Shown here: positions 1-64,000 of the stretch, piece by piece
Layout of the letters: each line of letters starts with the position of its first letter
How positions within the stretch are numbered: the first letter of the stretch is position 1
DNA from: Bacteroidota bacterium
GTDB taxonomy: Bacteria > Bacteroidota > Bacteroidia > AKYH767-A > OLB10
Reading direction: 5' to 3'
Length of the DNA stretch: 64,000 nucleotides
Assembly: GCA_016717725.1 (NCBI GenBank)
Contig: JADKFA010000002.1
Location: 78,226 to 142,225 of the forward strand
Position numbers and translations under genes: made by a program
Notes under the pieces: generated by a model
Told to the model about the DNA's origin: nothing
Databases searched by the model: none
The model's input: only the letters and a program-made list of their open reading frames with translations

Positions 1-62
1 AGAAAACGGAAACTGAAATTGTTGATTCAATACCTTCAAATCCAGCTAGACCATTAGTATCT

Positions 63-386
63 ATGGAAATTTGGACCCATGAACAAGCGAAATTAGGCCC
101 TGATACCTTTCGTTTAGTAGTGAGTTTTATCAGTATTGGTGCCGGAACGGATCCTGAATCAAAAGCTATTTTAGAGGCTTATGTATATGATTATAAGCTT
201 AAAAACAATAAAGTAGTCTCTTATTTTATGATACCGTGGGGACGAGAAGGGGAAGTGGATTGCTGTTTTACTTTAAATGAGCTAAATGCCTCAGAACAAA
301 ATAATTTCATCGATGGACTGAAAAAAGTGATTCAAGGAAAGGAATTGATTCAGATCAATGAAAATATGAAAAGTCGGTTTAAATAG
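63..386 (+). CDS. hypothetical protein, possibly 5'-partial
   Basis: 107-aa ORF. The frame stays open upstream to nt 3 with no stop, so the gene may begin before the window. No recognisable motif. Confidence 0.35.
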   Translation: MEIWTHEQAKLGPDTFRLVVSFISIGAGTDPESKAILEAYVYDYKLKNNKVVSYFMIPWGREGEVDCCFTLNELNASEQNNFIDGLKKVIQGKELIQINENMKSRFK

Positions 387-408
387 TGATATAACTAAGT
401 TGATTTGA

Positions 409-444
409 CTTGCTATACCACTAGAATTTACCGTAAATTTGTGC
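409..444 (+). promoter_or_regulatory. putative Bacteroidota-type promoter for pckA (-33 TTG region, -7 TAAATTTG)
   Basis: TTGATTTGACTTGC at 409-422 and TAAATTTG (TAnnTTTG) at 436-443, about 14 nt upstream of the pckA ATG at 458. Called by motif match to the known Bacteroidetes sigma-A consensus only. Confidence 0.3.
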
Positions 445-457
445 GATCGAAATAAAT

Positions 458-2074
458 ATGAACGAATACGGATTGAAGAACCCCAATGCATCTGTAGCAG
501 ATCTGGGACTAAAGAACGTTGCGACGGCTTATTGGAATTTATCACCCGCTGAATTAGTGGAAGATACCATCTTACAAGGTATGGGCGAACTAACCGATAC
601 TGGCGCATTAGCCATTGATACCGGTGAATTTACTGGGCGCTCTCCTAAAGATAAGTTTACTGTGTTAGACGCAGAAACGGAAAACACAGTGATGTGGGGT
701 GATATTAATATCAAGTTTGATCCCGCAAAGTTTGATCAAATGTATACACGCATGCAAGCGTATTTAACGAATCGTGAAGTGTATGTGCGCGATGCATATG
801 CATGCGCTGATCAACGTTATCGTTTGAATGTTCGCGTGGTGACCGAATATCCTTGGCAAAATTTATTTGCAAATAATTTATTCTTGCGTCCAACGAATGA
901 AGAAATTGAAACGATTCAACCTGATTGGGTGATCGTAAATGCTCCAGGATTTATGGCGGATCCCGCTATCGATGGAACACGTCAGCATAATTTTGCGATG
1001 ATCAATTTCACGAAGAAAATGATTCTGATTGGTGGAACTGGTTATACCGGTGAAATCAAAAAGGGAATTTTCACGGTGTTGAATTATGTTCTTCCTCAAC
1101 ATAAAGGCGTATTAAGTATGCATTGCTCTGCGAATATCGGAGAGAAAGGCGATACGGCTTTGTTTTTTGGATTATCAGGAACAGGAAAAACAACGTTGAG
1201 TGCTGATCCTCATCGTGGATTGATTGGGGATGATGAACATGGATGGAGCGATGATTCAGTTTTCAATTTTGAAGGCGGATGTTATGCGAAGTGTGTGAAT
1301 CTCTCTGCAGAGAAAGAGCCGCAAATTTTCAACGCTATTCGTTTCGGCTCATTATTAGAAAATATCGAATTTATTCCTGGTTCTACAAAACCCGATTACG
1401 ATAACGTTACGAAAACAGAAAATACCCGTGTAGCTTACCCAATCGATTTTATTGATAATTCGGTGGAGCCTTCTGTAGCTACTCCTCCTAAAAATATTTT
1501 CTTTTTAACATGCGATGCATTTGGTGTGTTGCCTCCCATTAGCCGATTAACCAACGAGCAAGCGATGTATCATTTCATCTCTGGTTATACTGCGAAAGTG
1601 GCAGGTACAGAAATGGGAATTACAGAGCCTACTACAACGTTCTCCGCTTGTTTTGGAAAAGCTTTCTTGCCATTACATCCTGCGAAGTACGCCGAGTTGT
1701 TAGGTAAAAAATTAAAAGATAATCCAGACATTAAAGTTTGGTTGGTGAATACAGGATGGAGTGGTGGATCGTTTGGTGTGGGTTCAAGAATGAAGTTGAG
1801 CTACACACGCTCCATGATTTCTGCTGCGTTGAATGGTGAATTCGACAAAGTGAAATTTGAAGAGATGCCGATCTTCCGTCTGCAAATTCCTACCACTTGT
1901 ACTAATGTTCCAAATGATATCTTGAATCCACGTAAAACATGGAAAGATACCGCAGCCTTCGATCAAACAGCTAGTGACCTAGCTTCAAAGTTTGTTAAAA
2001 ATTTCGCCCAATACGCCGAAGGTTGCAGCGCCGATATTCTTTCTGCCGCCCCCTCTGTGCATGAAGTAGCATAA
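458..2074 (+). CDS. pckA: phosphoenolpyruvate carboxykinase (ATP)
   Basis: 538 aa. Kinase-1a-like GLSGTGKTTLS P-loop, GDDEHGW, the FNFEGGCYAK motif and the C-terminal nucleotide-binding region are typical of ATP-dependent PEPCK. Confidence 0.95.
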   Translation: MNEYGLKNPNASVADLGLKNVATAYWNLSPAELVEDTILQGMGELTDTGALAIDTGEFTGRSPKDKFTVLDAETENTVMWGDINIKFDPAKFDQMYTRMQAYLTNREVYVRDAYACADQRYRLNVRVVTEYPWQNLFANNLFLRPTNEEIETIQPDWVIVNAPGFMADPAIDGTRQHNFAMINFTKKMILIGGTGYTGEIKKGIFTVLNYVLPQHKGVLSMHCSANIGEKGDTALFFGLSGTGKTTLSADPHRGLIGDDEHGWSDDSVFNFEGGCYAKCVNLSAEKEPQIFNAIRFGSLLENIEFIPGSTKPDYDNVTKTENTRVAYPIDFIDNSVEPSVATPPKNIFFLTCDAFGVLPPISRLTNEQAMYHFISGYTAKVAGTEMGITEPTTTFSACFGKAFLPLHPAKYAELLGKKLKDNPDIKVWLVNTGWSGGSFGVGSRMKLSYTRSMISAALNGEFDKVKFEEMPIFRLQIPTTCTNVPNDILNPRKTWKDTAAFDQTASDLASKFVKNFAQYAEGCSADILSAAPSVHEVA

Positions 2075-2331
2075 ATATTGTATTCAAGGTGTGCACGTCA
2101 CATCAATATTATCAAGGGGTCTTTAACCTTTGTACTTGCATATAAAAGATGTAGGCATATGGTGAGTTAGCAATTATTGTTTGTACTTATACAAAAATGT
2201 GGCAGGTGAACTATTAAAATTTCATAATTTTGATTTTTAATGGATTTGATCCAAAAACTATATCTTGTAAAATGTGTAATTTTTTTATTGAGCTTTATTC
2301 ATATATTTGTTAGAACATAATAATTATAATT

Positions 2332-3039
2332 ATGAAAAACCTAATCGTACTATTTATCTTATTTAAGTGCATACCTGCTCTATCTCAGGATGTGCAATTC
2401 AAAGGTATTGGACCTTTTGTGATCGGAGCCAATCTATCTGAAATTCTTGAAAAGGTCGCTCTAACAAATGGGAAGGTTAAATCAGGATTAACTTTTTCAG
2501 ATGTATATTCTTTTCATGCAGAATCAAAGGCAGGCATTATGAAGACAAATTATGATACTACGAGTCTAATGAATGCGCAGTATTGCTATGGCTTTCCTGG
2601 AGAATTAGATTTCACGATCAACAACTATGAAATTGCTGGAATCAAGGTCAGTAAGATTTACCTTATTTTTATTGACTCAATTTTATCCGGATTTGTATGT
2701 AATGTTGATCAAGAACTCAAAGAGGCAATTATGTTAAAATATGGTGATGGCCAATTGGTGAAAAAATTGGATTCCGTTGCATGCCGGTATACATCTTCAG
2801 GCAATATTAAATACGAAAATACTTATTCAGAAACTGCATCTTGGAAACATGATAATGTTACAGTAGAAAGATATAATAGTATTGATTACGATAAAAATTG
2901 TAAAATACGAGGATATCACACTTTGACTATACAGACAAAGGGAATTATGTTGAAACTTTTAAAGTATGAAATGGATCAACGAAAGATTCGAGAAGATAGG
3001 CGGAAAGCTTTGAAAAAAGAAAAGCTGAAGGACTTCTAA
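2332..3039 (+). CDS. hypothetical secreted protein with N-terminal signal peptide
   Basis: 235 aa. Hydrophobic N-terminus MKNLIVLFILFKCIPALSQ. No recognisable catalytic motif. Confidence 0.5.
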   Translation: MKNLIVLFILFKCIPALSQDVQFKGIGPFVIGANLSEILEKVALTNGKVKSGLTFSDVYSFHAESKAGIMKTNYDTTSLMNAQYCYGFPGELDFTINNYEIAGIKVSKIYLIFIDSILSGFVCNVDQELKEAIMLKYGDGQLVKKLDSVACRYTSSGNIKYENTYSETASWKHDNVTVERYNSIDYDKNCKIRGYHTLTIQTKGIMLKLLKYEMDQRKIREDRRKALKKEKLKDF

Positions 3040-3339
3040 CCATAAATAAAGAACAAGAATTGATCAACGGTCAGTTCAGATGAAAGCGTTAAAAAAATTG
3101 TAAGGTCCTTTATAAATGGGAATTATTATTTGTAATTTTAATTAATGTGCTATTTGAAAAATAGTGATTCTATCTAAAATTTTCATTTCTTTTTTCTATT
3201 TTTAGACATTCAAGGTTGCTAGTTTTTATAGCCATTATCCACCTCTGTTCCTGCAACAAAGCGCAGCATCGCGAAACTTCTGGGCGCAGCAATTTACCCA
3301 TGAAGTACAGAACTTCGTTCAGACTTCATAGCGCAGCAA

Positions 3340-3412
3340 TTCACAATCCACCAATCCACCAATCCACCAATTTACCAACTCACCAATTTGCCAATCTGCC
3401 AATTCACTACTT
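3340..3412. repeat. short tandem repeat tract (CCACCAAT x3, then CCAAyTnnCCAA units) immediately upstream of rsmE
   Basis: AATCCACCAATCCACCAATCCACCAATTTACCAACTCACCAATTTGCCAATCTGCCAATTCAC. A related CCAACTTACCAATTTGCCAATTCC tract occurs at 13830-13860. Confidence 0.7.
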
Positions 3413-3419
3413 TCGCTGC

Positions 3420-4112
3420 ATGCATCTCTTCTTCGCTCCCGATTTATCATCTTCCGAATTTTACCTGCCCGACGAGGAGACCCATCACTTCATTCATGTG
3501 CTTCGATTTTCTCAAGGAAAACAAATTGAAGTAACCGATGGAAAGGGTGCACGCGCTTTATGTGAAGCCATTCAAGTATCAAAAAAACAAGTGCTGCTAA
3601 CTGTTTTAGAGAAAGAAAATTTTCCAACTCCCACTCGTAAATTACATGTTGCCATTGCGCCAACAAAAAATATCGATCGCTTCGAGTGGTTTGTAGAAAA
3701 GGCGACGGAGTTGGGTATTGCTGAAATCACACCCCTCATTTGCCGTCACTCCGAACGCAAGACGTTAAAACTAGAACGGATTCAAAAGTTGATGGTCTCC
3801 GCAGCACGCCAATCTCAACATTATTTTTTCCCGCTGGTGAATGCTGAAGTCTCATTCGAGAAGTTTTTGGAATCAATGAATGAAAATAATGATTCAGCTT
3901 TTATTGCTCATTGTGAAGAATCCGAAAAGGTCGAGGCTAGAGAATTAGCTTCTACTATGAATGCTATCGTCTTGATTGGCCCTGAAGGTGATTTCTCCCA
4001 TGAAGAGATTGAAAATGCATTGAAGAAGGGATTTAAGGCATTGTCGCTGGGAAATTCACGCCTCAGAACCGAGACCGCCGGATTAAAAGCCGTAGCTGCC
4101 TTTAATCTTTAA
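3420..4112 (+). CDS. rsmE: 16S rRNA (uracil1498-N3)-methyltransferase RsmE
   Basis: The 3216..4112 ORF carries a 68-codon N-terminal extension that lies inside the repeat tract. The conserved RsmE sequence starts at MHLFFAPDL (ATG 3420). The LIGPEGDFS motif and the C-terminal region are typical of the RsmE/SPOUT family. Confidence 0.8.
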   Translation: MHLFFAPDLSSSEFYLPDEETHHFIHVLRFSQGKQIEVTDGKGARALCEAIQVSKKQVLLTVLEKENFPTPTRKLHVAIAPTKNIDRFEWFVEKATELGIAEITPLICRHSERKTLKLERIQKLMVSAARQSQHYFFPLVNAEVSFEKFLESMNENNDSAFIAHCEESEKVEARELASTMNAIVLIGPEGDFSHEEIENALKKGFKALSLGNSRLRTETAGLKAVAAFNL

Positions 4113-4156
4113 AGTTTCCTCATCCAATAATGGTTCACATTTCTTAGTTTTGTAAG

Positions 4157-4816
4157 ATGATGAAGAAAGTATGGGTTGTATTCGCGGTGATTTTTTTCTC
4201 TTCTTTCACACCAGCTGGATCAAGTATGAAAATCGCACTGTTGAAGTATAGTGGTGGTGGCGATTGGTATGCTAACCTAGATACATCACTAAAAAATTTG
4301 ATTGATTTCTGCAATCGTAATTTGGGAACTACCATCAGTGAAGAGCAAGGCATTGTTGAAGTGGGAAGTCCCGAATTGTTCAATTATCCATTTGTCCACA
4401 TGACTGGACATGGTAACGTAGTTTTTAATACGCAAGAAACTCAAAACTTAAGAAATTATTTAATGGCCGGTGGCTTCTTGCACATCTCCGATAATTATGG
4501 AATGGATAAATTCATCCGACCTCAAATGAAAAAAGTTTTTCCAGAATTGGATTTTGTGGAAATTCCTTTTAATCATCCTATCTATCATCAAAAGTTTGAT
4601 TTCCCAAATGGATTACCAAAAGTACATGAGCACGATGGAACAGATTCACAGGGATTTGGCTTGTTTTATGATGGACGTTTAGTTTGTTTTTATGATTTCG
4701 AATGTGATTTGGGCGATGGTTGGGAAGATCCTGAAGTGCATAAAGATTCTCCCGATGCGCGACAAAAGGCCTTGCGTATGGGAGCAAATATGATTCAATA
4801 TGTGTTTAATAATTAA
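4157..4816 (+). CDS. conserved hypothetical protein (DUF4159-like, from memory) with N-terminal signal/anchor
   Basis: 219 aa. Hydrophobic N-terminus. The family assignment is from memory only. Confidence 0.45.
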   Translation: MMKKVWVVFAVIFFSSFTPAGSSMKIALLKYSGGGDWYANLDTSLKNLIDFCNRNLGTTISEEQGIVEVGSPELFNYPFVHMTGHGNVVFNTQETQNLRNYLMAGGFLHISDNYGMDKFIRPQMKKVFPELDFVEIPFNHPIYHQKFDFPNGLPKVHEHDGTDSQGFGLFYDGRLVCFYDFECDLGDGWEDPEVHKDSPDARQKALRMGANMIQYVFNN

Positions 4817-4830
4817 TAGTGTAAATTAAG

Positions 4831-5094
4831 TTGATCTCTATTAAAAAAATATCATCTTATTTGTTTTTACTGCTTTTCTTGCAGGTGCTTATTCCTGCAT
4901 CATTATGGCATTCCCTCTGTGATCATGATGATTCAATAGATTGTCATGTCTATTCTGAAGTAACAAGTGTTGCTGAACAACATCAACATTGCTTGGTTCT
5001 TGAGTTATCATTACCTGCTATTTTTCATACCGAGAATAAGTATGATTTAAATCCAGTGGCTTTTAATTATTCTCAATTTGTTTTTTTAAAGTAA
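4831..5094 (+). CDS. small hypothetical Cys/His-rich protein with N-terminal hydrophobic segment
   Basis: 87 aa. Motifs CDHDD, DCH and HQHC. Lies just upstream of a TonB-dependent receptor gene. Coding status uncertain. Confidence 0.25.
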   Translation: MISIKKISSYLFLLLFLQVLIPASLWHSLCDHDDSIDCHVYSEVTSVAEQHQHCLVLELSLPAIFHTENKYDLNPVAFNYSQFVFLK

Positions 5095-5226
5095 ATAGTA
5101 TCCAACATCCATTTTTTGAAAGTGATGGTCGTGGTCCTCCAACCATAGTTTAAGTAAGTTTTTTTATGCTGATGGTTTCGGCGTAATTCTCTCTTGTTTC
5201 TTATTTTCTTAATTAAATGGATCAGT

Positions 5227-7566
5227 ATGCATAGAATAATATGCTTGCTTTTATTATTCATTACGATGAATAGTAAAGCACAAACGAATTGTAATTATCG
5301 AATTTCTGGTAAGGTGATGGATGCTGAGTTAAAAGCACCTTTGCCTTTTGCCAAAGTGGAATTATTGTCTTTGGGTAAAACCTCTGTGTGCAATGAGAAT
5401 GGAGAGTTTGTTTTCGATGGATTATGTGCAGGCACGATTGTATTGAAATCGTATTATATCGGATTTGATACACTGATTCAATCCATCTCCCTTGAAAAAA
5501 ATATTGAAGTGAAGTTGTGGTTGATGCCTGCTGCAAAAGAATTGAAGCAAACAGAAATTGTCGCCGAGCATATCGAAGGAAAAAATACGCAACTAAAAGA
5601 TTCGGTTTCCCAAATTGAAATGCGAAAAAGCGCCGGACTAAGTTTGACTTCTTATTTGAAGAATGTAACAGGAGTGACTGGAATGTCTACCGGATCTTCC
5701 ATCGTGAAACCTGTTATCCATGGTATGCATAGCCAACGTGTGATCATTATGAACGCCGGTATTCGACAGGAAGGTCAGCAATGGGGTACCGAACATGCCC
5801 CCGAAATTGATCCCTATGTTGCTAATAAGCTTCAAGTGATTAAAGGTGTTTCTTCTATTCAGTATGGTGCGGATGCTATAGCAGGGGTGATTATTGTTGA
5901 ACCGCGCAAACTTCTACATGAACCCGGCATTCATGCTGAATTGAATTTGGCGGGATTTTCTAACGGCAGGCAAGGTGTCGTTTCTGGATTAGTGGAACAA
6001 CATCTTGGGAAATTTTACGATCTCTGTTGGCGATTGCAAGGAACACTAAAGAAATCGGGCAATGTGAATACGCCCGATGTGTATTTGGAAAATACTGGTT
6101 TTGAAGAGGTGAACTGGAGTGCGAGTTTAGGTTTAGAAAGAAAACGTTTCGGAGTAGAAACTTTCTTTAGTCAATTCAAAACGACTATCGGAATTTTTAG
6201 AGGTGCACATATTGGAAATGTGAGCGACCTTACACGAATAATTCAGTCGGGAGAAATCATAACGGATGATCGCTTTACCTATTCCATTTCAAATCCACGA
6301 CAAGAAATCTTGCATTATTTGTTTTCTACAAAAGCTTGGTGGACCATCACCAATGTTGGAAAGTTGAATTTGTTATATGGATATCAATACAACCAACGGG
6401 TAGAATACGATCGCTTCCGACCATTGAATGATTCCATAGCAGCTTTGAATCGCCCAGAGTTACAGTTGGAATTGTTTACACATACCGCAGATTTGAATTT
6501 GGAGACAAGATATTATAAGGGATTTACAGCGAATATGGGTTTATCAGGAATGATCCAAGATAACCAATACAGCGGTCTACGCTACTTTGTTCCGAACTAT
6601 CTATTTTATAACGGTGGTGCCTATGGGTTAGTGAAGTGGAAAAGAAATAGAGTAGAGGTAGAGTCCGGAATTCGATATGATCGAAAAACAGAATCAGTTT
6701 ATCGTAACATCAACAGTGAAGTAGTTCAAAATGATTATAAATTTAATACACTCGGTTGGTCAGCAGGAATTTTATTTAAGCAAGATTCTGTTTTTTCCTG
6801 GAGATTAAATTCAGGCAGAACCGAACGTACTCCCAGTATCAACGAGTGGTTCAGCAATGGACTCCATCATGGCGCAGCTAGTTTTGAAATTGGTGATACT
6901 ACACTAGGGATGGAAAGAGCCTGGAATATTAATGCTGTGATGAATATTCAAACGAAGCGTTTGGCGATGGAAGTAAATGTTTTTTACATGTATATTCAAG
7001 ATTATATTTATTTAGTGCCTAGCACTAAGTCAGTATTAACGGTGAATGGAGCTTTTCCATCTTATGCCTATCAACATGTGGATGCAGGGTTTAAAGGAAT
7101 TGATTTTTCGTTCAATTGGCAATGCAGTCCCCGACTCAATTTCATTTCTAAAAATAGTTTGGTGTATGCATGGAACTTTACCGCAAAACGCTATTTGGAG
7201 TTGATTCCACCACCTCAATTTGATCAGTTGTTGAGCTATCAGTTTAAGGACACCGAACATCGAAAAGAACAAAGTGTAGGAATATCAGTCTTGCATGTGA
7301 TGAAACAATTCCGTTTCGCGACGGAAAGTGATTTTATTCCACCACCCAAAGCTTATACATTAATTGGATTTGAAGCCACTTCAACATTTGTATTAAAACA
7401 CCAATCATTCATCGTGGGATTATCGGTGAACAATTTGTTGAATACAAAGTATCGTGATTACCTCAACCGCTTCCGTTATTATGCCGATGAGATGGGAAGA
7501 AATATTTCGGTGAAAATAAAAATTCCATTGTCATTTAAAACCGCAGAACATGCACATGAACATTGA
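5227..7566 (+). CDS. TonB-dependent outer-membrane receptor with N-terminal carboxypeptidase-regulatory-like domain
   Basis: The signal peptide MHRIICLLLLFITMNSKAQ makes ATG 5227 more likely than 5194. CarbopepD_reg-like ISGKVMDAE...PLPFAKVEL region, then plug and beta-barrel. The C-terminus is aromatic-rich. Confidence 0.85.
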   Translation: MHRIICLLLLFITMNSKAQTNCNYRISGKVMDAELKAPLPFAKVELLSLGKTSVCNENGEFVFDGLCAGTIVLKSYYIGFDTLIQSISLEKNIEVKLWLMPAAKELKQTEIVAEHIEGKNTQLKDSVSQIEMRKSAGLSLTSYLKNVTGVTGMSTGSSIVKPVIHGMHSQRVIIMNAGIRQEGQQWGTEHAPEIDPYVANKLQVIKGVSSIQYGADAIAGVIIVEPRKLLHEPGIHAELNLAGFSNGRQGVVSGLVEQHLGKFYDLCWRLQGTLKKSGNVNTPDVYLENTGFEEVNWSASLGLERKRFGVETFFSQFKTTIGIFRGAHIGNVSDLTRIIQSGEIITDDRFTYSISNPRQEILHYLFSTKAWWTITNVGKLNLLYGYQYNQRVEYDRFRPLNDSIAALNRPELQLELFTHTADLNLETRYYKGFTANMGLSGMIQDNQYSGLRYFVPNYLFYNGGAYGLVKWKRNRVEVESGIRYDRKTESVYRNINSEVVQNDYKFNTLGWSAGILFKQDSVFSWRLNSGRTERTPSINEWFSNGLHHGAASFEIGDTTLGMERAWNINAVMNIQTKRLAMEVNVFYMYIQDYIYLVPSTKSVLTVNGAFPSYAYQHVDAGFKGIDFSFNWQCSPRLNFISKNSLVYAWNFTAKRYLELIPPPQFDQLLSYQFKDTEHRKEQSVGISVLHVMKQFRFATESDFIPPPKAYTLIGFEATSTFVLKHQSFIVGLSVNNLLNTKYRDYLNRFRYYADEMGRNISVKIKIPLSFKTAEHAHEH

Positions 7567-7605
7567 GAAAATTATTTTATTTTACTATTGTCAAATCGTG
7601 TGTTT

Positions 7606-7808
7606 AGTATCCATTATCGAGTATCGAGTATCCAGTATCGAGTATCCAGTATCGAGTATCCAGTATCGAATATCCAGTATCGAGTATCGAATATCCAGTA
7701 TCGAGTATCCAGTATCGAGTGTCCAGTATCGAGTATCGAGTATCGAGTATCGAGTATCCAGTATCGAGTATCCAGTATCGAGTATCCAGTATCGAGTATC
7801 CAGTATCC
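7606..7808. repeat. heptanucleotide tandem array (AGTATCG/AGTATCC)n, about 29 units
   Basis: Directly visible: gagtatcgagtatccagtatcgagtatccag... with occasional AATATCC or GTGTCC variants. Begins 40 nt after the receptor stop codon. Confidence 0.95.
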
Positions 7809-7872
7809 AATCGCGAAGCCTCGCGACTAAAATCTAAAATCTAATCGCGAAGCCTCGCAACTAAAATCCAAA
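7809..7872. repeat. two copies of a 26-bp hairpin element AATCGCGAAGCCTCGCGACTAAAATC (REP-like)
   Basis: TCGCGA-AGCC-TCGCGA is a stem-loop. The same element recurs at 13667-13732 and 27992-28018. Confidence 0.85.
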
Positions 7873-7875
7873 ATC

Positions 7876-8436
7876 ATGAAAAACCTTAATACCATAAAAC
7901 TAATCGCATCAACAATTCTTCTCATCGGAACAATCAGCAGTTGTAAAAAGGATAAAACCAACGATCCGCAGCCTATTAATCAATCAGAGCTCATTACCAA
8001 GGTTCAATTGGTCTTTGTGGATTCTATTTCTGGTGCAGTAGCTTCTATTTCCACTTTTTCTGATGTAGATGGACCCGGAGGTGTTGCTACACAGGATTCG
8101 ATTCTGCTAAATAGTAATACCACTTATCTCATGAATTTAATTTTGTTGGACGAGACAAAATCTCCTGTTGATACGATCTCAAATGAAGTATTAAACGAAG
8201 GAGATGTCCATTTGTTTGTGTTTAATGCTAATCCTTCTGGTTTCCTAACAACAAATATTACGGATTTAGATGCAAATCTTAAACCTATTGGACTTTCATC
8301 CATCTTAAGAACTTCTGCAGCTGGAGTGGGGACGTATTCAGTAGAATTACGACATTTCACTTCCGAACAAGCGAAAGCAGATAATTTAGTATATGATACC
8401 GATATTTCAATATTATTTAATGTTCGGTTGCAATAA
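7876..8436 (+). CDS. hypothetical lipoprotein
   Basis: 186 aa. Lipoprotein signal LLIGTISSC. Sits downstream of the TonB-dependent receptor and could be a receptor-associated lipoprotein. Confidence 0.5.
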   Translation: MKNLNTIKLIASTILLIGTISSCKKDKTNDPQPINQSELITKVQLVFVDSISGAVASISTFSDVDGPGGVATQDSILLNSNTTYLMNLILLDETKSPVDTISNEVLNEGDVHLFVFNANPSGFLTTNITDLDANLKPIGLSSILRTSAAGVGTYSVELRHFTSEQAKADNLVYDTDISILFNVRLQ

Positions 8437-8483
8437 ATTATTTTGATATAGTTAACTTAGTAAAATAATTTGAATCAATAAAA

Positions 8484-9702
8484 ATGATAAAACGAATTGT
8501 AATATTAATTCTACTGCTAACTCCATCCATTGGAAAATCTCAATCCATGTATTTTCCACCACTCCTCGGAAATACGTGGGATACACTTTCTCCTGCCTCT
8601 TTAGGATGGTGTGAGCCCCAAATAGATTCTTTGCTCGATTATTTAGAAGCTAAAAATTCGAAAGCATTTATTTTATTGAAGGATGGTAAGATTGTGATCG
8701 AAAAGTATTTCGGAACGTTTACGATGGATAGCGTTTGGTACTGGGCATCGGCAGGTAAAACGTTAACCGGTTTTACGATGGGAATTGCACAGCAAGAGGG
8801 ATTACTTTCTATTCAAGATACTACATCCGATTATTTAGGTAATGGCTGGACCGTTTGTCCACCATTAAAGGAGGAAAAAATTACAATTCGACATCAACTC
8901 ACCATGAGTTCTGGACTCGATGATGGTGTTCCTGATCATTATTGTACGCTTGATACTTGTTTGAAATACTTGGCCGATGCGGGTACGCGCTGGGCTTATC
9001 ATAACGGTCCCTATACTTTATTGGATAGTGTCATTGAATCAGCAACCGGGCAATCATTGAATAGTTATATCACGCAGAAAATAAAAATCCAACAGGAATG
9101 ACCGGTGCATTTTTTCCAAGTGGATACAATAATGTGTTCTTCAGTAAACCGAGAAGCATGGCACGATTTGGATTACTGATGTTGAATCAAGGGAATTGGA
9201 ATGGCAATCAAATTTTAACCGACACTAATTATTTTCAACAAATGGTGAATAGTTCGCAAACATTAAATCCTTCTTATGGTTATTTAACATGGCTCAATGG
9301 GAAATCATCATTTATGGTTCCTGGATTGCAGTTTAATTTTCCAGGTTCATTCAGTCCAAATGCGCCAAGTGATATGATTGCGGCACTCGGGAAGGATGGG
9401 CAAATCATCAACATAGTACCTTCACAAAATTTAGTTTATATCCGAATGGGAAATGCTCCCGGCGCTGGTGAGGTGCCTTTTACTTTCCTAATCCATTTCA
9501 AGAAGTAGTAACTATTCAGAACAAAACTCAAGGTAGAGTAGAAGTAATTCTGATGGATGTAACCGGAAAGAGAATGTTTTCTAAGTTCTTCAATGATGCA
9601 GAATTCAACTTGAATTTGAGCGATTTTTCAAATGGAATGTACCTAATAAAATTAAATTCAACTGATGGGAAATCGTTAGTAAAACGTATTGTTAAGAATT
9701 GA
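8484..9702 (+). CDS. beta-lactamase-family serine hydrolase fused to a T9SS type-A C-terminal sorting domain, interrupted by two frameshifts
   Basis: SxxK motif ASAGKT. ORF 8484..9101 continues in ORF 9098..9508 after a shift in the AAAATAAAAAT run at about 9080-9100. The Por-secretion tail (FPNPFQEVVTIQNK...GMYLIKLNSTDGKSLVKRIVKN*) is in a third frame, 9480-9702. Confidence 0.6.
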
Positions 9703-9849
9703 GTTTTGATTGATCTAAGAATGAAGTTTTCTTGATAAGTAATAGTTGATCTTTTTTTATTGGTTGTGATTTCGCAAAGTGATTTATTTTGCTGTTTGGA
9801 AAGAACTTATTACTTTAGTAGAATTAAATTCAATCTTTAATACCTGATC

Positions 9850-12025
9850 ATGATGAAATCACTGTTGTTTATTATTGGATTTCTGTTTTTGCAAATTCAA
9901 GTGGATGCGCAATGCAAAAAGATTTATTCTTTTGATACCGATCAATTCGGTGGTCCCTCTGCTAATGTAAAGTTCAATGGTAAACTTGTATTTAGTGCTT
10001 TTGATCCCTTACATGGCCGCGAACTTTGGTGTACAGATGGTACGGAGAGTGGCACTTTCATGATTAAAGATATTTGGACAGGAACAAATAGTGGAATTAG
10101 TGATTATTTTTCATACACTGCTTTTGTTCACAATAATATTCTTTATTTCAGAGGCGATAATGGTGTGCATGGTGTGGAGTTATGGAGAAGTGACGGAACC
10201 ACGGTTGGAACTTATATGATCAGTGATCTCGCTTCAGGACCAACCAGCTCTGCTCCCGGTGAATTTGCAGGCGTCGATTCTATCGTGTATTTTACTGCAA
10301 ATACAGGAAGTCAACTCTGGAGAACGAACGGAACAGCCTCAGGTACTTATTCATTAATGAGTTTTAATGTTGTTCGAGGACTCTTTGGATTTAATGGGAA
10401 ATTATATTTTTCTGCCGATCAAAATAATACGGGAGAAGAATTATGGAGAAGTAATGGAACCGTAAATGGAACTTTTTTATTGAAGGATTTGAATGGTGTT
10501 GTTGGAACATCGCTTCCTTGTAATTTTTATAAAACAACCAGCACTCTTTTTTTTACGGCGGTTACCAACGATGGTTGGGAATTGTGGAAGACAGATGGTA
10601 CCAACTCAGGTACCGTTATGGTGAAAGATATATTTCCAGGGGGCAACGGTGGCGTGATGGATACTTATTCTGAAAAATATTTTAGTCATATTGGTGACAC
10701 ACTTTATTTTGCAGCGAAAGATAATAACAGTGGTTACCAGCTTTGGCGATCGGATGGTACTGGAGCAGGAACAGTAGCTATATCTAATGTGCCAAATGGA
10801 ATCTTATTAACCAGCCCATTTTCAATTGTGGAAGGTAATGTAGCTTTTTATAGTTTTTATTCTGATCGTTTTTGGATGTATTCACCGAGTTTGGATTCGT
10901 CTTATTTAACCAATTATCCTGCATTCTACGCGTTAAACTTATATCCTCAAAAATATTTGTTCTTTGGTTCGAATTTATACTATGCAACTAAAGATACATT
11001 GTACGGAGCTGAAGTATGGATATCGGATGGCGTAAATCCCTCGAAGCGTTTGCAAGAAACTCATTTAGTCGATAATTGGTATCCAGGAATACCTCTCGGA
11101 TTTAATTCGATACTGGGTACAGTAGGAAGTAAATTAGTTTTATCTCAAGCCCGGAATCCATACGATGTTAGAATTCCATTTTTCGTTTATGATACATTAA
11201 CTGCAAATACCTGTTTCCCTCCGTCTGTTATTGTAGGCGTCCCTGTTACGAGTACAACCATGCATTTGGTTTGGAATAGAGTGGAAGAAACAACAACTTA
11301 CCAAATTCGGTATAAGAAGTCGACTGATCTTATTTGGACTTTTGCCTCTACTAAAAAAAAGTTATTACTATTTGAATAATCTAGACAGTACTGCAATTTA
11401 TAATTTTCAATTAACGACTAATTGTTCAGGAGTAATTTCTGCATGGTCTGATACTATTTTCTATCAACCAACTTTTTTAGGAAACAATAATAATTATTTA
11501 AATCTATTGGCGGAAAGAGAAGAAGATTCTACCACGGTCCGACTCTATTGGTTAAAAACAAATCTAATTACGAAGGTTCAGTTTAGGTATCGTCCTTATG
11601 GCACCACTTCTTGGACTTATTCCACAAGCAATAATGGATACAAACGATTAACCGGTCTTACGCCCAACACTTTTTATGAATATACATATCGTGAAGAAAT
11701 CAATGGCATTTGGAACACTTGGTACTTCGGTTCTTTTTACTTTAATACTTCGGGCAGCACCACCACTTCTATCTATGAACCATTCACCGATCTAGATATT
11801 TCAATTTTCCCCAACCCCACATCCGATCTCCTTCACATCAAATTCTCCGACCAAAAAAATTATCAATTGAAATTATTGGATGTAGCAGGTAGAGTACTAA
11901 AAATTTACGATAACCTAAATACCGAAACACAAATTTCAACAAGTAGTTTACGTAGTGGAATTTATCTCCTGCAATTTACGAACGACGATGGACTTGTTTA
12001 CACGCAAAAAGTTTTAGTAAAATAG
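9850..12025 (+). CDS. ELWxxDGT-repeat beta-propeller protein with fibronectin-III-like domains and T9SS type-A C-terminal domain, with one frameshift in an A8 run at about 11353
   Basis: Repeated GxELWxSDGTxxGTxxxKDI units. ORF 9850..11379 and ORF 11342..12025 are separated only by the aaaaaaaa run. The C-terminus has FPNPTSDLLHIKF...GIYLLQF, a T9SS sorting domain. Confidence 0.7.
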
Positions 12026-12045
12026 AGAACGTACACGCTCTTTTG

Positions 12046-12118
12046 CTGCTAGCCCTGCAGTAGTGCATTTCATGCTGACTGCAGGGTAAACTTCTGGCTG
12101 CAAGCTTCTTGTTTTTTT
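12046..12118 (+). terminator. putative hairpin plus T-run terminator
   Basis: CCCTGCAGT...ACTGCAGGG stem at 12048-12082, then CTTGTTTTTTTTC. Spacing to the T-run is long, so weak. Confidence 0.3.
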
Positions 12119-12237
12119 TCGTGGCGAATTAATTCTAACTCCGAAAAGTATTATTTAGACCTATGCGTCCCTTGCGCCTCCCCCGCGTTCCTAGCGGTTA
12201 AATTATCTGTACTTTAAATGCTAGAATTCTATCTTCG

Positions 12238-12306
12238 TAAATTCGTGATTTCGGAGATTCGTAATTCGTACATTCGTATCGATTCGTTCCCGATAGCTAT
12301 CGGGAT
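12238..12306. repeat. ATTCGT(A) short tandem repeats followed by an 18-bp perfect palindrome TCCCGATAGCTATCGGGA
   Basis: aaattcgtgatttcggagattcgtaattcgtacattcgtatcgattcgt, then tcccgatagctatcggga at 12288-12305. Confidence 0.8.
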
Positions 12307-12323
12307 CGTAACCTAAATAAATA

Positions 12324-13517
12324 TCAAATCCTCCCCAAACTCTTCCCTAAATACTCAAACTGCTCCATCGAATTATAAGCCTGCACAGAAATTCTCAATA
12401 ATAATTTTGGATTGTTTTTATCAAAGTAAAATACCGGAACCTGAATTTTATATTCATCCATCAGTCTCTGTTTTAACGGTGTGATCATATTGAAAAAATT
12501 GGATGGCGTTTCAGGATTATTTTGTACCGGAATACTCGCCAAATGTCCAATCATAGAATCAGGAGTAGGGATTTCAATATTCAATTTTTCGCAAATTAAT
12601 TTTCTGGCTACTAAACAAAGTTCTCGATTGTTTTTTCGTAACTCTTTCCAGGTACCAAAAATAGTTTCCATGTATCGTATGCTGTCTTTTAAGAGTAGAT
12701 ACGAGCTATAGTCGTCTGTGCCCGGCCATGTAAACTGGGCACTCCAATGCGCATCGGTACCTTCGTATAAATCGTTGTAATGTGAAATTTGTAAGGGACG
12801 AATTTTATGCTGCTTGTCTTTTCGAACATACATCAAAGCAGATCCTCGCGGACTACAAATCCATTTGTGACCATTGCCAATGTAGTAGCTGGCACCTAAA
12901 CTTTCAATATTTAAATCAATCATTCCAGGAGCATGCGCACCATCAATGAGTACTTCAATTCCTCTGGATTCTAACGCTTGTGTAAGTTTTTCAACAGGAA
13001 AAATAATTCCGGTTGCAGAAGTGATATGATCTAACAAAACAAATTTTGTTTTACTTGTAACTTGATTTAAAATTGCATTCGTTATTTCATCTTCACTCGA
13101 AATGGGAAATGGAATTTCGGCAACAACTAATTTGCATTTGTGTTTTTCGGCAAAGTATTTCAAAACATTTACACAAGCACCGTAGGCATGACTATGGGTT
13201 AGCAATTCATCTCCTGCTTCAAAGGAAAGAGAATTCAAAATGGTATTCGCTCCCGAAGTAGTATTTTTCATTAACACTAAATCATTCGCATTACAACCAA
13301 CAAATTGAGCTAAGGCATTTTTATTTTCAATATATCTCGCTTCAAAATCCGTTACCAATTCTTGGATAGGATCCAGCTCGGTGCGATGTTTTATTTGCGT
13401 TTGCAAATCAAGAATAGCCGTCGGACAAGATCCAAAGGAACCATGATTCAGAAAAACAATATTCTTATCGTGATTCCAATGTTTTTCATGGATAGAGTAG
13501 GGTGGAAGTGAAGTCAT
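12324..13517 (-). CDS. class V aminotransferase (isopenicillin-N epimerase / cysteine desulfurase-like, PLP-dependent)
   Basis: 397 aa. N-terminal LNHGSFGSCP and SATGIIFPV...IDGAHAPGMIDLN, with the IGNGHKW lysine region typical of aminotransferase class V. Confidence 0.8.
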   Translation of the reverse strand: MTSLPPYSIHEKHWNHDKNIVFLNHGSFGSCPTAILDLQTQIKHRTELDPIQELVTDFEARYIENKNALAQFVGCNANDLVLMKNTTSGANTILNSLSFEAGDELLTHSHAYGACVNVLKYFAEKHKCKLVVAEIPFPISSEDEITNAILNQVTSKTKFVLLDHITSATGIIFPVEKLTQALESRGIEVLIDGAHAPGMIDLNIESLGASYYIGNGHKWICSPRGSALMYVRKDKQHKIRPLQISHYNDLYEGTDAHWSAQFTWPGTDDYSSYLLLKDSIRYMETIFGTWKELRKNNRELCLVARKLICEKLNIEIPTPDSMIGHLASIPVQNNPETPSNFFNMITPLKQRLMDEYKIQVPVFYFDKNNPKLLLRISVQAYNSMEQFEYLGKSLGRI

Positions 13518-13659
13518 TTGTTGTGCAATTAAATCAAAGATAGTCGGATTTTAAATTTTTGGAGTATTTATGATTATGGGCCGCTGATTTTTTATGATGA
13601 TTAAGATTTTTTATGATAAAATCGTTCGCTTTTTAAATGTGGTGAGGATTCAATGCAGC

Positions 13660-13862
13660 AATCCCTTATCGCGAAGCCTCGTGACACCATCCCGATAGCT
13701 ATCGGGACACCATCGCGAAGCCTCGCGACACAAACTCACCAGCATGTCAACTCATCAACTTACCAACATGCCAACTCACCATCCCGATAGCTATCGGGAC
13801 ACCAACTTGCCATCCCGATAGCTATCGGGACACCAACTTACCAATTTGCCAATTCCAGCATG
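13660..13862. repeat. composite repeat block: two copies of the ATCGCGAAGCCTCG(C/T)GACA hairpin, three copies of ATCCCGATAGCTATCGGGAC, and CAACTyACCAA units
   Basis: Palindrome copies at 13689-13708, 13781-13800 and 13812-13831. Hairpin elements at 13667-13686 and 13713-13732. Confidence 0.9.
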
Positions 13863-15138
13863 TTCCCATCCAAAAACCCTATCTTTGCCTAAAATCAACA
13901 CCCCCACCCCCTTGTCAGATCTCAACCTTGTCGTTTCCACCTATGCTGGACTCGAGGACATCCTCGCCGAAGAAATTCATGCCCTCGGTGGACGTGAAAT
14001 TGAAGTGCATACTCGCGCCGTATCTTGCATTGGAGATAAAGGCTTTATGTACAAGGCGAATTTTTCTTTGCGCACGGCCTTAAAGGTGATGGTGAAGCTA
14101 TCTTCTTTTCCGATTCATACTGTTGTGGATTTGTACGACGGAGTTGCAGCGGTTGATTGGACCCAGTTCATGAAATTGGAGCAAACTTTTGCAGTTCGTT
14201 GTATTTTGAATTCTGATCTCTTCGATAATAATTTGTATCCTGCGCTAAAAGCAAAGGATGCCATCGCCGATCAATTCAGAAAGAATCAAGGATCACGTCC
14301 TAACGTGGAAAAAAATGATCCCGATTTGGAAGTGGTCGTTTTTATTTCTGGTGAAAAATGTCAGTTGTTGATTAATTCATCGGGTACATCCTTGCATCAA
14401 CGTGGCTATCGAAAAGAAGTAGATAAAGCCCCACTAAGTGAAGTGATGGCTGCTGGTATCATCATGCTGAGTGGTTGGGAACCCCACATTCCATTAATTG
14501 ATTTTATGTGTGGCTCTGGGACGATTCCCATTGAAGCGGCATTGATAGCAGCTAAAATACCACCTGGAACTTTTCGTAAGTCGTTCGCTTTTGAAAAGTG
14601 GCTCGACTTCGACGAAGAATTGTTTAAACTCATTCGTGAAAAGCAATTGGAACGAATCGTTGAATCGGAAGTAAAAATTTATGCAAACGAATTGAATCGC
14701 TATGTGTTTTTAAAGGCTATCGAAAATGTGGAGTCGGCAGGTGTAGAAGATATGGTGAAATTATCATGTGGCGATTTTCGTGATTTTGAACACGAGGAAA
14801 AAAGAGCATTTATTATCATCAACCCTCCTTATGGAGAGAAATTGGAAGTAGATGACTTAGAAAAGTTATATGCCGCATTAGGAGAAAGATTAAAACATCA
14901 TTACGCTGGTTGTAAAGCATGGATTTTTACAGGGAGTCCTGAAGGTGCTAGAGCCATTGGATTACGTCCTAATCGTAAAATGAAACTTTTTAACGGACCA
15001 CTTGAATGTCGATTGCTAGGCTATGATTTATTCGAAGGAAAAAAGAGCGAGCGCTATTTGAAAAATCAACCTATTGAAGAAAGTCAAGTAAAGGGAAAGA
15101 ATCAGGATATAGAAGATACTCCAAATGAAGAAGAATAA
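13846..15138 (+). CDS. THUMP-domain class I SAM-dependent RNA (guanine-N2/adenine-N6-type) methyltransferase (RlmL/YcbY-like, COG0116)
   Basis: THUMP-like N-terminus (VVSTYAGLEDILAEEI), SAM motif DFMCGSGTI and NPPYGE motif IV. The start is uncertain. The TTG at 13846 lies inside the repeat block. TTG at 13912 (MSDLNLVV) is an alternative. Confidence 0.75.
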   Translation: MPIPACSHPKTLSLPKINTPTPLSDLNLVVSTYAGLEDILAEEIHALGGREIEVHTRAVSCIGDKGFMYKANFSLRTALKVMVKLSSFPIHTVVDLYDGVAAVDWTQFMKLEQTFAVRCILNSDLFDNNLYPALKAKDAIADQFRKNQGSRPNVEKNDPDLEVVVFISGEKCQLLINSSGTSLHQRGYRKEVDKAPLSEVMAAGIIMLSGWEPHIPLIDFMCGSGTIPIEAALIAAKIPPGTFRKSFAFEKWLDFDEELFKLIREKQLERIVESEVKIYANELNRYVFLKAIENVESAGVEDMVKLSCGDFRDFEHEEKRAFIIINPPYGEKLEVDDLEKLYAALGERLKHHYAGCKAWIFTGSPEGARAIGLRPNRKMKLFNGPLECRLLGYDLFEGKKSERYLKNQPIEESQVKGKNQDIEDTPNEEE

Positions 15139-15200
15139 GTTTATTCGCTATTTATTTTGGTAAGCAATTAAAATCGTCAATAAATAAGGAATTTAATCAT

Positions 15201-15255
15201 TAAAAAAGCCAATTCAATTTAGCTTTACTAAATCGAATTGGCTTAATAGTTTTTA
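15201..15255. terminator. bidirectional rho-independent terminator between convergent genes
   Basis: AGCCAATTCAATTTAG...CTAAATCGAATTGGCT stem, flanked by an A-run on one side and TAATAGTTTTT on the other. Confidence 0.6.
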
Positions 15256-15266
15256 ATAACTAATAA

Positions 15267-16085
15267 CTAATCTTTATCAAGAATATTTGCATCTACTAAA
15301 ATTCTACCGCAATGTTCGCAAACAATAACTTTTTTGCGTTGACGAATATCCAATTGACGTTGTGGTGGAATTTTATTGAAACATCCTCCGCAAGCATCAC
15401 GTGTAATAGAAACTACACCTAAACCATTGATTGCATTTTCACGAATACGTTTGTAAGCCGTTAATAAACGTGCTTCAATAATATCCGATGCTTTGTTTGA
15501 TTCTGTTGATAATTCTAACTCTTCTTTCTCGGTCTCAGCAATGATGGAATCTAACTCACTTTTCTTGTTTGTTAAATCAATTTTGCGTCCTTCTAAAGTA
15601 GATTCAGAGGCATCTAAAATTTGCTTCTTTGCAGCTAAATCAGCAGTGTATTCTTTGATACGCTTTTCACACAATTGAATTTCCAATTGCTGATATTCTA
15701 ATTCTTTGTTTAAAGAATCGAATTCGCGATTGTTTTTAACTGCGTTTTGTTGCGTCTGGTATTTTTTAATTAACGCCTGTGAATCTTTAATCGAATTTTT
15801 CTTAGCCTTGATTTGATCATCAATAGCTTTTACTTCTTCCGCATAATTGTTGATTCGCGTTTGTAAGCCTGCAATCTCATCTTCCAAATCACTCACTTCC
15901 ATCGGTAACTCTCCGCGAGTGATGCGAATGCGATCAACCTGACTGTCGATTAATTGTAGTTGATACAATGCACGAAGTTTGTCTTCTATGGTATTGTCTC
16001 CTTTGTCAATGCTTCGAACAATGGGCGTTGGCTTTTTGGGAGCTTCAGCAACTGGTACTTCTTCTTTTATTTTTTTAGCAGCCAT
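15267..16085 (-). CDS. zinc-ribbon domain protein (COG1579 / DUF164 family, coiled-coil plus C-terminal CxxC...CxxC)
   Basis: 272 aa. Long coiled-coil. C-terminal CGGCFNKIPPQ...CEHCGRIL. Confidence 0.75.
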   Translation of the reverse strand: MAAKKIKEEVPVAEAPKKPTPIVRSIDKGDNTIEDKLRALYQLQLIDSQVDRIRITRGELPMEVSDLEDEIAGLQTRINNYAEEVKAIDDQIKAKKNSIKDSQALIKKYQTQQNAVKNNREFDSLNKELEYQQLEIQLCEKRIKEYTADLAAKKQILDASESTLEGRKIDLTNKKSELDSIIAETEKEELELSTESNKASDIIEARLLTAYKRIRENAINGLGVVSITRDACGGCFNKIPPQRQLDIRQRKKVIVCEHCGRILVDANILDKD

Positions 16086-16087
16086 TT

Positions 16088-17205
16088 TTAGTGGTAGTAA
16101 ATTGGATTGGTGTTTGTCTCCGTGAATAGGACGGCAAAGGTAGTGAATTTTTCCCTTAGGTAATCACCAATTAGGTTGATTGTAAATTGCTCAGTTTCAA
16201 AGTGTCCGATGTCTGCGATGATGATTTTGTTTTCAGCATCAAAGAACTGATGGTATTTAAAGTCGGCCGATATAAATATATCCGCTTTGGCTTTTATAGC
16301 ATCATTCAGCAAGAAACTCCCTGATCCTCCGCAAACTGCAACCGTTTTAATGTCTTTTTTGATAAGGGCCGTATGTCGAACAATTTTAGCTTTCATTCGG
16401 TCTTTGATTAGATTCAGAAAATCTTCTGTTTTGATGGGTTTTTCCAGCTCTCCAACCATACCCGCACCAATATGTGTATGTAAATTGGTTAAAGAGTAAG
16501 TGTCGTATGCAACTTCTTCATAAGGATGTGCACTCTTCAAAGCCAAAAGTATCTCCTTCTCTTTCCAATTTGGATAAATGACTTCTATTCGCTCTTCTTT
16601 TTCCAAATGGCGCTCTCCTTTTTGTCCTACATAGGGTTCACTGAGTTCATTGCCTTTGAAACTTCCATCTCCCGAAACACTAAAACTACATTCACTATAA
16701 TTTCCAATATGCCCAGCTCCAGCATTGAAAATTGCATTTTTTACGACATCAGCCGAAGCTAATGGTGTAAAAGTGACCAGCTTTTTTAACTGATTTCCCA
16801 TGGGTGCCAAGATGCGGGTTTTTTGTATGCCCAATTGCTCACAAATTCGGGCATTTACACCTTGAGCTACATTGTCTAAATTAGTATGAATGGCATAAAT
16901 AGCAATGTTATTTTGGATGGCTTTTATAATAACACGTTCAATGTAACTACTTCCTGTAATCTTTTTAATCCTGAAAAAACGATGGGGTGATGAGCTATTA
17001 CCAAATTACATCCTCTTCGAATGGCTTCGTCAATTACCGCTTCTGTGGAGTCTAAACAAATCAAAGCAGACTGAATAGTCATACTAGGATCACCTGTAAT
17101 CAATCCCGAATTGTCGTACGATTCCTGTAAACGTAGTGGAGCTAAGCGCTCTAGTTCTTGAATTATTTCTTGTAGTGAAAGCATTTTGGCTGTATAAGGA
17201 GTCAA
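16088..17205 (-). CDS. Nif3-like dinuclear metal-centre protein (YqfO/YbgI family), interrupted by a frameshift at about 16835-16980
   Basis: The N-terminal fragment is ORF 16924..17205 (NSGLITGD, LVIAHHPIVF). The C-terminal fragment is ORF 16088..16834 (AVCGGSGS, ADIGHFETE). A gaaaaaac run at 16973-16978 is the likely indel site. Confidence 0.75.
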
Positions 17206-17244
17206 ATTTACACAATGGGTTGGGATATTGATTAATTTTGACCC

Positions 17245-18321
17245 ATGCGAATGCTCTTGCTTCCCTTCAGTTGGATCTACGGAATGATTATTCGTGTTCG
17301 CAATTTGGCTTTCGATATCGGATGTTTGAAATCAACATCTTTTAATATTCCTATCATCAATATCGGAAATTTATCGGTCGGTGGAACAGGAAAATCTCCC
17401 ATGGCGTTGTATTTAGCTCAATTACTTTCTGAAAAGTATAAAGTGGCTATTTTGAGTCGAGGTTATGGTCGAATTACTAAAGGATTTAAATGGGTTAATT
17501 CTCAAAGTACAGCTCGAGAAGTAGGTGATGAACCTATGCAATATTTTTATTCGGGACTTCCTTTGATGGTGGCTGTGTGTGAAAAGAGAGTAGACGGCGT
17601 GAATGAATTACTGAAAAGTGAAAATCCACCCGATGTAATTATTTTAGATGATGCCTTCCAACATCGATATATTAAACCCGGATTTAACATTCTTTTAAGC
17701 GATGTGAGTCAACCATTTTATAATGATGTTATGTTACCTGCTGGAAATTTAAGAGAGCCAAAAAGTGAGAGTAGGAGGGCAGATGCAATTGTTTTTACCA
17801 AATGTAATCCATCCTTAGAAAGAGCAGCACAAGAAGTAGTAACATCAAAAGTTAAATTGACAACTAAGCAAAGTCTACACTTTTCGTATATCCATTACCG
17901 TGAGGAGTTGTTGGGGATGGATGGATCTTCACTGCAGATACAATCCTTGAAATCAAAGAGCGTTTTTCTCTTTTGTGGTATTGCCAACCCATCTCCCCTA
18001 AAACAGTTTATAGAGGAAAATTGTGATCAATTAAAAACCAAGTTTTTCCCCGATCATCATGATTTTTCGGTAGCAGATGCCATTCAACTGAAGAGTGAAT
18101 TTTTAAGATTCGCAAAAACATCTGACCAACCCCATATTTTAGTCACTACACGTAAAGATCAAATGCGTTTAATGAATAAGGAAATTCAATACCATCTAAA
18201 GGAATTACCTCTTTATGTGGTTGATATAGAGGTGAAATTTTTACCAACTACAAAAAGTAAATTAGATGAATTGGTCTTGAATTTTGTTTCAAAGGCTCCA
18301 AGAAGCAAGGATTCAATTTAG
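17245..18321 (+). CDS. lpxK: tetraacyldisaccharide 4'-kinase
   Basis: 358 aa. Walker-A NLSVGGTGKSP, ILSRGYGR. Confidence 0.85.
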   Translation: MRMLLLPFSWIYGMIIRVRNLAFDIGCLKSTSFNIPIINIGNLSVGGTGKSPMALYLAQLLSEKYKVAILSRGYGRITKGFKWVNSQSTAREVGDEPMQYFYSGLPLMVAVCEKRVDGVNELLKSENPPDVIILDDAFQHRYIKPGFNILLSDVSQPFYNDVMLPAGNLREPKSESRRADAIVFTKCNPSLERAAQEVVTSKVKLTTKQSLHFSYIHYREELLGMDGSSLQIQSLKSKSVFLFCGIANPSPLKQFIEENCDQLKTKFFPDHHDFSVADAIQLKSEFLRFAKTSDQPHILVTTRKDQMRLMNKEIQYHLKELPLYVVDIEVKFLPTTKSKLDELVLNFVSKAPRSKDSI

Positions 18322-18407
18322 TGAGATTTAATAAATTAAGAATTGTACACGCTGATGATGGAATTCATAGATTTTAATTTTATCTTAGCCTTCACATATA
18401 CAAAACC

Positions 18408-19838
18408 ATGAAACCACTAATTACAAAAATTATCATTCTGTTTACTATTTTACTTTCTTATTCGATTGAATCGGAAGCACAAGGGACTTATACCTCCCAA
18501 AATATTAATCTTCTTTCCGTTTGGGACAATCTAAATGTACCTGCAGAGCCAGGCTATGGCATCCGTTACAATGGAATATGGGGTTGGGATGACGGTTTAG
18601 GTCATGAATATGCACTTCTTGGTGCTACAAATGGAGTTTATTTCATTGATATTACGAATCCAGCTCTACCCGTGGAAGCGGATTTTGTGCCTGGCCAACG
18701 TGATTCATGCATCTGGAGAGAAATTAAAACATATGATCACTACGCCTACTTAGTTTCTGACGATGGAGCGCCCAATAGTTTTCAAATTGTGGATTTGCAA
18801 TATCTTCCTGATTCGGTAAGCGTTGTTTATGACGGTACTTCTATCTTCGAAAGATCACATACTATTTTCGTGGATGGAGATAAACTTTATACAGGTACTG
18901 TGAAAGGAGGGCAATTTTCAAGTACCGCTGCTCTAGCTGTTTTTAGTTTGACCAATCCCGTACAACCTACCTTGCTTAGAAAGTTAAATACCGATTACCC
19001 AAGTTTATTAAATAGTAATCAGGTGCATGATATGTATGTGCGTAACGATACGGTTTATGCTTCTTGTGGTTATGATGGATTATTCCTTTTTAAATATAAT
19101 ACAGTTGCAAATAATTTTACTTTGTCAGGATCCCTCACTACTTACCCATCTCAAGGTTATAATCATAGCAGCGCATTAACTGATGATGGGTCTACGTTGG
19201 TCTTTATGGATGAAGTTCCAAATGGCTTACCTGTTAAAGTGTTAGATGTAACTGATTTTTCTAATTTAACGATGAAATCTACTTTCAGTAGTAACGTGGG
19301 TCCCACTCCGCACAATCCCTTTATGGTAGGTACTACCTGTTACATCGCTTATTACCAAGATGGATTGCAAGTGTACGATGTAAGTATTCCTACTGCGCCA
19401 GTTCGTATAGGATATTTTGATACTCATAATCAAACTGCTTTCGGAGGTCCTTATCCATCTCCAGCTTATCAAGGCGCTTGGGGTGCTTATCCTTATTTTC
19501 CTAGTGGAAATGTAATTGTTTCCGATATGCAAAATGGGTTGTTTGTTTTGGATCCAAGTCCGATGTTTACTTCTATTAATGAAATTAATAATTCGAATTC
19601 CTTCTCTCTTTTTCCAAATCCATCTGCAGAAAATCAATTGGTAACTATAACATTAAATCAAACTCCAGCAGAGAATGTTCGACTAGAATTAACCGATCTT
19701 CAAGGTAAAGTAATAATGTCTGATTTGAAATCTGGCAAGAGCTTTAATTTTTCTACCAAGGGTATGTCAACTGGTTTATATTTTGTTTCCATTATTTCGA
19801 ATGATGGTCGCATCGTAAAAAAATTGATTGTTCAATAA
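18408..19838 (+). CDS. secreted beta-propeller protein (LVIVD / choice-of-anchor-B-like) with T9SS type-A C-terminal sorting domain
   Basis: Signal peptide, repeated propeller-like blocks, and C-terminal FSLFPNPSAENQLVTI...GLYFVSIISNDGRIVKKLIVQ. Confidence 0.6.
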   Translation: MKPLITKIIILFTILLSYSIESEAQGTYTSQNINLLSVWDNLNVPAEPGYGIRYNGIWGWDDGLGHEYALLGATNGVYFIDITNPALPVEADFVPGQRDSCIWREIKTYDHYAYLVSDDGAPNSFQIVDLQYLPDSVSVVYDGTSIFERSHTIFVDGDKLYTGTVKGGQFSSTAALAVFSLTNPVQPTLLRKLNTDYPSLLNSNQVHDMYVRNDTVYASCGYDGLFLFKYNTVANNFTLSGSLTTYPSQGYNHSSALTDDGSTLVFMDEVPNGLPVKVLDVTDFSNLTMKSTFSSNVGPTPHNPFMVGTTCYIAYYQDGLQVYDVSIPTAPVRIGYFDTHNQTAFGGPYPSPAYQGAWGAYPYFPSGNVIVSDMQNGLFVLDPSPMFTSINEINNSNSFSLFPNPSAENQLVTITLNQTPAENVRLELTDLQGKVIMSDLKSGKSFNFSTKGMSTGLYFVSIISNDGRIVKKLIVQ

Positions 19839-19955
19839 TAAAATAGCCTACGGTTTCAATCGTAGGTTATTGGTTTCATTGTATCGAATGATGGTCGTAT
19901 TGTAAAAAAATCGATTGTTCAATAATAAAATAATAGCCTACAGTTTCAACCGTAG
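19787..19955. repeat. about 80-bp tandem duplication of gene 3' end plus terminator hairpin (two copies, about 90% identical)
   Basis: Copy 1: tcgaatgatggtcgcatcgtaaaaaaattgattgttcaataataaaatagcctacggtttcaatcgtaggtt. Copy 2: tcgaatgatggtcgtattgtaaaaaaatcgattgttcaataataaaataatagcctacagtttcaaccgtaggct plus a T-run. Each copy ends in an AGCCTACxGTTTCAAxCGTAGG hairpin. Confidence 0.85.
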
Positions 19956-19956
19956 G

Positions 19957-20367
19957 CTATTTGTTTTTTTGGGAAGTCAACCTTACTAGTGCCTCCACAT
20001 CCCCAGGAGCAATTTTATATTTTTTCGTTTCCCATTCATTGATCCAAACTATTTCATCATGGTCTGTTAAAACCATCTTGCCGCTATCGATAAGAGCTCG
20101 AAAGAAGGTGAAATCTATAGTTTGATCATGATCACGATATTGATATTGAAAACAGAATTGAATGTCCTTTAATTCTAAATTTAATTCCTCTTTTATTTCT
20201 CTTTCAAGAGCGACAAATTCATCTTCCCCTGCTTCTACTTTTCCTCCTGGGAATTCCCAGTATCCAGCTAATGGCTTCCCCGCTTTTTTGCGTGCCATCA
20301 GGAATCGATTATCTTCATTATAGATAATGACGGCAACAACTTTGACTATAGTAGACATATTTATCAA
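19957..20367 (-). CDS. NUDIX hydrolase, MutT-like (deoxy)nucleoside triphosphate pyrophosphohydrolase
   Basis: Nudix box GGKVEAGEDEFVALEREIKEELNLEL. Confidence 0.8.
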   Translation of the reverse strand: MINMSTIVKVVAVIIYNEDNRFLMARKKAGKPLAGYWEFPGGKVEAGEDEFVALEREIKEELNLELKDIQFCFQYQYRDHDQTIDFTFFRALIDSGKMVLTDHDEIVWINEWETKKYKIAPGDVEALVRLTSQKNK

Positions 20368-20375
20368 ACTGTAAG

Positions 20376-20416
20376 ATCATAAAAATAAGAAAGGCTCCTG
20401 AAAAGGAGCCTTTCTT
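20376..20416 (-). terminator. rho-independent terminator for gene 20444..21820
   Basis: GAAAGGCTCC-TGAAAA-GGAGCCTTTC hairpin. On the minus strand it is followed by TTATTTTTATGAT. Confidence 0.6.
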
Positions 20417-20443
20417 ATGCAAGCAGTTTAAAGGTTTAAACTA

Positions 20444-21820
20444 TTAATTTGTTTTAATAATCTTTGATTGAGTAGTCTTGTTTCCTTGTTGAGCAGTTAC
20501 CATATAGATACCATTTGACAAATCCTGACCGAAAGTCATCATGCCAGCATGAGCATCATAAGTAAATGTATCTACAGTACGACCAGTCATATCTGTAACA
20601 TTAACAGAAATAGTTTGGTCATTTTCGAAACCACGTAATACTAAGTTAAATGATTCTGCAGAAGGATTAGGGAATACAGAAGAAGTAATTCCATCCGCTA
20701 AACGAGTAGCATCAAATGCATTTGGAGTATTAACAATACCAATTACGCAAGGATCACCGTAGCAATAAGGAATACCATCAATAATTGCACGAACTCTAAC
20801 TAAATAGAATTTGTTAGCTTGAAAAGCAGGTGTAACGTCTGCTAAACGGCACCAACGATCGCTAGAAACATGACTCCAAGTAGTACCAGGAGAAGTAGTT
20901 TCTTCAAATTCAAATTCGTATTCAGGAGCTGATAAATAAGTTAAAACAAGACCAGAACGGATACTATCAGTTGCTAATAAACTTAAGTTACCACAGAAAT
21001 TGTTCAATAATTCAGGTTGACGAATAGAACGAACAACAACACCAGGATTGGTGAATGAACATTGTCCGTTATTAATACTAACTGTTAAGCTAACTGTTTG
21101 TGTATCTAATACAGCTCCAGCTCCAGATCCATCCATCAAAACACTTACGTTTTGAGAAGTAGAACCTGTAGACCAAGAGTAAGTACTGAAACCGGGATCA
21201 GCAGATAAGTTTACAAATCCTGGCTGACAAACAGTAATTGGACCTACTGCAGTAATCGCAGGTTGGTATCCAGCATCAAATACTTCAACATGAACTGTAG
21301 CACTTGTAGAAGTACTGCAAGAACCAAAACTGTTAGTTACCGTTAATGTGTAATCACCGGTTTGGTTAACAGTAATGTTACGTGTTGTTGCCCCTGTGCT
21401 CCAAGAGTAAGAACTAAAGAATTGTCCACCGCTACCAAATAATGTAGCTGATTGACCAGGACAAACATTTACAGGACTTGCTGGAAGAATACTAGCGTTA
21501 GTTCCTGGGATTACTAAGAAAGGTGTCCAAGCACTACGAACTCGAATTTGAACGCCATTTACAAATCCCCAAACAGATACTCTGTAAAATCCAGTTTGAT
21601 TAATAAAAATAGAAGAAGTAGTCGCTCCACCATTCCATTGGTAGGTAAGCGGTCCATTCAATCCAGTAACCACAGCATCGAGCTTGGTACCTGCGCATAC
21701 AATCGGTCCGGAAGGGACAATGGTGACACTTTGAGCTTTCACATCTGAAGAAAGACTAGTCACTGTCAGAAACACGCCTAATACGTACTTCCATACACCT
21801 TGAGTAATTTGTGTTGTCAT
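20444..21820 (-). CDS. secreted Ig-like/PKD-like repeat protein with T9SS type-A C-terminal sorting domain
   Basis: Signal peptide, Ser/Thr/Gly-rich beta-sandwich repeats, and C-terminal VFPNPSAESFNLVL...GIYMVTAQQGNKTTQSKIIK. Confidence 0.6.
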   Translation of the reverse strand: MTTQITQGVWKYVLGVFLTVTSLSSDVKAQSVTIVPSGPIVCAGTKLDAVVTGLNGPLTYQWNGGATTSSIFINQTGFYRVSVWGFVNGVQIRVRSAWTPFLVIPGTNASILPASPVNVCPGQSATLFGSGGQFFSSYSWSTGATTRNITVNQTGDYTLTVTNSFGSCSTSTSATVHVEVFDAGYQPAITAVGPITVCQPGFVNLSADPGFSTYSWSTGSTSQNVSVLMDGSGAGAVLDTQTVSLTVSINNGQCSFTNPGVVVRSIRQPELLNNFCGNLSLLATDSIRSGLVLTYLSAPEYEFEFEETTSPGTTWSHVSSDRWCRLADVTPAFQANKFYLVRVRAIIDGIPYCYGDPCVIGIVNTPNAFDATRLADGITSSVFPNPSAESFNLVLRGFENDQTISVNVTDMTGRTVDTFTYDAHAGMMTFGQDLSNGIYMVTAQQGNKTTQSKIIKTN

Positions 21821-22109
21821 ATTATAATTTAAATTGTTTTAAATAAGTTTTGGTCTAACGAATGGTTACGAGCAAATGTACAATCTTATTATCATACGTT
21901 GCAAATGTAATTGCAACGATTTTTAACTTTTTTTCCAAACTGACAAATAACATATGTTAATGAGCACTTTTACAGGGCGAAGAGCAGTTTTTTTATTGAA
22001 ATTCTAACAATTCTTGTGACAATTTGAGTAAGTAAATGAAGGGATTCTCCTTTTTCATAACATTGCACGATAAAATACGTAGAAAATTAACATTTTCTTA
22101 CCCAAATCA

Positions 22110-25100
22110 GTGAAATTCAAAATTCAGCATATCCTCCTTCTTGTATTCTTCCTTTTTTCAGCATTTTCTGCTGATTGTCAAAGGTTTAATACTGTTAACT
22201 TTACAACTCAAGAAGGACTTCCTGGAAATCACCTAAATTCGATTATTCAGGATAAAATAGGGCGTCTCTGGATTGGAACGATGAGTGGAGCCTGTCGTTT
22301 TGATGGTAAAACTTTTGTCCGATTCGATCAGGGTAACGTTTTATTTAATAATCCGGTCAAGTCTATCATGGAAGATCAAAGTGGAAACATTTGGCTGGGA
22401 ACAATTCGTAAAGGCTTGGTGAAGTACACGGGAACTACATTTTCAAATTTTTCGACCAATGATGGATTGTTAAGCGATAATATTAATGCTTTATGTCAAG
22501 ATGAGAAAGGAAATATTTGGGTAGGTACCTCAGAGGGAATAAGTCGATTTGATGGAAAAACTTTTTATAATATCACGCAAGTAAAAGGACTTGTCAACAA
22601 TAATGTTTTTGATTTATTATCGGATAGTAAAGGTCGCGTTTGGGTTACTACTATTGGCGGGGTAAGTATGTTTGAAGGTGGAAAGTTTACAAACCTAACA
22701 ACCGAAAATGGATTGTTAAGTAATATCGTTTATTGTGTTAAAGAAGATAAACAAGGCAATATTTGGCTAGGAACGTATGAAGGCGTTAGCGTGTGGAATG
22801 GTAAAAAATTTACGAATTATACAAAACAACACGGACTTCCAAACGAGCGAGTGGAAAGTATAATGATTGATCATTATGGTAACGCTTGGGTAGGAACTTA
22901 TGGTGGAGGAATCGCCAAATTTGTAAAAGGACGCTTTGAATCTGTCCAAATGAGTGAAGGCATAAATTCAAATATTGTAAAATCTTTATGGGAAGATTGG
23001 GAAGGAAATTATTGGCTGGGTACTCTCAATGGATTGTATAAATATAACGGAGACCGATTTGTTTCTTTTACAAATGCAGATGGCATTTCAAATAATAATG
23101 TGCTTTCTGTATTTCCCGATTCTAGCGGAGGAATTTGGTTTGGAACATTAGCTGGAGGCGTAAATTATTTTAAGAATAATCAATTTACAAATTTTTCAAC
23201 CAAGGATGGATTAAAGAGTAATACCATCTGGAGTATAAATGGAGATAAAGAAGGATCTATTTGGTTTGGTACCACCAATGGACCCGCAAAATTTAATCAT
23301 TTATCGGGACGTGTCGTGTTGATGTATCCTCAATTGCAATCTTTTATCATTTATGCTTTTTTACAAGACAATAAGCGAAATAACTATTTTGGAACAGATA
23401 AAGGAATATATAAATTCACACCCGATGGAAGATTATTCCAAATCGGTGTGAACGAAGGATTGTCAAATGACAAAGTTCGTGTGTTGTATGAAGATGTTCA
23501 TGGTGTTGTTTGGGTAGGAACATTAAAAGGACTTTTTTCTTTGGATGAAAATAGAGCGAAGAGTTTTGATGAATCAAATCGTTTGCCAAAATCACCCATC
23601 ACTTCTATTATTAATGATAATTATGGAAATTTAGTAGTAAGTACCTATGAGTTTGGAGTGATCCGTTATAACTCAGGGAAGCAGTCTAATCCCATTTCAA
23701 TTTTAAATATGAAAAGCGGATTGAATAACGAAAAGATTTTATTCAATTTTATTGATAGTAAAAATAAATTGTGGTTAGGTACTTCGGAAGGGTTAGATGT
23801 GATTAACTGGAAAAAATATATTGAAGAGGGTAATCTTAGTTTAAGTCATTATGATAAAAGTAATGGATTCTTAGGTGTAGAAAGTAATGCTGCTTGTGAA
23901 GATAAAGCAGGGAATATTTGGTTTGCAACAGTGAACGGAGCCATTCGATATAATCCAGAAGCAGGCGATCTTCCTATCGCTATGCCTTATGTTTCGATTA
24001 GTAATGTGCAACTGTTTTTGGAAAATACGAATTGGAAAAAGAAAAAGTTTAAAGTAAATCCTCAGAATGGGCTTCCAGAAGAATTAGTGTTGCCTTATAA
24101 TAGTAATCATTTAAGTTTTGTTTGCAATGGAATTTATTTGACAGCACCAGAAGAAGTGCGATATCGCTATTTTCTTGAAGGTAGTGATGAAGGATGGTCG
24201 CCACCAACCAAAAATGTAATTTCAAGTTATTCGAATATTCCTCCTGGATCTTATATTTTTAAAGTGCAGGCCAGTGCGAATGGAAGGGAATGGAGTATTC
24301 CAGTAACCTACAGTTTTACAATCCTCCCTCCCGTTTGGAAGACTCCATTCTTCTACTTGCTTTATGTGGTTGTGGGAGCTGGATCGGTGATGCTGGCTTA
24401 TCGAGTAAGAACACGGTCGCTACGTAAGAGTCAAGATTTGCTTAAACGTAAAGTGGAATCTCGTACGCGGGAGTTGCAAGCAAAGAATTTGGAGTTGGCT
24501 AAGTTATCTTTGGTGGCCTCCGAAACTGATAATGCAGTTATGATTTTTGATGAGCATATGGAATTGGAGTGGGTGAATACAGGCTATACAAAAATGACAG
24601 GTTTCCTTTTAGAGGAAACAAGAAGAATAAAAGGGGGGACTTTAAAAGATTTAACAACAAATACAGATGTGCTTTTTCATTTGGATGATTGTATCCGATT
24701 GAAACGATCTTTTATTTATGAATCGGAAATTTCTCATAAGAACGGACAACATCGTTGGGCTTCTTCTACCTTAACACCCATCTTGGATGAGCGAGGTCAA
24801 TTAAAGAATATTGTGGTCATTGATACGGATATCACTTTGCGTAAACACATGGAAGAACAAATACGCGCTGCCCTCGAAGAAAAAGGGTTGTTGTTGCGCG
24901 AAATTCATCATCGTGTTAAAAATAATTTGCAAATAATTATCAGTCTTTTTAACCTGCAAACAAGTTATGTTACAGATCAAAATGCTTACAAAGCCCTGAA
25001 GGAAGGCCAAGATCGTATTAAAAGTATGGCTTTAATTCATGAGCGTTTTTATCAATCCGATGGACTCTCCAAAATTGATTTTGATGATTACATCCGCCGC

Positions 25101-25492
25101 TTATCCGAAAATTTAATGCGCTCTTTTAAGATTTCTAATGAAAAAGTTTCTTTGAATATTCATGCAGAGAAAATATCTTTGGATATCGACACCGCTGTAC
25201 CTTGCGGTTTAGTTATTAATGAAATTGTATCAAATTCATTGAAACATGCGTTCAATAGTTCAGCGCATGGTGAGATAAATATTGAACTTAATCAAACTGA
25301 AACGGATCGTTTTCGCCTAGTAATCAGCGATAACGGCGTTGGAATGGAAGAGGGATTCTCCTGGATTCCTCAGATTCATTAGGTATCCAATTAATTCAAG
25401 CACTCACCGATCAGTTGGAAGGGAAAATGGAAATTGAAACATCACCTGGTCAAGGTGTGAAATATATTATTAATTTTAGACGCATTAGTTAA
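22110..25492 (+). CDS. sensor histidine kinase with periplasmic two-component-regulator propeller/Y_Y_Y domains, TM helix, PAS, HisKA_2 and HATPase domains, with a C-terminal frameshift at about 25345
   Basis: About ten NIWLGTxxGLxxYDG propeller repeats. The phospho-acceptor region is [14 protein letters not shown] (HisKA_2). ORF 22110..25382 stops early, and the HATPase end ([34 protein letters not shown]) continues in another frame to 25492. Confidence 0.8.
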
Positions 25493-25506
25493 CACCATAC
25501 ACACGA

Positions 25507-26634
25507 ATGAGCAAAACCCGTATTCTTGTCGTTGAAGACGAAAGTATTGTTGCCAAAGACATCCAAAAATCACTTGAAAAATTAGGCTATGAAGTTCCCG
25601 CAACAGCTTCTTCAGCCGCTTCTGCATACGAAAAGTTAGAAGAGATTCAACCTGATTTGGTATTTCTAGATATTAAATTGAAAGGAGATGAGGATGGAAT
25701 CCATATCGCTGAACATATCAAGGATAAATATAATATTCCTGTGATTTTTTTAACTTCTTATGTAGATCAAGCCACCCTCGATCGCGCTAAAGTTACAGAG
25801 CCCTATGGCTATTTTGTAAAGCCTTTTAATGAGTCCGACTTAAAAACAACGGTCGAAATGGCCTTGTTTAAATTTTCTCGTGATAGAGAAGTAAGAGATA
25901 ATCAACATCGATTGGCGAATGCATTGGCTCGTGTAGAAGAGTCCATATGTTTAATGGATACAGATGGAAGAGTGTCATATCTTAATGAAAAGGCAGAGAA
26001 TATTTTGGGCTATTCAACAGCTACTGCCATTGGGATGGATGCTTTCCAGCTTTTTAATTTGGAATTTGATGGTGGAGTTTCTATTAAGAAAGATGATTTG
26101 TTAGCTTTAATGCGTAAGAATGAAGCATGGGAAAATAAGGATTGTCATTTAATCGTGAAACGCGATAATTCAAGTATGAATGTATCCGCTTCGGCATCTC
26201 CAATACACGATGAAAAGAATCAATTTTTAGGTTGCGCCATTGTTGTGTCAGATAAGAATGCTGTGACTGAAAAAGCGGCAGAATTGCCCCAGCAAGCAAC
26301 GTTCTTAGACAATCAAATAATCAATAATTCCTTTTTTGTAAAGAAAGGATCTATGTTGGTGAAGGTGTATTTGGATAATATTTCATGGATTCAGGCGATG
26401 GATAATTATGTAATTATTCAAACAACCTCCGATCAGTTTGTCATTCATTCAACGATGAAGGATATTGAATTGAAACTACCAACCAGTAGATTCTTGCGTG
26501 TGCATCGTAGTTATATTATTCCAATTGATAAGATTAATGTGTTGGATGAAAACACAGTCTTGATTGGAGATAAAACGATTCCTATTGGGAAATCTTATAA
26601 AGAAGTGTTTATGGCCCGACTTAATTTTTTATAG
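25507..26634 (+). CDS. response regulator: receiver, PAS and LytTR DNA-binding domains
   Basis: Receiver region VVEDE...FLDIKL, with D at the phospho-acceptor position. A central PAS-like segment. C-terminal LytTR (ISWIQAMDNYVIIQT...LRVHRSYIIPIDKI). Confidence 0.85.
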   Translation: MSKTRILVVEDESIVAKDIQKSLEKLGYEVPATASSAASAYEKLEEIQPDLVFLDIKLKGDEDGIHIAEHIKDKYNIPVIFLTSYVDQATLDRAKVTEPYGYFVKPFNESDLKTTVEMALFKFSRDREVRDNQHRLANALARVEESICLMDTDGRVSYLNEKAENILGYSTATAIGMDAFQLFNLEFDGGVSIKKDDLLALMRKNEAWENKDCHLIVKRDNSSMNVSASASPIHDEKNQFLGCAIVVSDKNAVTEKAAELPQQATFLDNQIINNSFFVKKGSMLVKVYLDNISWIQAMDNYVIIQTTSDQFVIHSTMKDIELKLPTSRFLRVHRSYIIPIDKINVLDENTVLIGDKTIPIGKSYKEVFMARLNFL

Positions 26635-26636
26635 TC

Positions 26637-27404
26637 GTGGACATTATTAAGTATAACCAGCAAGCCTGGAATGATGAAGTAAAAAAGGGGAATCAGTGGA
26701 CGGTTCCCTTTTCTATTGAACAAATAGAAGCTGCAAAGAAGGGAGAGCTTAGTATTGTCTTGACTCCTTTTCAACCGGTTCCGCTTTCCTGGTTTCCCAC
26801 TCTAAAAGGGGCACAGGTTTTAGCGCTTGCTTCAGGTGGAGGACAACAAGTGCCTGCGCTTGCTGCTTCCGGTGCTCATGTTACTGTTTACGATTTTTCT
26901 GAAGGGCAGTTGAAGCAAGATGTCGAGACGGCTGCAAAGTTTGATTTGAAAATTAGTGCTATTCAAGGCGACATGATGGATATGTCTTCGTTGCCTTCCA
27001 ATCATTTTGATTTGATTTTTCATCCTTGTTCCAATTGTTTTGTACCGGACTTAAAGCCGGTATGGAATCACTGTGCACGAGTACTTAAGAAAGGAGGTGT
27101 GTTGATGTGGGGTTTTACAAAAGCAGAAAGTATGTTGTTGTTTAAAGACCCAATCACCAACGTATTTACGCTAAAATATAAGATGCCCTATTCAGATACA
27201 GAATCACTTACTGAAGAGGAGCGTTCGGTTTACACCAACCAAAATGAACCATTAATTTTCGGTCACTCTCTCGATGCACAAATCGGTGATCTTTTAAAAA
27301 GTGGATTTGTACTTACCGATATTTTTGAAGATAGTTACGGAGGCGCGGATCCGTTAGATCCATTCTTCAATGCATTTGTCGCCGGCAGAGCGGTTAGGGT
27401 TTAG
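26637..27404 (+). CDS. class I SAM-dependent methyltransferase
   Basis: GTG start 2 nt after the regulator stop. SAM-binding VLALASGGGQQ. Confidence 0.7.
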   Translation: MDIIKYNQQAWNDEVKKGNQWTVPFSIEQIEAAKKGELSIVLTPFQPVPLSWFPTLKGAQVLALASGGGQQVPALAASGAHVTVYDFSEGQLKQDVETAAKFDLKISAIQGDMMDMSSLPSNHFDLIFHPCSNCFVPDLKPVWNHCARVLKKGGVLMWGFTKAESMLLFKDPITNVFTLKYKMPYSDTESLTEEERSVYTNQNEPLIFGHSLDAQIGDLLKSGFVLTDIFEDSYGGADPLDPFFNAFVAGRAVRV

Positions 27405-27465
27405 ACTTTGGATGTTGGACTTTATTGGACATTGGATTTGATGGTTATCGTTAAAACAAATCACC

Positions 27466-27927
27466 ATGATAGTATTAGGTGAAATAAACAACAGAGAAGT
27501 TCTCTATGTAAAACATGACCTTGCGACTAATTGGTTCAAAGACTTTCCTAAAAGTAATTGGTTACTTTTTGTAATTACTGATAGATGGTTGCCAGAAATT
27601 TTCGAAGAAATTTCAAGACGTGCCGTCGACAATGACGTTGTATACGTTTGTTCAACAGGAGATCAAGCGGACACTTTCCATCATAAAATTGACGATATGT
27701 TGGTTATACGTGATGTTGAAAATGAATATCTTCCCAGTTGGCAAATTTTGACAACCTATGAAAACGACTTAGAAGAAGAGTTTTGGTACGCAACCAATTG
27801 TGCGTTTGGTGAATCTGAAGAAATAATAAAAATAATCTGCTTAGATATCACAACCACTAATCATGCAGACAAACTTAAAGATCTAATTGCAAAAATGAAA
27901 AATAGATGGCTTCCCGAAATCCAATAA
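27466..27927 (+). CDS. hypothetical protein
   Basis: 153 aa. Repeated RWLPEI motif. No known domain recognised. Confidence 0.4.
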   Translation: MIVLGEINNREVLYVKHDLATNWFKDFPKSNWLLFVITDRWLPEIFEEISRRAVDNDVVYVCSTGDQADTFHHKIDDMLVIRDVENEYLPSWQILTTYENDLEEEFWYATNCAFGESEEIIKIICLDITTTNHADKLKDLIAKMKNRWLPEIQ

Positions 27928-27947
27928 ACACGAACCTCTGAAACGAA

Positions 27948-28018
27948 GTTAGATGTTGGATATTAGATAGAACATCCAACATCCAACATCTAATCGCGAA
28001 GCCTCGAGACTAAAATCT
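27948..28018. repeat. inverted repeat hairpin (GATGTTGGAT / ATCCAACATC) with CATCCAA heptamer x3, followed by a 26-bp AATCGCGAAGCCTCGAGACTAAAATC element
   Basis: Directly visible. The 26-bp element abuts the dnaK stop codon. Confidence 0.8.
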
Positions 28019-29923
28019 ATTTCTCCTTCACTTCTTCAAAATCAACATCCGTAACATTATCGGTTGCTGATGCGGTAGGTTCACCTTCTTGGGTTTGTTG
28101 TCCATCGGGAGCGCCTGCTTCTTGAGAAGCATTGTAAAGATCCTTAGATGCTGCTTCCCATGCTGCATTTAATTCTGTGGTTGCTATTTCAATGGTTGGC
28201 CAATCTTTTTGCTGATGTGCTTCCTTTAATTTTGTAAGAGCAGCTTCGATGGTTGCTTTTTTGTCAGCCGGAATTTTTTCTCCAAACTCCTTTAATTGTT
28301 TTTCTGTATTGAAGATTAAAGAATCAGCTTGATTGATTTTATCTACTTCTTCTTTTGCCTTGCGATCGCTTTCGGCATTGGCTTCTGCTTCGCGTTTCAT
28401 TCGTTGAATTTCTTCTTCGTTTAATCCGAAGAAGCTTCGATACGGATGTTTTGTGATTTACCGCTTGCTTTGTCTTTCGCAGTTACATGTAGAATTCCAT
28501 TCGCATCAATATCAAATGTAACTTCGATTTGTGGTATGCCGCGTGGAGCAGGAGGGAAGCCATCTAAGTGAAACCTACCGATGGTGCGATTGTCTTTCGA
28601 CATCGGACGCTCTCCTTGCAACACGTGAATCTCTACAGATGGCTGGTTGTCTGAGGCGGTAGAGAAAATTTCAGATTTACGAGTAGGAATAGTGGTGTTC
28701 GACTCAATTAGTTTAGTCATTACTCCGCCCATAGTTTCAATTCCCAATGAAAGAGGAGTAACATCTAATAACAATACGTCTTTCACTTCTCCGGTTAATA
28801 CTGCACCTTGAATGGCAGCTCCAACAGCAACTACTTCATCTGGGTTTACACCCTTGGAAGGTTTCTTTCCGAAAAATTTCTCAACTAATTCTTGGATTGC
28901 AGGAATTCGGCTTGATCCACCTACTAAAATAACTTCATTGATATCATTTGACGTCAACTTCGCATCTGCTAGTGCTTTTTTACAAGGCTCAAGTGTGCGT
29001 TGGATTAATTTATCCGCTAACTGTTCAAACTTCGCACGTGTTAATGTTTTTACTAGATGTTTTGGTATTCCATCAACTGGCATAATGTATGGAAGATTGA
29101 TTTCCGTTTGTGTTGAACTGGATAATTCAATCTTTGCTTTTTCAGCAGCTTCTTTTAAACGCTGTAAAGCCATAGGGTCTTTTCTTAAGTCGATACCTTC
29201 ATCGCTCTTGAACTCATCCGCCATCCAATCAATAATTACTTGGTCGAAATCATCACCACCTAAGTGAGTATCTCCGTTAGTTGATTTAACTTCAAACACT
29301 CCATCTCCTAATTCAAGAATGGAAATATCAAATGTTCCACCACCTAAATCGAATACTGCAATTTTATTGTCGTTATGATTTTTATCTAAACCATAAGCTA
29401 ATGCTGCAGCTGTAGGCTCATTGATGATACGTAAAACTTTTAATCCTGCAACTTCACCCGCTTCTTTCGTTGCTTGACGCTGTGCATCGTTAAAATAGGC
29501 AGGTACAGTAATTACTGCTTCACTTACTTCATATCCTAAATAATCTTCAGCGGTCTTCTTCATTTTTTGAAGAACCATCGCAGAAATTTCTTGCGCAGTA
29601 TATAAACGATCGTTGATTTTTACTCGTGGAGTATTGTTGTCTCCTTTTACGACCTCATAAGGTACTCTTGAAATTTCCAATGAAACTTTATCAAAAGATT
29701 CACCCATAAATCGCTTGATAGATGAAATAGTATGAGTTGGATTCGTGATCGCTTGTCTTTTGGCTGGGTCACCCACTTTACGCTCTCCATCTTTAATAAA
29801 TGCAACAATGGAAGGCGTTGTTCTGCGTCCTTCACTATTTGGTATCACCACTGGCTCATTCCCTTCCATCACTGCCACACAAGAGTTCGTGGTACCAAGG
29901 TCAATTCCTATTACTTTTTTCAT
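28017..29923 (-). CDS. dnaK: molecular chaperone DnaK (Hsp70), interrupted by a 1-nt frameshift at about 28410
   Basis: N-terminal ORF 28421..29923 ([22 protein letters not shown]). C-terminal ORF 28017..28400. The junction reads ...IEASSD* in one frame and [15 protein letters not shown] in the other. Confidence 0.92.
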
Positions 29924-30045
29924 GATTTTTTTTTCTTTGTTTTGAGCTATTCAAGGAGTGTGCCACCGGAAAAATCAAGTTACATTGACAGAAATAGCTT
30001 CATTCCCCCGATATGAGGACTGACATAATGGCACTATGGCAGATT

Positions 30046-31032
30046 TTATTTAAAAATATGGTTTGTATACGAGCCGTTCAAAAGGGAGTCATAACTCAAA
30101 TCGTTGAATGAAATGTCTGGAATGATGGTGTCTAAACGGCAAGTAAAAATGCCCTTTCCAGCGCTCAGGTTCGTAAATTCAGGAATGAAGTTCACCGTAT
30201 TATTGGGGGAGTTAATTTGTAAATAATTATAAAAATCGTCGGTAGCTGATGTGAAAATGAAATCGCTTTTGAAATCTATTAATCTTCGGGTCACTGTAGT
30301 GTCTTCCTTAATTCTAGATCCTAAAAACTGATAGATCGATTTTCCATTGAGAAGAAACGAAAGTTCTTGACCACCATTTAAGTTGAGGCTCGTTAAATTA
30401 GATAATCGATAATCTACATATTTGGTGGTAATCGCTTGAGTTAATTTTTTAGTTTCTGTATAACGAATTCGCATAATTAATCCATACATTTTCCCATGCT
30501 TTGAACTGTTGAAACGAATATTGTAAGGATCATCAGCTGCAATGTTTATTCGGGTTGTAGGCGAGAGCGTTTTTTGATAGATGGGTTCAATTATTCTTGT
30601 TTTCCCTGTCACAACTAATCCGGATTCAATATTTTCAAAACGCAATTGATATTGAGCAGTTGGATCTAAACGTACATTTTCCAGTCGAAATACATAATGA
30701 TTGAGGTCGGTAAATAATCCTTCTGCTTTGAATTGTGTATAATCAGGTTTGAATTTATAGGTGTTGATGACAGAGTTAAATAATAATTTTTCTAAATAAA
30801 CGCTCACCTTAGCGGTATCATAATAAAGGCTATCTGATTCTTGAGCCATTAATAATGCATTTCCCGCACCTAAAAAAGCTTTTTGTACTCGAACATAGTG
30901 TGTAGTGCTCGCAGGATTTATGAGGCTGTAAATAATTGGTATTTCTTTATATTCTTCTAAAATATCCAAGTCGTTTTCACAAGAAGAGAAGAGAATACAA
31001 GAGGCGATAAGTGCCCAAATCAATTTCTGCAT
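30046..31032 (-). CDS. hypothetical lipoprotein
   Basis: 328 aa. Lipobox ILFSSC. Confidence 0.5.
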   Translation of the reverse strand: MQKLIWALIASCILFSSCENDLDILEEYKEIPIIYSLINPASTTHYVRVQKAFLGAGNALLMAQESDSLYYDTAKVSVYLEKLLFNSVINTYKFKPDYTQFKAEGLFTDLNHYVFRLENVRLDPTAQYQLRFENIESGLVVTGKTRIIEPIYQKTLSPTTRINIAADDPYNIRFNSSKHGKMYGLIMRIRYTETKKLTQAITTKYVDYRLSNLTSLNLNGGQELSFLLNGKSIYQFLGSRIKEDTTVTRRLIDFKSDFIFTSATDDFYNYLQINSPNNTVNFIPEFTNLSAGKGIFTCRLDTIIPDISFNDLSYDSLLNGSYTNHIFK

Positions 31033-31191
31033 AATGCCTCAAAGGTAGTTAATTGAATCAAACAATTTCAAGGTTTGAAGGTGCCTTGCGGCGAATCGCA
31101 TTTATTTTACAATTTACTGATGTTGATTTACTTTGTATACTATGAGCGGACTCCGAGTAAAGTATAATAATAGTTTGTTTAGTTTAGCAAA

Positions 31192-31827
31192 ATGTTGGAG
31201 GCCATTGTTTCTGGATTGACACTTGGATTCGTTTTATCCTTATTAGTGGGTCCGGTTTTTTTTCTACTCATCGATACAAGCATTAAGAAAGGTTTTAAAA
31301 GAGCAATTTGGCTGGCGGTGGGTGTGTTGATGAGCGATCTATTTTATATTGCTATCACTTATTTCAGTAGTGTTGCCTCAGGAGTAGTAAATAATTACCA
31401 ATGGGAAATTGGATGGGCAGGAGGAATTTTGTTGATTGTTTTTGGTGTTGTAACTATTCTGAAAAAACCGCACATTAAATCTTCTGAGTTGGATTTAGCT
31501 GTGAACGGTGGTTCGCTATGGAAGGAAGTATTAAAAGGTTTTTTAATGAATTTCCTGAATCCTTTCGTTCTTATCTTTTGGCTGGGTGTTTCCGGATCTG
31601 TTTCTTCAGGAAAAAGTTTTACGTATATGCATACCGTTATATTTTTTATCGCAGTGTTAAGTACTGTCTTTTTAACGGATGTTTTGAAGGCTTGGACCGC
31701 CTCGAAACTAAGGTCCTTTTTGAAACCAAATCTGCTCGTATGGGTCAATCGTGTGAGTGGAACGGGTTTGTTTTTATTTGGAATGAGAATGATTTATAAA
31801 ATGGTGTTTCCCTCTGAAGAAATGTAA
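31192..31827 (+). CDS. LysE/RhtB-family amino-acid exporter
   Basis: 211 aa. Six TM segments. N-terminal GLTLGFVLSLLVGPV is typical of LysE translocators. Confidence 0.7.
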   Translation: MLEAIVSGLTLGFVLSLLVGPVFFLLIDTSIKKGFKRAIWLAVGVLMSDLFYIAITYFSSVASGVVNNYQWEIGWAGGILLIVFGVVTILKKPHIKSSELDLAVNGGSLWKEVLKGFLMNFLNPFVLIFWLGVSGSVSSGKSFTYMHTVIFFIAVLSTVFLTDVLKAWTASKLRSFLKPNLLVWVNRVSGTGLFLFGMRMIYKMVFPSEEM

Positions 31828-32134
31828 GTTTTTTTAATTTCTGCTTTTTTTTAAGAGACAACGATTGTTCATATTTTATTGAAAATCAATAGTGTATGAA
31901 TTGGAGGGTCATTTATTTCGATTTTTTGTCAACAATTACTCTCTTGTTGTGTGTAAGACTTGACTTGTTTTGATTCGTTTTGTAAGTTTACGTTTATTCT
32001 GACACGGGTTAAACATGATGTTTTTTCACCCTTGAAATGGATTAGTTTACCCTCTGAACTTATCTGCTTGCCGAATATGAACTTTGTCGAATCAAAGTAA
32101 ATATTAACTTGTAGTAGTATCAGAAAGAAAGCCT

Positions 32135-33169
32135 ATGAAAGAAGCATTATTAAAGGATATTCAACCGGAAGTAAGAAATTTTCTTGGAAAATATGTAGAC
32201 CTAAAATCTACTAAAACCAAGTTGATGATTACTACTACTGCCTTTAATATTGAGAATATGGAAGACGGCTCAACGCAGTCTATAGTTAATCTTAAAAAGA
32301 TTAATGATATTCGATTTGTAAACAAATTTCAAGAAGCTATTAATGAAAAACTTCCCATGGGTGGTGTTTATGTAGGATTTGTAGAAACCCAGGAGCAAAG
32401 AAGATATCGTTTATTGAAGAAATTTGTACCTGGATTCGCACATTTATATTTTGTTTTTGATTTCATTTTTAAAAGAGTTTTTCCAAAATTGCCATTATTT
32501 AAAAAAGTTTATTTCTTTATTACCAACGGTCGTAATCGTGTGATGTCAAAAGCAGAAGCATTAGGTCGTTTAGCTTCTTGTGGATTTAAAATTATAGAAG
32601 TAAAAGTAATTGGGAATTATACATATTTCGTTGGAAAAAAAGAACGACAACCCCATTTTGATTTATCACCTTCCTATGGTCCGCTGTTTACAATGAACAG
32701 AATTGGAAAGGATGGAAAAATTATTCAAGTATATAAGTTTCGTACCATGTATCCATATGCTGAATATTTGCAGGAGTATATTTACTCTCAAAATAAATTA
32801 GCAGCAGGAGGTAAGTTTGCTGAAGATTTCAGAATTACAAGTTGGGGTAAATTTATGCGTAAAACCTGGTTGGATGAATTGCCAATGGTGATTAATGTCT
32901 TGAAAGGAGATATTAAAATTGTGGGTGTGCGTCCGTTAAGTAAACACTATTATGGGCTTTATACTAAAGAACTACAAGAGAAACGAATTTATTCAAAGCC
33001 AGGTTTGTTGCCACCGTTTTATGTGGATATGCCGAATACTTTGGATGAAATTATCGAGTCTGAATTAAAGTACTTGAGAGCGTATGAAAAAAGACCTTTT
33101 TTAACAGATATTAAGTATTTCTTTTCAATCTGTTCAAATATTATTTTCAGAAAAGCAAGAAGTAATTAA
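32135..33169 (+). CDS. sugar transferase (polyprenyl glycosyl-phosphotransferase, Bac_transf family) with an extra N-terminal domain
   Basis: Bac_transf core in the C-terminal half: YKFRTM...DELPMVINVLKGDIKIVGVRP. Convergent with, and overlapping by 4 nt, the membrane glycosyltransferase-like gene on the opposite strand. Confidence 0.75.
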   Translation: MKEALLKDIQPEVRNFLGKYVDLKSTKTKLMITTTAFNIENMEDGSTQSIVNLKKINDIRFVNKFQEAINEKLPMGGVYVGFVETQEQRRYRLLKKFVPGFAHLYFVFDFIFKRVFPKLPLFKKVYFFITNGRNRVMSKAEALGRLASCGFKIIEVKVIGNYTYFVGKKERQPHFDLSPSYGPLFTMNRIGKDGKIIQVYKFRTMYPYAEYLQEYIYSQNKLAAGGKFAEDFRITSWGKFMRKTWLDELPMVINVLKGDIKIVGVRPLSKHYYGLYTKELQEKRIYSKPGLLPPFYVDMPNTLDEIIESELKYLRAYEKRPFLTDIKYFFSICSNIIFRKARSN

Positions 33170-34665
33170 TTTGACTTTTTAAATATTTGAAATTTTCCAA
33201 TGAGGGTATCTCGCTCGTAATTTTTTATTGGAACTTCAATAAATTCGGTTAATTCCTCTCCTTCGCGCGTAATGATGTATGGAATTTTTCCATCCTCTAA
33301 TAAAATTTGGAATTCTTTAAAGTGAAAAATTCCGATTGGTCTTGTAAAGTATAATGCTACCTCTCTACAAGGAAATAGGGCCTTGTCTGAAAGTTGTAAG
33401 TTCAATGTGTTCTCTTTGTGAAAATCAGTAAGAATCCATTCCCCATCTTTAATCTTTGATTTAAGATAGTTGGAAACATCTATGCAATTCAGGTAATTTT
33501 TCTTCGCTTTTTTCATCATGCCGAGATCTCCCCAGCCTTTGTCGTTGGCAGCCGATATGATGAAGAATGGCGAAAGCATTAATGCAAACAGTACAACCTG
33601 ACTGGTTGGGCCGATTTGATTCTTTAAAAGTAGAGCAGCACCATAGATTGATAGTGCAATAAATTCTAAATAGTAGTTAGAGCCAGACCCCGCTTTGAAT
33701 GCTGTAATGGTGGCTGTAGTAAAAAACCATGCAATTCCAATTGATAAAAATATGTATCCTGGCCTACTGCGTTCTTTGAATAAAAGAAGTGCAATAAAGA
33801 ATCCGGATGCTAAAATGTAGGAAAATTTCAGGAAGAAGTTTTTAAGAATAACTTCTGTAAACCAATTAGGATTGAACCCGTTTTTAACACCATCTAACAC
33901 GTTTAATTTGAAGTAGGGTAACGAATCGGGATATATAAAAATTAAGGAAATAAGTAACGTAGCCATTGCCCCTCCCATGAAGACCGTCCATTGGTACATG
34001 GATCGTTGTAAAAAAATATAATAGATACAGCAAAACCCAAATAAAAAGACAGCTGTTTGTTTTGTTAATAGAGCCAACATGCAAAGTACACCACTGAGCA
34101 GTACAAGTCGAATATTGATGATATGTGGTGCTCTGTTGCTAAATATATTTTTTAAGAGTACAGCAAGAGTAGCTACAAAAAAGAAAAGGTATAAATTGTC
34201 GACTCTTGCATAAATGATGCTGGGTATAGAAAGAAAATATATGCAGGATAATGCAATCGCTAGATTCTTTTTTACCTGTAATGTCTTTACTAAAGTTCTT
34301 CCGATTACAAAAACAGTTGATGCGTCGAGGATTAGGCAGAAAACTCTGTTGACTACCATCATGGAATGCACATCTTTTGTGACACCAAGTAGTTTTCCAA
34401 TAAAAGTTACCACATAAAAATGTAATGGCATATATTGTATGATAGGAAAAGGTGCTGCCTCCGGGTTTGTGTAGAGTTCACTCCCAGATAATATACGCAT
34501 GATTCCATACATGACATTAATTGAAACACCACCAATCTCCGGTAAATAAGAAAATGCAAGATTAATTCGTAAAATAAATAAACATATCGTCATCATTAGA
34601 ATGATGAAGAGGAGTATGGCTCCGGGCGATATCTTTAATCGAGTAATATTCATTTTTTTTGCCAT
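33166..34665 (-). CDS. polytopic membrane protein, probable GT-C-fold glycosyltransferase (ArnT/PMT-like) with C-terminal soluble domain
   Basis: 499 aa. About 12-13 TM helices and a roughly 100-aa C-terminal globular tail. Assigned by topology and gene context rather than a strict motif. Confidence 0.45.
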   Translation of the reverse strand: MAKKMNITRLKISPGAILLFIILMMTICLFILRINLAFSYLPEIGGVSINVMYGIMRILSGSELYTNPEAAPFPIIQYMPLHFYVVTFIGKLLGVTKDVHSMMVVNRVFCLILDASTVFVIGRTLVKTLQVKKNLAIALSCIYFLSIPSIIYARVDNLYLFFFVATLAVLLKNIFSNRAPHIINIRLVLLSGVLCMLALLTKQTAVFLFGFCCIYYIFLQRSMYQWTVFMGGAMATLLISLIFIYPDSLPYFKLNVLDGVKNGFNPNWFTEVILKNFFLKFSYILASGFFIALLLFKERSRPGYIFLSIGIAWFFTTATITAFKAGSGSNYYLEFIALSIYGAALLLKNQIGPTSQVVLFALMLSPFFIISAANDKGWGDLGMMKKAKKNYLNCIDVSNYLKSKIKDGEWILTDFHKENTLNLQLSDKALFPCREVALYFTRPIGIFHFKEFQILLEDGKIPYIITREGEELTEFIEVPIKNYERDTLIGKFQIFKKSN

Positions 34666-35360
34666 ACCCCAATTAATGACTTCCCGGTAGAATAACCGAT
34701 AATCGGATCAATTATTTTTGAAACAGGAACGATGAGTCGATCCCAGAATTTTACATCCTTTAATGTGGGATACTCTTTTTTGAGAAACCATTTGTTGGTG
34801 AGCGATGCGAAAAAACCTAGACAATCTAAGTAAAATATTTTTCTCTTCTGTAAACTGGCAGGAATGACTTTTTGAAGTCTTGCTTTATTATACCTTCTAT
34901 AATGGCCGATGGCTTTGTCGAATGGACTAAACAAATATTGATGAGCCGGAACCAATATAATCAAGTGCCCCCCAGGTTTTAAAAGGGTTGAAGCCCGATC
35001 AATTTCAAGAATATCGTTTTCTATATGTTCGATTACGTCAATATAAATAATGGTATCAAATAATTTTGTTGGGGAAAGAGAATCGGTCGTGCCAACCTGA
35101 AGTTGACTATTATTCGGAAGAATCTTTTCCTTCATCTTATTCTCAATTTTGCTGGCGAGAGACGCATCTGGTTCTAGACATAACCATGATGATACGGTTT
35201 CATTATGCAAATGCAATGTTGTCTCGCCGATCCCTGCACCAACCTCAAGTACTTCACCCTTAATAAAAGGTGACAAATGTTTTTTGTAATATCCCTTCCA
35301 ATTATGAGCATGACTGAATAGCTCCAATTCATTACCAATATAATGAGATGCTTCACTCAT
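34650..35360 (-). CDS. class I SAM-dependent methyltransferase
   Basis: Motif I VLEVGAGIG. Overlaps both neighbouring genes. Confidence 0.7.
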   Translation of the reverse strand: MSEASHYIGNELELFSHAHNWKGYYKKHLSPFIKGEVLEVGAGIGETTLHLHNETVSSWLCLEPDASLASKIENKMKEKILPNNSQLQVGTTDSLSPTKLFDTIIYIDVIEHIENDILEIDRASTLLKPGGHLIILVPAHQYLFSPFDKAIGHYRRYNKARLQKVIPASLQKRKIFYLDCLGFFASLTNKWFLKKEYPTLKDVKFWDRLIVPVSKIIDPIIGYSTGKSLIGVWQKK

Positions 35361-35364
35361 AACC

Positions 35365-36276
35365 TTAAGCGATAAAGTTTTTGTATTCCAATGCCGGGAT
35401 AAAATGACGTTGCGTCCGATAGTTTAATACATTGAACAAAAGTAAAAGTGAAATGAGAAATGCTTGAAATATTAAAATTAAAAAACTTAACACCACAAAG
35501 GAAGCCCATCCGGGAATAGCTAAGGGAGTAAAGAATCTAATTCCTGTGACAACAAAAATTCCTATTAATGAGATTGTGATTAATCCAAATGTCGATATTA
35601 ATATTCTAACGGCAAGCACATCTGTATACACCGCAATAGCACTTAACCCATGAATCACTAAAGCAAAGAAGTTCATCTTTGATTTGCCATGGTAACGTGT
35701 ACCCCGGTCAATATCGATGGAAGTGTATGCAAGACGCGATCTAATAATTCCCCCGGAAAAATGATTCCAAATGTCAGATACAAAAACAAGATTGTTAACT
35801 TTTTTAAATGGAATAGCACAAAAGTTTCCGAAATTAATTTTCTTTCCAGTTAATAGTCGGTAAATCTGTTTGTATAGAACATAGAAAAAGCGGAACCAAA
35901 ATCCTTCGTATCTTTTTTTTCTGGTGCCAAATATTATTTTATCTTTTTCTAAAACTGCTTTGTTGAGTAAAGCTGAAATGTCTGATGCTTTATCTTCACC
36001 ATCACCGTCCATCACAATCACATAATCCGAAGATGCATTATCGTTGATGTAACAAAGTCCAATTGCTATAGCACGTTGATGCCCTATGTTTCGGTTAAGT
36101 GTAATAACGTTAACGTTTGGTGGAAAATCCAAACGTTCATCTGTAGAACAATCATCAATAATATAATAACGGATTGAAACATTTTTCTGGAAGCTAATTT
36201 CTTTTTCGATATCAGTAATTAATTGAGCACACGACTCCCAATCATTAAATACCGGAATTAGAAGATTAACTTTCAT
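35365..36276 (-). CDS. GT2-family polyprenol-phosphate glycosyltransferase (ArnC/GtrB/DPM1-like) with two C-terminal TM helices
   Basis: IIDDCSTD and VIVMDGDGED (DxD) in the N-terminal half. Two TM helices at the C-terminus. This is the GtrB/ArnC architecture. Confidence 0.8.
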   Translation of the reverse strand: MKVNLLIPVFNDWESCAQLITDIEKEISFQKNVSIRYYIIDDCSTDERLDFPPNVNVITLNRNIGHQRAIAIGLCYINDNASSDYVIVMDGDGEDKASDISALLNKAVLEKDKIIFGTRKKRYEGFWFRFFYVLYKQIYRLLTGKKINFGNFCAIPFKKVNNLVFVSDIWNHFSGGIIRSRLAYTSIDIDRGTRYHGKSKMNFFALVIHGLSAIAVYTDVLAVRILISTFGLITISLIGIFVVTGIRFFTPLAIPGWASFVVLSFLILIFQAFLISLLLLFNVLNYRTQRHFIPALEYKNFIA

Positions 36277-36320
36277 AAAGAGAGGTTAGTTCAAATCAAT
36301 ATTGTTAAACGTAATTTTTT

Positions 36321-36815
36321 TCATTTTTGTTCGGAGTTTTTGAGGCCAAAGGCTTTTACAAAGGCAATAATGGCTAAAAAAAGCAAAGGTGACAGAAATA
36401 AGTCCTCCAAATAATGGGAAAGCCCTGTACTTAATCTGTAATCCACTCCAAAATCTCCTAGTTTGAGTAGGAGAAAGCTAACTAACATATATCCGAGATA
36501 GAGCAGAACAATTGCTTTTAAAATAAAAAGAGATTTAGAATATAAATAAAGTATCGTTGCTCCGATAACCATAAATAGAAAACTATACAAAACAGCTGAT
36601 TGCAATTTCGAAGGGATTTTTATTCCAAATGTCCCTTTCATGGCTGTTTTTTCAAATTTAGCAACGTCTTTTTTTGGATATCTATTAATGAAAGTGGGAA
36701 CTCCTTTTTCAATAATAAGGAGTTTTTTTTCTCTTTTAAATCCAATATTGAGTAATAAGATGGCGAATAAAGCGATCAGTAACCAACGAAGTGGCGATGG
36801 AATATTATTTACCAT
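36321..36815 (-). CDS. exosortase F system-associated small membrane protein (candidate)
   Basis: 164 aa, about 4 TM. Overlaps the stop of the XrtF gene by 11 nt. XrtF is typically paired with such a protein. Confidence 0.5.
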   Translation of the reverse strand: MVNNIPSPLRWLLIALFAILLLNIGFKREKKLLIIEKGVPTFINRYPKKDVAKFEKTAMKGTFGIKIPSKLQSAVLYSFLFMVIGATILYLYSKSLFILKAIVLLYLGYMLVSFLLLKLGDFGVDYRLSTGLSHYLEDLFLSPLLFLAIIAFVKAFGLKNSEQK

Positions 36816-37377
36816 TTTCGTTACTTTTAGAAGACTGTGTCAATTCCTGAAGTTTACTATATCGATTCGTCCAAAATATCCATAAAATAAAAATTATAGA
36901 ATAAACCAACGTAGTAAAGGTATAATGATGATTAAAATCGAGGTATTCTGGAGCTTTAAATTGGATGAGCGATAATGCTACTGTTCTAAGTACATTAAAA
37001 AAATGAATGATAATACTTCCGATAATTATAAACCACCATTTATTTTTCCAGGTCCCAGGGAAACAAACTATAAAACCCGCAAAGAGTATAAATAACTCTA
37101 ATCCGTTACAGGGATTACCTACGCCAACAACGGCGTTATTTTGAATACATACAAGTGTTTGAGCATTTCCGGGTTGAGTACTACCGTCGTATCCAAGAAT
37201 ATCTAAAATATACCCTGCATCAGTGGCAACTTTGTAATTCAAATATTGATCTACCTTTTGGTTGGGAGCTATAAAATAGTCATATGAAATAAACCAAATG
37301 ATATATAATAGAACAGCTTTAATTACAAAGAGTACCATTGCTTTTTGCTTTGGATCCTTGTTGAGGAATTTTAACAT
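36805..37377 (-). CDS. xrtF: exosortase family protein XrtF
   Basis: 190 aa. Multi-TM. The cysteine motif GNPCNGLE resembles the exosortase catalytic Cys region, and NVLRTVAL resembles the conserved Asn/Arg motif. Its size matches the short XrtF class of Bacteroidota. Called by motif and size from memory, not by search. Confidence 0.65.
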   Translation of the reverse strand: MLKFLNKDPKQKAMVLFVIKAVLLYIIWFISYDYFIAPNQKVDQYLNYKVATDAGYILDILGYDGSTQPGNAQTLVCIQNNAVVGVGNPCNGLELFILFAGFIVCFPGTWKNKWWFIIIGSIIIHFFNVLRTVALSLIQFKAPEYLDFNHHYTFTTLVYSIIFILWIFWTNRYSKLQELTQSSKSNENGK

Positions 37378-37464
37378 GAGGCTAAATTAGTAAGGAAGGG
37401 CAGAATTCAAAATAAAAAAGGTCAGCAAATATTGCTGACCTTAAAATCTATCAAGTAATTGGAT

Positions 37465-37644
37465 TTAATCTTCCTTTTTCTTGTTATAAATTTTCTTGAT
37501 GCCATAACCTGCACCTGCAGCTAAAAGAAGGCTTAATCCACCATCAATTGGCACATTTGGGTTACTCTTTTGTGCCAGAAGCGGTAAAGCAAACATTACA
37601 ATTACCACAAGTAGAGGTAACGCTTTTATGAATGTTTTTTTCAT
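37465..37644 (-). CDS. 59-aa pre-peptide: signal peptide plus C-terminal PID-type sorting signal (P-I-D-G-G, TM helix, Lys-rich tail). Putative XrtF substrate
   Basis: MKKTFIKALPLLVVIVMFALPLLA | QKSNPNV | PIDGGLSLLLAAGAGYGI | KKIYNKKKED. The probable start is the second ATG, at 37644. Lies immediately upstream of xrtF on the same strand. Confidence 0.5.
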   Translation of the reverse strand: MKKTFIKALPLLVVIVMFALPLLAQKSNPNVPIDGGLSLLLAAGAGYGIKKIYNKKKED

Positions 37645-37743
37645 TTTAATTATTTTTTTTCTGGAGTTAATTAACAATTATGAGTTTTTAGAATGATTGT
37701 TTGAGGATAAGAAAGAGGGGCATTAAGCCCCTTTCTTAACTAT

Positions 37744-40700
37744 TTATTCAACAATCATTTTAATTTGTTCAACTACATTGTTAGTTTCAATCACTACGAA
37801 GTAGATGCCAGCAGACATTTGGCTAACGTTTACTTCTCTTTGATTCAAACCATTAGTAGCTGTTCCACGCTCTGTCATGATAGTACGTCCAGAAACATCA
37901 ACCATTTTAATGTTAAAGTCTGCACCTTCAGTACTATTGAAGACAATAGTTGCACGATCAGCAGCAGGTTTGGATATACATTCAAACCAGTTACCTCACC
38001 TTGATCACCAAAACGAGGACCGCAATGTGCAACGCTGATGGAGATACCATTCAATACACGGTTTGCGCTTGTTCCGCAACCATTAGACGCATTTACAGAT
38101 AAGTTCAATCCGCTAGCTGGGTTAGTTCCCCAAGTTGCAAGGATATCTTTTGTTCCTTGACCACTTGTAATAGTTGTACCACCAGGTAAAGACCATAAGT
38201 AAGTAGAAGCACCAGTTACTGTAGAAACACCGTAAGCTACACCAGATTGTCCTGGGCAGATAGTGATGTCACCAGTGATAACTCCAGGAAGACCAGGAGC
38301 ACCAGATACGTTCAAGTTGCGAGCAGAACCTACACCACAAGCATTTGTAGCACTTACAGATACATTTCCACCAGCATAAGCACCGTCAAAGTCAACAACA
38401 ATTGATTGTGTTCCTTGACCAGAAGTGATGGTTGCACCAACTGGAACAGACCAGTTATAACCAGTAGCAGAAAATACAGCAGCTGCTGTGTAAGCAACTC
38501 CTGTTGATCCACAAACACCAGTAGAAGGACCAGAAATAGATGCAGATACAGAAGGAACGTTAATAGAAACGCTACGATCACGATTTGGACTTATACCGCA
38601 AGCATTAGCAGCTCTACATGAAACTGTACCACCTACATAACCACCTGATACATCAACGGTAATTACGTTTGTTCCAGCACCAGAAAGAATGCTCATACCA
38701 GCAGGTAGAGTCCATACATAGTTTGAAGCACGAGCTACAGGAGCTACAGAGTAAACTCCATTGTCACCTGGACAAAGTTTTGTTGTACCAGAGATAGAAG
38801 AAGGTCTAACAGGGATAATTGCGCCAATATCAACTCCAAGTGAGCTAGGAGTACCATTACCACAAGCATTAGAAGGAGTAACCACTAAGTTTCCGATGAT
38901 TCCATCATGAACTGCCTGAGGAGCCCATGAAACGAAGATGGAATTAGTACCTTGACCGGAAACGATGATCATTCCGTTTGGTACGGTCCAAGAATATCCG
39001 GAAGCATCAAATACTGGGCTAATAGAGAATGTAGCAGAACCTGTTACAACAGCCATACATTGTACTGCAGGACCTGAGATTGGACCTGCAACAAGAAGGT
39101 TTTCATCAATTAGACCATTACAATCATCATCAATTAAGTTACAAATTTCTGTGGCAGCTGGGTTAACAGCAGCATTGTTATCATCACAATCTGTTGAGTT
39201 ACCAACATAACCTACTGGCGCACCATTACAAGTACTTACTGAACTAGAAGCATCACCATAAGAGTCACCATCAACATCAGCATAATAAGTAATGAAAGTT
39301 AAACCGTCATCAACTAATAAATTACAATCATCATCTACACCGTTACAAACTTCAGTTGCACCAGGATAAACAGTATTATCATTATCGTTACAGTCACCAC
39401 CACAAGATGTGTAACCGTCATTATCAACGTCAAAACCTTCGTCAGTTAATCCATCACAATCATCATCAATTGAGTTACAAATTTCAGTAGCAGCAGGATT
39501 AATTGAAGGATTAGTATCATCACAATCAGTTGCATCAGCAGAATATCCAACTGGAGCAGCAGCTTCACAACTTAAAATACTTGATCCAGCGTTACCATAA
39601 GTATCGCCATCAACATCAGCATAATATGTGTAAGTTGGAGTTACAACTTCAACTGTTTGGTTTGAGCTATAACAAATATCTAAACCACCTAAAGTGTAAG
39701 TAATAGTGTGGAAACCAGCAGCAGCAAGAGCAGGATCAAAAGAATTACCAGAAACACCAGTTCCTGAGAATGTTCCACCAGCAACAGCAGGAGTTAAAGT
39801 AACCAAACCAGCATTTTCACAAACAGTAGCACCAATTCCACCGAAAGAAGCATCAGCAGGACCAAAATCATCGATTCTTAAACCGAAACCTGAGTTAGTT
39901 GTGGTGCCGTATCCGTCAACTTGGATGTAATAAGTTTGACCAGGAGTTAAGCAATGTGCTCTTGCATAAGAATTATAAGGAGAACCTGAAGAGTCATCAT
40001 TTGCAGCAACTAATACCGCCGCTCCAGTTAAAAGATCACCACATGCTGAAGCAGACCAAACCGCTACTTGACTATCCCAGTTACCTGGAGAGAATCCTAC
40101 TCCATAACGACCAGAACCACCCATTGGAACCGTGAAAGAGAACCAAACCGTTTGATTAGCTGCAACACACCAACTACTATTTCCTGTACATCCAGTTGCA
40201 GGAGGTTGTGATTCTCCTACTTCAAGAGTAGCACCTACGTTAGAATAAGGACCATTAACGCCAATATTTACGGGCACAGCATCACAAACATTATCACCTT
40301 GAAGAGTAACAACAGTAGTCACAATATTTGAACTGTCATCAGTACAACCTGAAACAGAAGATACCAAACGTACTTCATAGGTTCCTGGACCTCCAAAGAA
40401 AATATTTTGAGGATCATTTGTACCACCTGGTACAATTAACCAAGTTGTACTTGGTTGAAGACGGCCTATCCACTGTAAAGTTCCTGTAGAAGTTCCGCTA
40501 CTGTATGAAGCAGCCTGACTAGCATAAGCAGACGCAGGTCCACTGATTGTTCCTGCAGCAGGTGGTGGAACAGCTTCAACAAATACAGAAGATGAAGGTA
40601 CCGTAGAAGCTCCACAAGTTACGTTGCAACGGTAGTAATATGAAATTGCTACGTTGTTTTCAGTCCACGCAGCTGTTGTTGCACCAACGATGTCATAATA

Positions 40701-42269
40701 ATCAACATCGTCATTAGAATATTGCCATTGGTAAGTTTGACCAGTTCCACCAGATGTACCAGTAAGAGAAAGGTTAAGGTTAACAGTAGTAGTATTACAG
40801 AATTGAGTAATGTTTGATTGAGCAGATCCAGCCGTAGGAGGATCAATACAAACTGGCTCAGGTTGCAAGTCTACAAGATAATCTTCTGTTTCACCATAAG
40901 AATAAGTTCCGCAAGCTGTAATAGCTGATGATTCTTTAATTATTACACGCATTCCTGTTAAACCAGAAGGACCTCCAGTAGGAATTGTAAAATTAAATAG
41001 AGGAACAGAGTTTAATGCTGTTGTAGTATTATAAGAAGCTACTCTTTCAGCAGGATCTTCATAAGTTCCACTTTGGTTTATATCAATAAATACAGCAACA
41101 TAAGCACCATAATGGCTACCTGAACAAGAACCGTTGCGTACGCGCATACTTTGCGGTGTATTGAAATAAATTACAGGCGCAGGAACGGCTGTATTATTAG
41201 TATATGTTTCACATGCAGTTGCTGCAGTTCCAACATATAAAGTACCTAATTCAACAGAATCAATTTTTGTATCTGCAGAATTAGTTGCATTTGAAGCACA
41301 ATAGCAATTTAGGAATGAATTTACACCAACAAGAACAGAATTAGATGTTCCTGGGTTTGGATCGTATAAACATGAAACGATACAATGGAAATACTTAGGT
41401 GTAGCACCCATGGTGAATGCAGCAGAAGAAGAATTCGTTCCGAAAGGTGTCCAGTTTATATCGTCATCAGAATGTTCCCAAACGTAAGATACGTCAGAGC
41501 CTGATGTAACATTTTGTAGACTTAAACCAACAGAAGTTCCACTACATGCATTTGCAGTACTAGCAACTGTATTTCCCGGAGCAGGTTGTCCAGCACAGGG
41601 TGATGCGCTAATAATATCTAATTGAATATTAGGACGAAGTGCGGAAGATGTACTTGATCCTGAATAACTTCCCGGAAGTGCAGCAGGATCAGGATTATAA
41701 GTATCACTGTACAATTGTCTTACTGTTGTGGTAGGAGAAGTGGTAGTGTAGCGCCAGCCTGCAGAGCAGGTATACGAAGCTGCATTCTCATCAATTGCAA
41801 CTATCAGATTTCCGCCGGAGTAGTTAAAAGGAGTGGAAAGCGTAATTTCCATCCAGTTTCCTACAGCAGGGAAAGTGACAATACCAGAGAAACACTGGGT
41901 CATTGCAGATGTCGGTGTATAGTTAGCAGCTCCTGTTGTTAAAGCGGTAAGTGCAGTGTTGCCAAGATAAACCGTCCAGTTGTCGGACGTAGTTGTGGGG
42001 GAGAAAGAAGTTGCATAATAAAATCTGATCTTACTAATTGTTCCCGAACCACTGTAACCTCCGGCAACGATCTCCGCTGATGTATATAACATCTGAGTAT
42101 AAGAATACCCATAGCAGGAACGAATCGGGAAGGACGTTGTTGTTGTCGTACCAGCTCCGATTTGAACTGTTGTTTGTGCCTGTAAGTTGCCGGAAGCTAA
42201 TCCAAGAAGGATCATGAAGCTGACCAGCCAACGAGACATGCTTTTCATTGTGTAACTGTTGTTTTTCAT
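37744..42269 (-). CDS. giant (about 1500 aa) T9SS-secreted protein with Ig-like/PKD-like domains, MopE-type Cys/Asp-rich putative metal-binding repeats, and a type-A C-terminal sorting domain that is out of frame (frameshift at about 37985)
   Basis: Probable start MKNNSYTMKSMSRWLVSFMILLGLASG (42269). Repeats CDDTNPSINPAATEICNSIDDDCDG... and CNDNDNTVYPGATEVCNGVDDDCN... occur twice. The C-terminal sorting domain NVYPNPAADRATIVF...GIYFVVIETNNVVEQIKMIVE* is read only after a +1 shift near CCAAACCTGC. Confidence 0.7.
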
Positions 42270-42767
42270 TTTGTTTATATTTATTGTTAGATTTTTTAAT
42301 TCAGCTCTATAGGTAAAAAGATTTATGAATGCATGTAAATGCATTTTACATAAAGTATTTTCTTCAGTAACATGTAAATTTGTTTTGTTATAACTAGTTC
42401 TAGATTTTGCTGGAATTTCCGGATACACAGCAAAAACAAATATATGACTTCTTATGACAATTGCAAGCATTTTTTTGATTATGTTAATTTCGTTTTGCAA
42501 GTAAGTATTCCCATTTTTTTACAATTGCTTGGTTTTCACAGATTCGAATTTACATTTGATTCCATTTATTTTATCAACTGTTTGGTGAATAGTTAAAAAG
42601 AATAGGTGAAAATGTGTAAGGTTCTTGGATCTTTATTAAAAAAGTGAAGTTTTTTCTTGACTTGTATAGGTTTAATGTAATATCTTGCATGGTTAAGTTA
42701 CTTGCTTTCCAATCTTTCAAGTGCCAATTTTACACTCCCATCATTCAATTATTATCTAAATCAGCTT

Positions 42768-45700
42768 ATGAAAGCAAAGCTATTATCAGTAAATTATGTA
42801 TTATCAATTCTAAGTTTTTTGATGTTTTTTTTCAATGGATTTTCATTTGTCAATGCTCAAGAAAATAGAGTGTATTGGCAAACGATTCCTAAGTCTAGTT
42901 TAATTAATTTAAATAGCAGGTATGCACTCCCAGAAAAGTTTGTCACTTTGCAATGTAATACAAACTTAATTCGACAACAATTAAGTGTTGCTCCTATGGA
43001 GTTTACTTCGGGTGCGTTAAACTCAACTGTTACTTTTAAGATACACATGCCTGATGGTAATATTCTTTCTTTTAAGATGGTAGAATCGATGGTGATGGAT
43101 CCTGTATTAGCAACCCAATTTCCATCCATAAAAACGTATTCAGGACAAGGCATCGAAGAAAGAGATGCTATTTTAAAAGTAAGCATAAGCCCAATTGGAT
43201 TTCATGCTATGATTTTGTCTCCTAAAGGAAATGTTTTTATTGATCCATTGGAGCCCGGGAATACTAATGATTATATAGTATATTTTAGAAATGATTTTAA
43301 AGAATATCGTTCGTTTAATTGTGAGTTGGATAGTTTGCCAATTAATAAAAGTAGATCTTATCAGCAAATTGCAACCGGTCAAGCAAATAAAACACATGGT
43401 ACCCAATTAAGAAATTATCGTTTAGCACTTGCTTGTACAGGTGAATATGCGGCCTATTATGGAGGTACTACATCGGGTGCTATGGCCGGTATGGTTGCTA
43501 CAATGAATCGTGTAAACGGAATTTATGAATCAGAAGTGTCAGTTCGAATGACAATGGTTGCAAACAATAATTTATTGATCTATACAAATGCAAGCACAGA
43601 TCCATTTACGAATACAAATGGTTCTACTATGCTTGGACAAAATATTACGAATTGTAATACCGTCATTGGAAGTGCAAATTATGATATTGGTCATGTTTTT
43701 AGTACCGGTGGAGGTGGAGTTGCTTATTTAGGTGTTCCATGTACTTCGAATAAGGCAGGTGGCGTAACAGGTTCTGGAAGCCCCGTAGGTGATGCTTTTG
43801 ATGTGGATTATGTGGCACACGAAATGGGACATCAATTTGGAGGGAGCCATACTTTTAATGCGACAACAAGTTCTTGTGGTGGAGGTAATAGAAGTGCTTC
43901 AGCAGCTTATGAACCCGGAAGCGGAATTACTATTATGGCATATGCTGGAATTTGTGGTGCTACCAATAATTTGGCCCCAAATAGTATTGCGTATTTTCAT
44001 ACGCATAGCTTCGATCAAATTACTAATTATATCACAACTGGAAGTGGAAATACATGTCCAACAACAACCGCTACAGGGAATACGCCTCCAACTGTTACTC
44101 CAGATGGTTTAAATTATTATATACCTTATTTAACTCCGTTTTCGTTAAATGCAACAGGTTCGGATCCTAACGGTGATGCATTGACGTATTCATGGGAAGA
44201 ATATGATTTGGGTGCAGCTGGGAATTGGAATGCACCCGTAGGCGATGCTCCCATTTTCCGTCCATTTCCTCCCACAAGTACTGGAACTCGTATTTTTCCA
44301 AAAATTTCGGATATCGTAAATAATGCTACAACGATTGGAGAAATTCTACCTAGCTACGCACGCGTATTAAAGTTTAAAGTAACCGCTCGTGATAATAGAG
44401 TAAATGGTGGAGGTGTGAATAGAATTGATGCAAATGTTTTAGTAAATGTCATCAATACAGGTGCTGCGTTCACAGTTACTGCACCTAATACTGCAGTTAC
44501 TTGGGCTACGGGTGCAACGGCAAATGTGACGTGGAATGTATCATCAACAAATATTGCTCCCATCTCCTGTGCTAATGTGAATATTTTATTGTCTACAGAT
44601 GGAGGATATACTTATCCGATAACTCTGCTATCAAATACACCAAATGACGGAAGTGAAAATATTACTGTTCCTGGAAATGTTACTTCTACCGCACGTGTGA
44701 AAGTGGAAGGTGCCGGAAATATCTTTTTTGATATTTCAAATGTAAATTTTAATATTATTGCAGGCGGTGGTGTTTTAACAACAATTTCTACCGATCCTAT
44801 TAGTCCTTTAAATTTATGCCCTGGACAAGCTCTCACCGTTGGATTTGCGGGCAATGGAAATGCAAACGCAGGGAATGTTTATACAGCGCAATTATCTTCG
44901 TCCATAGGTTCGTTTGCAAGTCCAACTAATATTGGAACATTAAGTAGTACCTCCTCTAGTGGAAGTATTTCTTGCATAATTCCAGGAGGAAGTATTGCAG
45001 GTACTGCTTATCGAATTCGAGTTGTTTCTTCTCTCCCCTCTGTGGTGGGTTTGGATAATGGAGCTAATTTAATAATGATTGGAACCCTAGGAGCAACCGG
45101 AACAATTTCTGGTCCGTCTAGCGTTTGTCAAGGACAGAACGGTGTGGTTTATTCAACAACGGCGGTTTCAAATGCATCCAGTTATGCTTGGTCTTTGCCT
45201 ATTGGATTTACCATCACATCAGGATCAGGAACGAATAGTATAACAGTAAGCATAGCCGCAAATGCATCTTCTGGTTCAATTTCAGTAACTCCTTCGAATA
45301 TTTGTACTACGGGTTCTACTTCTAATGCCTATTCCGTTTCCGTTTCTCCACTTCCTTCTACAGCAGGAGTACTATCTGGCATTACCAGTGTATGTCAAGG
45401 TGATCAAAATATCATTTATTCTGTTCCTTCCATATTATTTGCTACAAGTTATTCGTGGAGTTTACCTGTTGGGTTTTCTATCGTTGGAACTCCTACAAAT
45501 AGCATCACGGTTAATGTTGCTCCTGGAGCAGCTTCTGGAACGATATCAGTTTACGGGGTTAATTCATGCGGAAATGGTGGTCCTTCATCTCTAGCTATTG
45601 CGGTGAACTCTGCTCCAAGCGCTGCTATTCTATCAGCGGGTGGACCTCTTACAGTTTGTTCTCCTAATACGGTTTCAATGTCATTCTCTCCTTCTGTTGG

Positions 45701-46910
45701 GGTAGATTATCAGTGGAGATTAAATGGAATTGATTTGTCTGGCGAAACAGCTTCTTCCTATGTTGCCACACAAACTGGTAATTATGATGTGGTGTCGAAT
45801 TTCGCCGCAGTTGGAAGCCAACAATTTTCTACTGCAGTTCCTGCTGTAATACCAGATAATAGTTGTACAGGTGTAGCAAGTCCTATTATTGTAAGCGGAT
45901 ACACGTCATCGATTCCTACATCAAGCATATATGTTCAATTGAATTTAACGCATACTTATGTTGGAGATTTGGATATATTTCTCGAAAGTTCATCAGGAGA
46001 AAGATTAGGACTTAGCGATCAAACTGGGAATGCCGGTAATGGTGGTGTTAATTTTATAAATACAGTTTTTGCAGATTCGGGAGCTACAATTCTGCCTACA
46101 ACGGGTGCTCCTTATTCAGACTTATATAAACCATGGAACGCCATTTTTACAGTGAATTCATGTGCATTAACAACTACGCATACAAGCTTTGCTTCATTGG
46201 GGGGAGGTAGTTTAAATCCGAATGGAACTTGGCATTTGAAAGTGTACGATAGAGCAGGCGTCGATACAGGGAGAGTAGTGAATTGGTCTATTTATTTTCC
46301 TGGAGTGAGTGGCTCGTGTTCGTCTGTTTCAAATGTGCTTTCGGTGGATGTTATTTCACCTATTACGTTTACTTCCTTTAATCCAAGTAGTGGAAATGTT
46401 GGAAATGCGATTTCTTTAGTAGGAACTCAAATGAATACTTTAACAAGTGTTTTATTTAATGGTGTAAACGCAGCATTTGTAGTAGTTAGTAATACTGAAT
46501 TATCAGCTACTGTTCCTGCTGGAGCAACTTCAGGTGTTATCACATTGGTAGGGCCTTGTAATTCGATGAATTCAAGTAGTTCGTTTACTGTAAATACAGG
46601 AAGCTCAAATTTAAATTTATATGTAGCAATAGAAGGATTTTATATCGGTGGTGGAAACATGATTGGAGTCATATCGTCATCAGTAAGCGATACCGTAACT
46701 GTTCAACTTAGAAATACATCATCGCCATATAGCGTTGCGTATACTACAACTGTTACTTTGAACGTGAATGGTCAAGCCTCTATCATTATTCCTGCTCCTT
46801 ATAGTGGAAATTCGTATTATATTGCTGTAAAGCATCGTAACTCCCTCGAAACATGGAGTAAGTTTCCTGTGTTGATGTCGCCCGTTGTAAATTTCACGTT
46901 TAAGAATTAA
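42768..46910 (+). CDS. secreted zinc metalloprotease (metzincin, reprolysin/M12B-like, HExxHxxGxxH) with proprotein-convertase P-domain and multiple Ig-like/IPT domains
   Basis: Probable start MKAKLLSVNYVL... (signal peptide). Zinc motif HEMGHQFGGSH at about 43818-43852. P-domain-like region GDLDIFLESSSGERLGL...GTWHLKVYDRAGVDTGRVVNWSIYF at about 45900-46300. Confidence 0.7.
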   Translation: MKAKLLSVNYVLSILSFLMFFFNGFSFVNAQENRVYWQTIPKSSLINLNSRYALPEKFVTLQCNTNLIRQQLSVAPMEFTSGALNSTVTFKIHMPDGNILSFKMVESMVMDPVLATQFPSIKTYSGQGIEERDAILKVSISPIGFHAMILSPKGNVFIDPLEPGNTNDYIVYFRNDFKEYRSFNCELDSLPINKSRSYQQIATGQANKTHGTQLRNYRLALACTGEYAAYYGGTTSGAMAGMVATMNRVNGIYESEVSVRMTMVANNNLLIYTNASTDPFTNTNGSTMLGQNITNCNTVIGSANYDIGHVFSTGGGGVAYLGVPCTSNKAGGVTGSGSPVGDAFDVDYVAHEMGHQFGGSHTFNATTSSCGGGNRSASAAYEPGSGITIMAYAGICGATNNLAPNSIAYFHTHSFDQITNYITTGSGNTCPTTTATGNTPPTVTPDGLNYYIPYLTPFSLNATGSDPNGDALTYSWEEYDLGAAGNWNAPVGDAPIFRPFPPTSTGTRIFPKISDIVNNATTIGEILPSYARVLKFKVTARDNRVNGGGVNRIDANVLVNVINTGAAFTVTAPNTAVTWATGATANVTWNVSSTNIAPISCANVNILLSTDGGYTYPITLLSNTPNDGSENITVPGNVTSTARVKVEGAGNIFFDISNVNFNIIAGGGVLTTISTDPISPLNLCPGQALTVGFAGNGNANAGNVYTAQLSSSIGSFASPTNIGTLSSTSSSGSISCIIPGGSIAGTAYRIRVVSSLPSVVGLDNGANLIMIGTLGATGTISGPSSVCQGQNGVVYSTTAVSNASSYAWSLPIGFTITSGSGTNSITVSIAANASSGSISVTPSNICTTGSTSNAYSVSVSPLPSTAGVLSGITSVCQGDQNIIYSVPSILFATSYSWSLPVGFSIVGTPTNSITVNVAPGAASGTISVYGVNSCGNGGPSSLAIAVNSAPSAAILSAGGPLTVCSPNTVSMSFSPSVGVDYQWRLNGIDLSGETASSYVATQTGNYDVVSNFAAVGSQQFSTAVPAVIPDNSCTGVASPIIVSGYTSSIPTSSIYVQLNLTHTYVGDLDIFLESSSGERLGLSDQTGNAGNGGVNFINTVFADSGATILPTTGAPYSDLYKPWNAIFTVNSCALTTTHTSFASLGGGSLNPNGTWHLKVYDRAGVDTGRVVNWSIYFPGVSGSCSSVSNVLSVDVISPITFTSFNPSSGNVGNAISLVGTQMNTLTSVLFNGVNAAFVVVSNTELSATVPAGATSGVITLVGPCNSMNSSSSFTVNTGSSNLNLYVAIEGFYIGGGNMIGVISSSVSDTVTVQLRNTSSPYSVAYTTTVTLNVNGQASIIIPAPYSGNSYYIAVKHRNSLETWSKFPVLMSPVVNFTFKN

Positions 46911-46982
46911 TTGTGAATTGTGAATTGTGAATGGTGAATCAGGATTTAATTCTTAATTCTTAATTCTTAATTCTTAATTAAA
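46911..46982. repeat. two adjacent heptamer tandem arrays: (TGTGAAT)x4 then (AATTCTT)x5
   Basis: ttgtgaattgtgaattgtgaatggtgaatcaggatttaattcttaattcttaattcttaattcttaatt. Lies between convergent genes. Confidence 0.9.
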
Positions 46983-47696
46983 TCAATCTTCCTTCATATT
47001 GTGAAAAACATTCTGCACATCATCATCTTCTTCTAGTCTGTCCAATAAATTTTGTAAATCTTTTTGTTGGTCAGCGTTGAGTTCGGTAACTGTAGTTGGA
47101 ATTCGATCAAGTTCTGCACTGATGATGGTGATTTTTTTCTCCTCCAATGCTTTTTGCATTTTGCCGTAATCCGTAAATGAAGTGGTCACGTAAATTCCAT
47201 CTTCTCCCTCTTCTAATTCTTCGGCTCCGAAATCGATCAATTCAAATTCGAGTTCTTCAATATTTGATTTTCCTTTTTCAATGCAGAATATCCCTTTGCG
47301 ATCGAATAGAAAATCTAAGGACCCCGTTTTCCCCATAGCCCCATTGCAGCGATTAAAATGCATGCGAATGTTTGCAACGGTTCTTGTATTATTATCGGTA
47401 GCAGCTTCTACTACTACGGCGATCCCATGCGGACCATAGCCTTCAAATACTACTTCTTCTAAAACTTTCTCGTCTTTGTGTGCCGCTCGTTGAATGGCAG
47501 CTTCTACGCGATCCTTAGGCATGTTTAATGCCTTGGAATTTTGTATAACCATTCGCAAACGAGGATTGCCATCAGGATGTGGTCCACCTAGTTTTACGGC
47601 AATGGCAATTTCTTTTCCTATTCTGGTAAAAGCTTTAGAAGCTTTTGCATTGTTTGCAAACATTTTATGTTTGCGTTTTTCAAATGCACGTCCCAT
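46983..47696 (-). CDS. yebC: YebC/PmpR-family DNA-binding transcriptional regulator
   Basis: 237 aa. N-terminus MGRAFEKRKHKMFANNAKASKAFTRIGKEI is typical of YebC. Confidence 0.9.
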   Translation of the reverse strand: MGRAFEKRKHKMFANNAKASKAFTRIGKEIAIAVKLGGPHPDGNPRLRMVIQNSKALNMPKDRVEAAIQRAAHKDEKVLEEVVFEGYGPHGIAVVVEAATDNNTRTVANIRMHFNRCNGAMGKTGSLDFLFDRKGIFCIEKGKSNIEELEFELIDFGAEELEEGEDGIYVTTSFTDYGKMQKALEEKKITIISAELDRIPTTVTELNADQQKDLQNLLDRLEEDDDVQNVFHNMKED

Positions 47697-47734
47697 AATG
47701 AATAAACTATTTTTTTAGTGATGATTTGCTTTAA

Positions 47735-48834
47735 TTAAACATTAAATCTAAAATGCATGATGTCTCCATCTTGCACTACATATTCTTTTCCTTCCACACT
47801 TAATTTTCCCACTTCTTTGCAGGCTTGTTCAGAACCGAGAGAAATAAAATCGTTGTATTGCATCACTTCAGCACGAATGAATCCTTTTTCAAAATCAGTG
47901 TGTATCACACCTGCAGCTTGTGGTGCTGTCATGCCTTTGTGGATGGTCCAAGCTCTCACCTCTTTAACACCAACCGTAAAATAGGTTTGTAATTGTAATA
48001 GTTGGTATGCCGATTTAATTAATTTACTTACTCCCGATTCAGTCAATCCTAAATCAGAAAGAAAGGCAATGCGGTCTTCATAGCTCTCTAATTCTGCAAT
48101 ATCAGCTTCAATAGCAGCAGCGATTACAATGATTTCTGCATTTTCATTTTTAACTTTCTCGCGCACCATGTCAACGTATTTATTTCCGTTCACCACAGAT
48201 CCTTCATCAACATTGCAAACATACATCACAGGCTTTGCTGTAAGTAACCATAAGTCTGAAACGATTTCCCAATCTGTTTCTGAAAGTGGTGCCGATCTCG
48301 CCGATTCCCCTTTTTCAAGATGCGCTTTTAATGTTTGATATATTTCAAAAGTTTTTTTCGCGTCTTTATCGATTCCAATCTTAGCAACTTTTTCGATACG
48401 TTGCATTCTTTTTCGATGGTTTCGAGGTCTTTTAATTGCAATTCGAAGTCGATCGTTTCTTTGTCACGTACTGGATTTACACTTCCATCTACATGCACAA
48501 CATTGGGATCGTCAAAACAACGAAGTACATGTAAAATTGCATCTGTTTCACGAATGTTTCCTAAAAACTGATTTCCCAATCCTTCCCCCTTGCTAGCACC
48601 TTTAACAAGTCCCGCAATGTCTACTATTTCTACAATAGTGGGAACTACTTTTTGTGGATTTACTAAACCTTCTAAAATTTTTAATCTATCATCTGGTACC
48701 GTGATTACACCAATATTGGGTTCGATGGTACAAAATGGAAAATTGGCCGCTTGTGCTTTCGCATTGGAAAGACAGTTAAATAATGTCGACTTCCCGACGT
48801 TTGGAAGTCCTACAATTCCACATTTTAATCCCAT
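47735..48834 (-). CDS. ychF: redox-regulated ATPase YchF (Obg-family GTPase), interrupted by a frameshift at about 48330-48410
   Basis: N-terminal ORF 48328..48834 ([15 protein letters not shown]). The C-terminal ORF 47735..48406 carries the TGS domain ([11 protein letters not shown]). Confidence 0.9.
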
Positions 48835-48920
48835 AATCGCTTTTCTGAATAAGGGGGCAAAGTTAATGCTTATACCGACGCCAAAAAGGAATGGTTTGTT
48901 GGGTTAAGCTTAGGGTTGGT

Positions 48921-48930
48921 GGGGGGGGGG
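48921..48930. repeat. poly-G(10) homopolymer tract in a divergent intergenic region
   Basis: ggttggtgggggggggggaaaag. Confidence 0.9.
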
Positions 48931-49009
48931 AAAAGATTTTTGGTCTAGAAAGTAATTGGTTATATTTTGTGCTTATAAGCTTTATACTTGTAGTGTTTTT
49001 TAATTAAAA

Positions 49010-50173
49010 TTGCCCAAGGTTATGATCGAAAATAGAAGTAGTTTAAGTTTTTGGGAGCGTCAAACATATTTTGAAGGTGTTGATTTGCTGATTGTTGGGG
49101 CTGGAATTGTAGGCTTAAACTCTGCAAGGGCTGCACAACAGTTAAAACCAAATTGGAAGATTTTAGTAGTAGATCGTGGTCGAATTTTGCCCTATGGGGC
49201 CAGTACTAGAAATGCGGGCTTTGCTTGTTTTGGAAGTATGACGGAATTATTGGAAGACTTAAAAAATTCTCCTGAAAAAGAGGTTTTCGATTTAGTTCAG
49301 AAAAGATGGGAAGGTCTTCAAAAATTAAGAGCTGTCCTAGGTGACGATAATTTAGGTTATGAAGAATTAGGCGGTTATGAATTGTTCACTCCTCAAGAGG
49401 AAGAGATATGGAAGGATTGTTTAGATAAGATGGATGGATTTAATCAACAGTTAACTTACATCAGCGGAATGAAAAATACGTATCAAAAAGCCTCATCTGA
49501 AATTGATAAATTTGGCTTTGCAGGAGTGAAAAACCTCATCAAGAATGTTGGGGAAGGACAAATTGATACAGGGAAAATGATGAAGAGTTTACTTTCCTTG
49601 GTGCGGAATAAAAATATCGAAGTGTTGAATGGTATTGAAATTAAAGGTTGGCATCTAAAGGAAGATTGTTTGTTAGTTGAAACAGCCAATGGATTTAGCA
49701 TTCCTACACAACAACTTTTAATTACGACCAATGCTTTCGCAAAACAGTTGTTGCCCGATGCATTGGTTGAGCCAGGTCGAGCGCAAGTGTTGATCACAAA
49801 GCCAATTCATCAACTTAAAGTGAAAGGAACTTTTCACTATGAAAAAGGTTATTATTATTTTAGAAATGTTGGCGATCGAATCTTGTTTGGAGGTGGAAGA
49901 AATCTTGATTTTAAAACAGAGAATACTTTTGAATTCGGACTCACATCTACCGTGCAAGACCATCTTGAGAAACTTTTGTCGACAATGATATTGCCAAATC
50001 AACCCCTTGAAATTGATCAGCGCTGGAGTGGTATTATGGGATTAGGACCTGTAAAATCTTCTATCATCAAAAGAGTAGAAGAACGGATATGCTGTGCCGT
50101 TAGGATGGGCGGTATGGGTGTTGCTATCGGAACTCAGGTAGGTGAAGACGCAGCGCATTTGGTTTGTGATTAA
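49010..50173 (+). CDS. FAD-dependent oxidoreductase (DAO family, glycine/D-amino-acid oxidase-like)
   Basis: Rossmann dinucleotide motif LLIVGAGIVGLNSARAA. Confidence 0.75.
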   Translation: MPKVMIENRSSLSFWERQTYFEGVDLLIVGAGIVGLNSARAAQQLKPNWKILVVDRGRILPYGASTRNAGFACFGSMTELLEDLKNSPEKEVFDLVQKRWEGLQKLRAVLGDDNLGYEELGGYELFTPQEEEIWKDCLDKMDGFNQQLTYISGMKNTYQKASSEIDKFGFAGVKNLIKNVGEGQIDTGKMMKSLLSLVRNKNIEVLNGIEIKGWHLKEDCLLVETANGFSIPTQQLLITTNAFAKQLLPDALVEPGRAQVLITKPIHQLKVKGTFHYEKGYYYFRNVGDRILFGGGRNLDFKTENTFEFGLTSTVQDHLEKLLSTMILPNQPLEIDQRWSGIMGLGPVKSSIIKRVEERICCAVRMGGMGVAIGTQVGEDAAHLVCD

Positions 50174-50196
50174 TTGAAAAGAACCAATTTTTTGCT

Positions 50197-51081
50197 CTAA
50201 GCTTCGTAGAACTTAATATTATGTTCTCGTAAAAAGTTTTTAATGATTCCAACATGTACACATTGCCCAACGTGTAAAAAAGGAGTGTTGGTCACTCTTT
50301 TTGAGGAGGGTCCATTCGGTATTTCATGATTTTCCAAGTCGAATCCCAAATGCAAATGTCGAGTTGAACTTTGCATTCCATACACCAATCCATCTGGATC
50401 AAATAAAGGTCCGCCACTTTGTCCTCTTAATCCAGGTGAACTTAACTCGATACCTGCAATGAGACCGTGTTGTTTAATCAAACGGGTAATAATCCCTTCA
50501 ATGGGAAACGATGGGGTGCGCGGATTTCCTTCTCTCGTCCATTCAATATCATCCTTTTGATAATTGTAAGTGTAATTGCTGAATTCAGGAAAGGGATAGC
50601 CTGATCTACACATCATACGTCCCGGTTTAGCCATTTGGTCGTCTGCTAAAAAACGGGCATGGTTATGATAATAGTGTTGAGTAAATCCTTTGAATTTGAT
50701 AATCGCTAAATCCACTAATGGATGTATAAAGCATTCATAGCCAGATATTTTATCAAAACAATCTGCAAAAAAATGTTTGGCTTGAATTACGGTCTCAGAG
50801 GTGTATTTATTCGATAATTCCAATTCTTTCATATTGGATTCGAACTGATCGTCTTTATTTAGCCGAAATCGTGCTTGGGTAAAAAGTAAATATTGTTGAT
50901 TTATTTTTTCTGATTGAAGGATTTGTTCGGCCACATGACGGCAAGTGATTGCAACACCTTCTTCATTGACAAAGAACAGAGTAGAGGCTCCAGGAAACAC
51001 TTTGCTAGAGCCATAAGTCCGCATAATCGTGTGAATAGGTCGAGTAAAACGGTTGATTTCTTCTATGGCTTTAACAAACAT
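50197..51081 (-). CDS. trypsin-like (S1-type) serine peptidase, apparently cytoplasmic
   Basis: His region ITCRHVAE and Ser region GQSGGPLFD. No signal peptide. Confidence 0.6.
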   Translation of the reverse strand: MFVKAIEEINRFTRPIHTIMRTYGSSKVFPGASTLFFVNEEGVAITCRHVAEQILQSEKINQQYLLFTQARFRLNKDDQFESNMKELELSNKYTSETVIQAKHFFADCFDKISGYECFIHPLVDLAIIKFKGFTQHYYHNHARFLADDQMAKPGRMMCRSGYPFPEFSNYTYNYQKDDIEWTREGNPRTPSFPIEGIITRLIKQHGLIAGIELSSPGLRGQSGGPLFDPDGLVYGMQSSTRHLHLGFDLENHEIPNGPSSKRVTNTPFLHVGQCVHVGIIKNFLREHNIKFYEA

Positions 51082-51139
51082 AAATTTGTTCTTTGTTCAG
51101 AAAGACTTTTCTTTGATGTAAAATTAAACAACATTAACC

Positions 51140-51649
51140 ATGAAAATAGCACTTAAGTACGCTTTAATATACAGCGGTATTAACATTGTTTGGGGTCTTT
51201 TAATGTTTGTAACCGACCTTACCCGTTCGGATATGAGCTGGGTTTTTAACCTTTTAAGTATGGTAATTCCTATTATCTGTATTGTTATGGCTACGAAAGA
51301 GTACAAGGCTACTATTGGAAATGGCTGGATGAAGTTTTCGGATGTATTTAAACAAGGATTGTTAATATGCGTCATTGGCGGGATTATTACAGCTGCTTAT
51401 ACCGTTTTGTATGTAAGTGTGATTGATCCGGAATTCATGACTTTTATTCAAGAAAAGCAAATGAATAAAATGTTAGAGATGGGTATGCCAGAGGAGCAAA
51501 TTGAATTAGCTCTTAACCAAAGCGCAAAATTCCAAACTCCATTTTGGATGTTCACCTGGACATTATTAGGTTCCATCTTAATTGGAACAATTATATCCTT
51601 GATAATGGCTGCAGTTTTAAAGAAACCCAATCCAGAAGAGATTGCCTAA
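51140..51649 (+). CDS. DUF4199-family membrane protein
   Basis: 169 aa, 4 TM. An architecture common in Bacteroidota. Family assignment from memory. Confidence 0.6.
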   Translation: MKIALKYALIYSGINIVWGLLMFVTDLTRSDMSWVFNLLSMVIPIICIVMATKEYKATIGNGWMKFSDVFKQGLLICVIGGIITAAYTVLYVSVIDPEFMTFIQEKQMNKMLEMGMPEEQIELALNQSAKFQTPFWMFTWTLLGSILIGTIISLIMAAVLKKPNPEEIA

Positions 51650-51671
51650 CGAAGATTAGAAAAACAGTTTT

Positions 51672-52900
51672 TTATAAAGCTTCTATTGTTCTTCTGATGA
51701 TGGAACAACATTCTAAAAGTTGTTCTTCATTGATGACAAGCGGTGGTGCAAATCGAATGATATTACCGTGTGTTGGTTTTGCCAGCAAGCCATTTTCTTT
51801 GAGTTTGATGCATACATCTAATGCACTTATTCCATCTTTCTCTTCAATAATAACGGCGTTAAATAATCCTTTTCCTCGGATTAACTTTATCCGATCCGAT
51901 TTTATTTTTCTCATTTCGCTGCGGAATAATTCGCCGAGCACTTCTGCATTTTCTGCTAGTTTTTCATCCAACACCACTTGCATGGCAGCCATGGCAACTT
52001 TACAGGCTAAAGGATTTCCACCATAGGTAGAACCGTGTTCACCAGGTTTTATGGTTAGCATGATTTCATCGTTTGCCAACACGGCTGAAACAGGCAATAC
52101 ACCTCCTGATAATGCTTTTCCTAAAATTAAAATATCTGGTTTTACTCCTTCGTGATCACAAGCTAACATTTTTCCGGTTCGCGCGATTCCTGTTTGTACT
52201 TCATCAGCAATGAATAAAACATTTTTGCTTTACACAATGCGCTTACTTTTTTCAAATACCCTTCATCAGGAACAACAACACCTGCTTCTCCTTGGATGGG
52301 TTCTACCATAAATGCAACTACGTTGGGATCTTCAAATGCTTTTTCTAAAGATGGAATATCGTTATAAGGAACAATTTCGAAGCCTGGCATGAATGGACCA
52401 AATCCAGTATAACTGGTAGGATCTGTACTGGCTGAGATGGCGGATAATGTTCTTCCCCAAAAATTTCCTTCTGCAAAAATTATTTTCGCTTCATACTTTT
52501 TTACTCCTTTAACATCATAGCCCCAGCGACGAGCAAGTTTAATAGCGGTTTCGCCACCTTCAACACCCGTATTCATAGGTAAGAGCTTATCAAAACCAAA
52601 TAGCTGCGTCATGAATTCTTCGTATTCCCCTAAAACATCATTGTGAAAAGCGCGCGAAGTAAGTGTTAATTTGGAAGCTTGATCCACCAAAGCTTGAATA
52701 ATGCGTGGATGACAATGACCCTGATTTACGGCAGAATACGCAGCTAAAAAATCATAATATTTTTTTCCTTCCACATCCCATAAAAACACACCTTCACCAC
52801 GGCTAATGACAACAGGTAGAGGGTGATAATTATGAGCACCATATTTATTTTCAAGTTCAATGGCTTGCTCGCTTGTCAAGATGTTAGATTCGAATCGCAT
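51672..52900 (-). CDS. rocD: ornithine--oxo-acid aminotransferase (class III PLP aminotransferase), interrupted by a frameshift at about 52165-52250
   Basis: N-terminal ORF 52163..52900 with [12 protein letters not shown]-terminal ORF 51672..52169 with ILGKALSGG (PLP Lys). Confidence 0.85.
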
Positions 52901-52967
52901 GTTTTTCAGAATTAGGACAAAGGTAAGAAATCAGGAGTAGTGATCCTATCAAAATGGATAACAAAAT

Positions 52968-55371
52968 CTAACGAAGCAAGGTTACCGTTCCCATTTTTTC
53001 GATGGGATCCTCAGAAGAAAAACCGTAGAATTTTATCTTAAATAAATAAACACCTTGTTGACACTCTACACCGTTAAATTTTCCATCCCAAGTAGTGTTC
53101 AAGCTTTCCGAAGTAAAAACTTTTTGCCCCCATCGATTAAAAACTGAAATTTCAAATGATTTAACGAATGAGAAGGCAGGTCCCCACGTATTATTTCCCG
53201 CATCATCGTTGGGTGAAAAAGCATTGGGTATATAGAGTAAGGGTGGCTGAACTAATTCTACTTCATTGGAGAAACTAGTTGCATTATGTCCACCTTGCCC
53301 TTCTGTGGCTTGAATTTTATAATAATATACTCCTCCTTGCAAAGGAATATTTTCATCTTCAAAAATTTGATAAGTAGTTGGGAATTGAACATAGGGAACA
53401 AAAGTGGTAGTTAAATTGTTGCCATCTATTGCACGACCTAAATTATAATTCAATACACTTCCTTTCCATTGAACATATTCATTCCATTTTAATCGATTCG
53501 AAAATTGAGTGCTTTCACCTTGCAACAAAATAGTACAAGCTTCATTGCTATATTCGCTTTCGTTTTCACAAAAATTAGTATTTTTCATTCGATAGCAATA
53601 CGATAGATTGGAAGTAAATACATCAACATCTTCCCATGTATACTTCGAGTAGTTGTGGAGACGAGCTACTTCTTGATAAACAGAATTAGGTTCATTTATT
53701 CTTTTTTCAATAATATACGTACCATACACTCCGTCAGGAAAGTCTTCCCAATCTAATGCGACACGATTTTTGCAAAGACACTTACACTTTCTATGTAATT
53801 TATGGTTTCATTGATTTGAGTGATGCTGCAGAGAGTGTCGGAGGAAAACTTTCTACACCACAACTATTAGTAGCGATAATATAGTAGCAGTAGTCAATGA
53901 GTAATGGATTGCTTGCACCTGAATCAACAAAGGTAAATTGTGCTGGGTCTTCTACTGATTGGATCAATTGAAAATTGCTGCCATTGATACTTCGAAATAA
54001 TTTGAAATTAGAAAAGTAGCGAGGAATAATTTCTGGTTGGGCGTTTTTATTGACTTTTATTAATGCGTTTTGCAATTCCAAACAAAGTAGATTGGGTTTG
54101 TCTATAATAGGTACGGGTTTAACCAAGATGGTTACTTTTCCAAGAGATGTAAGTGGAAGTGGGCAACCATTATCTGTTATTTCATATTGGACTTTATATG
54201 CGGAATCTCTTGCTTGATTACATTGCGTATTCCAACAAAATTGTACTCTTACCGAATCAATTCCACTCGTATCAGAAGTTAAAGCATAAGGAGGAGGTAA
54301 TCCAGCCACTGGTGATTGACTAAAAACATCTCCTTTGTAAATTAAATATAATGAATCACCATCCAGATCACGAGCCGTTACATTGAAACAAAGAGTATCA
54401 GTTGCATAAATTTCGTAATCTGCATTTTTTACTGAAGCCGATAAATTGGGTTGCGTATTCCCTTCACAAAGTAAAACCGTAAATTCTATTTCTCTTCTCA
54501 CTATTCCGATAAGAACACCATTCCTATATTCATAAATTGTTACCGCCATGGCATAAAAACCAGGCACATCAGGCACACCTTCAACAATTCCTGTTACTGG
54601 ATCCATCACCAGCGGAACGGCGCTACCACACACATCAGAAATGCCATATCCAAAATCCCAGGTTGAATTCGCATAAGGACTAGGTTCGGGAATTAAATTT
54701 TGTCCGCCAGGAGAATTAAGATAACTAAATGGGTTCGGGCTTTGGTTACTCGAATTTCCTCCAGCCAAGGGGGTGCTCATTTCGTAAACTAATGAATCAC
54801 CATCCGCATCGTTTGCATGAAAACTAAAACGGAATAACTGTCCAACACAGGTATAGGGGAGTGGTGGACTATTAAAAGTTGGACTCGAGTTGGCTAATAT
54901 AGGATCTGCCATTTCATGATAAAACGCCATTCCCGTTTGACTTGGACTTTGAAGATTGATAACCGCAATATTCCGACAACATCTTTCCCAAACCAAGTAA
55001 TACCCTCCAGAGCCTGCAGGCAGCTGTATATTTCTGACATACGTACCCGCTTCCATACAAATGGCAGGAGGTTGCACACAACCTATTCCTGAATACTCAA
55101 GAGGAACAACATTCGCTAAATCGATATGAAATGAATCTTGTAGCACACTACCGTTTAATGTATAAGCGGCAATAATTATGGTTGGATCAAAATAAGCAGC
55201 ACTTTGATTCGAGCAATCCCGGTAGAGAGTGAGTTTAATTTCAAATGTATTCCCAAATAGCCATTTCGACGTAAGATCTCCCCCTGCAATATGGAAGGCA
55301 CAGACCCAATTTGCTGAAAAAAGAAAAATAAATACAAGTAGCTTTCGTTTCATTGACCTGAGACTCTTCAA
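52968..55371 (-). CDS. large secreted protein with T9SS type-B (gliding-motility-associated) C-terminal domain. N- and C-terminal parts lie in different frames (break at 53730-53800)
   Basis: N-terminal ORF 53800..55371 with signal peptide and ...AFHIAGGD. The C-terminal ORF 52968..53729 ends with PNAFSPNDDAGNNTW...VFNRWGQKVF...GVYLFKIKF...GTVTLLR. This matches the type-B sorting-domain consensus. Confidence 0.6.
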
Positions 55372-55448
55372 AGTTATCTAAATTTGCAAACTAATTAGCT
55401 AACAAATTGTATCTGTTTTGTAAAAGGACGGTTTTTTAGCGGTAAACG

Positions 55449-56849
55449 TTGCATATTTTGAAAGGAAAAATTCTTACTGATTTAGAAGTGATTGAGATGG
55501 CCGATGAGGGCAAAGCAATGGCTAAGCACGAAGGTATGGTGGTTTTTATTGATAAAGCCGTACCAGGTGATATCGTAGATGTGTACATCAAGAAGAAGAA
55601 AAAATCGTATATAGAGGCTGAAGTAACTGTAGTGAAGAAGCCTTCATCACTAAGAAGAGAGCCTTTTTGTGAGCATTTTGGCACTTGTGGAGGATGTAAA
55701 TGGCAGTATTTGGATTATGATAGCCAACTCTCATTTAAGGAAAAACAAGTAAAGGATGCCTTGGAACGTATTGGGAAATTCGAGAATGTAAATTTAATTC
55801 CTATTCTGGGCTCATCACTCACAAAACATTATCGAAATAAATTAGATTTTTCCTTTGCCGATAGAAAGTGGCTAAACTTTGAAGAATTTTCAGCAACCAA
55901 TGAAATTTCTGGTCCTGGATTAGGATTTCATATTGCTGGTAAATTTGATAAGGTCCTCGATATAGAAAATTGCTATTTGCAGCCCGATCCTTCCAATGCA
56001 ATTCGTTTAGCGGTACGGGAATACTGCCTTACGAATGAGATGCCTTTCATGAATATTCGTCACAAAGAAGGTATGATGCGCGGACTCATCATTCGTAATA
56101 CCTTGGCGGGCGGATTGATGGTGATTGTGATGGTTTATCAAAATAATCGCGAGAAGCTAGAAGGTTTATTGAAACATCTTGAACAATCGTTTCCACAAAT
56201 CACCTCTTTGTTGTATGTCATCAATCCAAAAGGGAATGATACGTTTCATGATTTGGTAGTGCATACATGGTCGGGATTACCTTACATCACGGAAGAGATG
56301 GAAGGATTGCAATTTCGAATTGGTCCTAAATCATTTTTTCAAACCAATCCTACGCAAACATTAGAATTGTATAAATTAGCTCGTGAATTTGCAGCGATAA
56401 AAAATACAGATATTGTTTACGATTTATATACCGGTACCGGAACCATCGCTTTATTCGTTGCTTCATTGGCAAAGAAAGTCGTGGGTATCGAGTATGTAGA
56501 AGAGTCTATTGATAATGCAAAACTGAACGCTGAGTTAAACGGTATTAAAAATTCCGTGTTTTTTTCAGGTGATATGAAAGATTTGTTGAGTGATGAATTG
56601 TTTAATCAAGAAGGCAAGCCCGATGTAATTATCACCGATCCTCCTCGTTCTGGAATGCATGAAGATGTGGTGGCGCAATTACTCAAGAGCAATTGCCCGC
56701 GCATAGTGTATGTAAGTTGTAATCCAGGAACACAAGCTCGAGATTTATTAATGCTCAGCGAAAAATATGAGTTGGTAAAAGTGCAAGCGGTCGATATGTT
56801 TCCACATACGGCCCATGTGGAGAGTGTGGCTTTGTTGGAGTTGAAATAG
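55449..56849 (+). CDS. rlmD: 23S rRNA (uracil1939-C5)-methyltransferase RlmD (RumA)
   Basis: TRAM domain, [4Fe-4S] cysteines CEHFGTCGGCKWQ, SAM motif DLYTGTGTIALF, catalytic DPPRSG. Confidence 0.85.
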   Translation: MHILKGKILTDLEVIEMADEGKAMAKHEGMVVFIDKAVPGDIVDVYIKKKKKSYIEAEVTVVKKPSSLRREPFCEHFGTCGGCKWQYLDYDSQLSFKEKQVKDALERIGKFENVNLIPILGSSLTKHYRNKLDFSFADRKWLNFEEFSATNEISGPGLGFHIAGKFDKVLDIENCYLQPDPSNAIRLAVREYCLTNEMPFMNIRHKEGMMRGLIIRNTLAGGLMVIVMVYQNNREKLEGLLKHLEQSFPQITSLLYVINPKGNDTFHDLVVHTWSGLPYITEEMEGLQFRIGPKSFFQTNPTQTLELYKLAREFAAIKNTDIVYDLYTGTGTIALFVASLAKKVVGIEYVEESIDNAKLNAELNGIKNSVFFSGDMKDLLSDELFNQEGKPDVIITDPPRSGMHEDVVAQLLKSNCPRIVYVSCNPGTQARDLLMLSEKYELVKVQAVDMFPHTAHVESVALLELK

Positions 56850-57026
56850 TAGATTAATTTCTTTCCCTATAAGTGTTTTTTATTGAAGATAAAGTGAAAT
56901 GGAAAATTGTTTCAGGGAGTAAAGTTTTTCTTTGAGAAACTTTATTTTACGATTCAGTTATTTATAAAATGTAATTTATTTAAATTTTCTTTCTTTGTAG
57001 CAACTAAAAAAACTAGTAGCTAAGAA

Positions 57027-59333
57027 TTGATATTCATGAAGAATTTTATTTTGATTTTATACGTTTTGACGTATTTCGCAGCATCTTCCCGTGCCCAAGT
57101 CCCTACCCAAATTATTCGTGGAGTCGTAGTAGATGAAATCACACAAGCTACTTTGCCGGGTGCAACGGTAGTCATTGCAGATTTGGATCCAGTCATGGGC
57201 GTAAACGCAGATGTGAATGGAGTCTTTCGTTTGGACAAGGTCCCCGTTGGATATCATACAATCAAAGTAGTGATGATGGGGTATGAAGATTTTGTTCGGC
57301 CCAATGTGCTGTTAAATTCTGGAAAGGAGTTGGTCTTAACGTTATCCTTACGCGAGAAATTAGTTCAAGTAAAGGAAGTGACGATCACTGCCGAATTGGA
57401 AAAGCAAAAGGCCATCAATGAAATGTCGTTGGTGAGTACTCGAACCTTTTCAGTAGAAGAAACTCAAAAATTTGCAGCTGCCGTCAATGATCCCGCTCGG
57501 ATGGTAAGCTCCTTTGCTGGTGTTTTAAGCACCGATGATGGTAATAATAATGTTTCTATTCGTGGTAACTCTCCTAACGGGCTTCAGTGGCGCATGGAAG
57601 GTGTGGAAATTCCCAGTCCCAATCATTACGCTTTTCCAGGTACTGCAGGTGGTGGAATATCGATTTTAAGTTCACAGTTATTATTCAATTCTGATTTTTT
57701 AACTGGCGCTTTTACTGCTGAATATGGAAATGCATTGAGTGGTGTGTTTGATTTAAAGTTGAGAAAAGGAAATAATGAAAATAGAGAGTTTACTTTTTAA
57801 TCGAGTTTTTTGGGACTTGATGTCGCTGCTGAAGGACCCTTTAGTAAAAAATACAATGGCTCTTATTTAATAAATTATCGATACAGTACATTGGCCGCCA
57901 TTGGGAAGATTATTGATTTAGGGGATGCAGCAACTAACTTTCAAGATTTATCATTTAATATTTATTTACCTACGAATAAGTTCGGTCAGTTTACCATTTT
58001 TGGATTTGGTGGATTAAGTAGTCAAGATTTTGATGCAGAAACTGATTCATCAAAATGGGAAGAAGATTTTGATCGTTATTCAAGTGATTTTATTTCAAAT
58101 ACTGGAGCTATTGGTGCAACGCACAGTATTACGCTCAATAAAAAATTGTTCCTTAGAACGGCAGTGGTAAGTTCTAAGTTTGAGAATAAATATCGTGAGA
58201 AAAGGTTAAATGATTTTTATGAATTTGAGAGCCGTGATAATGCAAAAACAATGAACGACCGTTATTTGTTTTCTACTAATTTGAATTATAAAATTAATAC
58301 TCGTAATTCTCTGAAATCTGGAATTGTTTTATCAAAGCTCAACTATTCAATCTATCAAAATAGTTTTAATACGGATGTCGATAGTATGATAAACTATTTA
58401 GATATAAAAAACACAACACAAACGATCCAATTGTATTCGACATGGATGAATCGAGTTACTGAAAGATGGACTTTGCAATTTGGAGTACATTATCTCGCAC
58501 TAGCTTTGAATAATACATTCTCCATTGAACCTCGGGCATCTTCTAGTTTCGAAATTTCAGAGGGGAAGAGTTTGTCTGTGGGTTATGGATTACATAGCCA
58601 AATTCAAACACTGGGAGTTTATTTTGCAGAAGCAATAGATAGCATGGGAAATATTTATCGTCCCAATGAAGATTTAGAGCTGACAAAGTCTCATCATTTT
58701 GTTGTTGGATATGATCACATGTTGCAACCTTGGTTGCATTTTAAAATTGAAGCGTATTATCAGCATTTGTTTGATGTGCCTATCAGCGTTGATACAACGA
58801 ATACATTCAGCGTTTTGAATTTGCGCGATGGCTATTATACATATCCACTTACTAATGACGGGTTGGGGCGAAATTATGGAGTTGAATTAACGGTAGAGCA
58901 GTTTATGCATCATGATCTTTATTTTTTATTCTCTTCTTCCATTTATGAATCTGAATACAAAGCGAACGATGGAAAATGGAGAAATACGTTGTTCAACGGA
59001 AACTACACATTTACTTTTACAGGCGGAAAGGAGATTAAAACAGGTAGTAAGTTTAAGAATAGAATTATTGGTTTGAATGTTAAAATGATTTATGCTGGTG
59101 GATTGCGAACTACACCCATCGATCTGGAAAAATCAATTGCTGAACAAAGTACTTATTATTTCGAGAAGCAAGCTTTCTCTGGACAGAATCCAGCTTATTT
59201 TAGAACCGATATTCGGATCAGCATGAAACGTAATCGACCAAAGGCAACGCATATTCTTTCTTTAGACATCCAAAATGTTACGAGCAGAAAAAATGTGTAT
59301 GGAGATTTTTTGATGCGAAATCTGGTAAAGTGA
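57027..59333 (+). CDS. outer-membrane beta-barrel receptor (CarbopepD_reg domain plus TonB-dependent-receptor-like barrel) with an in-frame TAA at 57798-57800
   Basis: ORF 57027..57800 (signal peptide, IRGVVVDEITQATLPGATVVI) and ORF 57810..59333 are in the same frame, separated by a single stop codon. Aromatic-rich barrel strands to the C-terminus. Confidence 0.65.
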
Positions 59334-59437
59334 AATCGTATTATCAAACACCTTTGATTCCTATACTCGGTTATCGAATTGAGTTTTGAAGATCTCTTAA
59401 GTATAGCTACAAGCTACAAGAATTGAGTATAGAATAT

Positions 59438-59530
59438 CGAGTATCGAATGTCAAGTATCAAGTATCAAGTATCAAGTATCAAGTATCAAGTATAAAGTAT
59501 CGAGTATCGAGTATCGAGTATCGAGCATCC
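59438..59530. repeat. heptanucleotide tandem array (AGTATCG/AGTATCA)n, about 13 units
   Basis: atcgagtatcgaatgtcaagtatcaagtatcaagtatcaagtatcaagtataaagtatcgagtatcgagtatcgagtatcgag. Same unit and orientation as the 7606-7808 array. Confidence 0.95.
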
Positions 59531-59533
59531 TTA

Positions 59534-60922
59534 TCACATGTGTATCACTTCGCCATAAGCATCGGCAGCAGCTTCCATAATGGCTTCGCTCATCGTAGGA
59601 TGAGGATGAATGGATTTAATGATTTCGTGACCTGTCGTTTCTAAATTACGTGCTACCACAACTTCAGCAATTAATTCTGTTACGTTCATGCCAATCATAT
59701 GTGCGCCTAACCACTCACCGTATTTCGCATCAAAAATAACTTTTACAAATCCATCACTGGCACCTGCTGCTTTTGCTTTTCCACTTGCAGAGAATGGGAA
59801 TTTACCAACTTTAATTTCAATGCCTGCTTCTTTTGCTGCTTTCTCTGTCATCCCAACAGATGCTATTTCAGGAGAACAATAGGTGCATCCAGGAATGTTT
59901 CCATAATTAATTGGGTGTACTGGAAGTCCCGCAATTTTTTCTACACACAAAATTCCTTCTGCAGAAGCAACGTGTGCTAAGGCCGGACCTTTTACAATAT
60001 CACCAATAGCATAAACGCCAGGAATGTTCGTTTGATAATAATCATTTACTAATACTTTTCCTTTGTCGGTGATGACACCCACATCTTCTAATCCAATATT
60101 TTCAATATTAGGAGTAATACCTACAGCTGAAAGAACGATGTCACATTCAATAATTTCTTCTCCCTTTTTAGTTTTTACTTTTACTTTACATCCTGCACCA
60201 GAAGTATCCACACTTTCAACACTGGATTCAGTCATAATACTTATTCCTGATTTCTTGAATGAACGTGCCAATTGTTTAGAAACATCTTCGTCTTCAACAG
60301 GGACAATGTTCGCCATGAATTCAACGATGGTAACTTTTGTACCCATGCTATGATAAAAATAAGCAAACTCACATCCTATAGCACCCGATCCAACAATCAC
60401 CATGGATGTGGGAAGAGTAGTTAATGTCATGGCTTCACGATACCCAATTACTTTTTTACCGTCTTGCTCTAAGCCCGGCAATACTCTGCTTCGAGCACCC
60501 GTCGCTAAAATGATGTGCTGAGCTTCGTAAGTAGTTGCAGAACCATCTGCAGCAGTTACTTCAACTTTTTTTCCTTGCTTAATTTTTCCGTAGCCGTTGA
60601 TGACATCAATTTTATTTTTCTTCAATAAAAATTGAATCCCTTTACTCATTCCATCTGCAACATCACGACTTCTTCCAATCACTTTATTAAAATCAGCATT
60701 GAATTCATTTACCGTGATACCATAATCTCCAGCATGTTTTAAATATTCAAAAACTTGAGCACTTTTTAACAAGGCTTTCGTTGGAATGCATCCCCAGTTA
60801 AGACAAATGCCACCTAATGATTCTTTTTCAACTACTGCAGTTTTTAATCCAAGCTGGCTAGCTCTTATCGCTGCTACATATCCACCAGGACCACTGCCCA
60901 CTACTATCAAATCGTATTGCAT
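59534..60922 (-). CDS. lpdA: dihydrolipoyl dehydrogenase (E3)
   Basis: FAD motif VVGSGPGGYVAA. Redox-active disulfide GGICLNWGCIPTK. C-terminal HPHPT(M)SE. Confidence 0.92.
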   Translation of the reverse strand: MQYDLIVVGSGPGGYVAAIRASQLGLKTAVVEKESLGGICLNWGCIPTKALLKSAQVFEYLKHAGDYGITVNEFNADFNKVIGRSRDVADGMSKGIQFLLKKNKIDVINGYGKIKQGKKVEVTAADGSATTYEAQHIILATGARSRVLPGLEQDGKKVIGYREAMTLTTLPTSMVIVGSGAIGCEFAYFYHSMGTKVTIVEFMANIVPVEDEDVSKQLARSFKKSGISIMTESSVESVDTSGAGCKVKVKTKKGEEIIECDIVLSAVGITPNIENIGLEDVGVITDKGKVLVNDYYQTNIPGVYAIGDIVKGPALAHVASAEGILCVEKIAGLPVHPINYGNIPGCTYCSPEIASVGMTEKAAKEAGIEIKVGKFPFSASGKAKAAGASDGFVKVIFDAKYGEWLGAHMIGMNVTELIAEVVVARNLETTGHEIIKSIHPHPTMSEAIMEAAADAYGEVIHM

Positions 60923-61161
60923 ATCAAGATGTTCTTTTGAGAGGGCAAAGTTATATTATTTATCATTATTGATGAAAAGTGATTGATTTTCAGGTGTTAC
61001 AAGCACAGAATGATGAATTGTGCTGAATTATCGATCTGTTTTGTTGAAGGTTTAGAATTAGATTAGGTTGCGTAATTAGGTTGTTCATAGGATGCTTCTG
61101 AAATCAATTATATTAAATTTTTAGCTTCTTTATTGTTTTAGATTTGTAGAGAATTACTGCT

Positions 61162-62883
61162 ATGAAATATATTATTAAAACACCCGTTCCTCAATCTCGA
61201 TTTGTATTCATTGAAGCTCATAAAGAGGTGAAAGAGCATGGACCCATCGAATTTCAATTGCCATCATGGCGTCCTGGTAGATATGAGTTAGGAAATTTTG
61301 CAAAGAATTTGAGAGGACTCGTTGCTACTACAGAAAGTGGAACGGATCTTCCCATTCATAAAATAAATAAAGATCGATGGCGCATCGATGAAGCTCCCGT
61401 TGGGAAAATTATTTTGCAGTATGAATATTATGCTGCACAACCTGATGCTGGAGCTTGCTGGCTTGATAATGATTTTCTTTACTTGAATCCAGTGCATTGT
61501 ATTTTGTATGATCCCATAGAAGCGAATGAACCTTATTTTCTGCACCTTCACATTCCTTCGGATTATCAAATTGCCTGTTCTCTTCCTGAAGTTGAGAATA
61601 ATGTTTTGCGTGCCGAAAATTTGGATGAATTATTAGACGCTCCTTTTTTTGCTGCTAAATCATTGCAACATCGCAGTTATTCGGTGAATGATTATCAGTT
61701 TCATATTTGGTTGTATGGAGAATGTCAGCCCGACTGGACAAGAATCATTAACGATTTTGAAGCATTCACTCGTGTGCAACTCGATATGATGAAATCATTT
61801 CCTGTTGCTGAATATCATTTTTTAGTATTGCTATTGCCTTATCGTTTTTATCACGGTGTAGAGCATAAAGCAAGTACTGTTTTAGCATTAGGTCCTGGCT
61901 ATCAACTGATGAATAAGGACATGTATTCTGATTTGATGGGAGTGGCTTCTCATGAATTGTTTCATGCATGGAATGTAAAAACATTGCGCCCACATGATTT
62001 TGTAAAATACGATTATACGAAGGAAAATTATAGTCGCTTAGGATGGGTTTATGAAGGTTTTACCACTTACTATGGTGATTTATTTTTGGCCAGAAGTAAA
62101 TTTTTTAATACGGTTGAGTTTTTTGAAGAGTTAAATCAACGCATCCAAAAGCATAAAGATAATTATGGTCGTTTTTGGAGCTCCGTTGCTGAGAGTAGTT
62201 TCGATACTTGGCTAGATGGATATGTTCCTGGCGTTCCCGCTCGCAAAACATCTATTTATGATGAAGGCTGTATTGTAGCACTGATGTTAGATTTATACAT
62301 TCGTCGATCTAGTAAAGGAAAAAATTCGCTGGATGATTTATATGTTCATCTCTTTAATGATTTTTCTACCAATGAAAATGGTTATCGCGAATCTGATCTT
62401 TTAAGGTTGTCAATTTCACTAAGTGATCAAGGCGTTGAAGAAATTTTTAATCAAGCTATCCATTCGCGAAAATCGTACGAGGAGATGTTGCAAAATTTAT
62501 TGCCTACAGTTGGTTGTTGGTTGTCGACCATCCCATCTAAAAAAATATATGAGCAATGGTACGGTCTAAGAGTTGTAGTGGAAGGTGGCATCACGAAAGT
62601 TCTTAGCGTCTTGCCAAGTTCTCCAGCAGAAATCGCAGGTATTGCCAAAGATGATGAAATTAGTTCATGCAATGGTTGGAAAGTAGAATCGAATTTAAAC
62701 GATCTCTGTGCACTCAAAGAGGGGAGTACCCTACTCACCATATTCAGTCAGAAAAAAGAAAAGCAAGTGACGATGAAGAAATCTTCAACCACATGGTTTG
62801 ACACTTTGCAAATTGTAAAAATTGCAGATGCCGACCCTTTTGCACGTGAGTCGTTCACTGCTTGGACGAATTTGGATTGGTAA
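61162..62883 (+). CDS. M61-family metallopeptidase (glycyl aminopeptidase-like) with C-terminal PDZ domain
   Basis: HELFHAWNVKTLRP zinc motif. PDZ-like GLRVVVEGGITKVLSVLPSSPAEIAGI. Confidence 0.7.
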   Translation: MKYIIKTPVPQSRFVFIEAHKEVKEHGPIEFQLPSWRPGRYELGNFAKNLRGLVATTESGTDLPIHKINKDRWRIDEAPVGKIILQYEYYAAQPDAGACWLDNDFLYLNPVHCILYDPIEANEPYFLHLHIPSDYQIACSLPEVENNVLRAENLDELLDAPFFAAKSLQHRSYSVNDYQFHIWLYGECQPDWTRIINDFEAFTRVQLDMMKSFPVAEYHFLVLLLPYRFYHGVEHKASTVLALGPGYQLMNKDMYSDLMGVASHELFHAWNVKTLRPHDFVKYDYTKENYSRLGWVYEGFTTYYGDLFLARSKFFNTVEFFEELNQRIQKHKDNYGRFWSSVAESSFDTWLDGYVPGVPARKTSIYDEGCIVALMLDLYIRRSSKGKNSLDDLYVHLFNDFSTNENGYRESDLLRLSISLSDQGVEEIFNQAIHSRKSYEEMLQNLLPTVGCWLSTIPSKKIYEQWYGLRVVVEGGITKVLSVLPSSPAEIAGIAKDDEISSCNGWKVESNLNDLCALKEGSTLLTIFSQKKEKQVTMKKSSTTWFDTLQIVKIADADPFARESFTAWTNLDW

Positions 62884-62905
62884 AATATATTTGCAATGGG
62901 TAGAA

Positions 62906-63283
62906 TTATACCATGGCAATCACGGTGATCTCTACATTCACAAATTTAGGCAACGCACTTACCTGAACGGTTTCACGAGCTGGGAAATCAGAAGTGAAAT
63001 ATCCGCCATACACACCGTTTACTTTTGCAAAGTCGTTCATGTCTTTTAAAAAGATACTGGTCTTGATGATTTTGCTGTAATCAGTATTGGCTTCTTTTAA
63101 AATGGCGCCAATGTTTTTCATGACTTGATGCGTTTCTTCTTCAATGGTGTTTAACAAAAGTTCACCTGTCGCAGGTACAATAGCTATTTGTCCAGAAACA
63201 TATAAAAGGTTTCCAACTTGTACGGCTTGAGAATAAGGTCCAATAGGTGCTGGAGCTTGCGAAGTTTCAATGATCTTTTTCAT
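62906..63283 (-). CDS. ridA: RidA (YjgF/TdcF) reactive-intermediate deaminase family protein
   Basis: APAPIGPYSQAV and PARETVQVSALP. Start taken as MKKIIET (63283). The ORF track begins 6 codons earlier. Confidence 0.8.
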   Translation of the reverse strand: MKKIIETSQAPAPIGPYSQAVQVGNLLYVSGQIAIVPATGELLLNTIEEETHQVMKNIGAILKEANTDYSKIIKTSIFLKDMNDFAKVNGVYGGYFTSDFPARETVQVSALPKFVNVEITVIAMV

Positions 63284-63389
63284 ACTGTGATTTGTCGACA
63301 AAGGTGATAAATTGATTGGAATATCGAAAGACTTTGCTTTAGATCCTTTTTAGATTTTATTTTCTGTTAATTTTGTCGAGGGAAATGAG

Positions 63390-64000
63390 TTCCCCTCCAT
63401 GATATTACTTCTCGATAACTACGATTCATTCACCTATAATCTACAGCAGTATCTTGCCGAACTGACCGAAGAAGAGATTACGGTTTGTAGGAATGATGAA
63501 ATTTCTTTGGAAGAAGTAAGTCGCTTCGACCGAATTGTTTTGTCGCCAGGACCTGGGTTACCTGAAGAAGCAGGAATTTTAATTCCATTGATAAAGATGT
63601 ATGCACCTTCAAAGCCCATATTAGGTGTTTGTTTAGGACATCAAGCCATCGCTTTGGCTTTTGGAGGAAGACTAAAACCATTACAAAATGTATTACATGG
63701 AATTCCAAGGGAAGTGAATGTTTTGGTAAAGGAAAATCCACTTTTTACTTCTATACCCAATAGTTTTATTGCAGGTCGATACCATAGTTGGGTACCTGAT
63801 GAGAAGAATTGGAGCAAAGAACTGGAAGTGTTAGCAGTGGATAATGATCAAAACATTATGATTTTAAAGCATTCTATTTTTCCAGTTTACGGAATGCAGT
63901 TTCATCCTGAATCTATTTTAACACCTTTTGGAAAGATTTTAATTAAAAATTGGTTGGCTATTACTCAATTAAAACTGAGGATAATAAGGGGGGGGTCTCT
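63390..64000 (+). CDS. anthranilate/aminodeoxychorismate synthase glutamine-amidotransferase component (TrpG/PabA), apparently 3'-partial
   Basis: MILLLDNYDSFTYNL. Catalytic GVCLGHQAI and GMQFHPES. No stop before the window end. The final G8 run plus TCTCT may be an artefact. Confidence 0.75.

Follow-up and report, generated by a model that had tools for sequence, protein, structure and literature searches.

Why should a tandem array of 29 heptanucleotides separate the gene of a TonB-dependent receptor from that of a lipoprotein-like protein in the genome of an uncultured environmental member of the Bacteroidia, and does the array do anything there? An earlier note, made from the sequence alone, had proposed a variable-number tandem repeat (VNTR) associated with outer-membrane receptor genes, possibly with a role in transcription. 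Here we examine the array within the 64,000 nt of DNA that surround it (the window), at the same site in related genomes, and in its wider distribution.

Sequence and setting of the array

The array (array 1) occupies positions 7606-7808 of the plus strand and consists of 29 head-to-tail heptamers in register. Cut in this register, they comprise 15 AGTATCG, 10 AGTATCC, 2 AATATCC, 1 ATTATCG and 1 AGTGTCC. TRF delimits it at 7606-7807, with a period of 14, 14.4 copies, 93% matches and a score of 306; a period of 21 scores equally. Searching the window with the 14-mer AGTATCSAGTATCS and allowing up to two mismatches gave 41 matches, against 0.91 expected from shuffled sequence. The AGTATCG/AGTATCC tandem of about 200 bp that had been described here is thus borne out, by the 29 in-register units as by the TRF score. 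The alternation of G and C at the last base, from which a super-period of 14 nt had been deduced, is real but not strict: four AGTATCG units follow one another at one point, and a 21-nt block (AGTATCG AATATCC AGTATCG) is duplicated, with both AATATCC copies of the array falling within it. In the 3' half, the last twelve units (7725-7808) carry no substitution in the AGTATC core. Such a pattern, combining a 21-nt duplication, a run of identical units and a flawless 3' half, is the product expected of stepwise gain of one to three units.

Both main units are free of stop codons in every frame of both strands, and the ORFs 7550-7837 and 7588-7830 consist almost wholly of array 1. The 7-aa peptide period (SIEYRVS) formerly attributed to such translations holds in the homogeneous stretches, and becomes 14 aa where G and C alternate. 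These overlapping ORFs had been called artefacts, and rightly so: the receptor stop codon is placed identically in relatives that have no array. Array 1 is non-coding.

The receptor gene (receptor gene 1, 5194-7566, plus strand), which encodes CarboxypepD_reg, Plug and barrel domains, stops 39 nt short of array 1. On the other side lie two copies of a 34-nt module (7809-7875, plus strand; TRF period 34), each made of a palindrome, H1 (AATCGCGAAGCCTCGCGAC), followed by A-rich heptamers, TAAAATC or CAAAATC, that extend to the ATG at 7876. This ATG, 67 nt 3' of array 1, opens an ORF of 186 aa (7876-8436, plus strand) with a lipoprotein-type signal peptide and without a family match, which is syntenic with the receptor gene in all relatives. 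A promoter scan near array 1 with a consensus restricted to sigma-70-type promoters returned matches at background level, and no promoter of the Bacteroidetes type was identified by eye near the array. Farther downstream, the beta-lactamase-fold gene (8484-9508) is split into ORFs of 205 and 136 aa, by a frameshift or an assembly error; relatives have a single protein of 415-435 aa with a Por secretion tail.

The orthologous gap in related genomes

Orthologs of receptor gene 1 with 81-92% identity were found in uncultured Bacteroidia, in a conserved order that is common to the relatives: methyltransferase, DUF4159, a small ORF, receptor, lipoprotein and beta-lactamase fold. One metagenome scan contributed one close relative (L129) and 39 distant ones. 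No exact protein match is on record for the lipoprotein or for the dehydrogenase discussed below. The gap between receptor and lipoprotein genes measures 309 nt in the window and about 25-80 nt in relatives, and its content differs sharply among them. In the closest relative (L121, 92% receptor identity) it is 25 nt long and free of repeats, and in L123 (84%) it is 79 nt long and contains no array. L129, also with 84% identity, has (AGTATCG)2(AGTATCC)3, amounting to 5.4 AGTATCS units. The gap of L124 (81%) holds the seed ATATCCATTATCGAAT, followed by (AGCTACA)n, four NATCGAG units and (AAAATCT)13.6, and in L122 (83%) the sequence (AACATCC)4 stands immediately before the ATG. Counted as AGTATCS-type units, the orthologous gap therefore holds 0, 0, about 4 and 5.4 copies among relatives, against 29 in the window.

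These sharp differences mark array 1 as a VNTR rather than a conserved element. The VNTR behaviour that had been suggested from the array itself is thus seen, at the level of related lineages, in copy numbers of 0, about 4, 5.4 and 29 at the orthologous site. By comparison of these gaps, the AGTATCS unit appears to be ancestral, at this site, to part of the clade, and the expansion to 29 units is found only in the lineage of the window, while other heptamers are expanded at the same gap in L122 and L124.

We consider it likely that array 1 is a lineage-specific expansion, by slippage or unequal exchange, of a pre-existing seed in a weakly constrained gap, probably co-transcribed with its neighbours and without a conserved sequence-specific function. 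According to this proposal, a short seed, TATCCAT TATCGAG, would have been present in the common ancestor of the lineage and its relatives, and would have grown to 29 units in repeated steps of one to three units. The amplification would have proceeded via replication slippage or unequal exchange of misaligned copies, point variants being copied along with their neighbours, and the array would persist because constraint on that part of the spacer is weak. Its main effect would be a longer spacer between receptor and lipoprotein genes, and a hot spot for further change in length. We infer slippage as the generating process, near-neutrality, and transcription in a bicistronic or 5'-leader RNA.

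Short-period arrays in the window and in other genomes

Expansion by slippage alone, acting independently at each locus, does not predict that an AGTATCN unit should occur twice within 64 kb, at sites 52 kb apart. The second array of the family, reported earlier as lying 3' of another receptor gene on the same strand, is indeed present. This array (array 2, 59405-59530, plus strand) begins with 2.3 copies of AGCTACA and continues with 16 AGTATCN-family units (in register 59419-59530), among them blocks of five AGTATCA and four AGTATCG; TRF delimits it at 59425-59529, with 15 copies. It fills most of the convergent gap between receptor gene 2 (57027-59388, plus strand) and a dihydrolipoyl-dehydrogenase-like gene on the minus strand (59534-60922); 3 nt separate the array from the stop codon of the latter. 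Relatives have a full-length receptor gene 2 of 784 aa. Two lesions interrupt it in the window, an in-frame TAA at 57798-57800 (CAA in L125) and the loss of 1 nt from a run of T near 59306; the alignment of the gene with a relative is otherwise 87% identical, with a single gap. The gene is likely a pseudogene, although the 1-nt deletion could be a homopolymer sequencing error. As receptors 1 and 2 share no significant BLASTP similarity, and hence are not close paralogs, descent of both arrays from one duplicated receptor gene with its flank was ruled out.

In four relatives (75-91% identity), the convergent gap at locus 2 is about 400 nt long and free of heptamer arrays (L125 3155-3550; L128 5148-5546; L127 12338-12686), and contains a bidirectional hairpin terminator, GGGAG..CTCCC with A/T-run flanks, 19-20 nt past the dehydrogenase stop codon. 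The corresponding gap of the window (59389-59533, 145 nt) consists mostly of heptamers; it has no detectable similarity to the spacer of the relatives, and the terminator is missing.

Several other short-period arrays and two dispersed palindromes occur in the window. The palindrome H1 (ATCGCGAAGCCTCGCGAC; a 6-bp stem with the loop AGCC) has five plus-strand copies, at 7809-7827, 7843-7861, 13667-13685, 13711-13729 and 27992-28010. Outside the window its occurrence is limited to the closest relatives, where it stands at different loci (L121 287-305; L125 and L126 3407-3425). H2 (TCCCGATAGCTATCGGGA), a perfect palindrome, has four identical copies, at 12288-12305, 13690-13707, 13782-13799 and 13813-13830, two of which belong to a tandem unit of 31 nt; L121 has a near copy (258-278) 5' of its methyltransferase gene. 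A second module of heptamers ending in ATCC or ATCT, H1 and TAAAATCTA is found at 27971-28019 (plus strand), with 2.9 copies of AACATCC; over 46 nt, it is 85% identical to the one beside array 1 (27974-28019 versus 7791-7836).

Octamer arrays of the form CAAYYYRC (CAATCCAC, CAATTTAC, CAACTCAC and others) lie at 3344-3404 and 13733-13854, and reach to about 10-20 nt from the start codons of two genes; in the gap orthologous to an octamer-array gap, L122 has a different octamer (TCCCCATC) and L124 has 3.9 copies of GATACTC. The convergent gap 46909-46979, between the genes 42702-46910 (plus strand) and 46983-47696 (minus strand), consists wholly of 4.4 copies of AATTGTG followed by 4.9 copies of TTAATTC, which could form a long hairpin, each unit being almost the reverse complement of the other (pairing at 6 of 7 positions, G-U included). 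An 87-nt unit is repeated in tandem at 19785-19966 (2.0 copies, 86% matches), from the 3' end of the ORF 18408-19838 through the adjacent convergent gap.

In enterobacteria, the REP/BIME elements are small dispersed palindromes with short linkers, located after genes and between the genes of operons. The palindromes and linkers of the window resemble them; judged by dispersed palindromes and linker motifs, H1, H2 and the 46-nt module are REP/BIME-like, but the tandem array itself is not, since a long heptamer array has no counterpart in BIMEs. Array 1 could accordingly be read as part of a dispersed mosaic, in which H1 and H2 were copied between gaps together with heptamer and octamer linkers, so that the same unit came to stand at two loci. 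The five copies of H1, against 0.01 expected in the window, always beside short-period arrays, speak for this reading, as do the four identical copies of H2, the repeated 46-nt module and the restriction of H1 to the closest relatives at other loci. So does the composite of AGCTACAAGCTACAAG followed by NATCGAG units, shared by locus 2 of the window and locus 1 of L124. At these two places (59405-59420 and 12413-12478, respectively) AGCTACA units precede NATCGAG-type units and an exact 16-mer is common to both; the junction occurs in none of the other 123 loci compared. Repeat alignments are ambiguous, however, and those of array 2 with the composite array of L124 leave homology ambiguous. Moreover, the seed of array 1 is found at the orthologous site in relatives, which indicates growth in place rather than insertion, and no transposase or target-site signature was identified in the 64-kb window, the ORFs of which are partly annotated. 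Copying of this kind explains the spread of the unit and not its 29-fold expansion, for which slippage is still required; concerned with movement between loci rather than growth, it overlaps in part with the explanation that we favour. As an account of array 1 we regard it as a real though unlikely alternative. The more extensive proposal, that heptamer and octamer arrays, H1 and H2 constitute one mosaic intergenic family, copied between gaps and able to overwrite spacers, including the terminator spacer at locus 2, appears rather unlikely. If it were true, long arrays would be expandable arms of a mobile or recombinogenic element instead of independent products of slippage, and they might assume the role of the sequences replaced, such as the definition of transcript 3' ends.

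We then considered the unit in other genomes, by searching a collection of species-representative genomes for three consecutive AGTATCN units. The search yielded at least 120 loci in many phyla, with hosts that include Bacteroidota, Planctomycetota, Chloroflexota, Patescibacteria and Desulfobacterota. Among the matches listed, the arrays are mostly intergenic on a simple ORF map and frequently begin less than 10 nt from a stop codon; the distance to the 3' end of the gene facing them is at most 8 nt in 28 of 86. The 85 genes whose 3' ends face an array, among the matches listed, match 143 Pfam families. Only two of the 25 most frequent families were matched twice, and the barrel domain of TonB-dependent receptors is not in these 25. 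The association with outer-membrane receptor genes suggested by the two arrays of the window thus finds no support: there is no enrichment of TonB-dependent receptors among the 143 families, and the two receptors of the window are not close paralogs. Across genomes the unit is scattered without regard to outer-membrane genes, one of the patterns that the earlier note had named as evidence against its proposal.

Carrier genomes contain many heptamer units besides this one. In about 0.9 Mb around AGTATCN arrays, TRF reported 279 arrays with a period of 7, 158 of them built from other units; periods of 8, 9 and 6 accounted for 32, 16 and 5 arrays, respectively. Searches with the same core at other periods gave 32 stretches for period 8, over 16 possible units, and at least 120 for period 6, a count confounded by in-frame coding repeats. 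We discarded the idea that AGTATCN is a specially widespread heptamer, for in viral contigs three consecutive units occur in 39 stretches, and four composition-matched heptamers in 33, 65, 46 and 30; one control, ACTTGAN, partly overlaps the AGTATCN family on the opposite strand (6 loci in common).

Two further observations are not accounted for by slippage as we have proposed it. In the carrier genomes, 106 arrays stand apart from those of AGTATCN, and 22 of them differ from the unit by at most one mismatch, about 7.5% being expected; independent slippage does not predict this enrichment of near variants. The arrays also have a strand bias, which slippage leaves unexplained: among the matches listed, 51 of 71 arrays read NGATACT in the sense direction of the closest gene upstream, against 20 in the other orientation (p = 3e-4). 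Relative to their receptor genes, the two arrays of the window belong to this minority. The bias hints at a constraint linked to transcription or replication.

Possible roles and the known class of heptamer repeats

A surface-exposed lipoprotein is the type of gene usually under the control of contingency loci. Array 1 might, by analogy, be a tunable element of this kind, its copy number setting the expression of the lipoprotein from a leader or intercistronic RNA. The separation of receptor and lipoprotein genes by only 25 nt in the closest relative makes co-transcription plausible, heptamers reach the ATG directly in four of the five relatives, and copy number differs greatly between lineages. 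A heptamer repeat that acts in a 5'UTR is known, too: in Haemophilus influenzae hmw1A and hmw2A, the repeat (ATCTTTC)n pairs with a complementary G-rich region to give a hairpin for RNase III, a role that was shown experimentally (PMC12721329). Like array 1, that repeat has a 7-nt unit, varies in copy number and lies upstream of a gene for a surface protein. However, the hmw mechanism depends on the complementary partner, and array 1 has neither partner nor structure: no runs of SGATACT that could pair with it were found nearby, and no significant structure was found in the array folded as RNA, on either strand, or as DNA (z = -1.8 for the latter). The lipoprotein gene evidently does not need an array, as two close relatives are array-free, and similar arrays adjoin 143 unrelated gene families, mostly at 3' ends, among the matches listed. 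The host, an uncultured environmental bacterium, is not a host-adapted pathogen. We think regulation of the lipoprotein by copy number distinctly unlikely.

The array might instead act as a substitute terminator or an insulator, for instance by loading Rho, 3' of the receptor gene at locus 1 and of both convergent genes at locus 2. In favour of this reading, array 2 sits where four relatives have their terminator spacer, and may be a functional replacement of it; of the roughly ten convergent gaps in the window, at least four contain arrays of 7-8 nt, and the arrays of other genomes often abut stop codons. The sequence itself argues otherwise. Array 1 has no hairpin and no T tract; neither 7606-7808 nor 59419-59530 contains a terminator-like site (a GC-rich stem-loop with a T run), and there are no Rfam matches across the whole window. 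Folded as sense-strand RNA, the 309-nt gap gave z = -0.9 against shuffles, and the sole strong hairpin, formed by the two H1 modules, lies on the minus strand, which carries no gene there. Rho utilisation (rut) sites are C-rich and G-poor. Array 1 is unlike them, as its G and C contents are equal (43 and 42 of 203 nt), though its RNA is unstructured, and the sense-strand reading in the majority of other genomes is GGATACT, with more G than C. At locus 1, further, one would not expect termination in the ancestral gap, which is short and operon-like, and at locus 2 the disruption of receptor gene 2 means that loss of the terminator may be simple decay. The RNA z score, the want of a terminator-like site in the array and its base composition thus lend no support to the suggested terminator, insulator or structured 3'UTR element, and the reading as terminator or insulator is highly improbable. 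We also dropped a candidate GGA motif of the CsrA type in the complementary strand, which is antisense to both neighbours; its match to the known high-affinity ligand is imperfect.

The ribbon-helix-helix omega repressor of plasmid pSM19035 reads 7-10 contiguous WATCACW heptads. Array 1 likewise consists of contiguous heptads, with TATC in common with WATCACW and with every third unit presumably on the same helix face (21 nt being two helical turns), and could by analogy be a site for a similar heptad-reading protein or for a nucleoid protein, but such a role is hardly credible here, given that TATCSAG fits the heptad at positions 1-4 and not at 5-7, that no ribbon-helix-helix or partition gene is nearby (the neighbours being receptor, lipoprotein and beta-lactamase fold), that carrier genomes have many different heptamer units, that composition-matched heptamers are equally common, and that the array is absent from close relatives.

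Expansion of a seed by slippage, by contrast, places array 1 among repeats that are already known in bacteria. Among the long simple-sequence repeats of many prokaryotic genomes, heptamers form the most abundant class, and it has been proposed that 7 nt is the segment of DNA held by the polymerase, which would favour slippage (Mrazek, Guo and Shah 2007, as summarised in PMC4679880 and PMC4692102). Described cases include the STRR heptamers of cyanobacteria; for the class, polymerase slippage is the proposed origin, and no function is known. Array 1 shares with the long simple-sequence repeats, STRR among them, its intergenic position, a length beyond chance, the favoured period of 7 and the presence of many units per genome. 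It differs in that AGTATCS and its Bacteroidia host are not described in these two papers, and in that 29 copies are at the long end of the range.

Two described families come particularly close. The GGGAATC repeats of Xanthomonas and the GGGGAYT repeats of Nostoc lie between the same gene pairs in related genomes, highly variable in length and sequence, and are found in all types of intergenic gap, at times as inverted pairs (PMC4692102); these units are G-rich and capable of forming G-quadruplexes, whereas AGTATCS has no G runs and no predicted structure. Repeats of TAACTGA, known from Beggiatoaceae, Cyanobacteria and several Flavobacteriia, form arrays of up to 43 copies in the latter, mixed with other heptamers in one gap; they are missing from the same gap in close relatives, and contigs often break there (PMC4679880). 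In Beggiatoaceae, the TAACTGA arrays are mostly short and located just 5' of start codons in forward orientation, unlike array 1, which is long and ends 67 nt from the ATG; at locus 1 only A-rich AAAATCY units abut the start codon. Experimentally supported roles of heptamer repeats are special cases, such as hmw1A.

With a length far beyond chance, an intergenic position, and a copy number and unit that vary among relatives, array 1 has, as far as comparison of sequences can tell, the features of a heptanucleotide long simple-sequence repeat. As a bacterial microsatellite it is unremarkable, quick to evolve and of a kind described before; AGTATCS adds one more unit and one more lineage to the known class of bacterial heptamer microsatellites. 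In practical terms, array 1 flags two spurious ORFs, and arrays of this kind mark loci where short-read assemblies break and copy number is unreliable. The series of 0, about 4, 5 and 29 units at the orthologous site could be used to test the effect of such arrays on the expression of the downstream gene.

Follow-up and report, generated by a model that had tools for sequence, protein, structure and literature searches.

The window analysed here is a 64,000-nt stretch of a Bacteroidota bacterium contig (JADKFA010000002.1). Its ORF listing confirmed, at the coordinates given, the genes reported in an initial annotation, six on the minus strand and a convergent one for a sugar phosphotransferase, and we retained the following features:

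32135..33169, plus strand: Bac_transf gene, convergent, a separate transcription unit (344 aa)
33166..34665, minus strand: GT-C gene, cassette gene 3 (499 aa)
34650..35360, minus strand: SAM methyltransferase gene, cassette gene 2 (236 aa)
35365..36276, minus strand: GT2 gene, cassette gene 1 (303 aa)
36321..36815, minus strand: gene for the XrtX-associated polytopic membrane protein (164 aa)
36805..37377, minus strand: xrtX (exosortase X), a minimal exosortase (190 aa)
37408..37442, minus strand: terminator/attenuator-like hairpin in the gap between the peptide gene and xrtX (terminator scan)
37465..37644, minus strand: PID-CTERM mini-precursor gene (59 aa from the most likely start, ATG at 37644)
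37744..42500, minus strand: upstream T9SS cargo gene (GEVED, MopE, PKD_6 and Por_Secre_tail domains)

The six minus-strand genes follow each other with successive spacings of +87, -11, +44, +4 and -16 nt in the ORF listing, xrtX overlapping the start of the associated gene by 11 nt, and the stop codons of the GT-C and Bac_transf genes overlap by 4 nt, as had been noted. The gap between the associated gene and the GT2 gene is 44 nt here (-53 to +54 nt in relatives, from mechanical ORF calls), and the terminator scan, which detected terminators elsewhere in the locus, found no terminator-like site in it. Co-transcription of the GT2-methyltransferase-GT-C cassette with the XrtX operon is plausible in the uncultured lineage that carries it. 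The gap between the peptide gene and xrtX contains a strong, terminator-like hairpin at 37442-37418 (11-bp stem, 3-nt loop), followed by a T-run and without a match to an Rfam family. Relatives have hairpins with different stem sequences at the equivalent position. Among the 40 loci whose gap is 35 nt or longer, 21 have a hairpin, versus 14 of 165 control co-directional gaps. The initial description of a single transcription unit therefore requires read-through at this hairpin, which splits the peptide gene from xrtX.

The T9SS cargo gene is frameshifted in the window just before its C-terminal sorting domain by a 1-nt deletion (~37969/37968); its orthologue (L001:4108-8583) is intact and encodes 1491 aa. 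It has its own hairpin at 37732-37716 (terminator scan). As a side observation, T9SS cargo genes are enriched directly upstream of the XrtX module. The surrounding region (lysE, a 328-aa gene and dnaK) is syntenic within the uncultured lineage, so conserved adjacency cannot distinguish function from inheritance.

The 190-aa protein, initially called XrtF, scored 196.4 bits against the exosortase X profile NF046081 (cutoff 170) and 103.4 bits against XrtF (TIGR04128), passing that cutoff of 90 but falling 93 bits below its XrtX score; older annotations also name its homologues XrtF. All sampled sortases in XrtX loci score as XrtX. Fourteen exosortase/archaeosortase models match the protein, no CPBP family being among its profile matches, and C90, R131 and H150 are invariant across 39 homologues. 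A structure search with its AlphaFold model (pLDDT 90.7) returned no solved relative, CPBP included. Its neighbour, which has several TM segments by hydropathy, is indeed a membrane partner, but of the XrtX-associated rather than the XrtF-associated family: its sole profile match is NF046082, aligned over the full length at 42.3 bits, under the cutoff of 75. On this profile Hymenobacter members reach 148 bits, and the rest lie between 19 and 61. By BLAST the protein clusters with the gene that follows XrtX in 69 of 80 loci.

The identification of a PID-motif sorting-signal peptide was borne out by the NF046080 PID_CTERM profile (51.5 bits, cutoff 26). The mechanical ORF (37465-37677) starts at TTG 37677 and encodes 70 aa; we placed the most likely start at ATG 37644, because the resulting 59 aa is the length of all homologues, which carry Pfam PF28310 PID_CTERM. 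The peptide consists of a Sec signal peptide ending in LLAQ, an 8-residue core (QKSNPNVP), a PIDGG motif, a TM helix and a basic tail. An equivalent mini-ORF immediately precedes XrtX in at least 60 of 80 loci, and the PID-CTERM profile had no further match, either in the window or across 94 loci; the 59-aa single-substrate design is a side lead of its own. The core formed by the peptide, XrtX and the associated protein is already catalogued in NCBIfam and Pfam, and a literature search turned up no paper on XrtX or PID-CTERM.

The remaining gene identities were right, leaving the sortase family as the one correction among them. The GT2 protein has a PF00535 domain, a D90-G-D92 motif and a hydrophobic tail (residues 203-286); its best solved relatives are GtrB (5EKP, 3e-12) and ArnC (9HWJ, 3.9e-9), matched by sequence over residues 3-276, with weak full-length matches to PgfS, ArnC, PpgS and AglJ. 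From these similarities it is predicted to be a GtrB/ArnC-type polyprenyl-phosphate glycosyltransferase. The methyltransferase is of the class I SAM-dependent type (Methyltransf_23, _12, _25 and _11 domains), with no TM segment by hydropathy and no specific NCBIfam or PDB relative. The 499-aa protein has a GT-C fold and, at its C-terminus, a small periplasmic alpha/beta domain (residues ~403-499). Its sequence has diverged too far for any Pfam GT-C model to match, and neither Pfam nor NCBIfam gave a hit. The GT2 and GT-C pair corresponds, as proposed, to the classic two-step machinery using a polyprenyl-phosphate sugar. No flippase gene, GtrA-type included, was found in or beside the cassette. 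The convergent gene encodes a polyisoprenyl-phosphate sugar phosphotransferase (PF02397, 98 bits), as annotated. At least 19 GTDB loci have it beside the XrtX module, whether or not they carry the cassette, and the stop-codon overlap uses one motif, AATTAATTACT, across loci of both kinds.

We then compared 80 species-representative XrtX loci. The core (mini-protein, XrtX and associated protein) is present in 60-69 of them, and we describe it as universal, while the cassette follows the core in 10, all from one uncultured Bacteroidia lineage, and is missing from more than 85%. The adjacency of exosortase and GT2/GT-C genes, whose recurrence had been proposed as a check, did not recur in other XrtX loci, where housekeeping genes (glyA, metK, mutS, dnaK, an ABC transporter) lie downstream. 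In cassette-less sisters (L009, L011, L012, L014-L018, L032 and L095/L096) the associated gene abuts Bac_transf. A bootstrapped NJ tree joined cassette-bearing clade A with cassette-less L009/L011 at 100% and gave cassette monophyly 0%, requiring at least two gain/loss events with the XrtX core kept; in an enlarged tree the most parsimonious history is one gain (node support 80) and two losses (L009/L011 and L095/L096). Since it occurs in one lineage only and was lost at least twice while the core was kept, the cassette is an optional, lineage-specific add-on and not a built-in part of the XrtX system, and the "hard-wired" link of the initial annotation is not upheld. Within the uncultured lineage a functional link between cassette and XrtX is possible.

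In the interpretation that we favour, at about an even chance, the locus holds two separable modules, a standard XrtX system and an optional cassette that most likely decorates an envelope acceptor XrtX does not require. The 59-aa pre-peptide would be exported by Sec and cleaved after LLA, exposing an N-terminal Gln according to the Bacteroidetes Q-rule, and the PID-CTERM helix would retain it in the inner membrane. XrtX, as a Cys/Arg/His exosortase, and its associated membrane protein would process it near PIDGG and, by analogy with other sortase-like systems, transfer the ~8-residue core to a nucleophile; the peptide gene's own hairpin would fit strong expression of the precursor and partial read-through. 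The cassette, probably gained once and lost at least twice, would have been inserted between this core and the conserved convergent Bac_transf gene as a lineage-specific system of the three-component type, which serves generally to decorate glycans outside the cytoplasm (PMC11127046, PMC7389260). On the cytoplasmic side of the membrane the GtrB/ArnC-like GT2 would place a monosaccharide on polyprenyl phosphate, and the soluble cytoplasmic methyltransferase would probably methylate this sugar or its precursor. A flippase encoded outside the cassette would move the lipid-linked sugar across the membrane, and the GT-C protein would pass it to a periplasmic-face acceptor such as LPS, another glycan or other proteins. 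The cassette would simply ride on transcription of the XrtX operon.

A dedicated coupling in this lineage is a serious possibility, if short of an even chance: the GT-C protein would O-glycosylate the peptide core (Ser3 of QKSNPNVP) or build or alter the glycolipid/glycan nucleophile of XrtX, in either case yielding a glyco(lipo)peptide that is encoded ribosomally and ligated by the exosortase. The cassette lies on the xrtX strand, its junctions are short or overlap, no terminator precedes GT2, and its position is kept while the GT-C protein diverges to 41% identity. All GT-C homologues recovered at 33% identity or above (~24 loci) are in XrtX/Bac_transf context. Distant GT2 and GT-C pairs (23-30% identity), which speak for the two-module reading, are surrounded by unrelated housekeeping genes and have neither XrtX nor the methyltransferase beside them. 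Two cassette-bearing clades, and no cassette-less lineage, independently replaced the core Cys by Ser (in clade B, cassette-less L095/L096 have KCD and their cassette-bearing sisters KSD), but the covariation is not strict, since L098-L100 have both the cassette and a Cys-containing NCN core. The best NCBIfam match of GT2 is PgfS, the donor synthase of streptococcal protein O-glycosylation (PMC11092751), but far under cutoff (53 versus 500), and exosortases are classically associated with glycan loci (PMC1569441). Arguing against the coupling are the many XrtX loci without a cassette and its two losses with the core retained, the lack of a flippase in the cassette, and the three divergent GT-C paralogues of L008/L010, hard to square with one Ser in an 8-residue peptide.

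Those paralogues would fit glycan diversification if the cassette instead served Bac_transf, which would start an undecaprenyl-diphosphate-linked glycan to which GT2/GT-C adds a (methylated) side-branch sugar, XrtX being merely adjacent. Periplasmic sugar addition occurs in this way in Gtr-type O-antigen modification, three-component systems typically decorate glycans begun by such transferases (PMC11127046), and every cassette is placed between the XrtX module and Bac_transf, the GT-C stop codon here overlapping that of Bac_transf. We nevertheless consider it unlikely: Bac_transf is on the opposite strand and equally conserved in loci that never had or lost the cassette, it remains beside the associated gene in the rearranged locus L021, which points to XrtX and not to the cassette, and no flippase, polymerase or further glycosyltransferases lie near it or the cassette. 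Finally, a mis-assignment, with the 190-aa protein a CPBP/CAAX-type protease or other non-exosortase or the 499-aa protein a transporter, could draw on the missing family matches of the latter and the missing solved relative of the XrtX model, but is very improbable given the fourteen matching models, the XrtX score above its curated cutoff and the invariant residues. These results already refute it, including the CPBP/CAAX identity that the initial annotation had given as an example.

The preferred two-module reading can be set against known systems. The core has the same three genes in the same order as the NCBIfam XrtX/PID-CTERM system (NF046080, NF046081, NF046082; Pfam PF28310), an architecture common to Hymenobacter, Salibacteraceae, Crocinitomicaceae and Flavobacteriales loci. 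It differs from catalogued systems in its divergent associated protein (42 bits versus a cutoff of 75), in its 8-residue peptide core, where others have 15-30 Gly/Pro-rich or CWPPPC-containing residues, and in the appended cassette. The sister family XrtF of Flavobacterium johnsoniae (Fjoh_1448 xrtF; Fjoh_1449, exosortase F system-associated protein) likewise pairs a small Bacteroidota exosortase with an adjacent partner membrane protein, but no glycosylation cassette is reported there. Deletion phenotypes have been described for F. johnsoniae alone, where biofilm formation and surface colonisation are lost, the same class as in porU and porZ mutants. XrtF targets are still unknown (PMC10936215, PMC12188702).

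The PEP-CTERM/XrtA (EpsH) systems resemble the locus in combining an exosortase with a tripartite C-terminal sorting signal and with glycan-biosynthesis genes nearby. Their substrates are numerous, often large and rich in Ser/Thr, and their EPS loci are large and include PrsK/R/T regulators, whereas here the 59-aa mini-protein is the sole substrate detected in the searched sequence, and the locus has a GT2/GT-C pair as its glycan genes, not an EPS assembly pathway. Archaeosortase A/PGF-CTERM and rhombosortase/GlyGly-CTERM share the C-terminal motif, TM helix and basic tail, but their substrates are large surface proteins. ArtA is a dedicated membrane enzyme that removes the C-terminal signal, with attachment of a lipid-type moiety. 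Rhombosortase processing removes the signal and attaches a glycerophosphoethanolamine-containing moiety (summarised in PMC7468200). The idea of a glycoconjugate acceptor is not new, as EpsH genes were found close to glycan genes, those for PF02397 sugar transferases among them (PMC1569441), and the exosortase acceptor has been speculated to be sugar-derived (PMC7468200). The cassette itself follows the two-step logic of three-component systems (PMC11127046, PMC7389260, PMC11092751): like GtrA/GtrB/GtrC, CsbB/GtcA/YfhO, ArnC/ArnE-F/ArnT and PgfS/PgfM, it combines a GtrB/ArnC-type GT2 with C-terminal TM helices and a GT-C protein, but it has a SAM methyltransferase gene between the transferase genes and no GtrA-type flippase gene in or next to it.

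The six (-) strand ORFs (70, 190, 164, 303, 236 and 499 aa, separated by gaps of +87, -11, +44, +4 and -16 nt) and the convergent gene were found by ORF listing exactly where the initial annotation had placed them, with the stop codons of the 344-aa convergent ORF and the 499-aa gene overlapping by 4 nt. Its gene identities also held for the PID-CTERM peptide, the exosortase, the GT2, the methyltransferase, the GT-C protein and Bac_transf, the exception being the exosortase subtype: the enzyme named as XrtF is its sister XrtX. Against NCBIfam, the 190-aa protein scored 196.4 bits with exosortase X (NF046081, cutoff 170), followed by XrtF (TIGR04128, 103.4 bits) and XrtY (62.2 bits); an assignment to XrtF, whose cutoff of 90 is passed but with 93 bits less than for XrtX, was rejected. 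XrtX was also the best model for 10/10 relatives sampled across the identity range, and public records of the homologues read XrtF when older and exosortase X when newer. Exosortases carry conserved Cys/Arg/His residues, and C90, R131 and H150 of XrtX were invariant in 39 homologues. A fold search with the XrtX model matched only generic helical bundles. Both a CPBP reading of the 190-aa protein and a transporter reading of the 499-aa protein were excluded.

The PID_CTERM gene lies 87 nt upstream of xrtX. Its product matched the PID-CTERM sorting domain of NCBIfam (NF046080, 51.5 bits, cutoff 26) at residues 42-66 of 70, and its sequence starts with an N-terminal signal peptide, MKKTFIKALPLLVVIVMFALPLLA, and ends with a PIDGG motif, a transmembrane helix (LSLLLAAGAGYGI) and a basic cluster (KKIYNKKKED). 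At least 60 of the 80 XrtX loci that we compared encode a mini-ORF of ~60-75 aa upstream of XrtX with the same layout of signal peptide, short linker, P[IV]DGG, TM helix and basic tail. In the window and ~1.5 Mb of related loci, the PID-CTERM profile matched only the XrtX-adjacent mini-proteins; with the full-length profile, the best 120 database matches were all mini-proteins of 59-112 aa, with long PID-CTERM proteins possible at lower scores. Within this searched sample, XrtX thus looks like a single-substrate system. Most signal peptides of the homologues terminate in "AQ", in keeping with the Bacteroidetes Q-rule (PMC5837995), whereby signal peptidase cleaves before a Gln that is then cyclised to pyroglutamate (PMC5837995, PMC10653852). 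The mature cores (37540-37570 (-) in the window) fall into lineage-specific types among the homologues: QKSNPNVP, Q[NS]CNPNVP, Gly/Pro-rich linkers, and two-Cys forms with CWPPPC or C(I)PPPC directly before P[IV]DGG.

The start of the gene for the associated membrane protein overlaps xrtX by 11 nt, and the order peptide gene, xrtX, associated gene is kept in 60-69 of the 80 loci. The sole family match of the 164-aa protein was NF046082, at 42.3 bits against a cutoff of 75, with an alignment spanning positions 2-145 of the 147 of the model. Only the Hymenobacter proteins pass this cutoff (148 bits), every other lineage scoring 19-61 bits, so that the model is evidently tuned to Hymenobacter. 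The 164-aa protein clusters by BLAST with the gene downstream of XrtX in 69/80 loci; clustering and position together support its membership in the XrtX-associated family.

The 303-aa protein carries the GT2 domain (PF00535), a DXD motif read from the sequence (D90-G-D92) and a hydrophobic C-terminal tail (203-286), and its best solved relatives over residues 3-276 were GtrB (5EKP, 3e-12) and ArnC (9HWJ, 3.9e-9). It did not reach any equivalog-level identity, from which its sugar could be read, among PgfS, ArnC, PpgS and AglJ (53, 36, 34 and 24 bits for cutoffs of 500, 529, 370 and 325), and these weak NCBIfam matches are all polyprenyl-phosphate glycosyltransferases. We classify it, from its sequence, as a polyprenyl-phosphate glycosyltransferase of the GtrB/ArnC/DPMS-type GT2 group. 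The 236-aa protein belongs to the class I SAM methyltransferases and is soluble. PADLOC assigned no defence system, its sole hit being to a generic methyltransferase domain. The 499-aa protein, identical to IPO63_01925, had no Pfam match at E<=0.01, none in NCBIfam and none in the PDB with the family profile, and it was structure prediction only that settled it as having a predicted GT-C fold, that of the ArnT/PMT/STT3-like superfamily. Its homologues P0093, P0122 and P0109 carry PF02366, PF13231 or PF09594, and the distant relative at locus L094 passes PMT_2 at 26.9 bits. Conservation was the only basis for naming candidate catalytic or phosphate-binding residues, namely E43 (nearly invariant) and E69 in loop 1, and the invariant R154, D156, K202 and Q203. 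The product of the convergent gene is a Bac_transf phosphoglycosyltransferase. Between 32135 and 37677, we found no gene for a small flippase of the GtrA/GtcA/ArnEF type; the XrtX-associated protein, alone among the proteins encoded there in being small and polytopic, gave no Pfam match to GtrA and occurs in XrtX loci with or without the cassette.

The six genes had been read as one transcription unit. The terminator scan found none in the stretch running from xrtX to where the GT-C gene ends, which agrees with this reading, but the peptide gene is set apart by a hairpin that recurs in relatives:

37408-37442, (-) strand, terminator-like hairpin after the peptide gene and before xrtX, with an 11-bp GC-rich stem and a T-run (hairpin and T-run 37442-37418)

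Using a strict criterion, such a hairpin was detected in 21 of the 40 loci whose gap measures 35 nt or more, versus 14 of 165 control co-directional gaps. The stem sequences differ among lineages, Hymenobacter included, and the position is constant. It looks as if the peptide gene had its own terminator or attenuator, with read-through into the enzyme genes, which would suggest that the precursor is strongly expressed and the read-through attenuated. The hairpin was seen at the same place in L001, L005, L006, L008, L009, L011, L012, L014-L017, L026, L031, L038, L049, L053, L073 and L080. Rfam had no match for it, nor for anything else in the window. The promoter scan was uninformative (20 sigma-70-like sites, with 28 expected from shuffles); the Bacteroidota TAnnTTTG motif was found only within genes, and the junction of the associated gene and the GT2 gene showed no conserved motif.

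To place this arrangement among XrtX loci in general, we scanned one genome per GTDB species, yielding 80 loci with sortase relatives, and clustered the neighbouring ORFs. The initial annotation had named as a check whether XrtF recurs beside GT2 and GT-C genes across Bacteroidota. The cassette was present 3' of the core in 10/80 loci (L001-L008, L010 and L013), all from one lineage with XrtX at least 57% identical to that of the window. Loci L009, L011, L012, L014-L018 and L032 are devoid of the cassette, the associated gene abutting the convergent Bac_transf gene directly, and cassette-less loci often share with Bac_transf the AATTAATTACT stop-codon overlap used in the window by the GT-C gene. 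Other XrtX lineages have housekeeping genes downstream (glyA; ABC transporter and metK; mutS; dnaK). Two of the cassette-bearing loci, L002 (CALQEU020000011.1) and L007 (CAZHSC010000044.1), are titled Bifidobacterium breve and uncultured Bifidobacterium sp. respectively; their XrtX locus is of the Bacteroidota type (72-82% identity) and the titles are evidently wrong.

In a bootstrapped NJ tree built from XrtX, the associated protein and Bac_transf, the cassette-less L009 and L011 nest within the cassette-bearing group (100%), and monophyly of the cassette bearers received 0%. After adding extra metagenomic loci, the most parsimonious history comprised one gain (node support 80) and two losses (L009/L011 and L095/L096). 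A search for cassette remnants in L009, L011 and L015, in the spacer that separates Bac_transf from the associated gene, gave no match beyond the Bac_transf 3' end. As the core was kept where the cassette was lost, XrtX functions without the cassette, which is dispensable. The gene neighbourhood first described is thus real, and its interpretation is supported only in part: the recurrence reduces to this one lineage, for which a single gain and two losses are inferred, and a hard-wired link is not borne out. In one rearranged locus (L021:31-2672), xrtX has an inverted orientation and diverges from the peptide gene, yet the peptide and associated genes and the convergent Bac_transf gene still lie side by side, a hint of a possible tie between Bac_transf and the XrtX module in that clade.

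The GT-C family itself is small, with 44 clusters among 5.8 billion proteins. All members with at least 33% identity and a visible context (~24 loci) are in the XrtX/cassette arrangement, and contigs beginning inside the cassette show the same downstream synteny of Bac_transf, lysE and the 328-aa gene. Relatives at 23-30% identity (L092-L094) have a GT2 gene immediately upstream, with neither methyltransferase nor XrtX, and their other neighbours are unrelated (queA, DUF349, GHMP kinase, DUF58), from which we conclude that the GT2 and GT-C pair is an autonomous module able to reside among unrelated genes. In this lineage, a methyltransferase-containing version of the pair came to lie at the XrtX operon's 3' end. 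In one sub-clade (L008:7421-11890 and L010:12725-17221), the GT2 and methyltransferase genes are followed by three tandem GT-C paralogues sharing only 40-45% identity with one another; the expansion is old and points to multiple acceptors or linkages.

What the cassette acts on can be approached from the peptide. In the initial loci, cassette bearers had the core QKS[ND]PNVP and cassette-less loci kept a Cys (QNCNPNVP, QSCNPNVP, QHSNPCIP). The homologue P0222 (core QKCDPNIP) lacks the cassette as this rule predicted. The strict rule equating a Ser-containing, Cys-less core with the cassette was rejected, since P0234 (core QNCNPNVP) has the cassette, and what is left is a weak tendency. Two cassette-bearing clades exchanged Cys for Ser, each on its own, while no cassette-less lineage did, and we regard this as a weak hint of coupling. 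The lysE gene, the 328-aa gene and dnaK are syntenic throughout, so that conserved adjacency cannot separate function from inheritance. Action of the cassette on the XrtX peptide or its acceptor is, in our estimate, less likely than not. Were it true, this lineage would point towards a polyprenol-linked sugar pathway in the chemistry, a prediction open to mass spectrometry on an 8-residue peptide. We give roughly an even chance to the cassette acting on another envelope acceptor, and consider it quite improbable that it partners specifically with a glycan initiated by Bac_transf.

The protein families or folds, gene order and spacing, hairpin and phyletic pattern were observed directly; beyond these, a candidate pathway can be proposed. 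From what is known of the families, the 59-aa precursor would be exported by Sec and retained by its PID-CTERM helix; following the Q-rule, signal peptidase would cut before Gln, which would cyclise to pyroglutamate. The Cys/Arg/His exosortase would then cleave near PIDGG and pass the ~8-residue core to a nucleophile. In parallel, the GT2 would make a polyprenyl-phosphate monosaccharide, the methyltransferase would act on a cytoplasmic intermediate, and the product would need a flippase, none being encoded with the cassette. At the periplasmic face, the sugar would be passed on by the GT-C protein in the manner of three-component systems (PMC11127046, PMC7389260, PMC11092751). That XrtX and the cassette yield one product in this lineage is, in our estimate, rather unlikely: the 59-aa precursor would be trimmed to a pyroglutamyl octapeptide and then either O-glycosylated with a methylated sugar by GT-C, or ligated by XrtX to a polyprenol-derived glycoconjugate of GT2, GT-C and Bac_transf. 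If so, the Bacteroidota envelope would bear a glyco(lipo)peptide that is encoded ribosomally and ligated by an exosortase. We know of no exosortase with an experimentally defined acceptor, and with such a product, exosortase acceptors or modifications would have their first concrete candidate.

Upstream of the XrtX module in the window lies:

37744-42500, (-) strand, large T9SS cargo gene

This gene shows a 1-nt deletion at ~37968-37969 relative to the intact orthologues of L001 and L004 (CCAAA-CCTGC vs CCAAATCCTGC), which shifts Por_Secre_tail into another frame (ORF 37744-37905); the gene is either misassembled or truly a pseudogene. Across loci, the module's immediate upstream neighbour, in most cases a same-strand gene, encodes a T9SS C-terminal sorting domain in 27/73 cases versus 33/813 for the other genes of the same loci, and Pfam detected 27 Por_Secre_tail and 2 CHU_C domains among the 36 same-strand upstream genes, both counts being made irrespective of phylogeny. 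In the relatives L008, L010, L012, L013, L032, L095 and L101, a large protein with a Reprolysin-type metalloprotease and PKD_6 is encoded divergently upstream of the module, and the 1402-aa ORF of the window (42702-46910 (+)) is presumably its counterpart. F. johnsoniae strains deleted for xrtF or its partner no longer form biofilms or colonise surfaces, and xrtF mutants share their phenotype class with porU and porZ mutants (PMC10936215). This shared class makes the T9SS enrichment notable, and XrtX/XrtF may be functionally linked with type IX secretion. As the linkage of XrtX and cassette is optional and restricted to one lineage of uncultured bacteria, it offers no general clue to exosortase function. 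The more transferable lessons sit in the XrtX core, also present in culturable Hymenobacter, and its general design (mini-precursor, terminator and T9SS neighbour) is a better lead than hard-wiring.

Our literature search found no papers on XrtX or PID-CTERM, and the targets of XrtF and XrtX are still undefined (PMC10936215, PMC12188702). NCBIfam (NF046080-82) and Pfam (PF28310) already list the core, the occurrence of exosortases beside glycan genes, PF02397 included, was the founding observation of the family (PMC1569441), and a sugar-derived exosortase acceptor has already been speculated upon (PMC7468200). Systems of the three-component GtrABC type encode a dedicated flippase with the GT2 and the GT-C, whereas the cassette of the window comes without a flippase gene. 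The novelty lies in the addition of a GT2-methyltransferase-GT-C cassette to the XrtX operon of a single lineage, and does not amount to a new kind of system.

Follow-up and report, generated by a model that had tools for sequence, protein, structure and literature searches.

The 64-kb window, by which we mean the whole stretch of DNA analysed here, carries on its minus strand, as do all other window genes and elements described below, a small gene (37465..37644; ATG at 37644, stop at 37465-37467) that lies between a gene for a large T9SS type A cargo protein and the gene for an exosortase. The 59-aa product of this mini gene reads, on translation of the open reading frame (ORF), MKKTFIKALPLLVVIVMFALPLLA / QKSNPNV / PIDGG / LSLLLAAGAGYGI / KKIYNKKKED, and GenBank holds an exact match under the name 'hypothetical protein' (MBK9636628.1). 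Its N-terminus is a putative signal peptide (MKKTFIKALPLLVVIVMFALPLLA, 37573..37644) with a basic n-region (MKK), a 17-residue hydrophobic core and Ala at position -1. By inspection and a simple, home-made hydrophobicity and -3/-1 rule that prefers Q at +1, the predicted signal peptidase I cut falls at LLA|Q; by the same Q-preferring rule Gln occupies +1 in 230 of 265 family members, which agrees with the Q-rule of Bacteroidetes (PMC5837995). The cut would be followed by a stub of seven residues, QKSNPNV (37552..37572), the sole part predicted to stay outside the membrane, of which only QKS falls outside the recognition motif because NPNV belongs to the extended motif P-[DN]-[VA]-P-I-D-G-G. 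The signature motif P-I-D-G-G (37537..37551), a short hydrophobic segment rich in small residues (GGLSLLLAAGAGYGI, 37498..37542) and a basic tail predicted to be cytoplasmic (KKIYNKKKED, 37468..37497) follow the stub. The preliminary description had given the sequence between signal peptide and PIDGG exactly, and had correctly noted the basic tail, which is two residues longer than the KKIYNKKK it reported. A reading of the protein as a lipoprotein was rejected by inspection, as the window protein has no Cys and the Cys-containing variants have no lipobox. The motif D-[ST]-x, at which Bacteroidetes proteins are O-glycosylated, is likewise not present in the stub by inspection.

With PIDGG, 13 hydrophobic or small residues and the lysine-rich tail, the C-terminal end has the tripartite layout of an exosortase-type sorting signal, and an HMM search assigned it to the PID-CTERM class that had been suggested: model NF046080 (PID_CTERM) scored 51.8 bits (E = 4.9e-14), twice its cutoff of 26, with profile positions 1-25 of 25 aligned to residues 31-55 of 59. 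The origin of the gene in Bacteroidota had also been named rightly. The likeness to PEP-CTERM proteins extends to the layout and to the homologous enzyme, and the PEP-CTERM model itself gave no match to the mini protein at E <= 1. Substitution patterns between homologous loci revealed strong purifying selection on the mini gene: loci L003 and L004 differ by 8 synonymous and 0 non-synonymous changes, L017 and L012 by 20 synonymous versus 3 non-synonymous changes, and distant pairs show a pS of 0.7-0.9 with a pN of 0.12-0.26. These results confirm the mini ORF as a true gene and as a member of the PID-CTERM family; in a motif scan it proved to be the only PID-type ORF in the window.

Two hairpins flank the gene. 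Between the mini gene and the exosortase gene lies a terminator-like hairpin with a T-run (37408..37442; 11-bp stem, 3-nt loop), which all 16 close loci possess, their stem substitutions preserving the pairing (GGTCAGCA/TGCTGACC, GGTCGGC/GCCGACC, GGCCGGC/GCCGGCC, GGTTAGC/GCTAACC) and which gave only sub-threshold matches in Rfam. A second, G+C-rich hairpin with a weak T-run (37716..37732) follows the cargo gene, 71 bp before the mini ATG, so that co-transcription of cargo gene and mini gene is not assured in the window. A scan for sigma-70 promoters returned sites no more frequently than in shuffled sequence, in a scan whose scope does not extend to Bacteroidota promoters.

XrtX and its associated membrane protein

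The exosortase gene (36805..37377, 190 aa; MBK9636627.1) begins 87 bp downstream of the mini gene on the same strand. The preliminary description was therefore right in placing the mini gene directly upstream of an exosortase gene, and wrong in calling it xrtF: the best-scoring exosortase model is NF046081 (XrtX; 196.4 bits, cutoff 170), followed by TIGR04128 (XrtF; 103.4 bits, cutoff 90) and XrtY (62.2 bits), with the exosortase signature model TIGR04178 at 52 bits (cutoff 23). We rejected the XrtF identity since XrtX scores clearly higher and the partner protein matches the XrtX-associated family only. The GenBank record of the enzyme still carries the XrtF label. An alignment of 68 XrtX sequences shows C90, N128, R131, H150 and H151 without variation, and the window enzyme belongs to a divergent XrtX branch (196 bits versus about 250 in Hymenobacter).

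The next gene (36321..36815), whose first 11 nt are shared with the end of xrtX, encodes a membrane protein of 164 aa that aligns with positions 2-145 of 147 of the XrtX-associated profile NF046082 (E = 6e-11), at 42 bits and thus below the cutoff of 75; TIGR04127 (exosortase F system-associated) gave no match at E <= 1. An HgcAB_like match of the same protein (E = 0.11) is not credible. A membrane-protein gene follows xrtX in nearly all loci, belonging either to cluster c6 (the clade of the window) or to cluster c1 (Hymenobacter). The window thus carries mini gene, xrtX and XrtX-associated gene in order, and the first two pass the curated cutoffs.

Three further genes follow. The first (35365..36276) encodes a GT2 glycosyltransferase (PF00535) with C-terminal membrane helices that resembles polyprenyl-phosphate sugar synthases, its best NCBIfam neighbours being PgfS, ArnC-like, PpgS and AglJ, all far under their cutoffs. 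The second (34650..35360), assigned by domain matches (Methyltransf_23, _12 and _25) and synteny, encodes a SAM-dependent methyltransferase, and the third (33166..34665, 499 aa) a glycosyltransferase of GT-C fold, as judged from homologues and predicted structure. Alone, the 499-aa protein matched no family, and a profile search of PDB sequences was also empty; 7 of 24 homologues match PMT_2 and others GT87, PMT or TMEM260, and its AlphaFold2 model (pLDDT 84, pTM 0.87) retrieved ArnT (5f15, E = 1.3e-6) in Foldseek, along with AglB, STT3, AftD and Pmt4. The GT2 gene was found only in the window and in loci L001-L008, L010 and L013, and the methyltransferase and GT-C genes are likewise accessory and clade-specific. 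Because this cassette is confined to one sub-clade it is not part of the core of the system, and the idea of a polysaccharide locus, in which it would have a core role, was rejected; domain annotation of the window revealed no large polysaccharide locus.

The linkage of the two core genes is asymmetric. A mini gene adjoins xrtX in 66 of 80 xrtX loci, one just upstream in each case and on the same strand in 65, whereas xrtX adjoins the mini gene in only 10 of 73 instances. One XrtX thus faces several mini genes, and contigs L107, L118, L125 and L147 hold two or three of them, each behind its own cargo gene. In 14 of the 80 xrtX loci the first threshold detected no mini gene; once the search was relaxed and the upstream frames were inspected, a single degenerate copy emerged (L059), and none in the others. 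Eight of these loci were tested and encode a true XrtX. The suggestion that the gene might be a decoy or an autoregulator of the sorting machinery fits poorly with this distribution, as most family members do not adjoin xrtX.

PID-CTERM proteins are tags without cargo

Conservation across the family is concentrated at the sorting signal. All 266 members share the P, D, G and G of PIDGG without exception, the second position being I in 245, V in 13, L in 6 and F in 2; the L, A, A, G, Y and G of the hydrophobic segment are nearly invariant, and KK stands straight after the helix in 253-265 of the 266, with a K/R-rich tail. Identity among close orthologues is 89% in motif plus helix and 54% in the signal peptide. 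The stubs vary by clade (QKSNPNV, QNCNPNV, QDPGGGPDV, QPGSGGP...) and, across the family, comprise 3 to 51 residues of low-complexity, P/D/G-rich sequence without a conserved core.

Every PID-CTERM protein that we inspected measures 45-125 aa and has no cargo domain. The best 120 of 300 matches in a search with the full protein are 49-79 aa long; a domain-only profile run against 1.84 billion representatives gave 2533 matches, the best 150 of which are 45-125 aa; and a Hymenobacter-type profile gave 2131, the best 120 spanning 46-80 aa. Mini and xrtX loci were also scanned by six-frame HMM search (168 loci), and all 105 mini genes in the 87 metagenome loci selected for a mini gene lie in stop-to-stop ORFs of at most 117 aa. 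The scan for larger cargo proteins bearing the same tag, as proposed in the preliminary description, came up with none in the best 120-150 matches of each large search or in the 168 loci. The tag-only build is accordingly, among the members inspected, a rule of the family and not an oddity of the window gene.

All homologues from the full-protein search carry the precomputed Pfam assignment PF28310 (PID_CTERM), and RefSeq labels the Hymenobacter orthologues 'PID-CTERM protein-sorting domain-containing protein'. A literature search for PID-CTERM or XrtX found no relevant paper; the system is known as curated database models (NF046080, NF046081, NF046082, PF28310) and its biology is unpublished.

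Mini genes sit behind T9SS type A cargo genes

The gene upstream of the mini gene (37744..42500) encodes a T9SS type A cargo protein of about 1580 aa with PKD-like, MopE-like and GEVED Pfam domains. It is frameshifted inside the C-terminal sorting domain (the break falls at VYPN|PAADRAT; orthologues are intact), and the tail in the shifted frame (37747..37995) matches the sorting-domain model TIGR04183 with 43.7 bits (cutoff 23). The cargo gene ends at 37744 and the mini ATG stands at 37644, in the same orientation. The preliminary description was silent on this neighbour.

The arrangement recurs. The ORF upstream of a mini gene shares its orientation in 59 of 63 cases, with a median gap of 61 bp, and 47 of 56 such neighbours (84%) match TIGR04183, compared with 5 of 50 control ORFs (10%) taken from these loci (odds ratio 47, p = 2.7e-15, for loci that are not phylogenetically independent). 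Loci selected for xrtX showed the same trend, with a sorting-domain gene just before the mini gene in 26 of 70 and at about 4% of other positions. The cargo-then-mini pattern is found across lineages and also in loci without xrtX, and the placement of mini genes after T9SS type A cargo genes is systematic. Many Hymenobacter loci have moxR and mutS on either side of the mini-xrtX pair, and there the cargo gene stands two positions off.

Homology between the window cargo and the Hymenobacter cargo proteins was considered and rejected, as the window protein matches just a few of them, weakly and over local stretches in N-terminal or internal regions. Most members of the large-protein cluster of the xrtX loci (c2) end in a sorting domain, and since these proteins match weakly and locally, it is probably the shared sorting domain that holds the cluster together.

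Discussion

The window gene is a real member of the PID-CTERM family, whose proteins are cargo-less and whose genes are linked to xrtX and to T9SS cargo genes. We infer a pathway of export, cleavage and transfer to an acceptor, with some functional T9SS connection, in which a pre-peptide would be cut by XrtX and a conjugate of the stub would serve the neighbouring T9SS cargo; to this pathway as a whole we assign a probability of roughly 60%. Sec would export the pre-peptide and signal peptidase I would cut after Ala24, giving a peptide of 35 residues that spans the inner membrane by its GGLSLLLAAGAGYGI helix, with Gln25 on the outer side and the lysine tail on the inner. XrtX, which keeps the Cys, Arg and His of the exosortase family, would recognise P-[DN]-V-P-I-D-G-G plus helix and make its cut at PID or close by. 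The analogy with archaeosortase A, for which a thioester intermediate resolved by the amine of an ethanolamine lipid has been proposed (PMC7157517), suggests the next step: the stub of roughly 8-10 residues, held as a thioester, would be handed to an amine on a lipid or glycolipid acceptor. Cleavage at PID with transfer of the short stub is, on this analogy, the most likely activity of XrtX, and because XrtX would pass on the stub, the product would be the stub and not a folded domain; the processed peptide or its conjugate, as originally proposed, is still the best reading of what the gene is for. As the conserved terminator hairpin separates mini gene and xrtX, the stub would be made in excess of the enzyme. 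Gene order suggests a functional link with the neighbouring secreted protein, which the stub conjugate would most likely serve, for instance by acting as an expendable anchor or adaptor whose production keeps pace with that protein.

A more specific version, to which we give a low probability, sees in the stub a ribosomal peptide that serves as anchor or adaptor for type A cargo and is used only once. Its C-terminus would be joined by XrtX to a membrane lipid or glycolipid, and the T9SS attachment sortase, PorU, would remove the C-terminal domain of the neighbouring cargo and then join that cargo to the stub. This would explain both the cargo-less tag and the provision of an own mini gene for each cargo gene. 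It would also explain the behaviour of Flavobacterium johnsoniae mutants of the sister XrtF system, which speaks for the pathway as a whole too: strains lacking xrtF or its partner gene share their phenotype row with strains lacking porU or porZ, whose products belong to the T9SS attachment complex, and biofilm formation and surface colonisation are lost exactly as in porU and porZ mutants (PMC10936215). Fjoh_0651, a tiny hypothetical gene of F. johnsoniae UW101, shows the phenotype of xrtF, porU and porZ as well and might encode the XrtF target. The Q-rule predicts cyclisation of Gln25 to pyroglutamate; the stub would then lack a free N-terminal amine, which counts against the simplest anchor chemistry.

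Alternatively, the mini protein might be a stand-alone XrtX substrate whose stub, or a lipid or glycan conjugate of it such as a surface lipopeptide, is itself the end product, the position behind T9SS cargo being a meaningless consequence of shared transcription or inherited gene order. The pairing with xrtX in most xrtX loci, the terminator-like hairpin between mini gene and cargo gene in the window and the Hymenobacter pairs with cargo two positions off all speak for this, and in the clade of the window the GtrB-like GT2 protein, the methyltransferase and the GT-C protein encoded after xrtX could decorate peptide or acceptor. We nevertheless hold it to be unlikely in light of the type A sorting domains upstream (84% versus 10% of controls), of the recurrence of the cargo-mini pattern in different lineages, even where the locus has no xrtX, and of the four contigs on which each of several mini genes stands behind its own cargo gene.

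Less probable still is an uncleaved inner-membrane partner, either of XrtX (as subunit, pseudo-substrate or regulator) or of the secreted neighbour (as a membrane escort). There is no cargo to deliver, and the best-conserved part of the protein is the helix, with a small-residue pattern (AAGAGYG) typical of helix-helix packing; as the helix is conserved beyond the needs of a mere membrane anchor, it could be a stable partner and not a leaving group. Against this stands the full tripartite sorting signal, which occupies the very end of the protein and whose invariant P, D, G and G lie at the membrane edge. A peptide that is mostly encoded away from xrtX, and by several genes in some loci, is moreover ill-suited to be the fixed subunit of one enzyme, and the hairpin implies that it greatly outnumbers the enzyme.

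That XrtX is a hydrolase releasing the stub as a free, diffusible signal is very improbable. Small gene, hairpin and processing enzyme are laid out as in peptide-precursor loci, and the stub sequences differ among clades, but stubs of such variable length and low complexity have no conserved core, synteny of the loci revealed no conserved neighbouring exporter, receptor or two-component system, and the characterised relatives anchor their substrates and do not release them (PMC7157517). Finally, a chance ORF, or the generic tail-anchored peptide unrelated to exosortases that had been named as a possible refutation, is refuted by the HMM match, purifying selection, thousands of homologues of the same layout and the linkage to xrtX, short and 'hypothetical' as the ORF is and with no promoter established.

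The window differs in nothing of kind from the PID-CTERM/XrtX/XrtX-associated system as modelled, its XrtX being divergent and also scoring above the XrtF cutoff. The XrtF system of Flavobacteria (TIGR04128/TIGR04127) likewise belongs to Bacteroidota and pairs an exosortase of about 175-190 aa with a small membrane partner encoded after it; it is dissimilar in that XrtF is not the best match to the window enzyme and TIGR04127 misses its partner. The substrates of XrtF are still unknown (PMC10936215), whereas XrtX has an obvious candidate. In size, the mini protein resembles targets of XrtJ. Here the 57-position PExPT-CTERM model (TIGR04200) aligns weakly (E = 0.064) with residues 11-57 of 59, that is, from signal peptide to tail, and according to the TIGRFAMs description XrtJ targets are about as small as the 59-aa protein. 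A sorting enzyme with one adjacent target has been defined by Haft as a dedicated system (PMC3237569; 10.1101/2023.06.07.544157); PID-CTERM appears to depart from this one-to-one relation on the target side, with few mini genes adjoining xrtX and several on some contigs, while on the enzyme side most xrtX loci do have an adjacent mini gene. PEP-CTERM/exosortase A shares the signal peptide, the motif of Pro plus acidic residue, the helix, the basic tail and a homologous Cys/Arg/His enzyme, but the PEP-CTERM tag ends many proteins that are unrelated to each other and often large, and is associated with exopolysaccharide loci, whereas the mini protein has neither cargo nor such a locus. PGF-CTERM/archaeosortase A of Haloferax volcanii, our mechanistic template, is the only relative with experimental support for cleavage-coupled lipid anchoring; it is archaeal, has another motif and acts on large S-layer and surface glycoproteins.

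On the T9SS side, the genes for PorP/SprF-like shuttle proteins lie directly downstream of type B cargo genes and are needed stoichiometrically (PMC12618676). Like the mini genes, they stand immediately 3' of a T9SS cargo gene in the same orientation; their products, however, are outer-membrane beta-barrels acting on type B cargo, while mini proteins are predicted inner-membrane pre-peptides of 55-83 aa next to type A cargo. For type A cargo, all of which uses PorV, no gene-adjacent partner is described in that work (PMC12618676). In Porphyromonas and Tannerella, after removal of the sorting domain, the C-terminus of the cargo is amide-bonded to a seryl or glycyl residue on the linking sugar of a glycolipid (PMC7468200), and a lipid- or glycan-linked stub could, purely by analogy, play the same role. 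Their linker is a single, enzymatically added amino acid and, unlike the stub, no ribosomal peptide.

In terms of annotation the gene is ordinary, and current NCBI models would name both it and its neighbour correctly. The gene bears on two long-standing questions, namely the acceptor in exosortase attachment and the targets of the short Bacteroidota exosortases (XrtF and relatives), and on the way in which surface proteins are anchored outside Porphyromonas and Tannerella. A tag-only substrate makes the chemistry tractable, as the product would be about ten residues long with a C-terminal adduct that mass spectrometry could read directly, and the system occurs in Hymenobacter species that can be cultured. 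From the unexpected pairing with T9SS type A cargo comes the notion, open to experiment, of exosortase and type IX sorting working together to fix proteins at the cell surface; should the stub indeed act as an anchor, tag and cargo would be encoded by two adjacent genes and handled by two sorting machines. The gene pairing thus hints that two bacterial protein-sorting systems are linked.

The mini gene encodes a standard member of the PID-CTERM family

Translation of the window yields an ATG-initiated open reading frame (ORF) of 59 residues on the minus strand, from 37644 down to 37465 (the mini gene), whose product comprises, from its N-terminus, a signal peptide (MKKTFIKALPLLVVIVMFALPLLA), a stub (QKSNPNV), the motif PIDGG, a hydrophobic segment (LSLLLAAGAGYGI) and a basic tail (KKIYNKKKED), in exact agreement with the layout given in the preliminary description. 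The protein scored 51.8 bits against NCBIfam NF046080 (PID_CTERM; cutoff 26), and Pfam PF28310, named PID_CTERM, is present on all its database homologues; NCBI and Pfam already have models for this family, the gene is one of its standard members, and re-annotation would give it a name. GenBank holds an identical sequence as 'hypothetical protein' (MBK9636628.1); its contig, 287 kb long, belongs to a Bacteroidetes metagenome-assembled genome (MAG). Naming of the family is inconsistent across public databases: UniRef lists some Hymenobacter members (our entries P0418, P0423 and P0424) as 'VPDSG-CTERM sorting domain-containing protein', and RefSeq names near-identical proteins PID-CTERM or 'hypothetical'.

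Among 266 PID-CTERM members the signal peptide almost always ends at Ala-Gln, with Gln at +1 in 230 of the 265 scored by a simple rule favouring Q. Signal peptidase I substrates of Bacteroidetes follow such a Q-rule, the Gln normally being cyclised to pyroglutamate (PMC5837995, PMC10653852). The stub spans 3–51 residues (median 11) and is composed of 19% Pro, 16.5% Asp and 14.6% Gly, the 7 residues of the window stub lying near the lower end of this range. As the conserved motif reaches upstream of PID (P-[DN]-[VA]-P-[I>V>L>F]-D-G-G), only Q-K-S of the window stub lies outside it. The 13 hydrophobic or small residues after G-G, with L, A, A, G, Y and G near-invariant, are directly followed by K-K and the basic tail. 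Hymenobacter stubs (loci L016–L080, e.g. L042, 5553..5882) share both their start (Q-P-G-S-G-G-P-x-P) and their end (P-T-A-V-P-[IL]-D-G-G), and the stub is therefore under constraint inside a clade.

Tag-only architecture is the rule across the family. A search with the full mini protein gave 300 matches, of which the best 120 were 49–79 aa long; a tag-only profile run against 1.84 billion cluster representatives gave 2533 matches at E <= 0.001, the best 150 being 45–125 aa long with a C-terminal domain; and a Hymenobacter-type profile gave 2131 matches, the best 120 being 46–80 aa long and many of them carrying the RefSeq name 'PID-CTERM protein-sorting domain-containing protein'. In 87 loci picked solely for the tag, all 105 tag copies lay in stop-to-stop ORFs of at most 117 aa, and the predicted mini proteins were 55–83 aa long. 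The four independent looks at the family all agree, and the larger cargo with the same tag that the preliminary description proposed to seek, or any folded cargo domain, was seen neither among the best-ranked matches nor among the 105 locus copies.

The adjacent enzyme is an exosortase X

The gene 87 bp downstream of the mini gene (36805..37377, minus strand) was called XrtF in the preliminary description, probably because GenBank labels the enzyme so. Its best match is exosortase X (NF046081), at 196 bits (cutoff 170) versus 103 for XrtF (cutoff 90), and the product of the following gene (36321..36815), which overlaps it by 11 nt, matches solely the XrtX-associated membrane protein family, below cutoff (E = 6e-11). 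By these profile scores the enzyme is XrtX. Its residues C90, R131 and H150/H151 are invariant among 68 XrtX sequences and correspond to the Cys/Arg/His set that characterises this protease family (10.1101/2023.06.07.544157); the catalytic set is intact.

Of 80 xrtX-selected loci, drawn from Bacteroidia MAGs and many Hymenobacter (all species-representative genomes), 66 have one mini gene adjoining xrtX; in 65 of these it shares the strand of xrtX and lies upstream, its end roughly 30–280 bp before the enzyme gene; the partner membrane-protein gene follows almost everywhere, and all 8 exosortases tested from loci lacking a mini gene were XrtX. Some genomes carry two complete cassettes: H. coccineus (L039 and L064) and one MAG, which has two PID-CTERM proteins among the Hymenobacter-type profile matches listed.

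Mini genes commonly lie behind T9SS cargo genes

Loci sampled by tag only (79 metagenome loci and 8 contigs) gave a second view. There xrtX lies within 1.5 kb of only 10 of the 73 minis with enough flanking sequence, several contigs (L107, L118, L125 and L147) hold two or three minis, with a separate cargo gene ahead of each, and tandem minis occur in L088, L119 and L150. (L147 is also listed with tandem pairs; the L088 pair, at 3849..4563, is directly followed by a called 38-aa ORF.) A same-orientation ORF precedes 59 of 63 minis at a median gap of 61 bp, and among 56 distinct upstream neighbours 47 carry the T9SS type A sorting domain (TIGR04183) in their last 130 residues and 44 match Pfam Por_Secre_tail, whereas TIGR04183 is matched by only 5 of 50 other ORFs drawn at random in these loci (odds ratio 47, p = 2.7e-15, counts that ignore shared ancestry). 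In the enzyme-selected loci a sorting-domain gene stands just before the mini in 26/70 and within two positions in 38/70 (other positions ~4%), and the window fits the pattern, the tail of its upstream gene scoring 43.7 bits against TIGR04183. Three groups show the mini-behind-cargo order: the window's clade, Hymenobacter and the P/D/G-stub group predominant in the metagenome sample. From the distances to xrtX, the multiple minis per contig and the neighbours' sorting domains, it follows that one XrtX goes with several minis, one usually beside the enzyme, and that minis most often have a T9SS cargo gene as their neighbour.

This pairing is read from gene order, and a stand-alone lipopeptide whose linkage to cargo genes is merely incidental is an unlikely alternative, to be set against the recurrence of the order in three groups. 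Still less probable is an uncleaved membrane partner, poorly reconciled with the several mini copies far from xrtX. That the stub is released as a signalling peptide is very improbable. A chance ORF can be dismissed: orthologues are equal in length across 16 related Bacteroidia genomes and close pairs differ almost only synonymously (8 synonymous and 0 non-synonymous changes between L003 and L004, 20 versus 3 between L017 and L012; in distant pairs synonymous sites are saturated, pS 0.7–0.9, with pN 0.12–0.26), and the mini gene is therefore real. Conservation along the mini protein is uneven among the orthologues, mean identity being 54% in the signal peptide, 75% in the stub, 89% in motif plus helix and 60% in the tail.

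Segments preceding the sorting domain recur in many cargo proteins (...NYNWLD.N...GNNYYRIKA... and ...FSVTADAAS...NRF.IVF..., in an alignment of the C-terminal 130 aa), and mini-paired cargo may represent a few cargo families rather than T9SS cargo generally. In the literature searched we found no paper on the PID-CTERM family; neither its lack of cargo nor the placement of its genes behind type A cargo genes seems to have been published.

Layout of the window locus

In minus-strand order, the type A cargo gene (42500 down to 37744) is followed by a G+C-rich hairpin (37732–37716), the mini gene, a hairpin with an 11-bp stem and a T-run (37442–37408), xrtX and the partner gene. The second hairpin is kept in 16/16 close loci, its stem varying in sequence with pairing preserved; such a layout would be expected if the mini gene needs expression well above that of the enzyme.

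Downstream, within 33166..36276 on the same strand, lie genes for a GT2 enzyme, a methyltransferase and a 499-aa membrane protein, whose predicted structure has a GT-C glycosyltransferase fold (pLDDT 84; Foldseek matches ArnT, AglB, STT3, AftD and Pmt4). This cassette is confined to one sub-clade and is therefore accessory, outside the core system. Among close relatives (L001–L017), stubs QKS[ND]PNV are always accompanied by the cassette after xrtX (window, L001–L008, L010, L013) and stubs Q[NS]CNP[NK][VI] never (L009, L011, L012, L014, L015, L017), a single evolutionary split, to be counted once. One idea prompted by this split is glycosylation of Ser27, or of the acceptor of the stub, in the cassette-bearing clade.

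The cargo reading frame breaks within the sorting domain (VYPN | PAADRAT; 37875..38000, minus strand; ORFs 37875..42500 and 37744..37905). The frame is intact in the L001 and L004 orthologues, and the break is probably an assembly indel, not a pseudogene. The essential gene dnaK (28017..29923, minus strand) is likewise split, into a 500-aa ORF (HSP70 profile positions 1–500 of 599) and a 127-aa ORF for the C-terminal lid, which points to indel errors in the assembly; fragmented ORFs also occur in the related long-read MAG loci L003 and L005. Divergent from the cargo gene, 42702..46910 (plus strand) encodes a 1402-aa protein with reprolysin-like M12B metalloprotease, PKD-like and P-domain modules, ending in ...RNSLETWSKFPVLMSPVVNFTFKN and not in a type A sorting domain; this C-terminal motif is also found in opposite-strand neighbours of L008, L010, L012, L015 and L017.

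A possible role for the stub in T9SS cargo attachment

We propose, as the most likely pathway, that the mini protein is exported by Sec and cut by signal peptidase I after Ala24, leaving a peptide with its tail inside and its stub outside. XrtX would recognise the motif and helix and cleave at PID. The stub would be bound to Cys90 as a thioester and then transferred to an amine of a lipid or glycolipid, as has been proposed for archaeosortase A (PMC7157517), giving a peptide of about ten residues with a new C-terminal group. With a mini gene accompanying each cargo gene, consumption of one stub per cargo molecule would be the simplest reading; type B T9SS cargo likewise depend on stoichiometric amounts of an SprF-like partner whose gene lies directly downstream (PMC12618676). 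An N-terminus cyclised to pyroglutamate would provide no attacking amine, which counts against the simplest chemistry.

In F. johnsoniae, deletion of xrtF or its partner gene gives the exact phenotype row of porU and porZ mutants, from which the rows of sprA and porV mutants differ (PMC10936215). Exactly the phenotype of xrtF, Fjoh_1449, porU and porZ mutants is seen for mutants of Fjoh_0651, a hypothetical gene so small that a 434-bp fragment including its promoter complements it (PMC10936215), and its product could be the XrtF target. In Porphyromonas and Tannerella the seryl or glycyl group of a glycolipid sugar is amide-linked to the cargo C-terminus (PMC7468200), and elsewhere a stub joined to a lipid could, by analogy, serve as such a handle.
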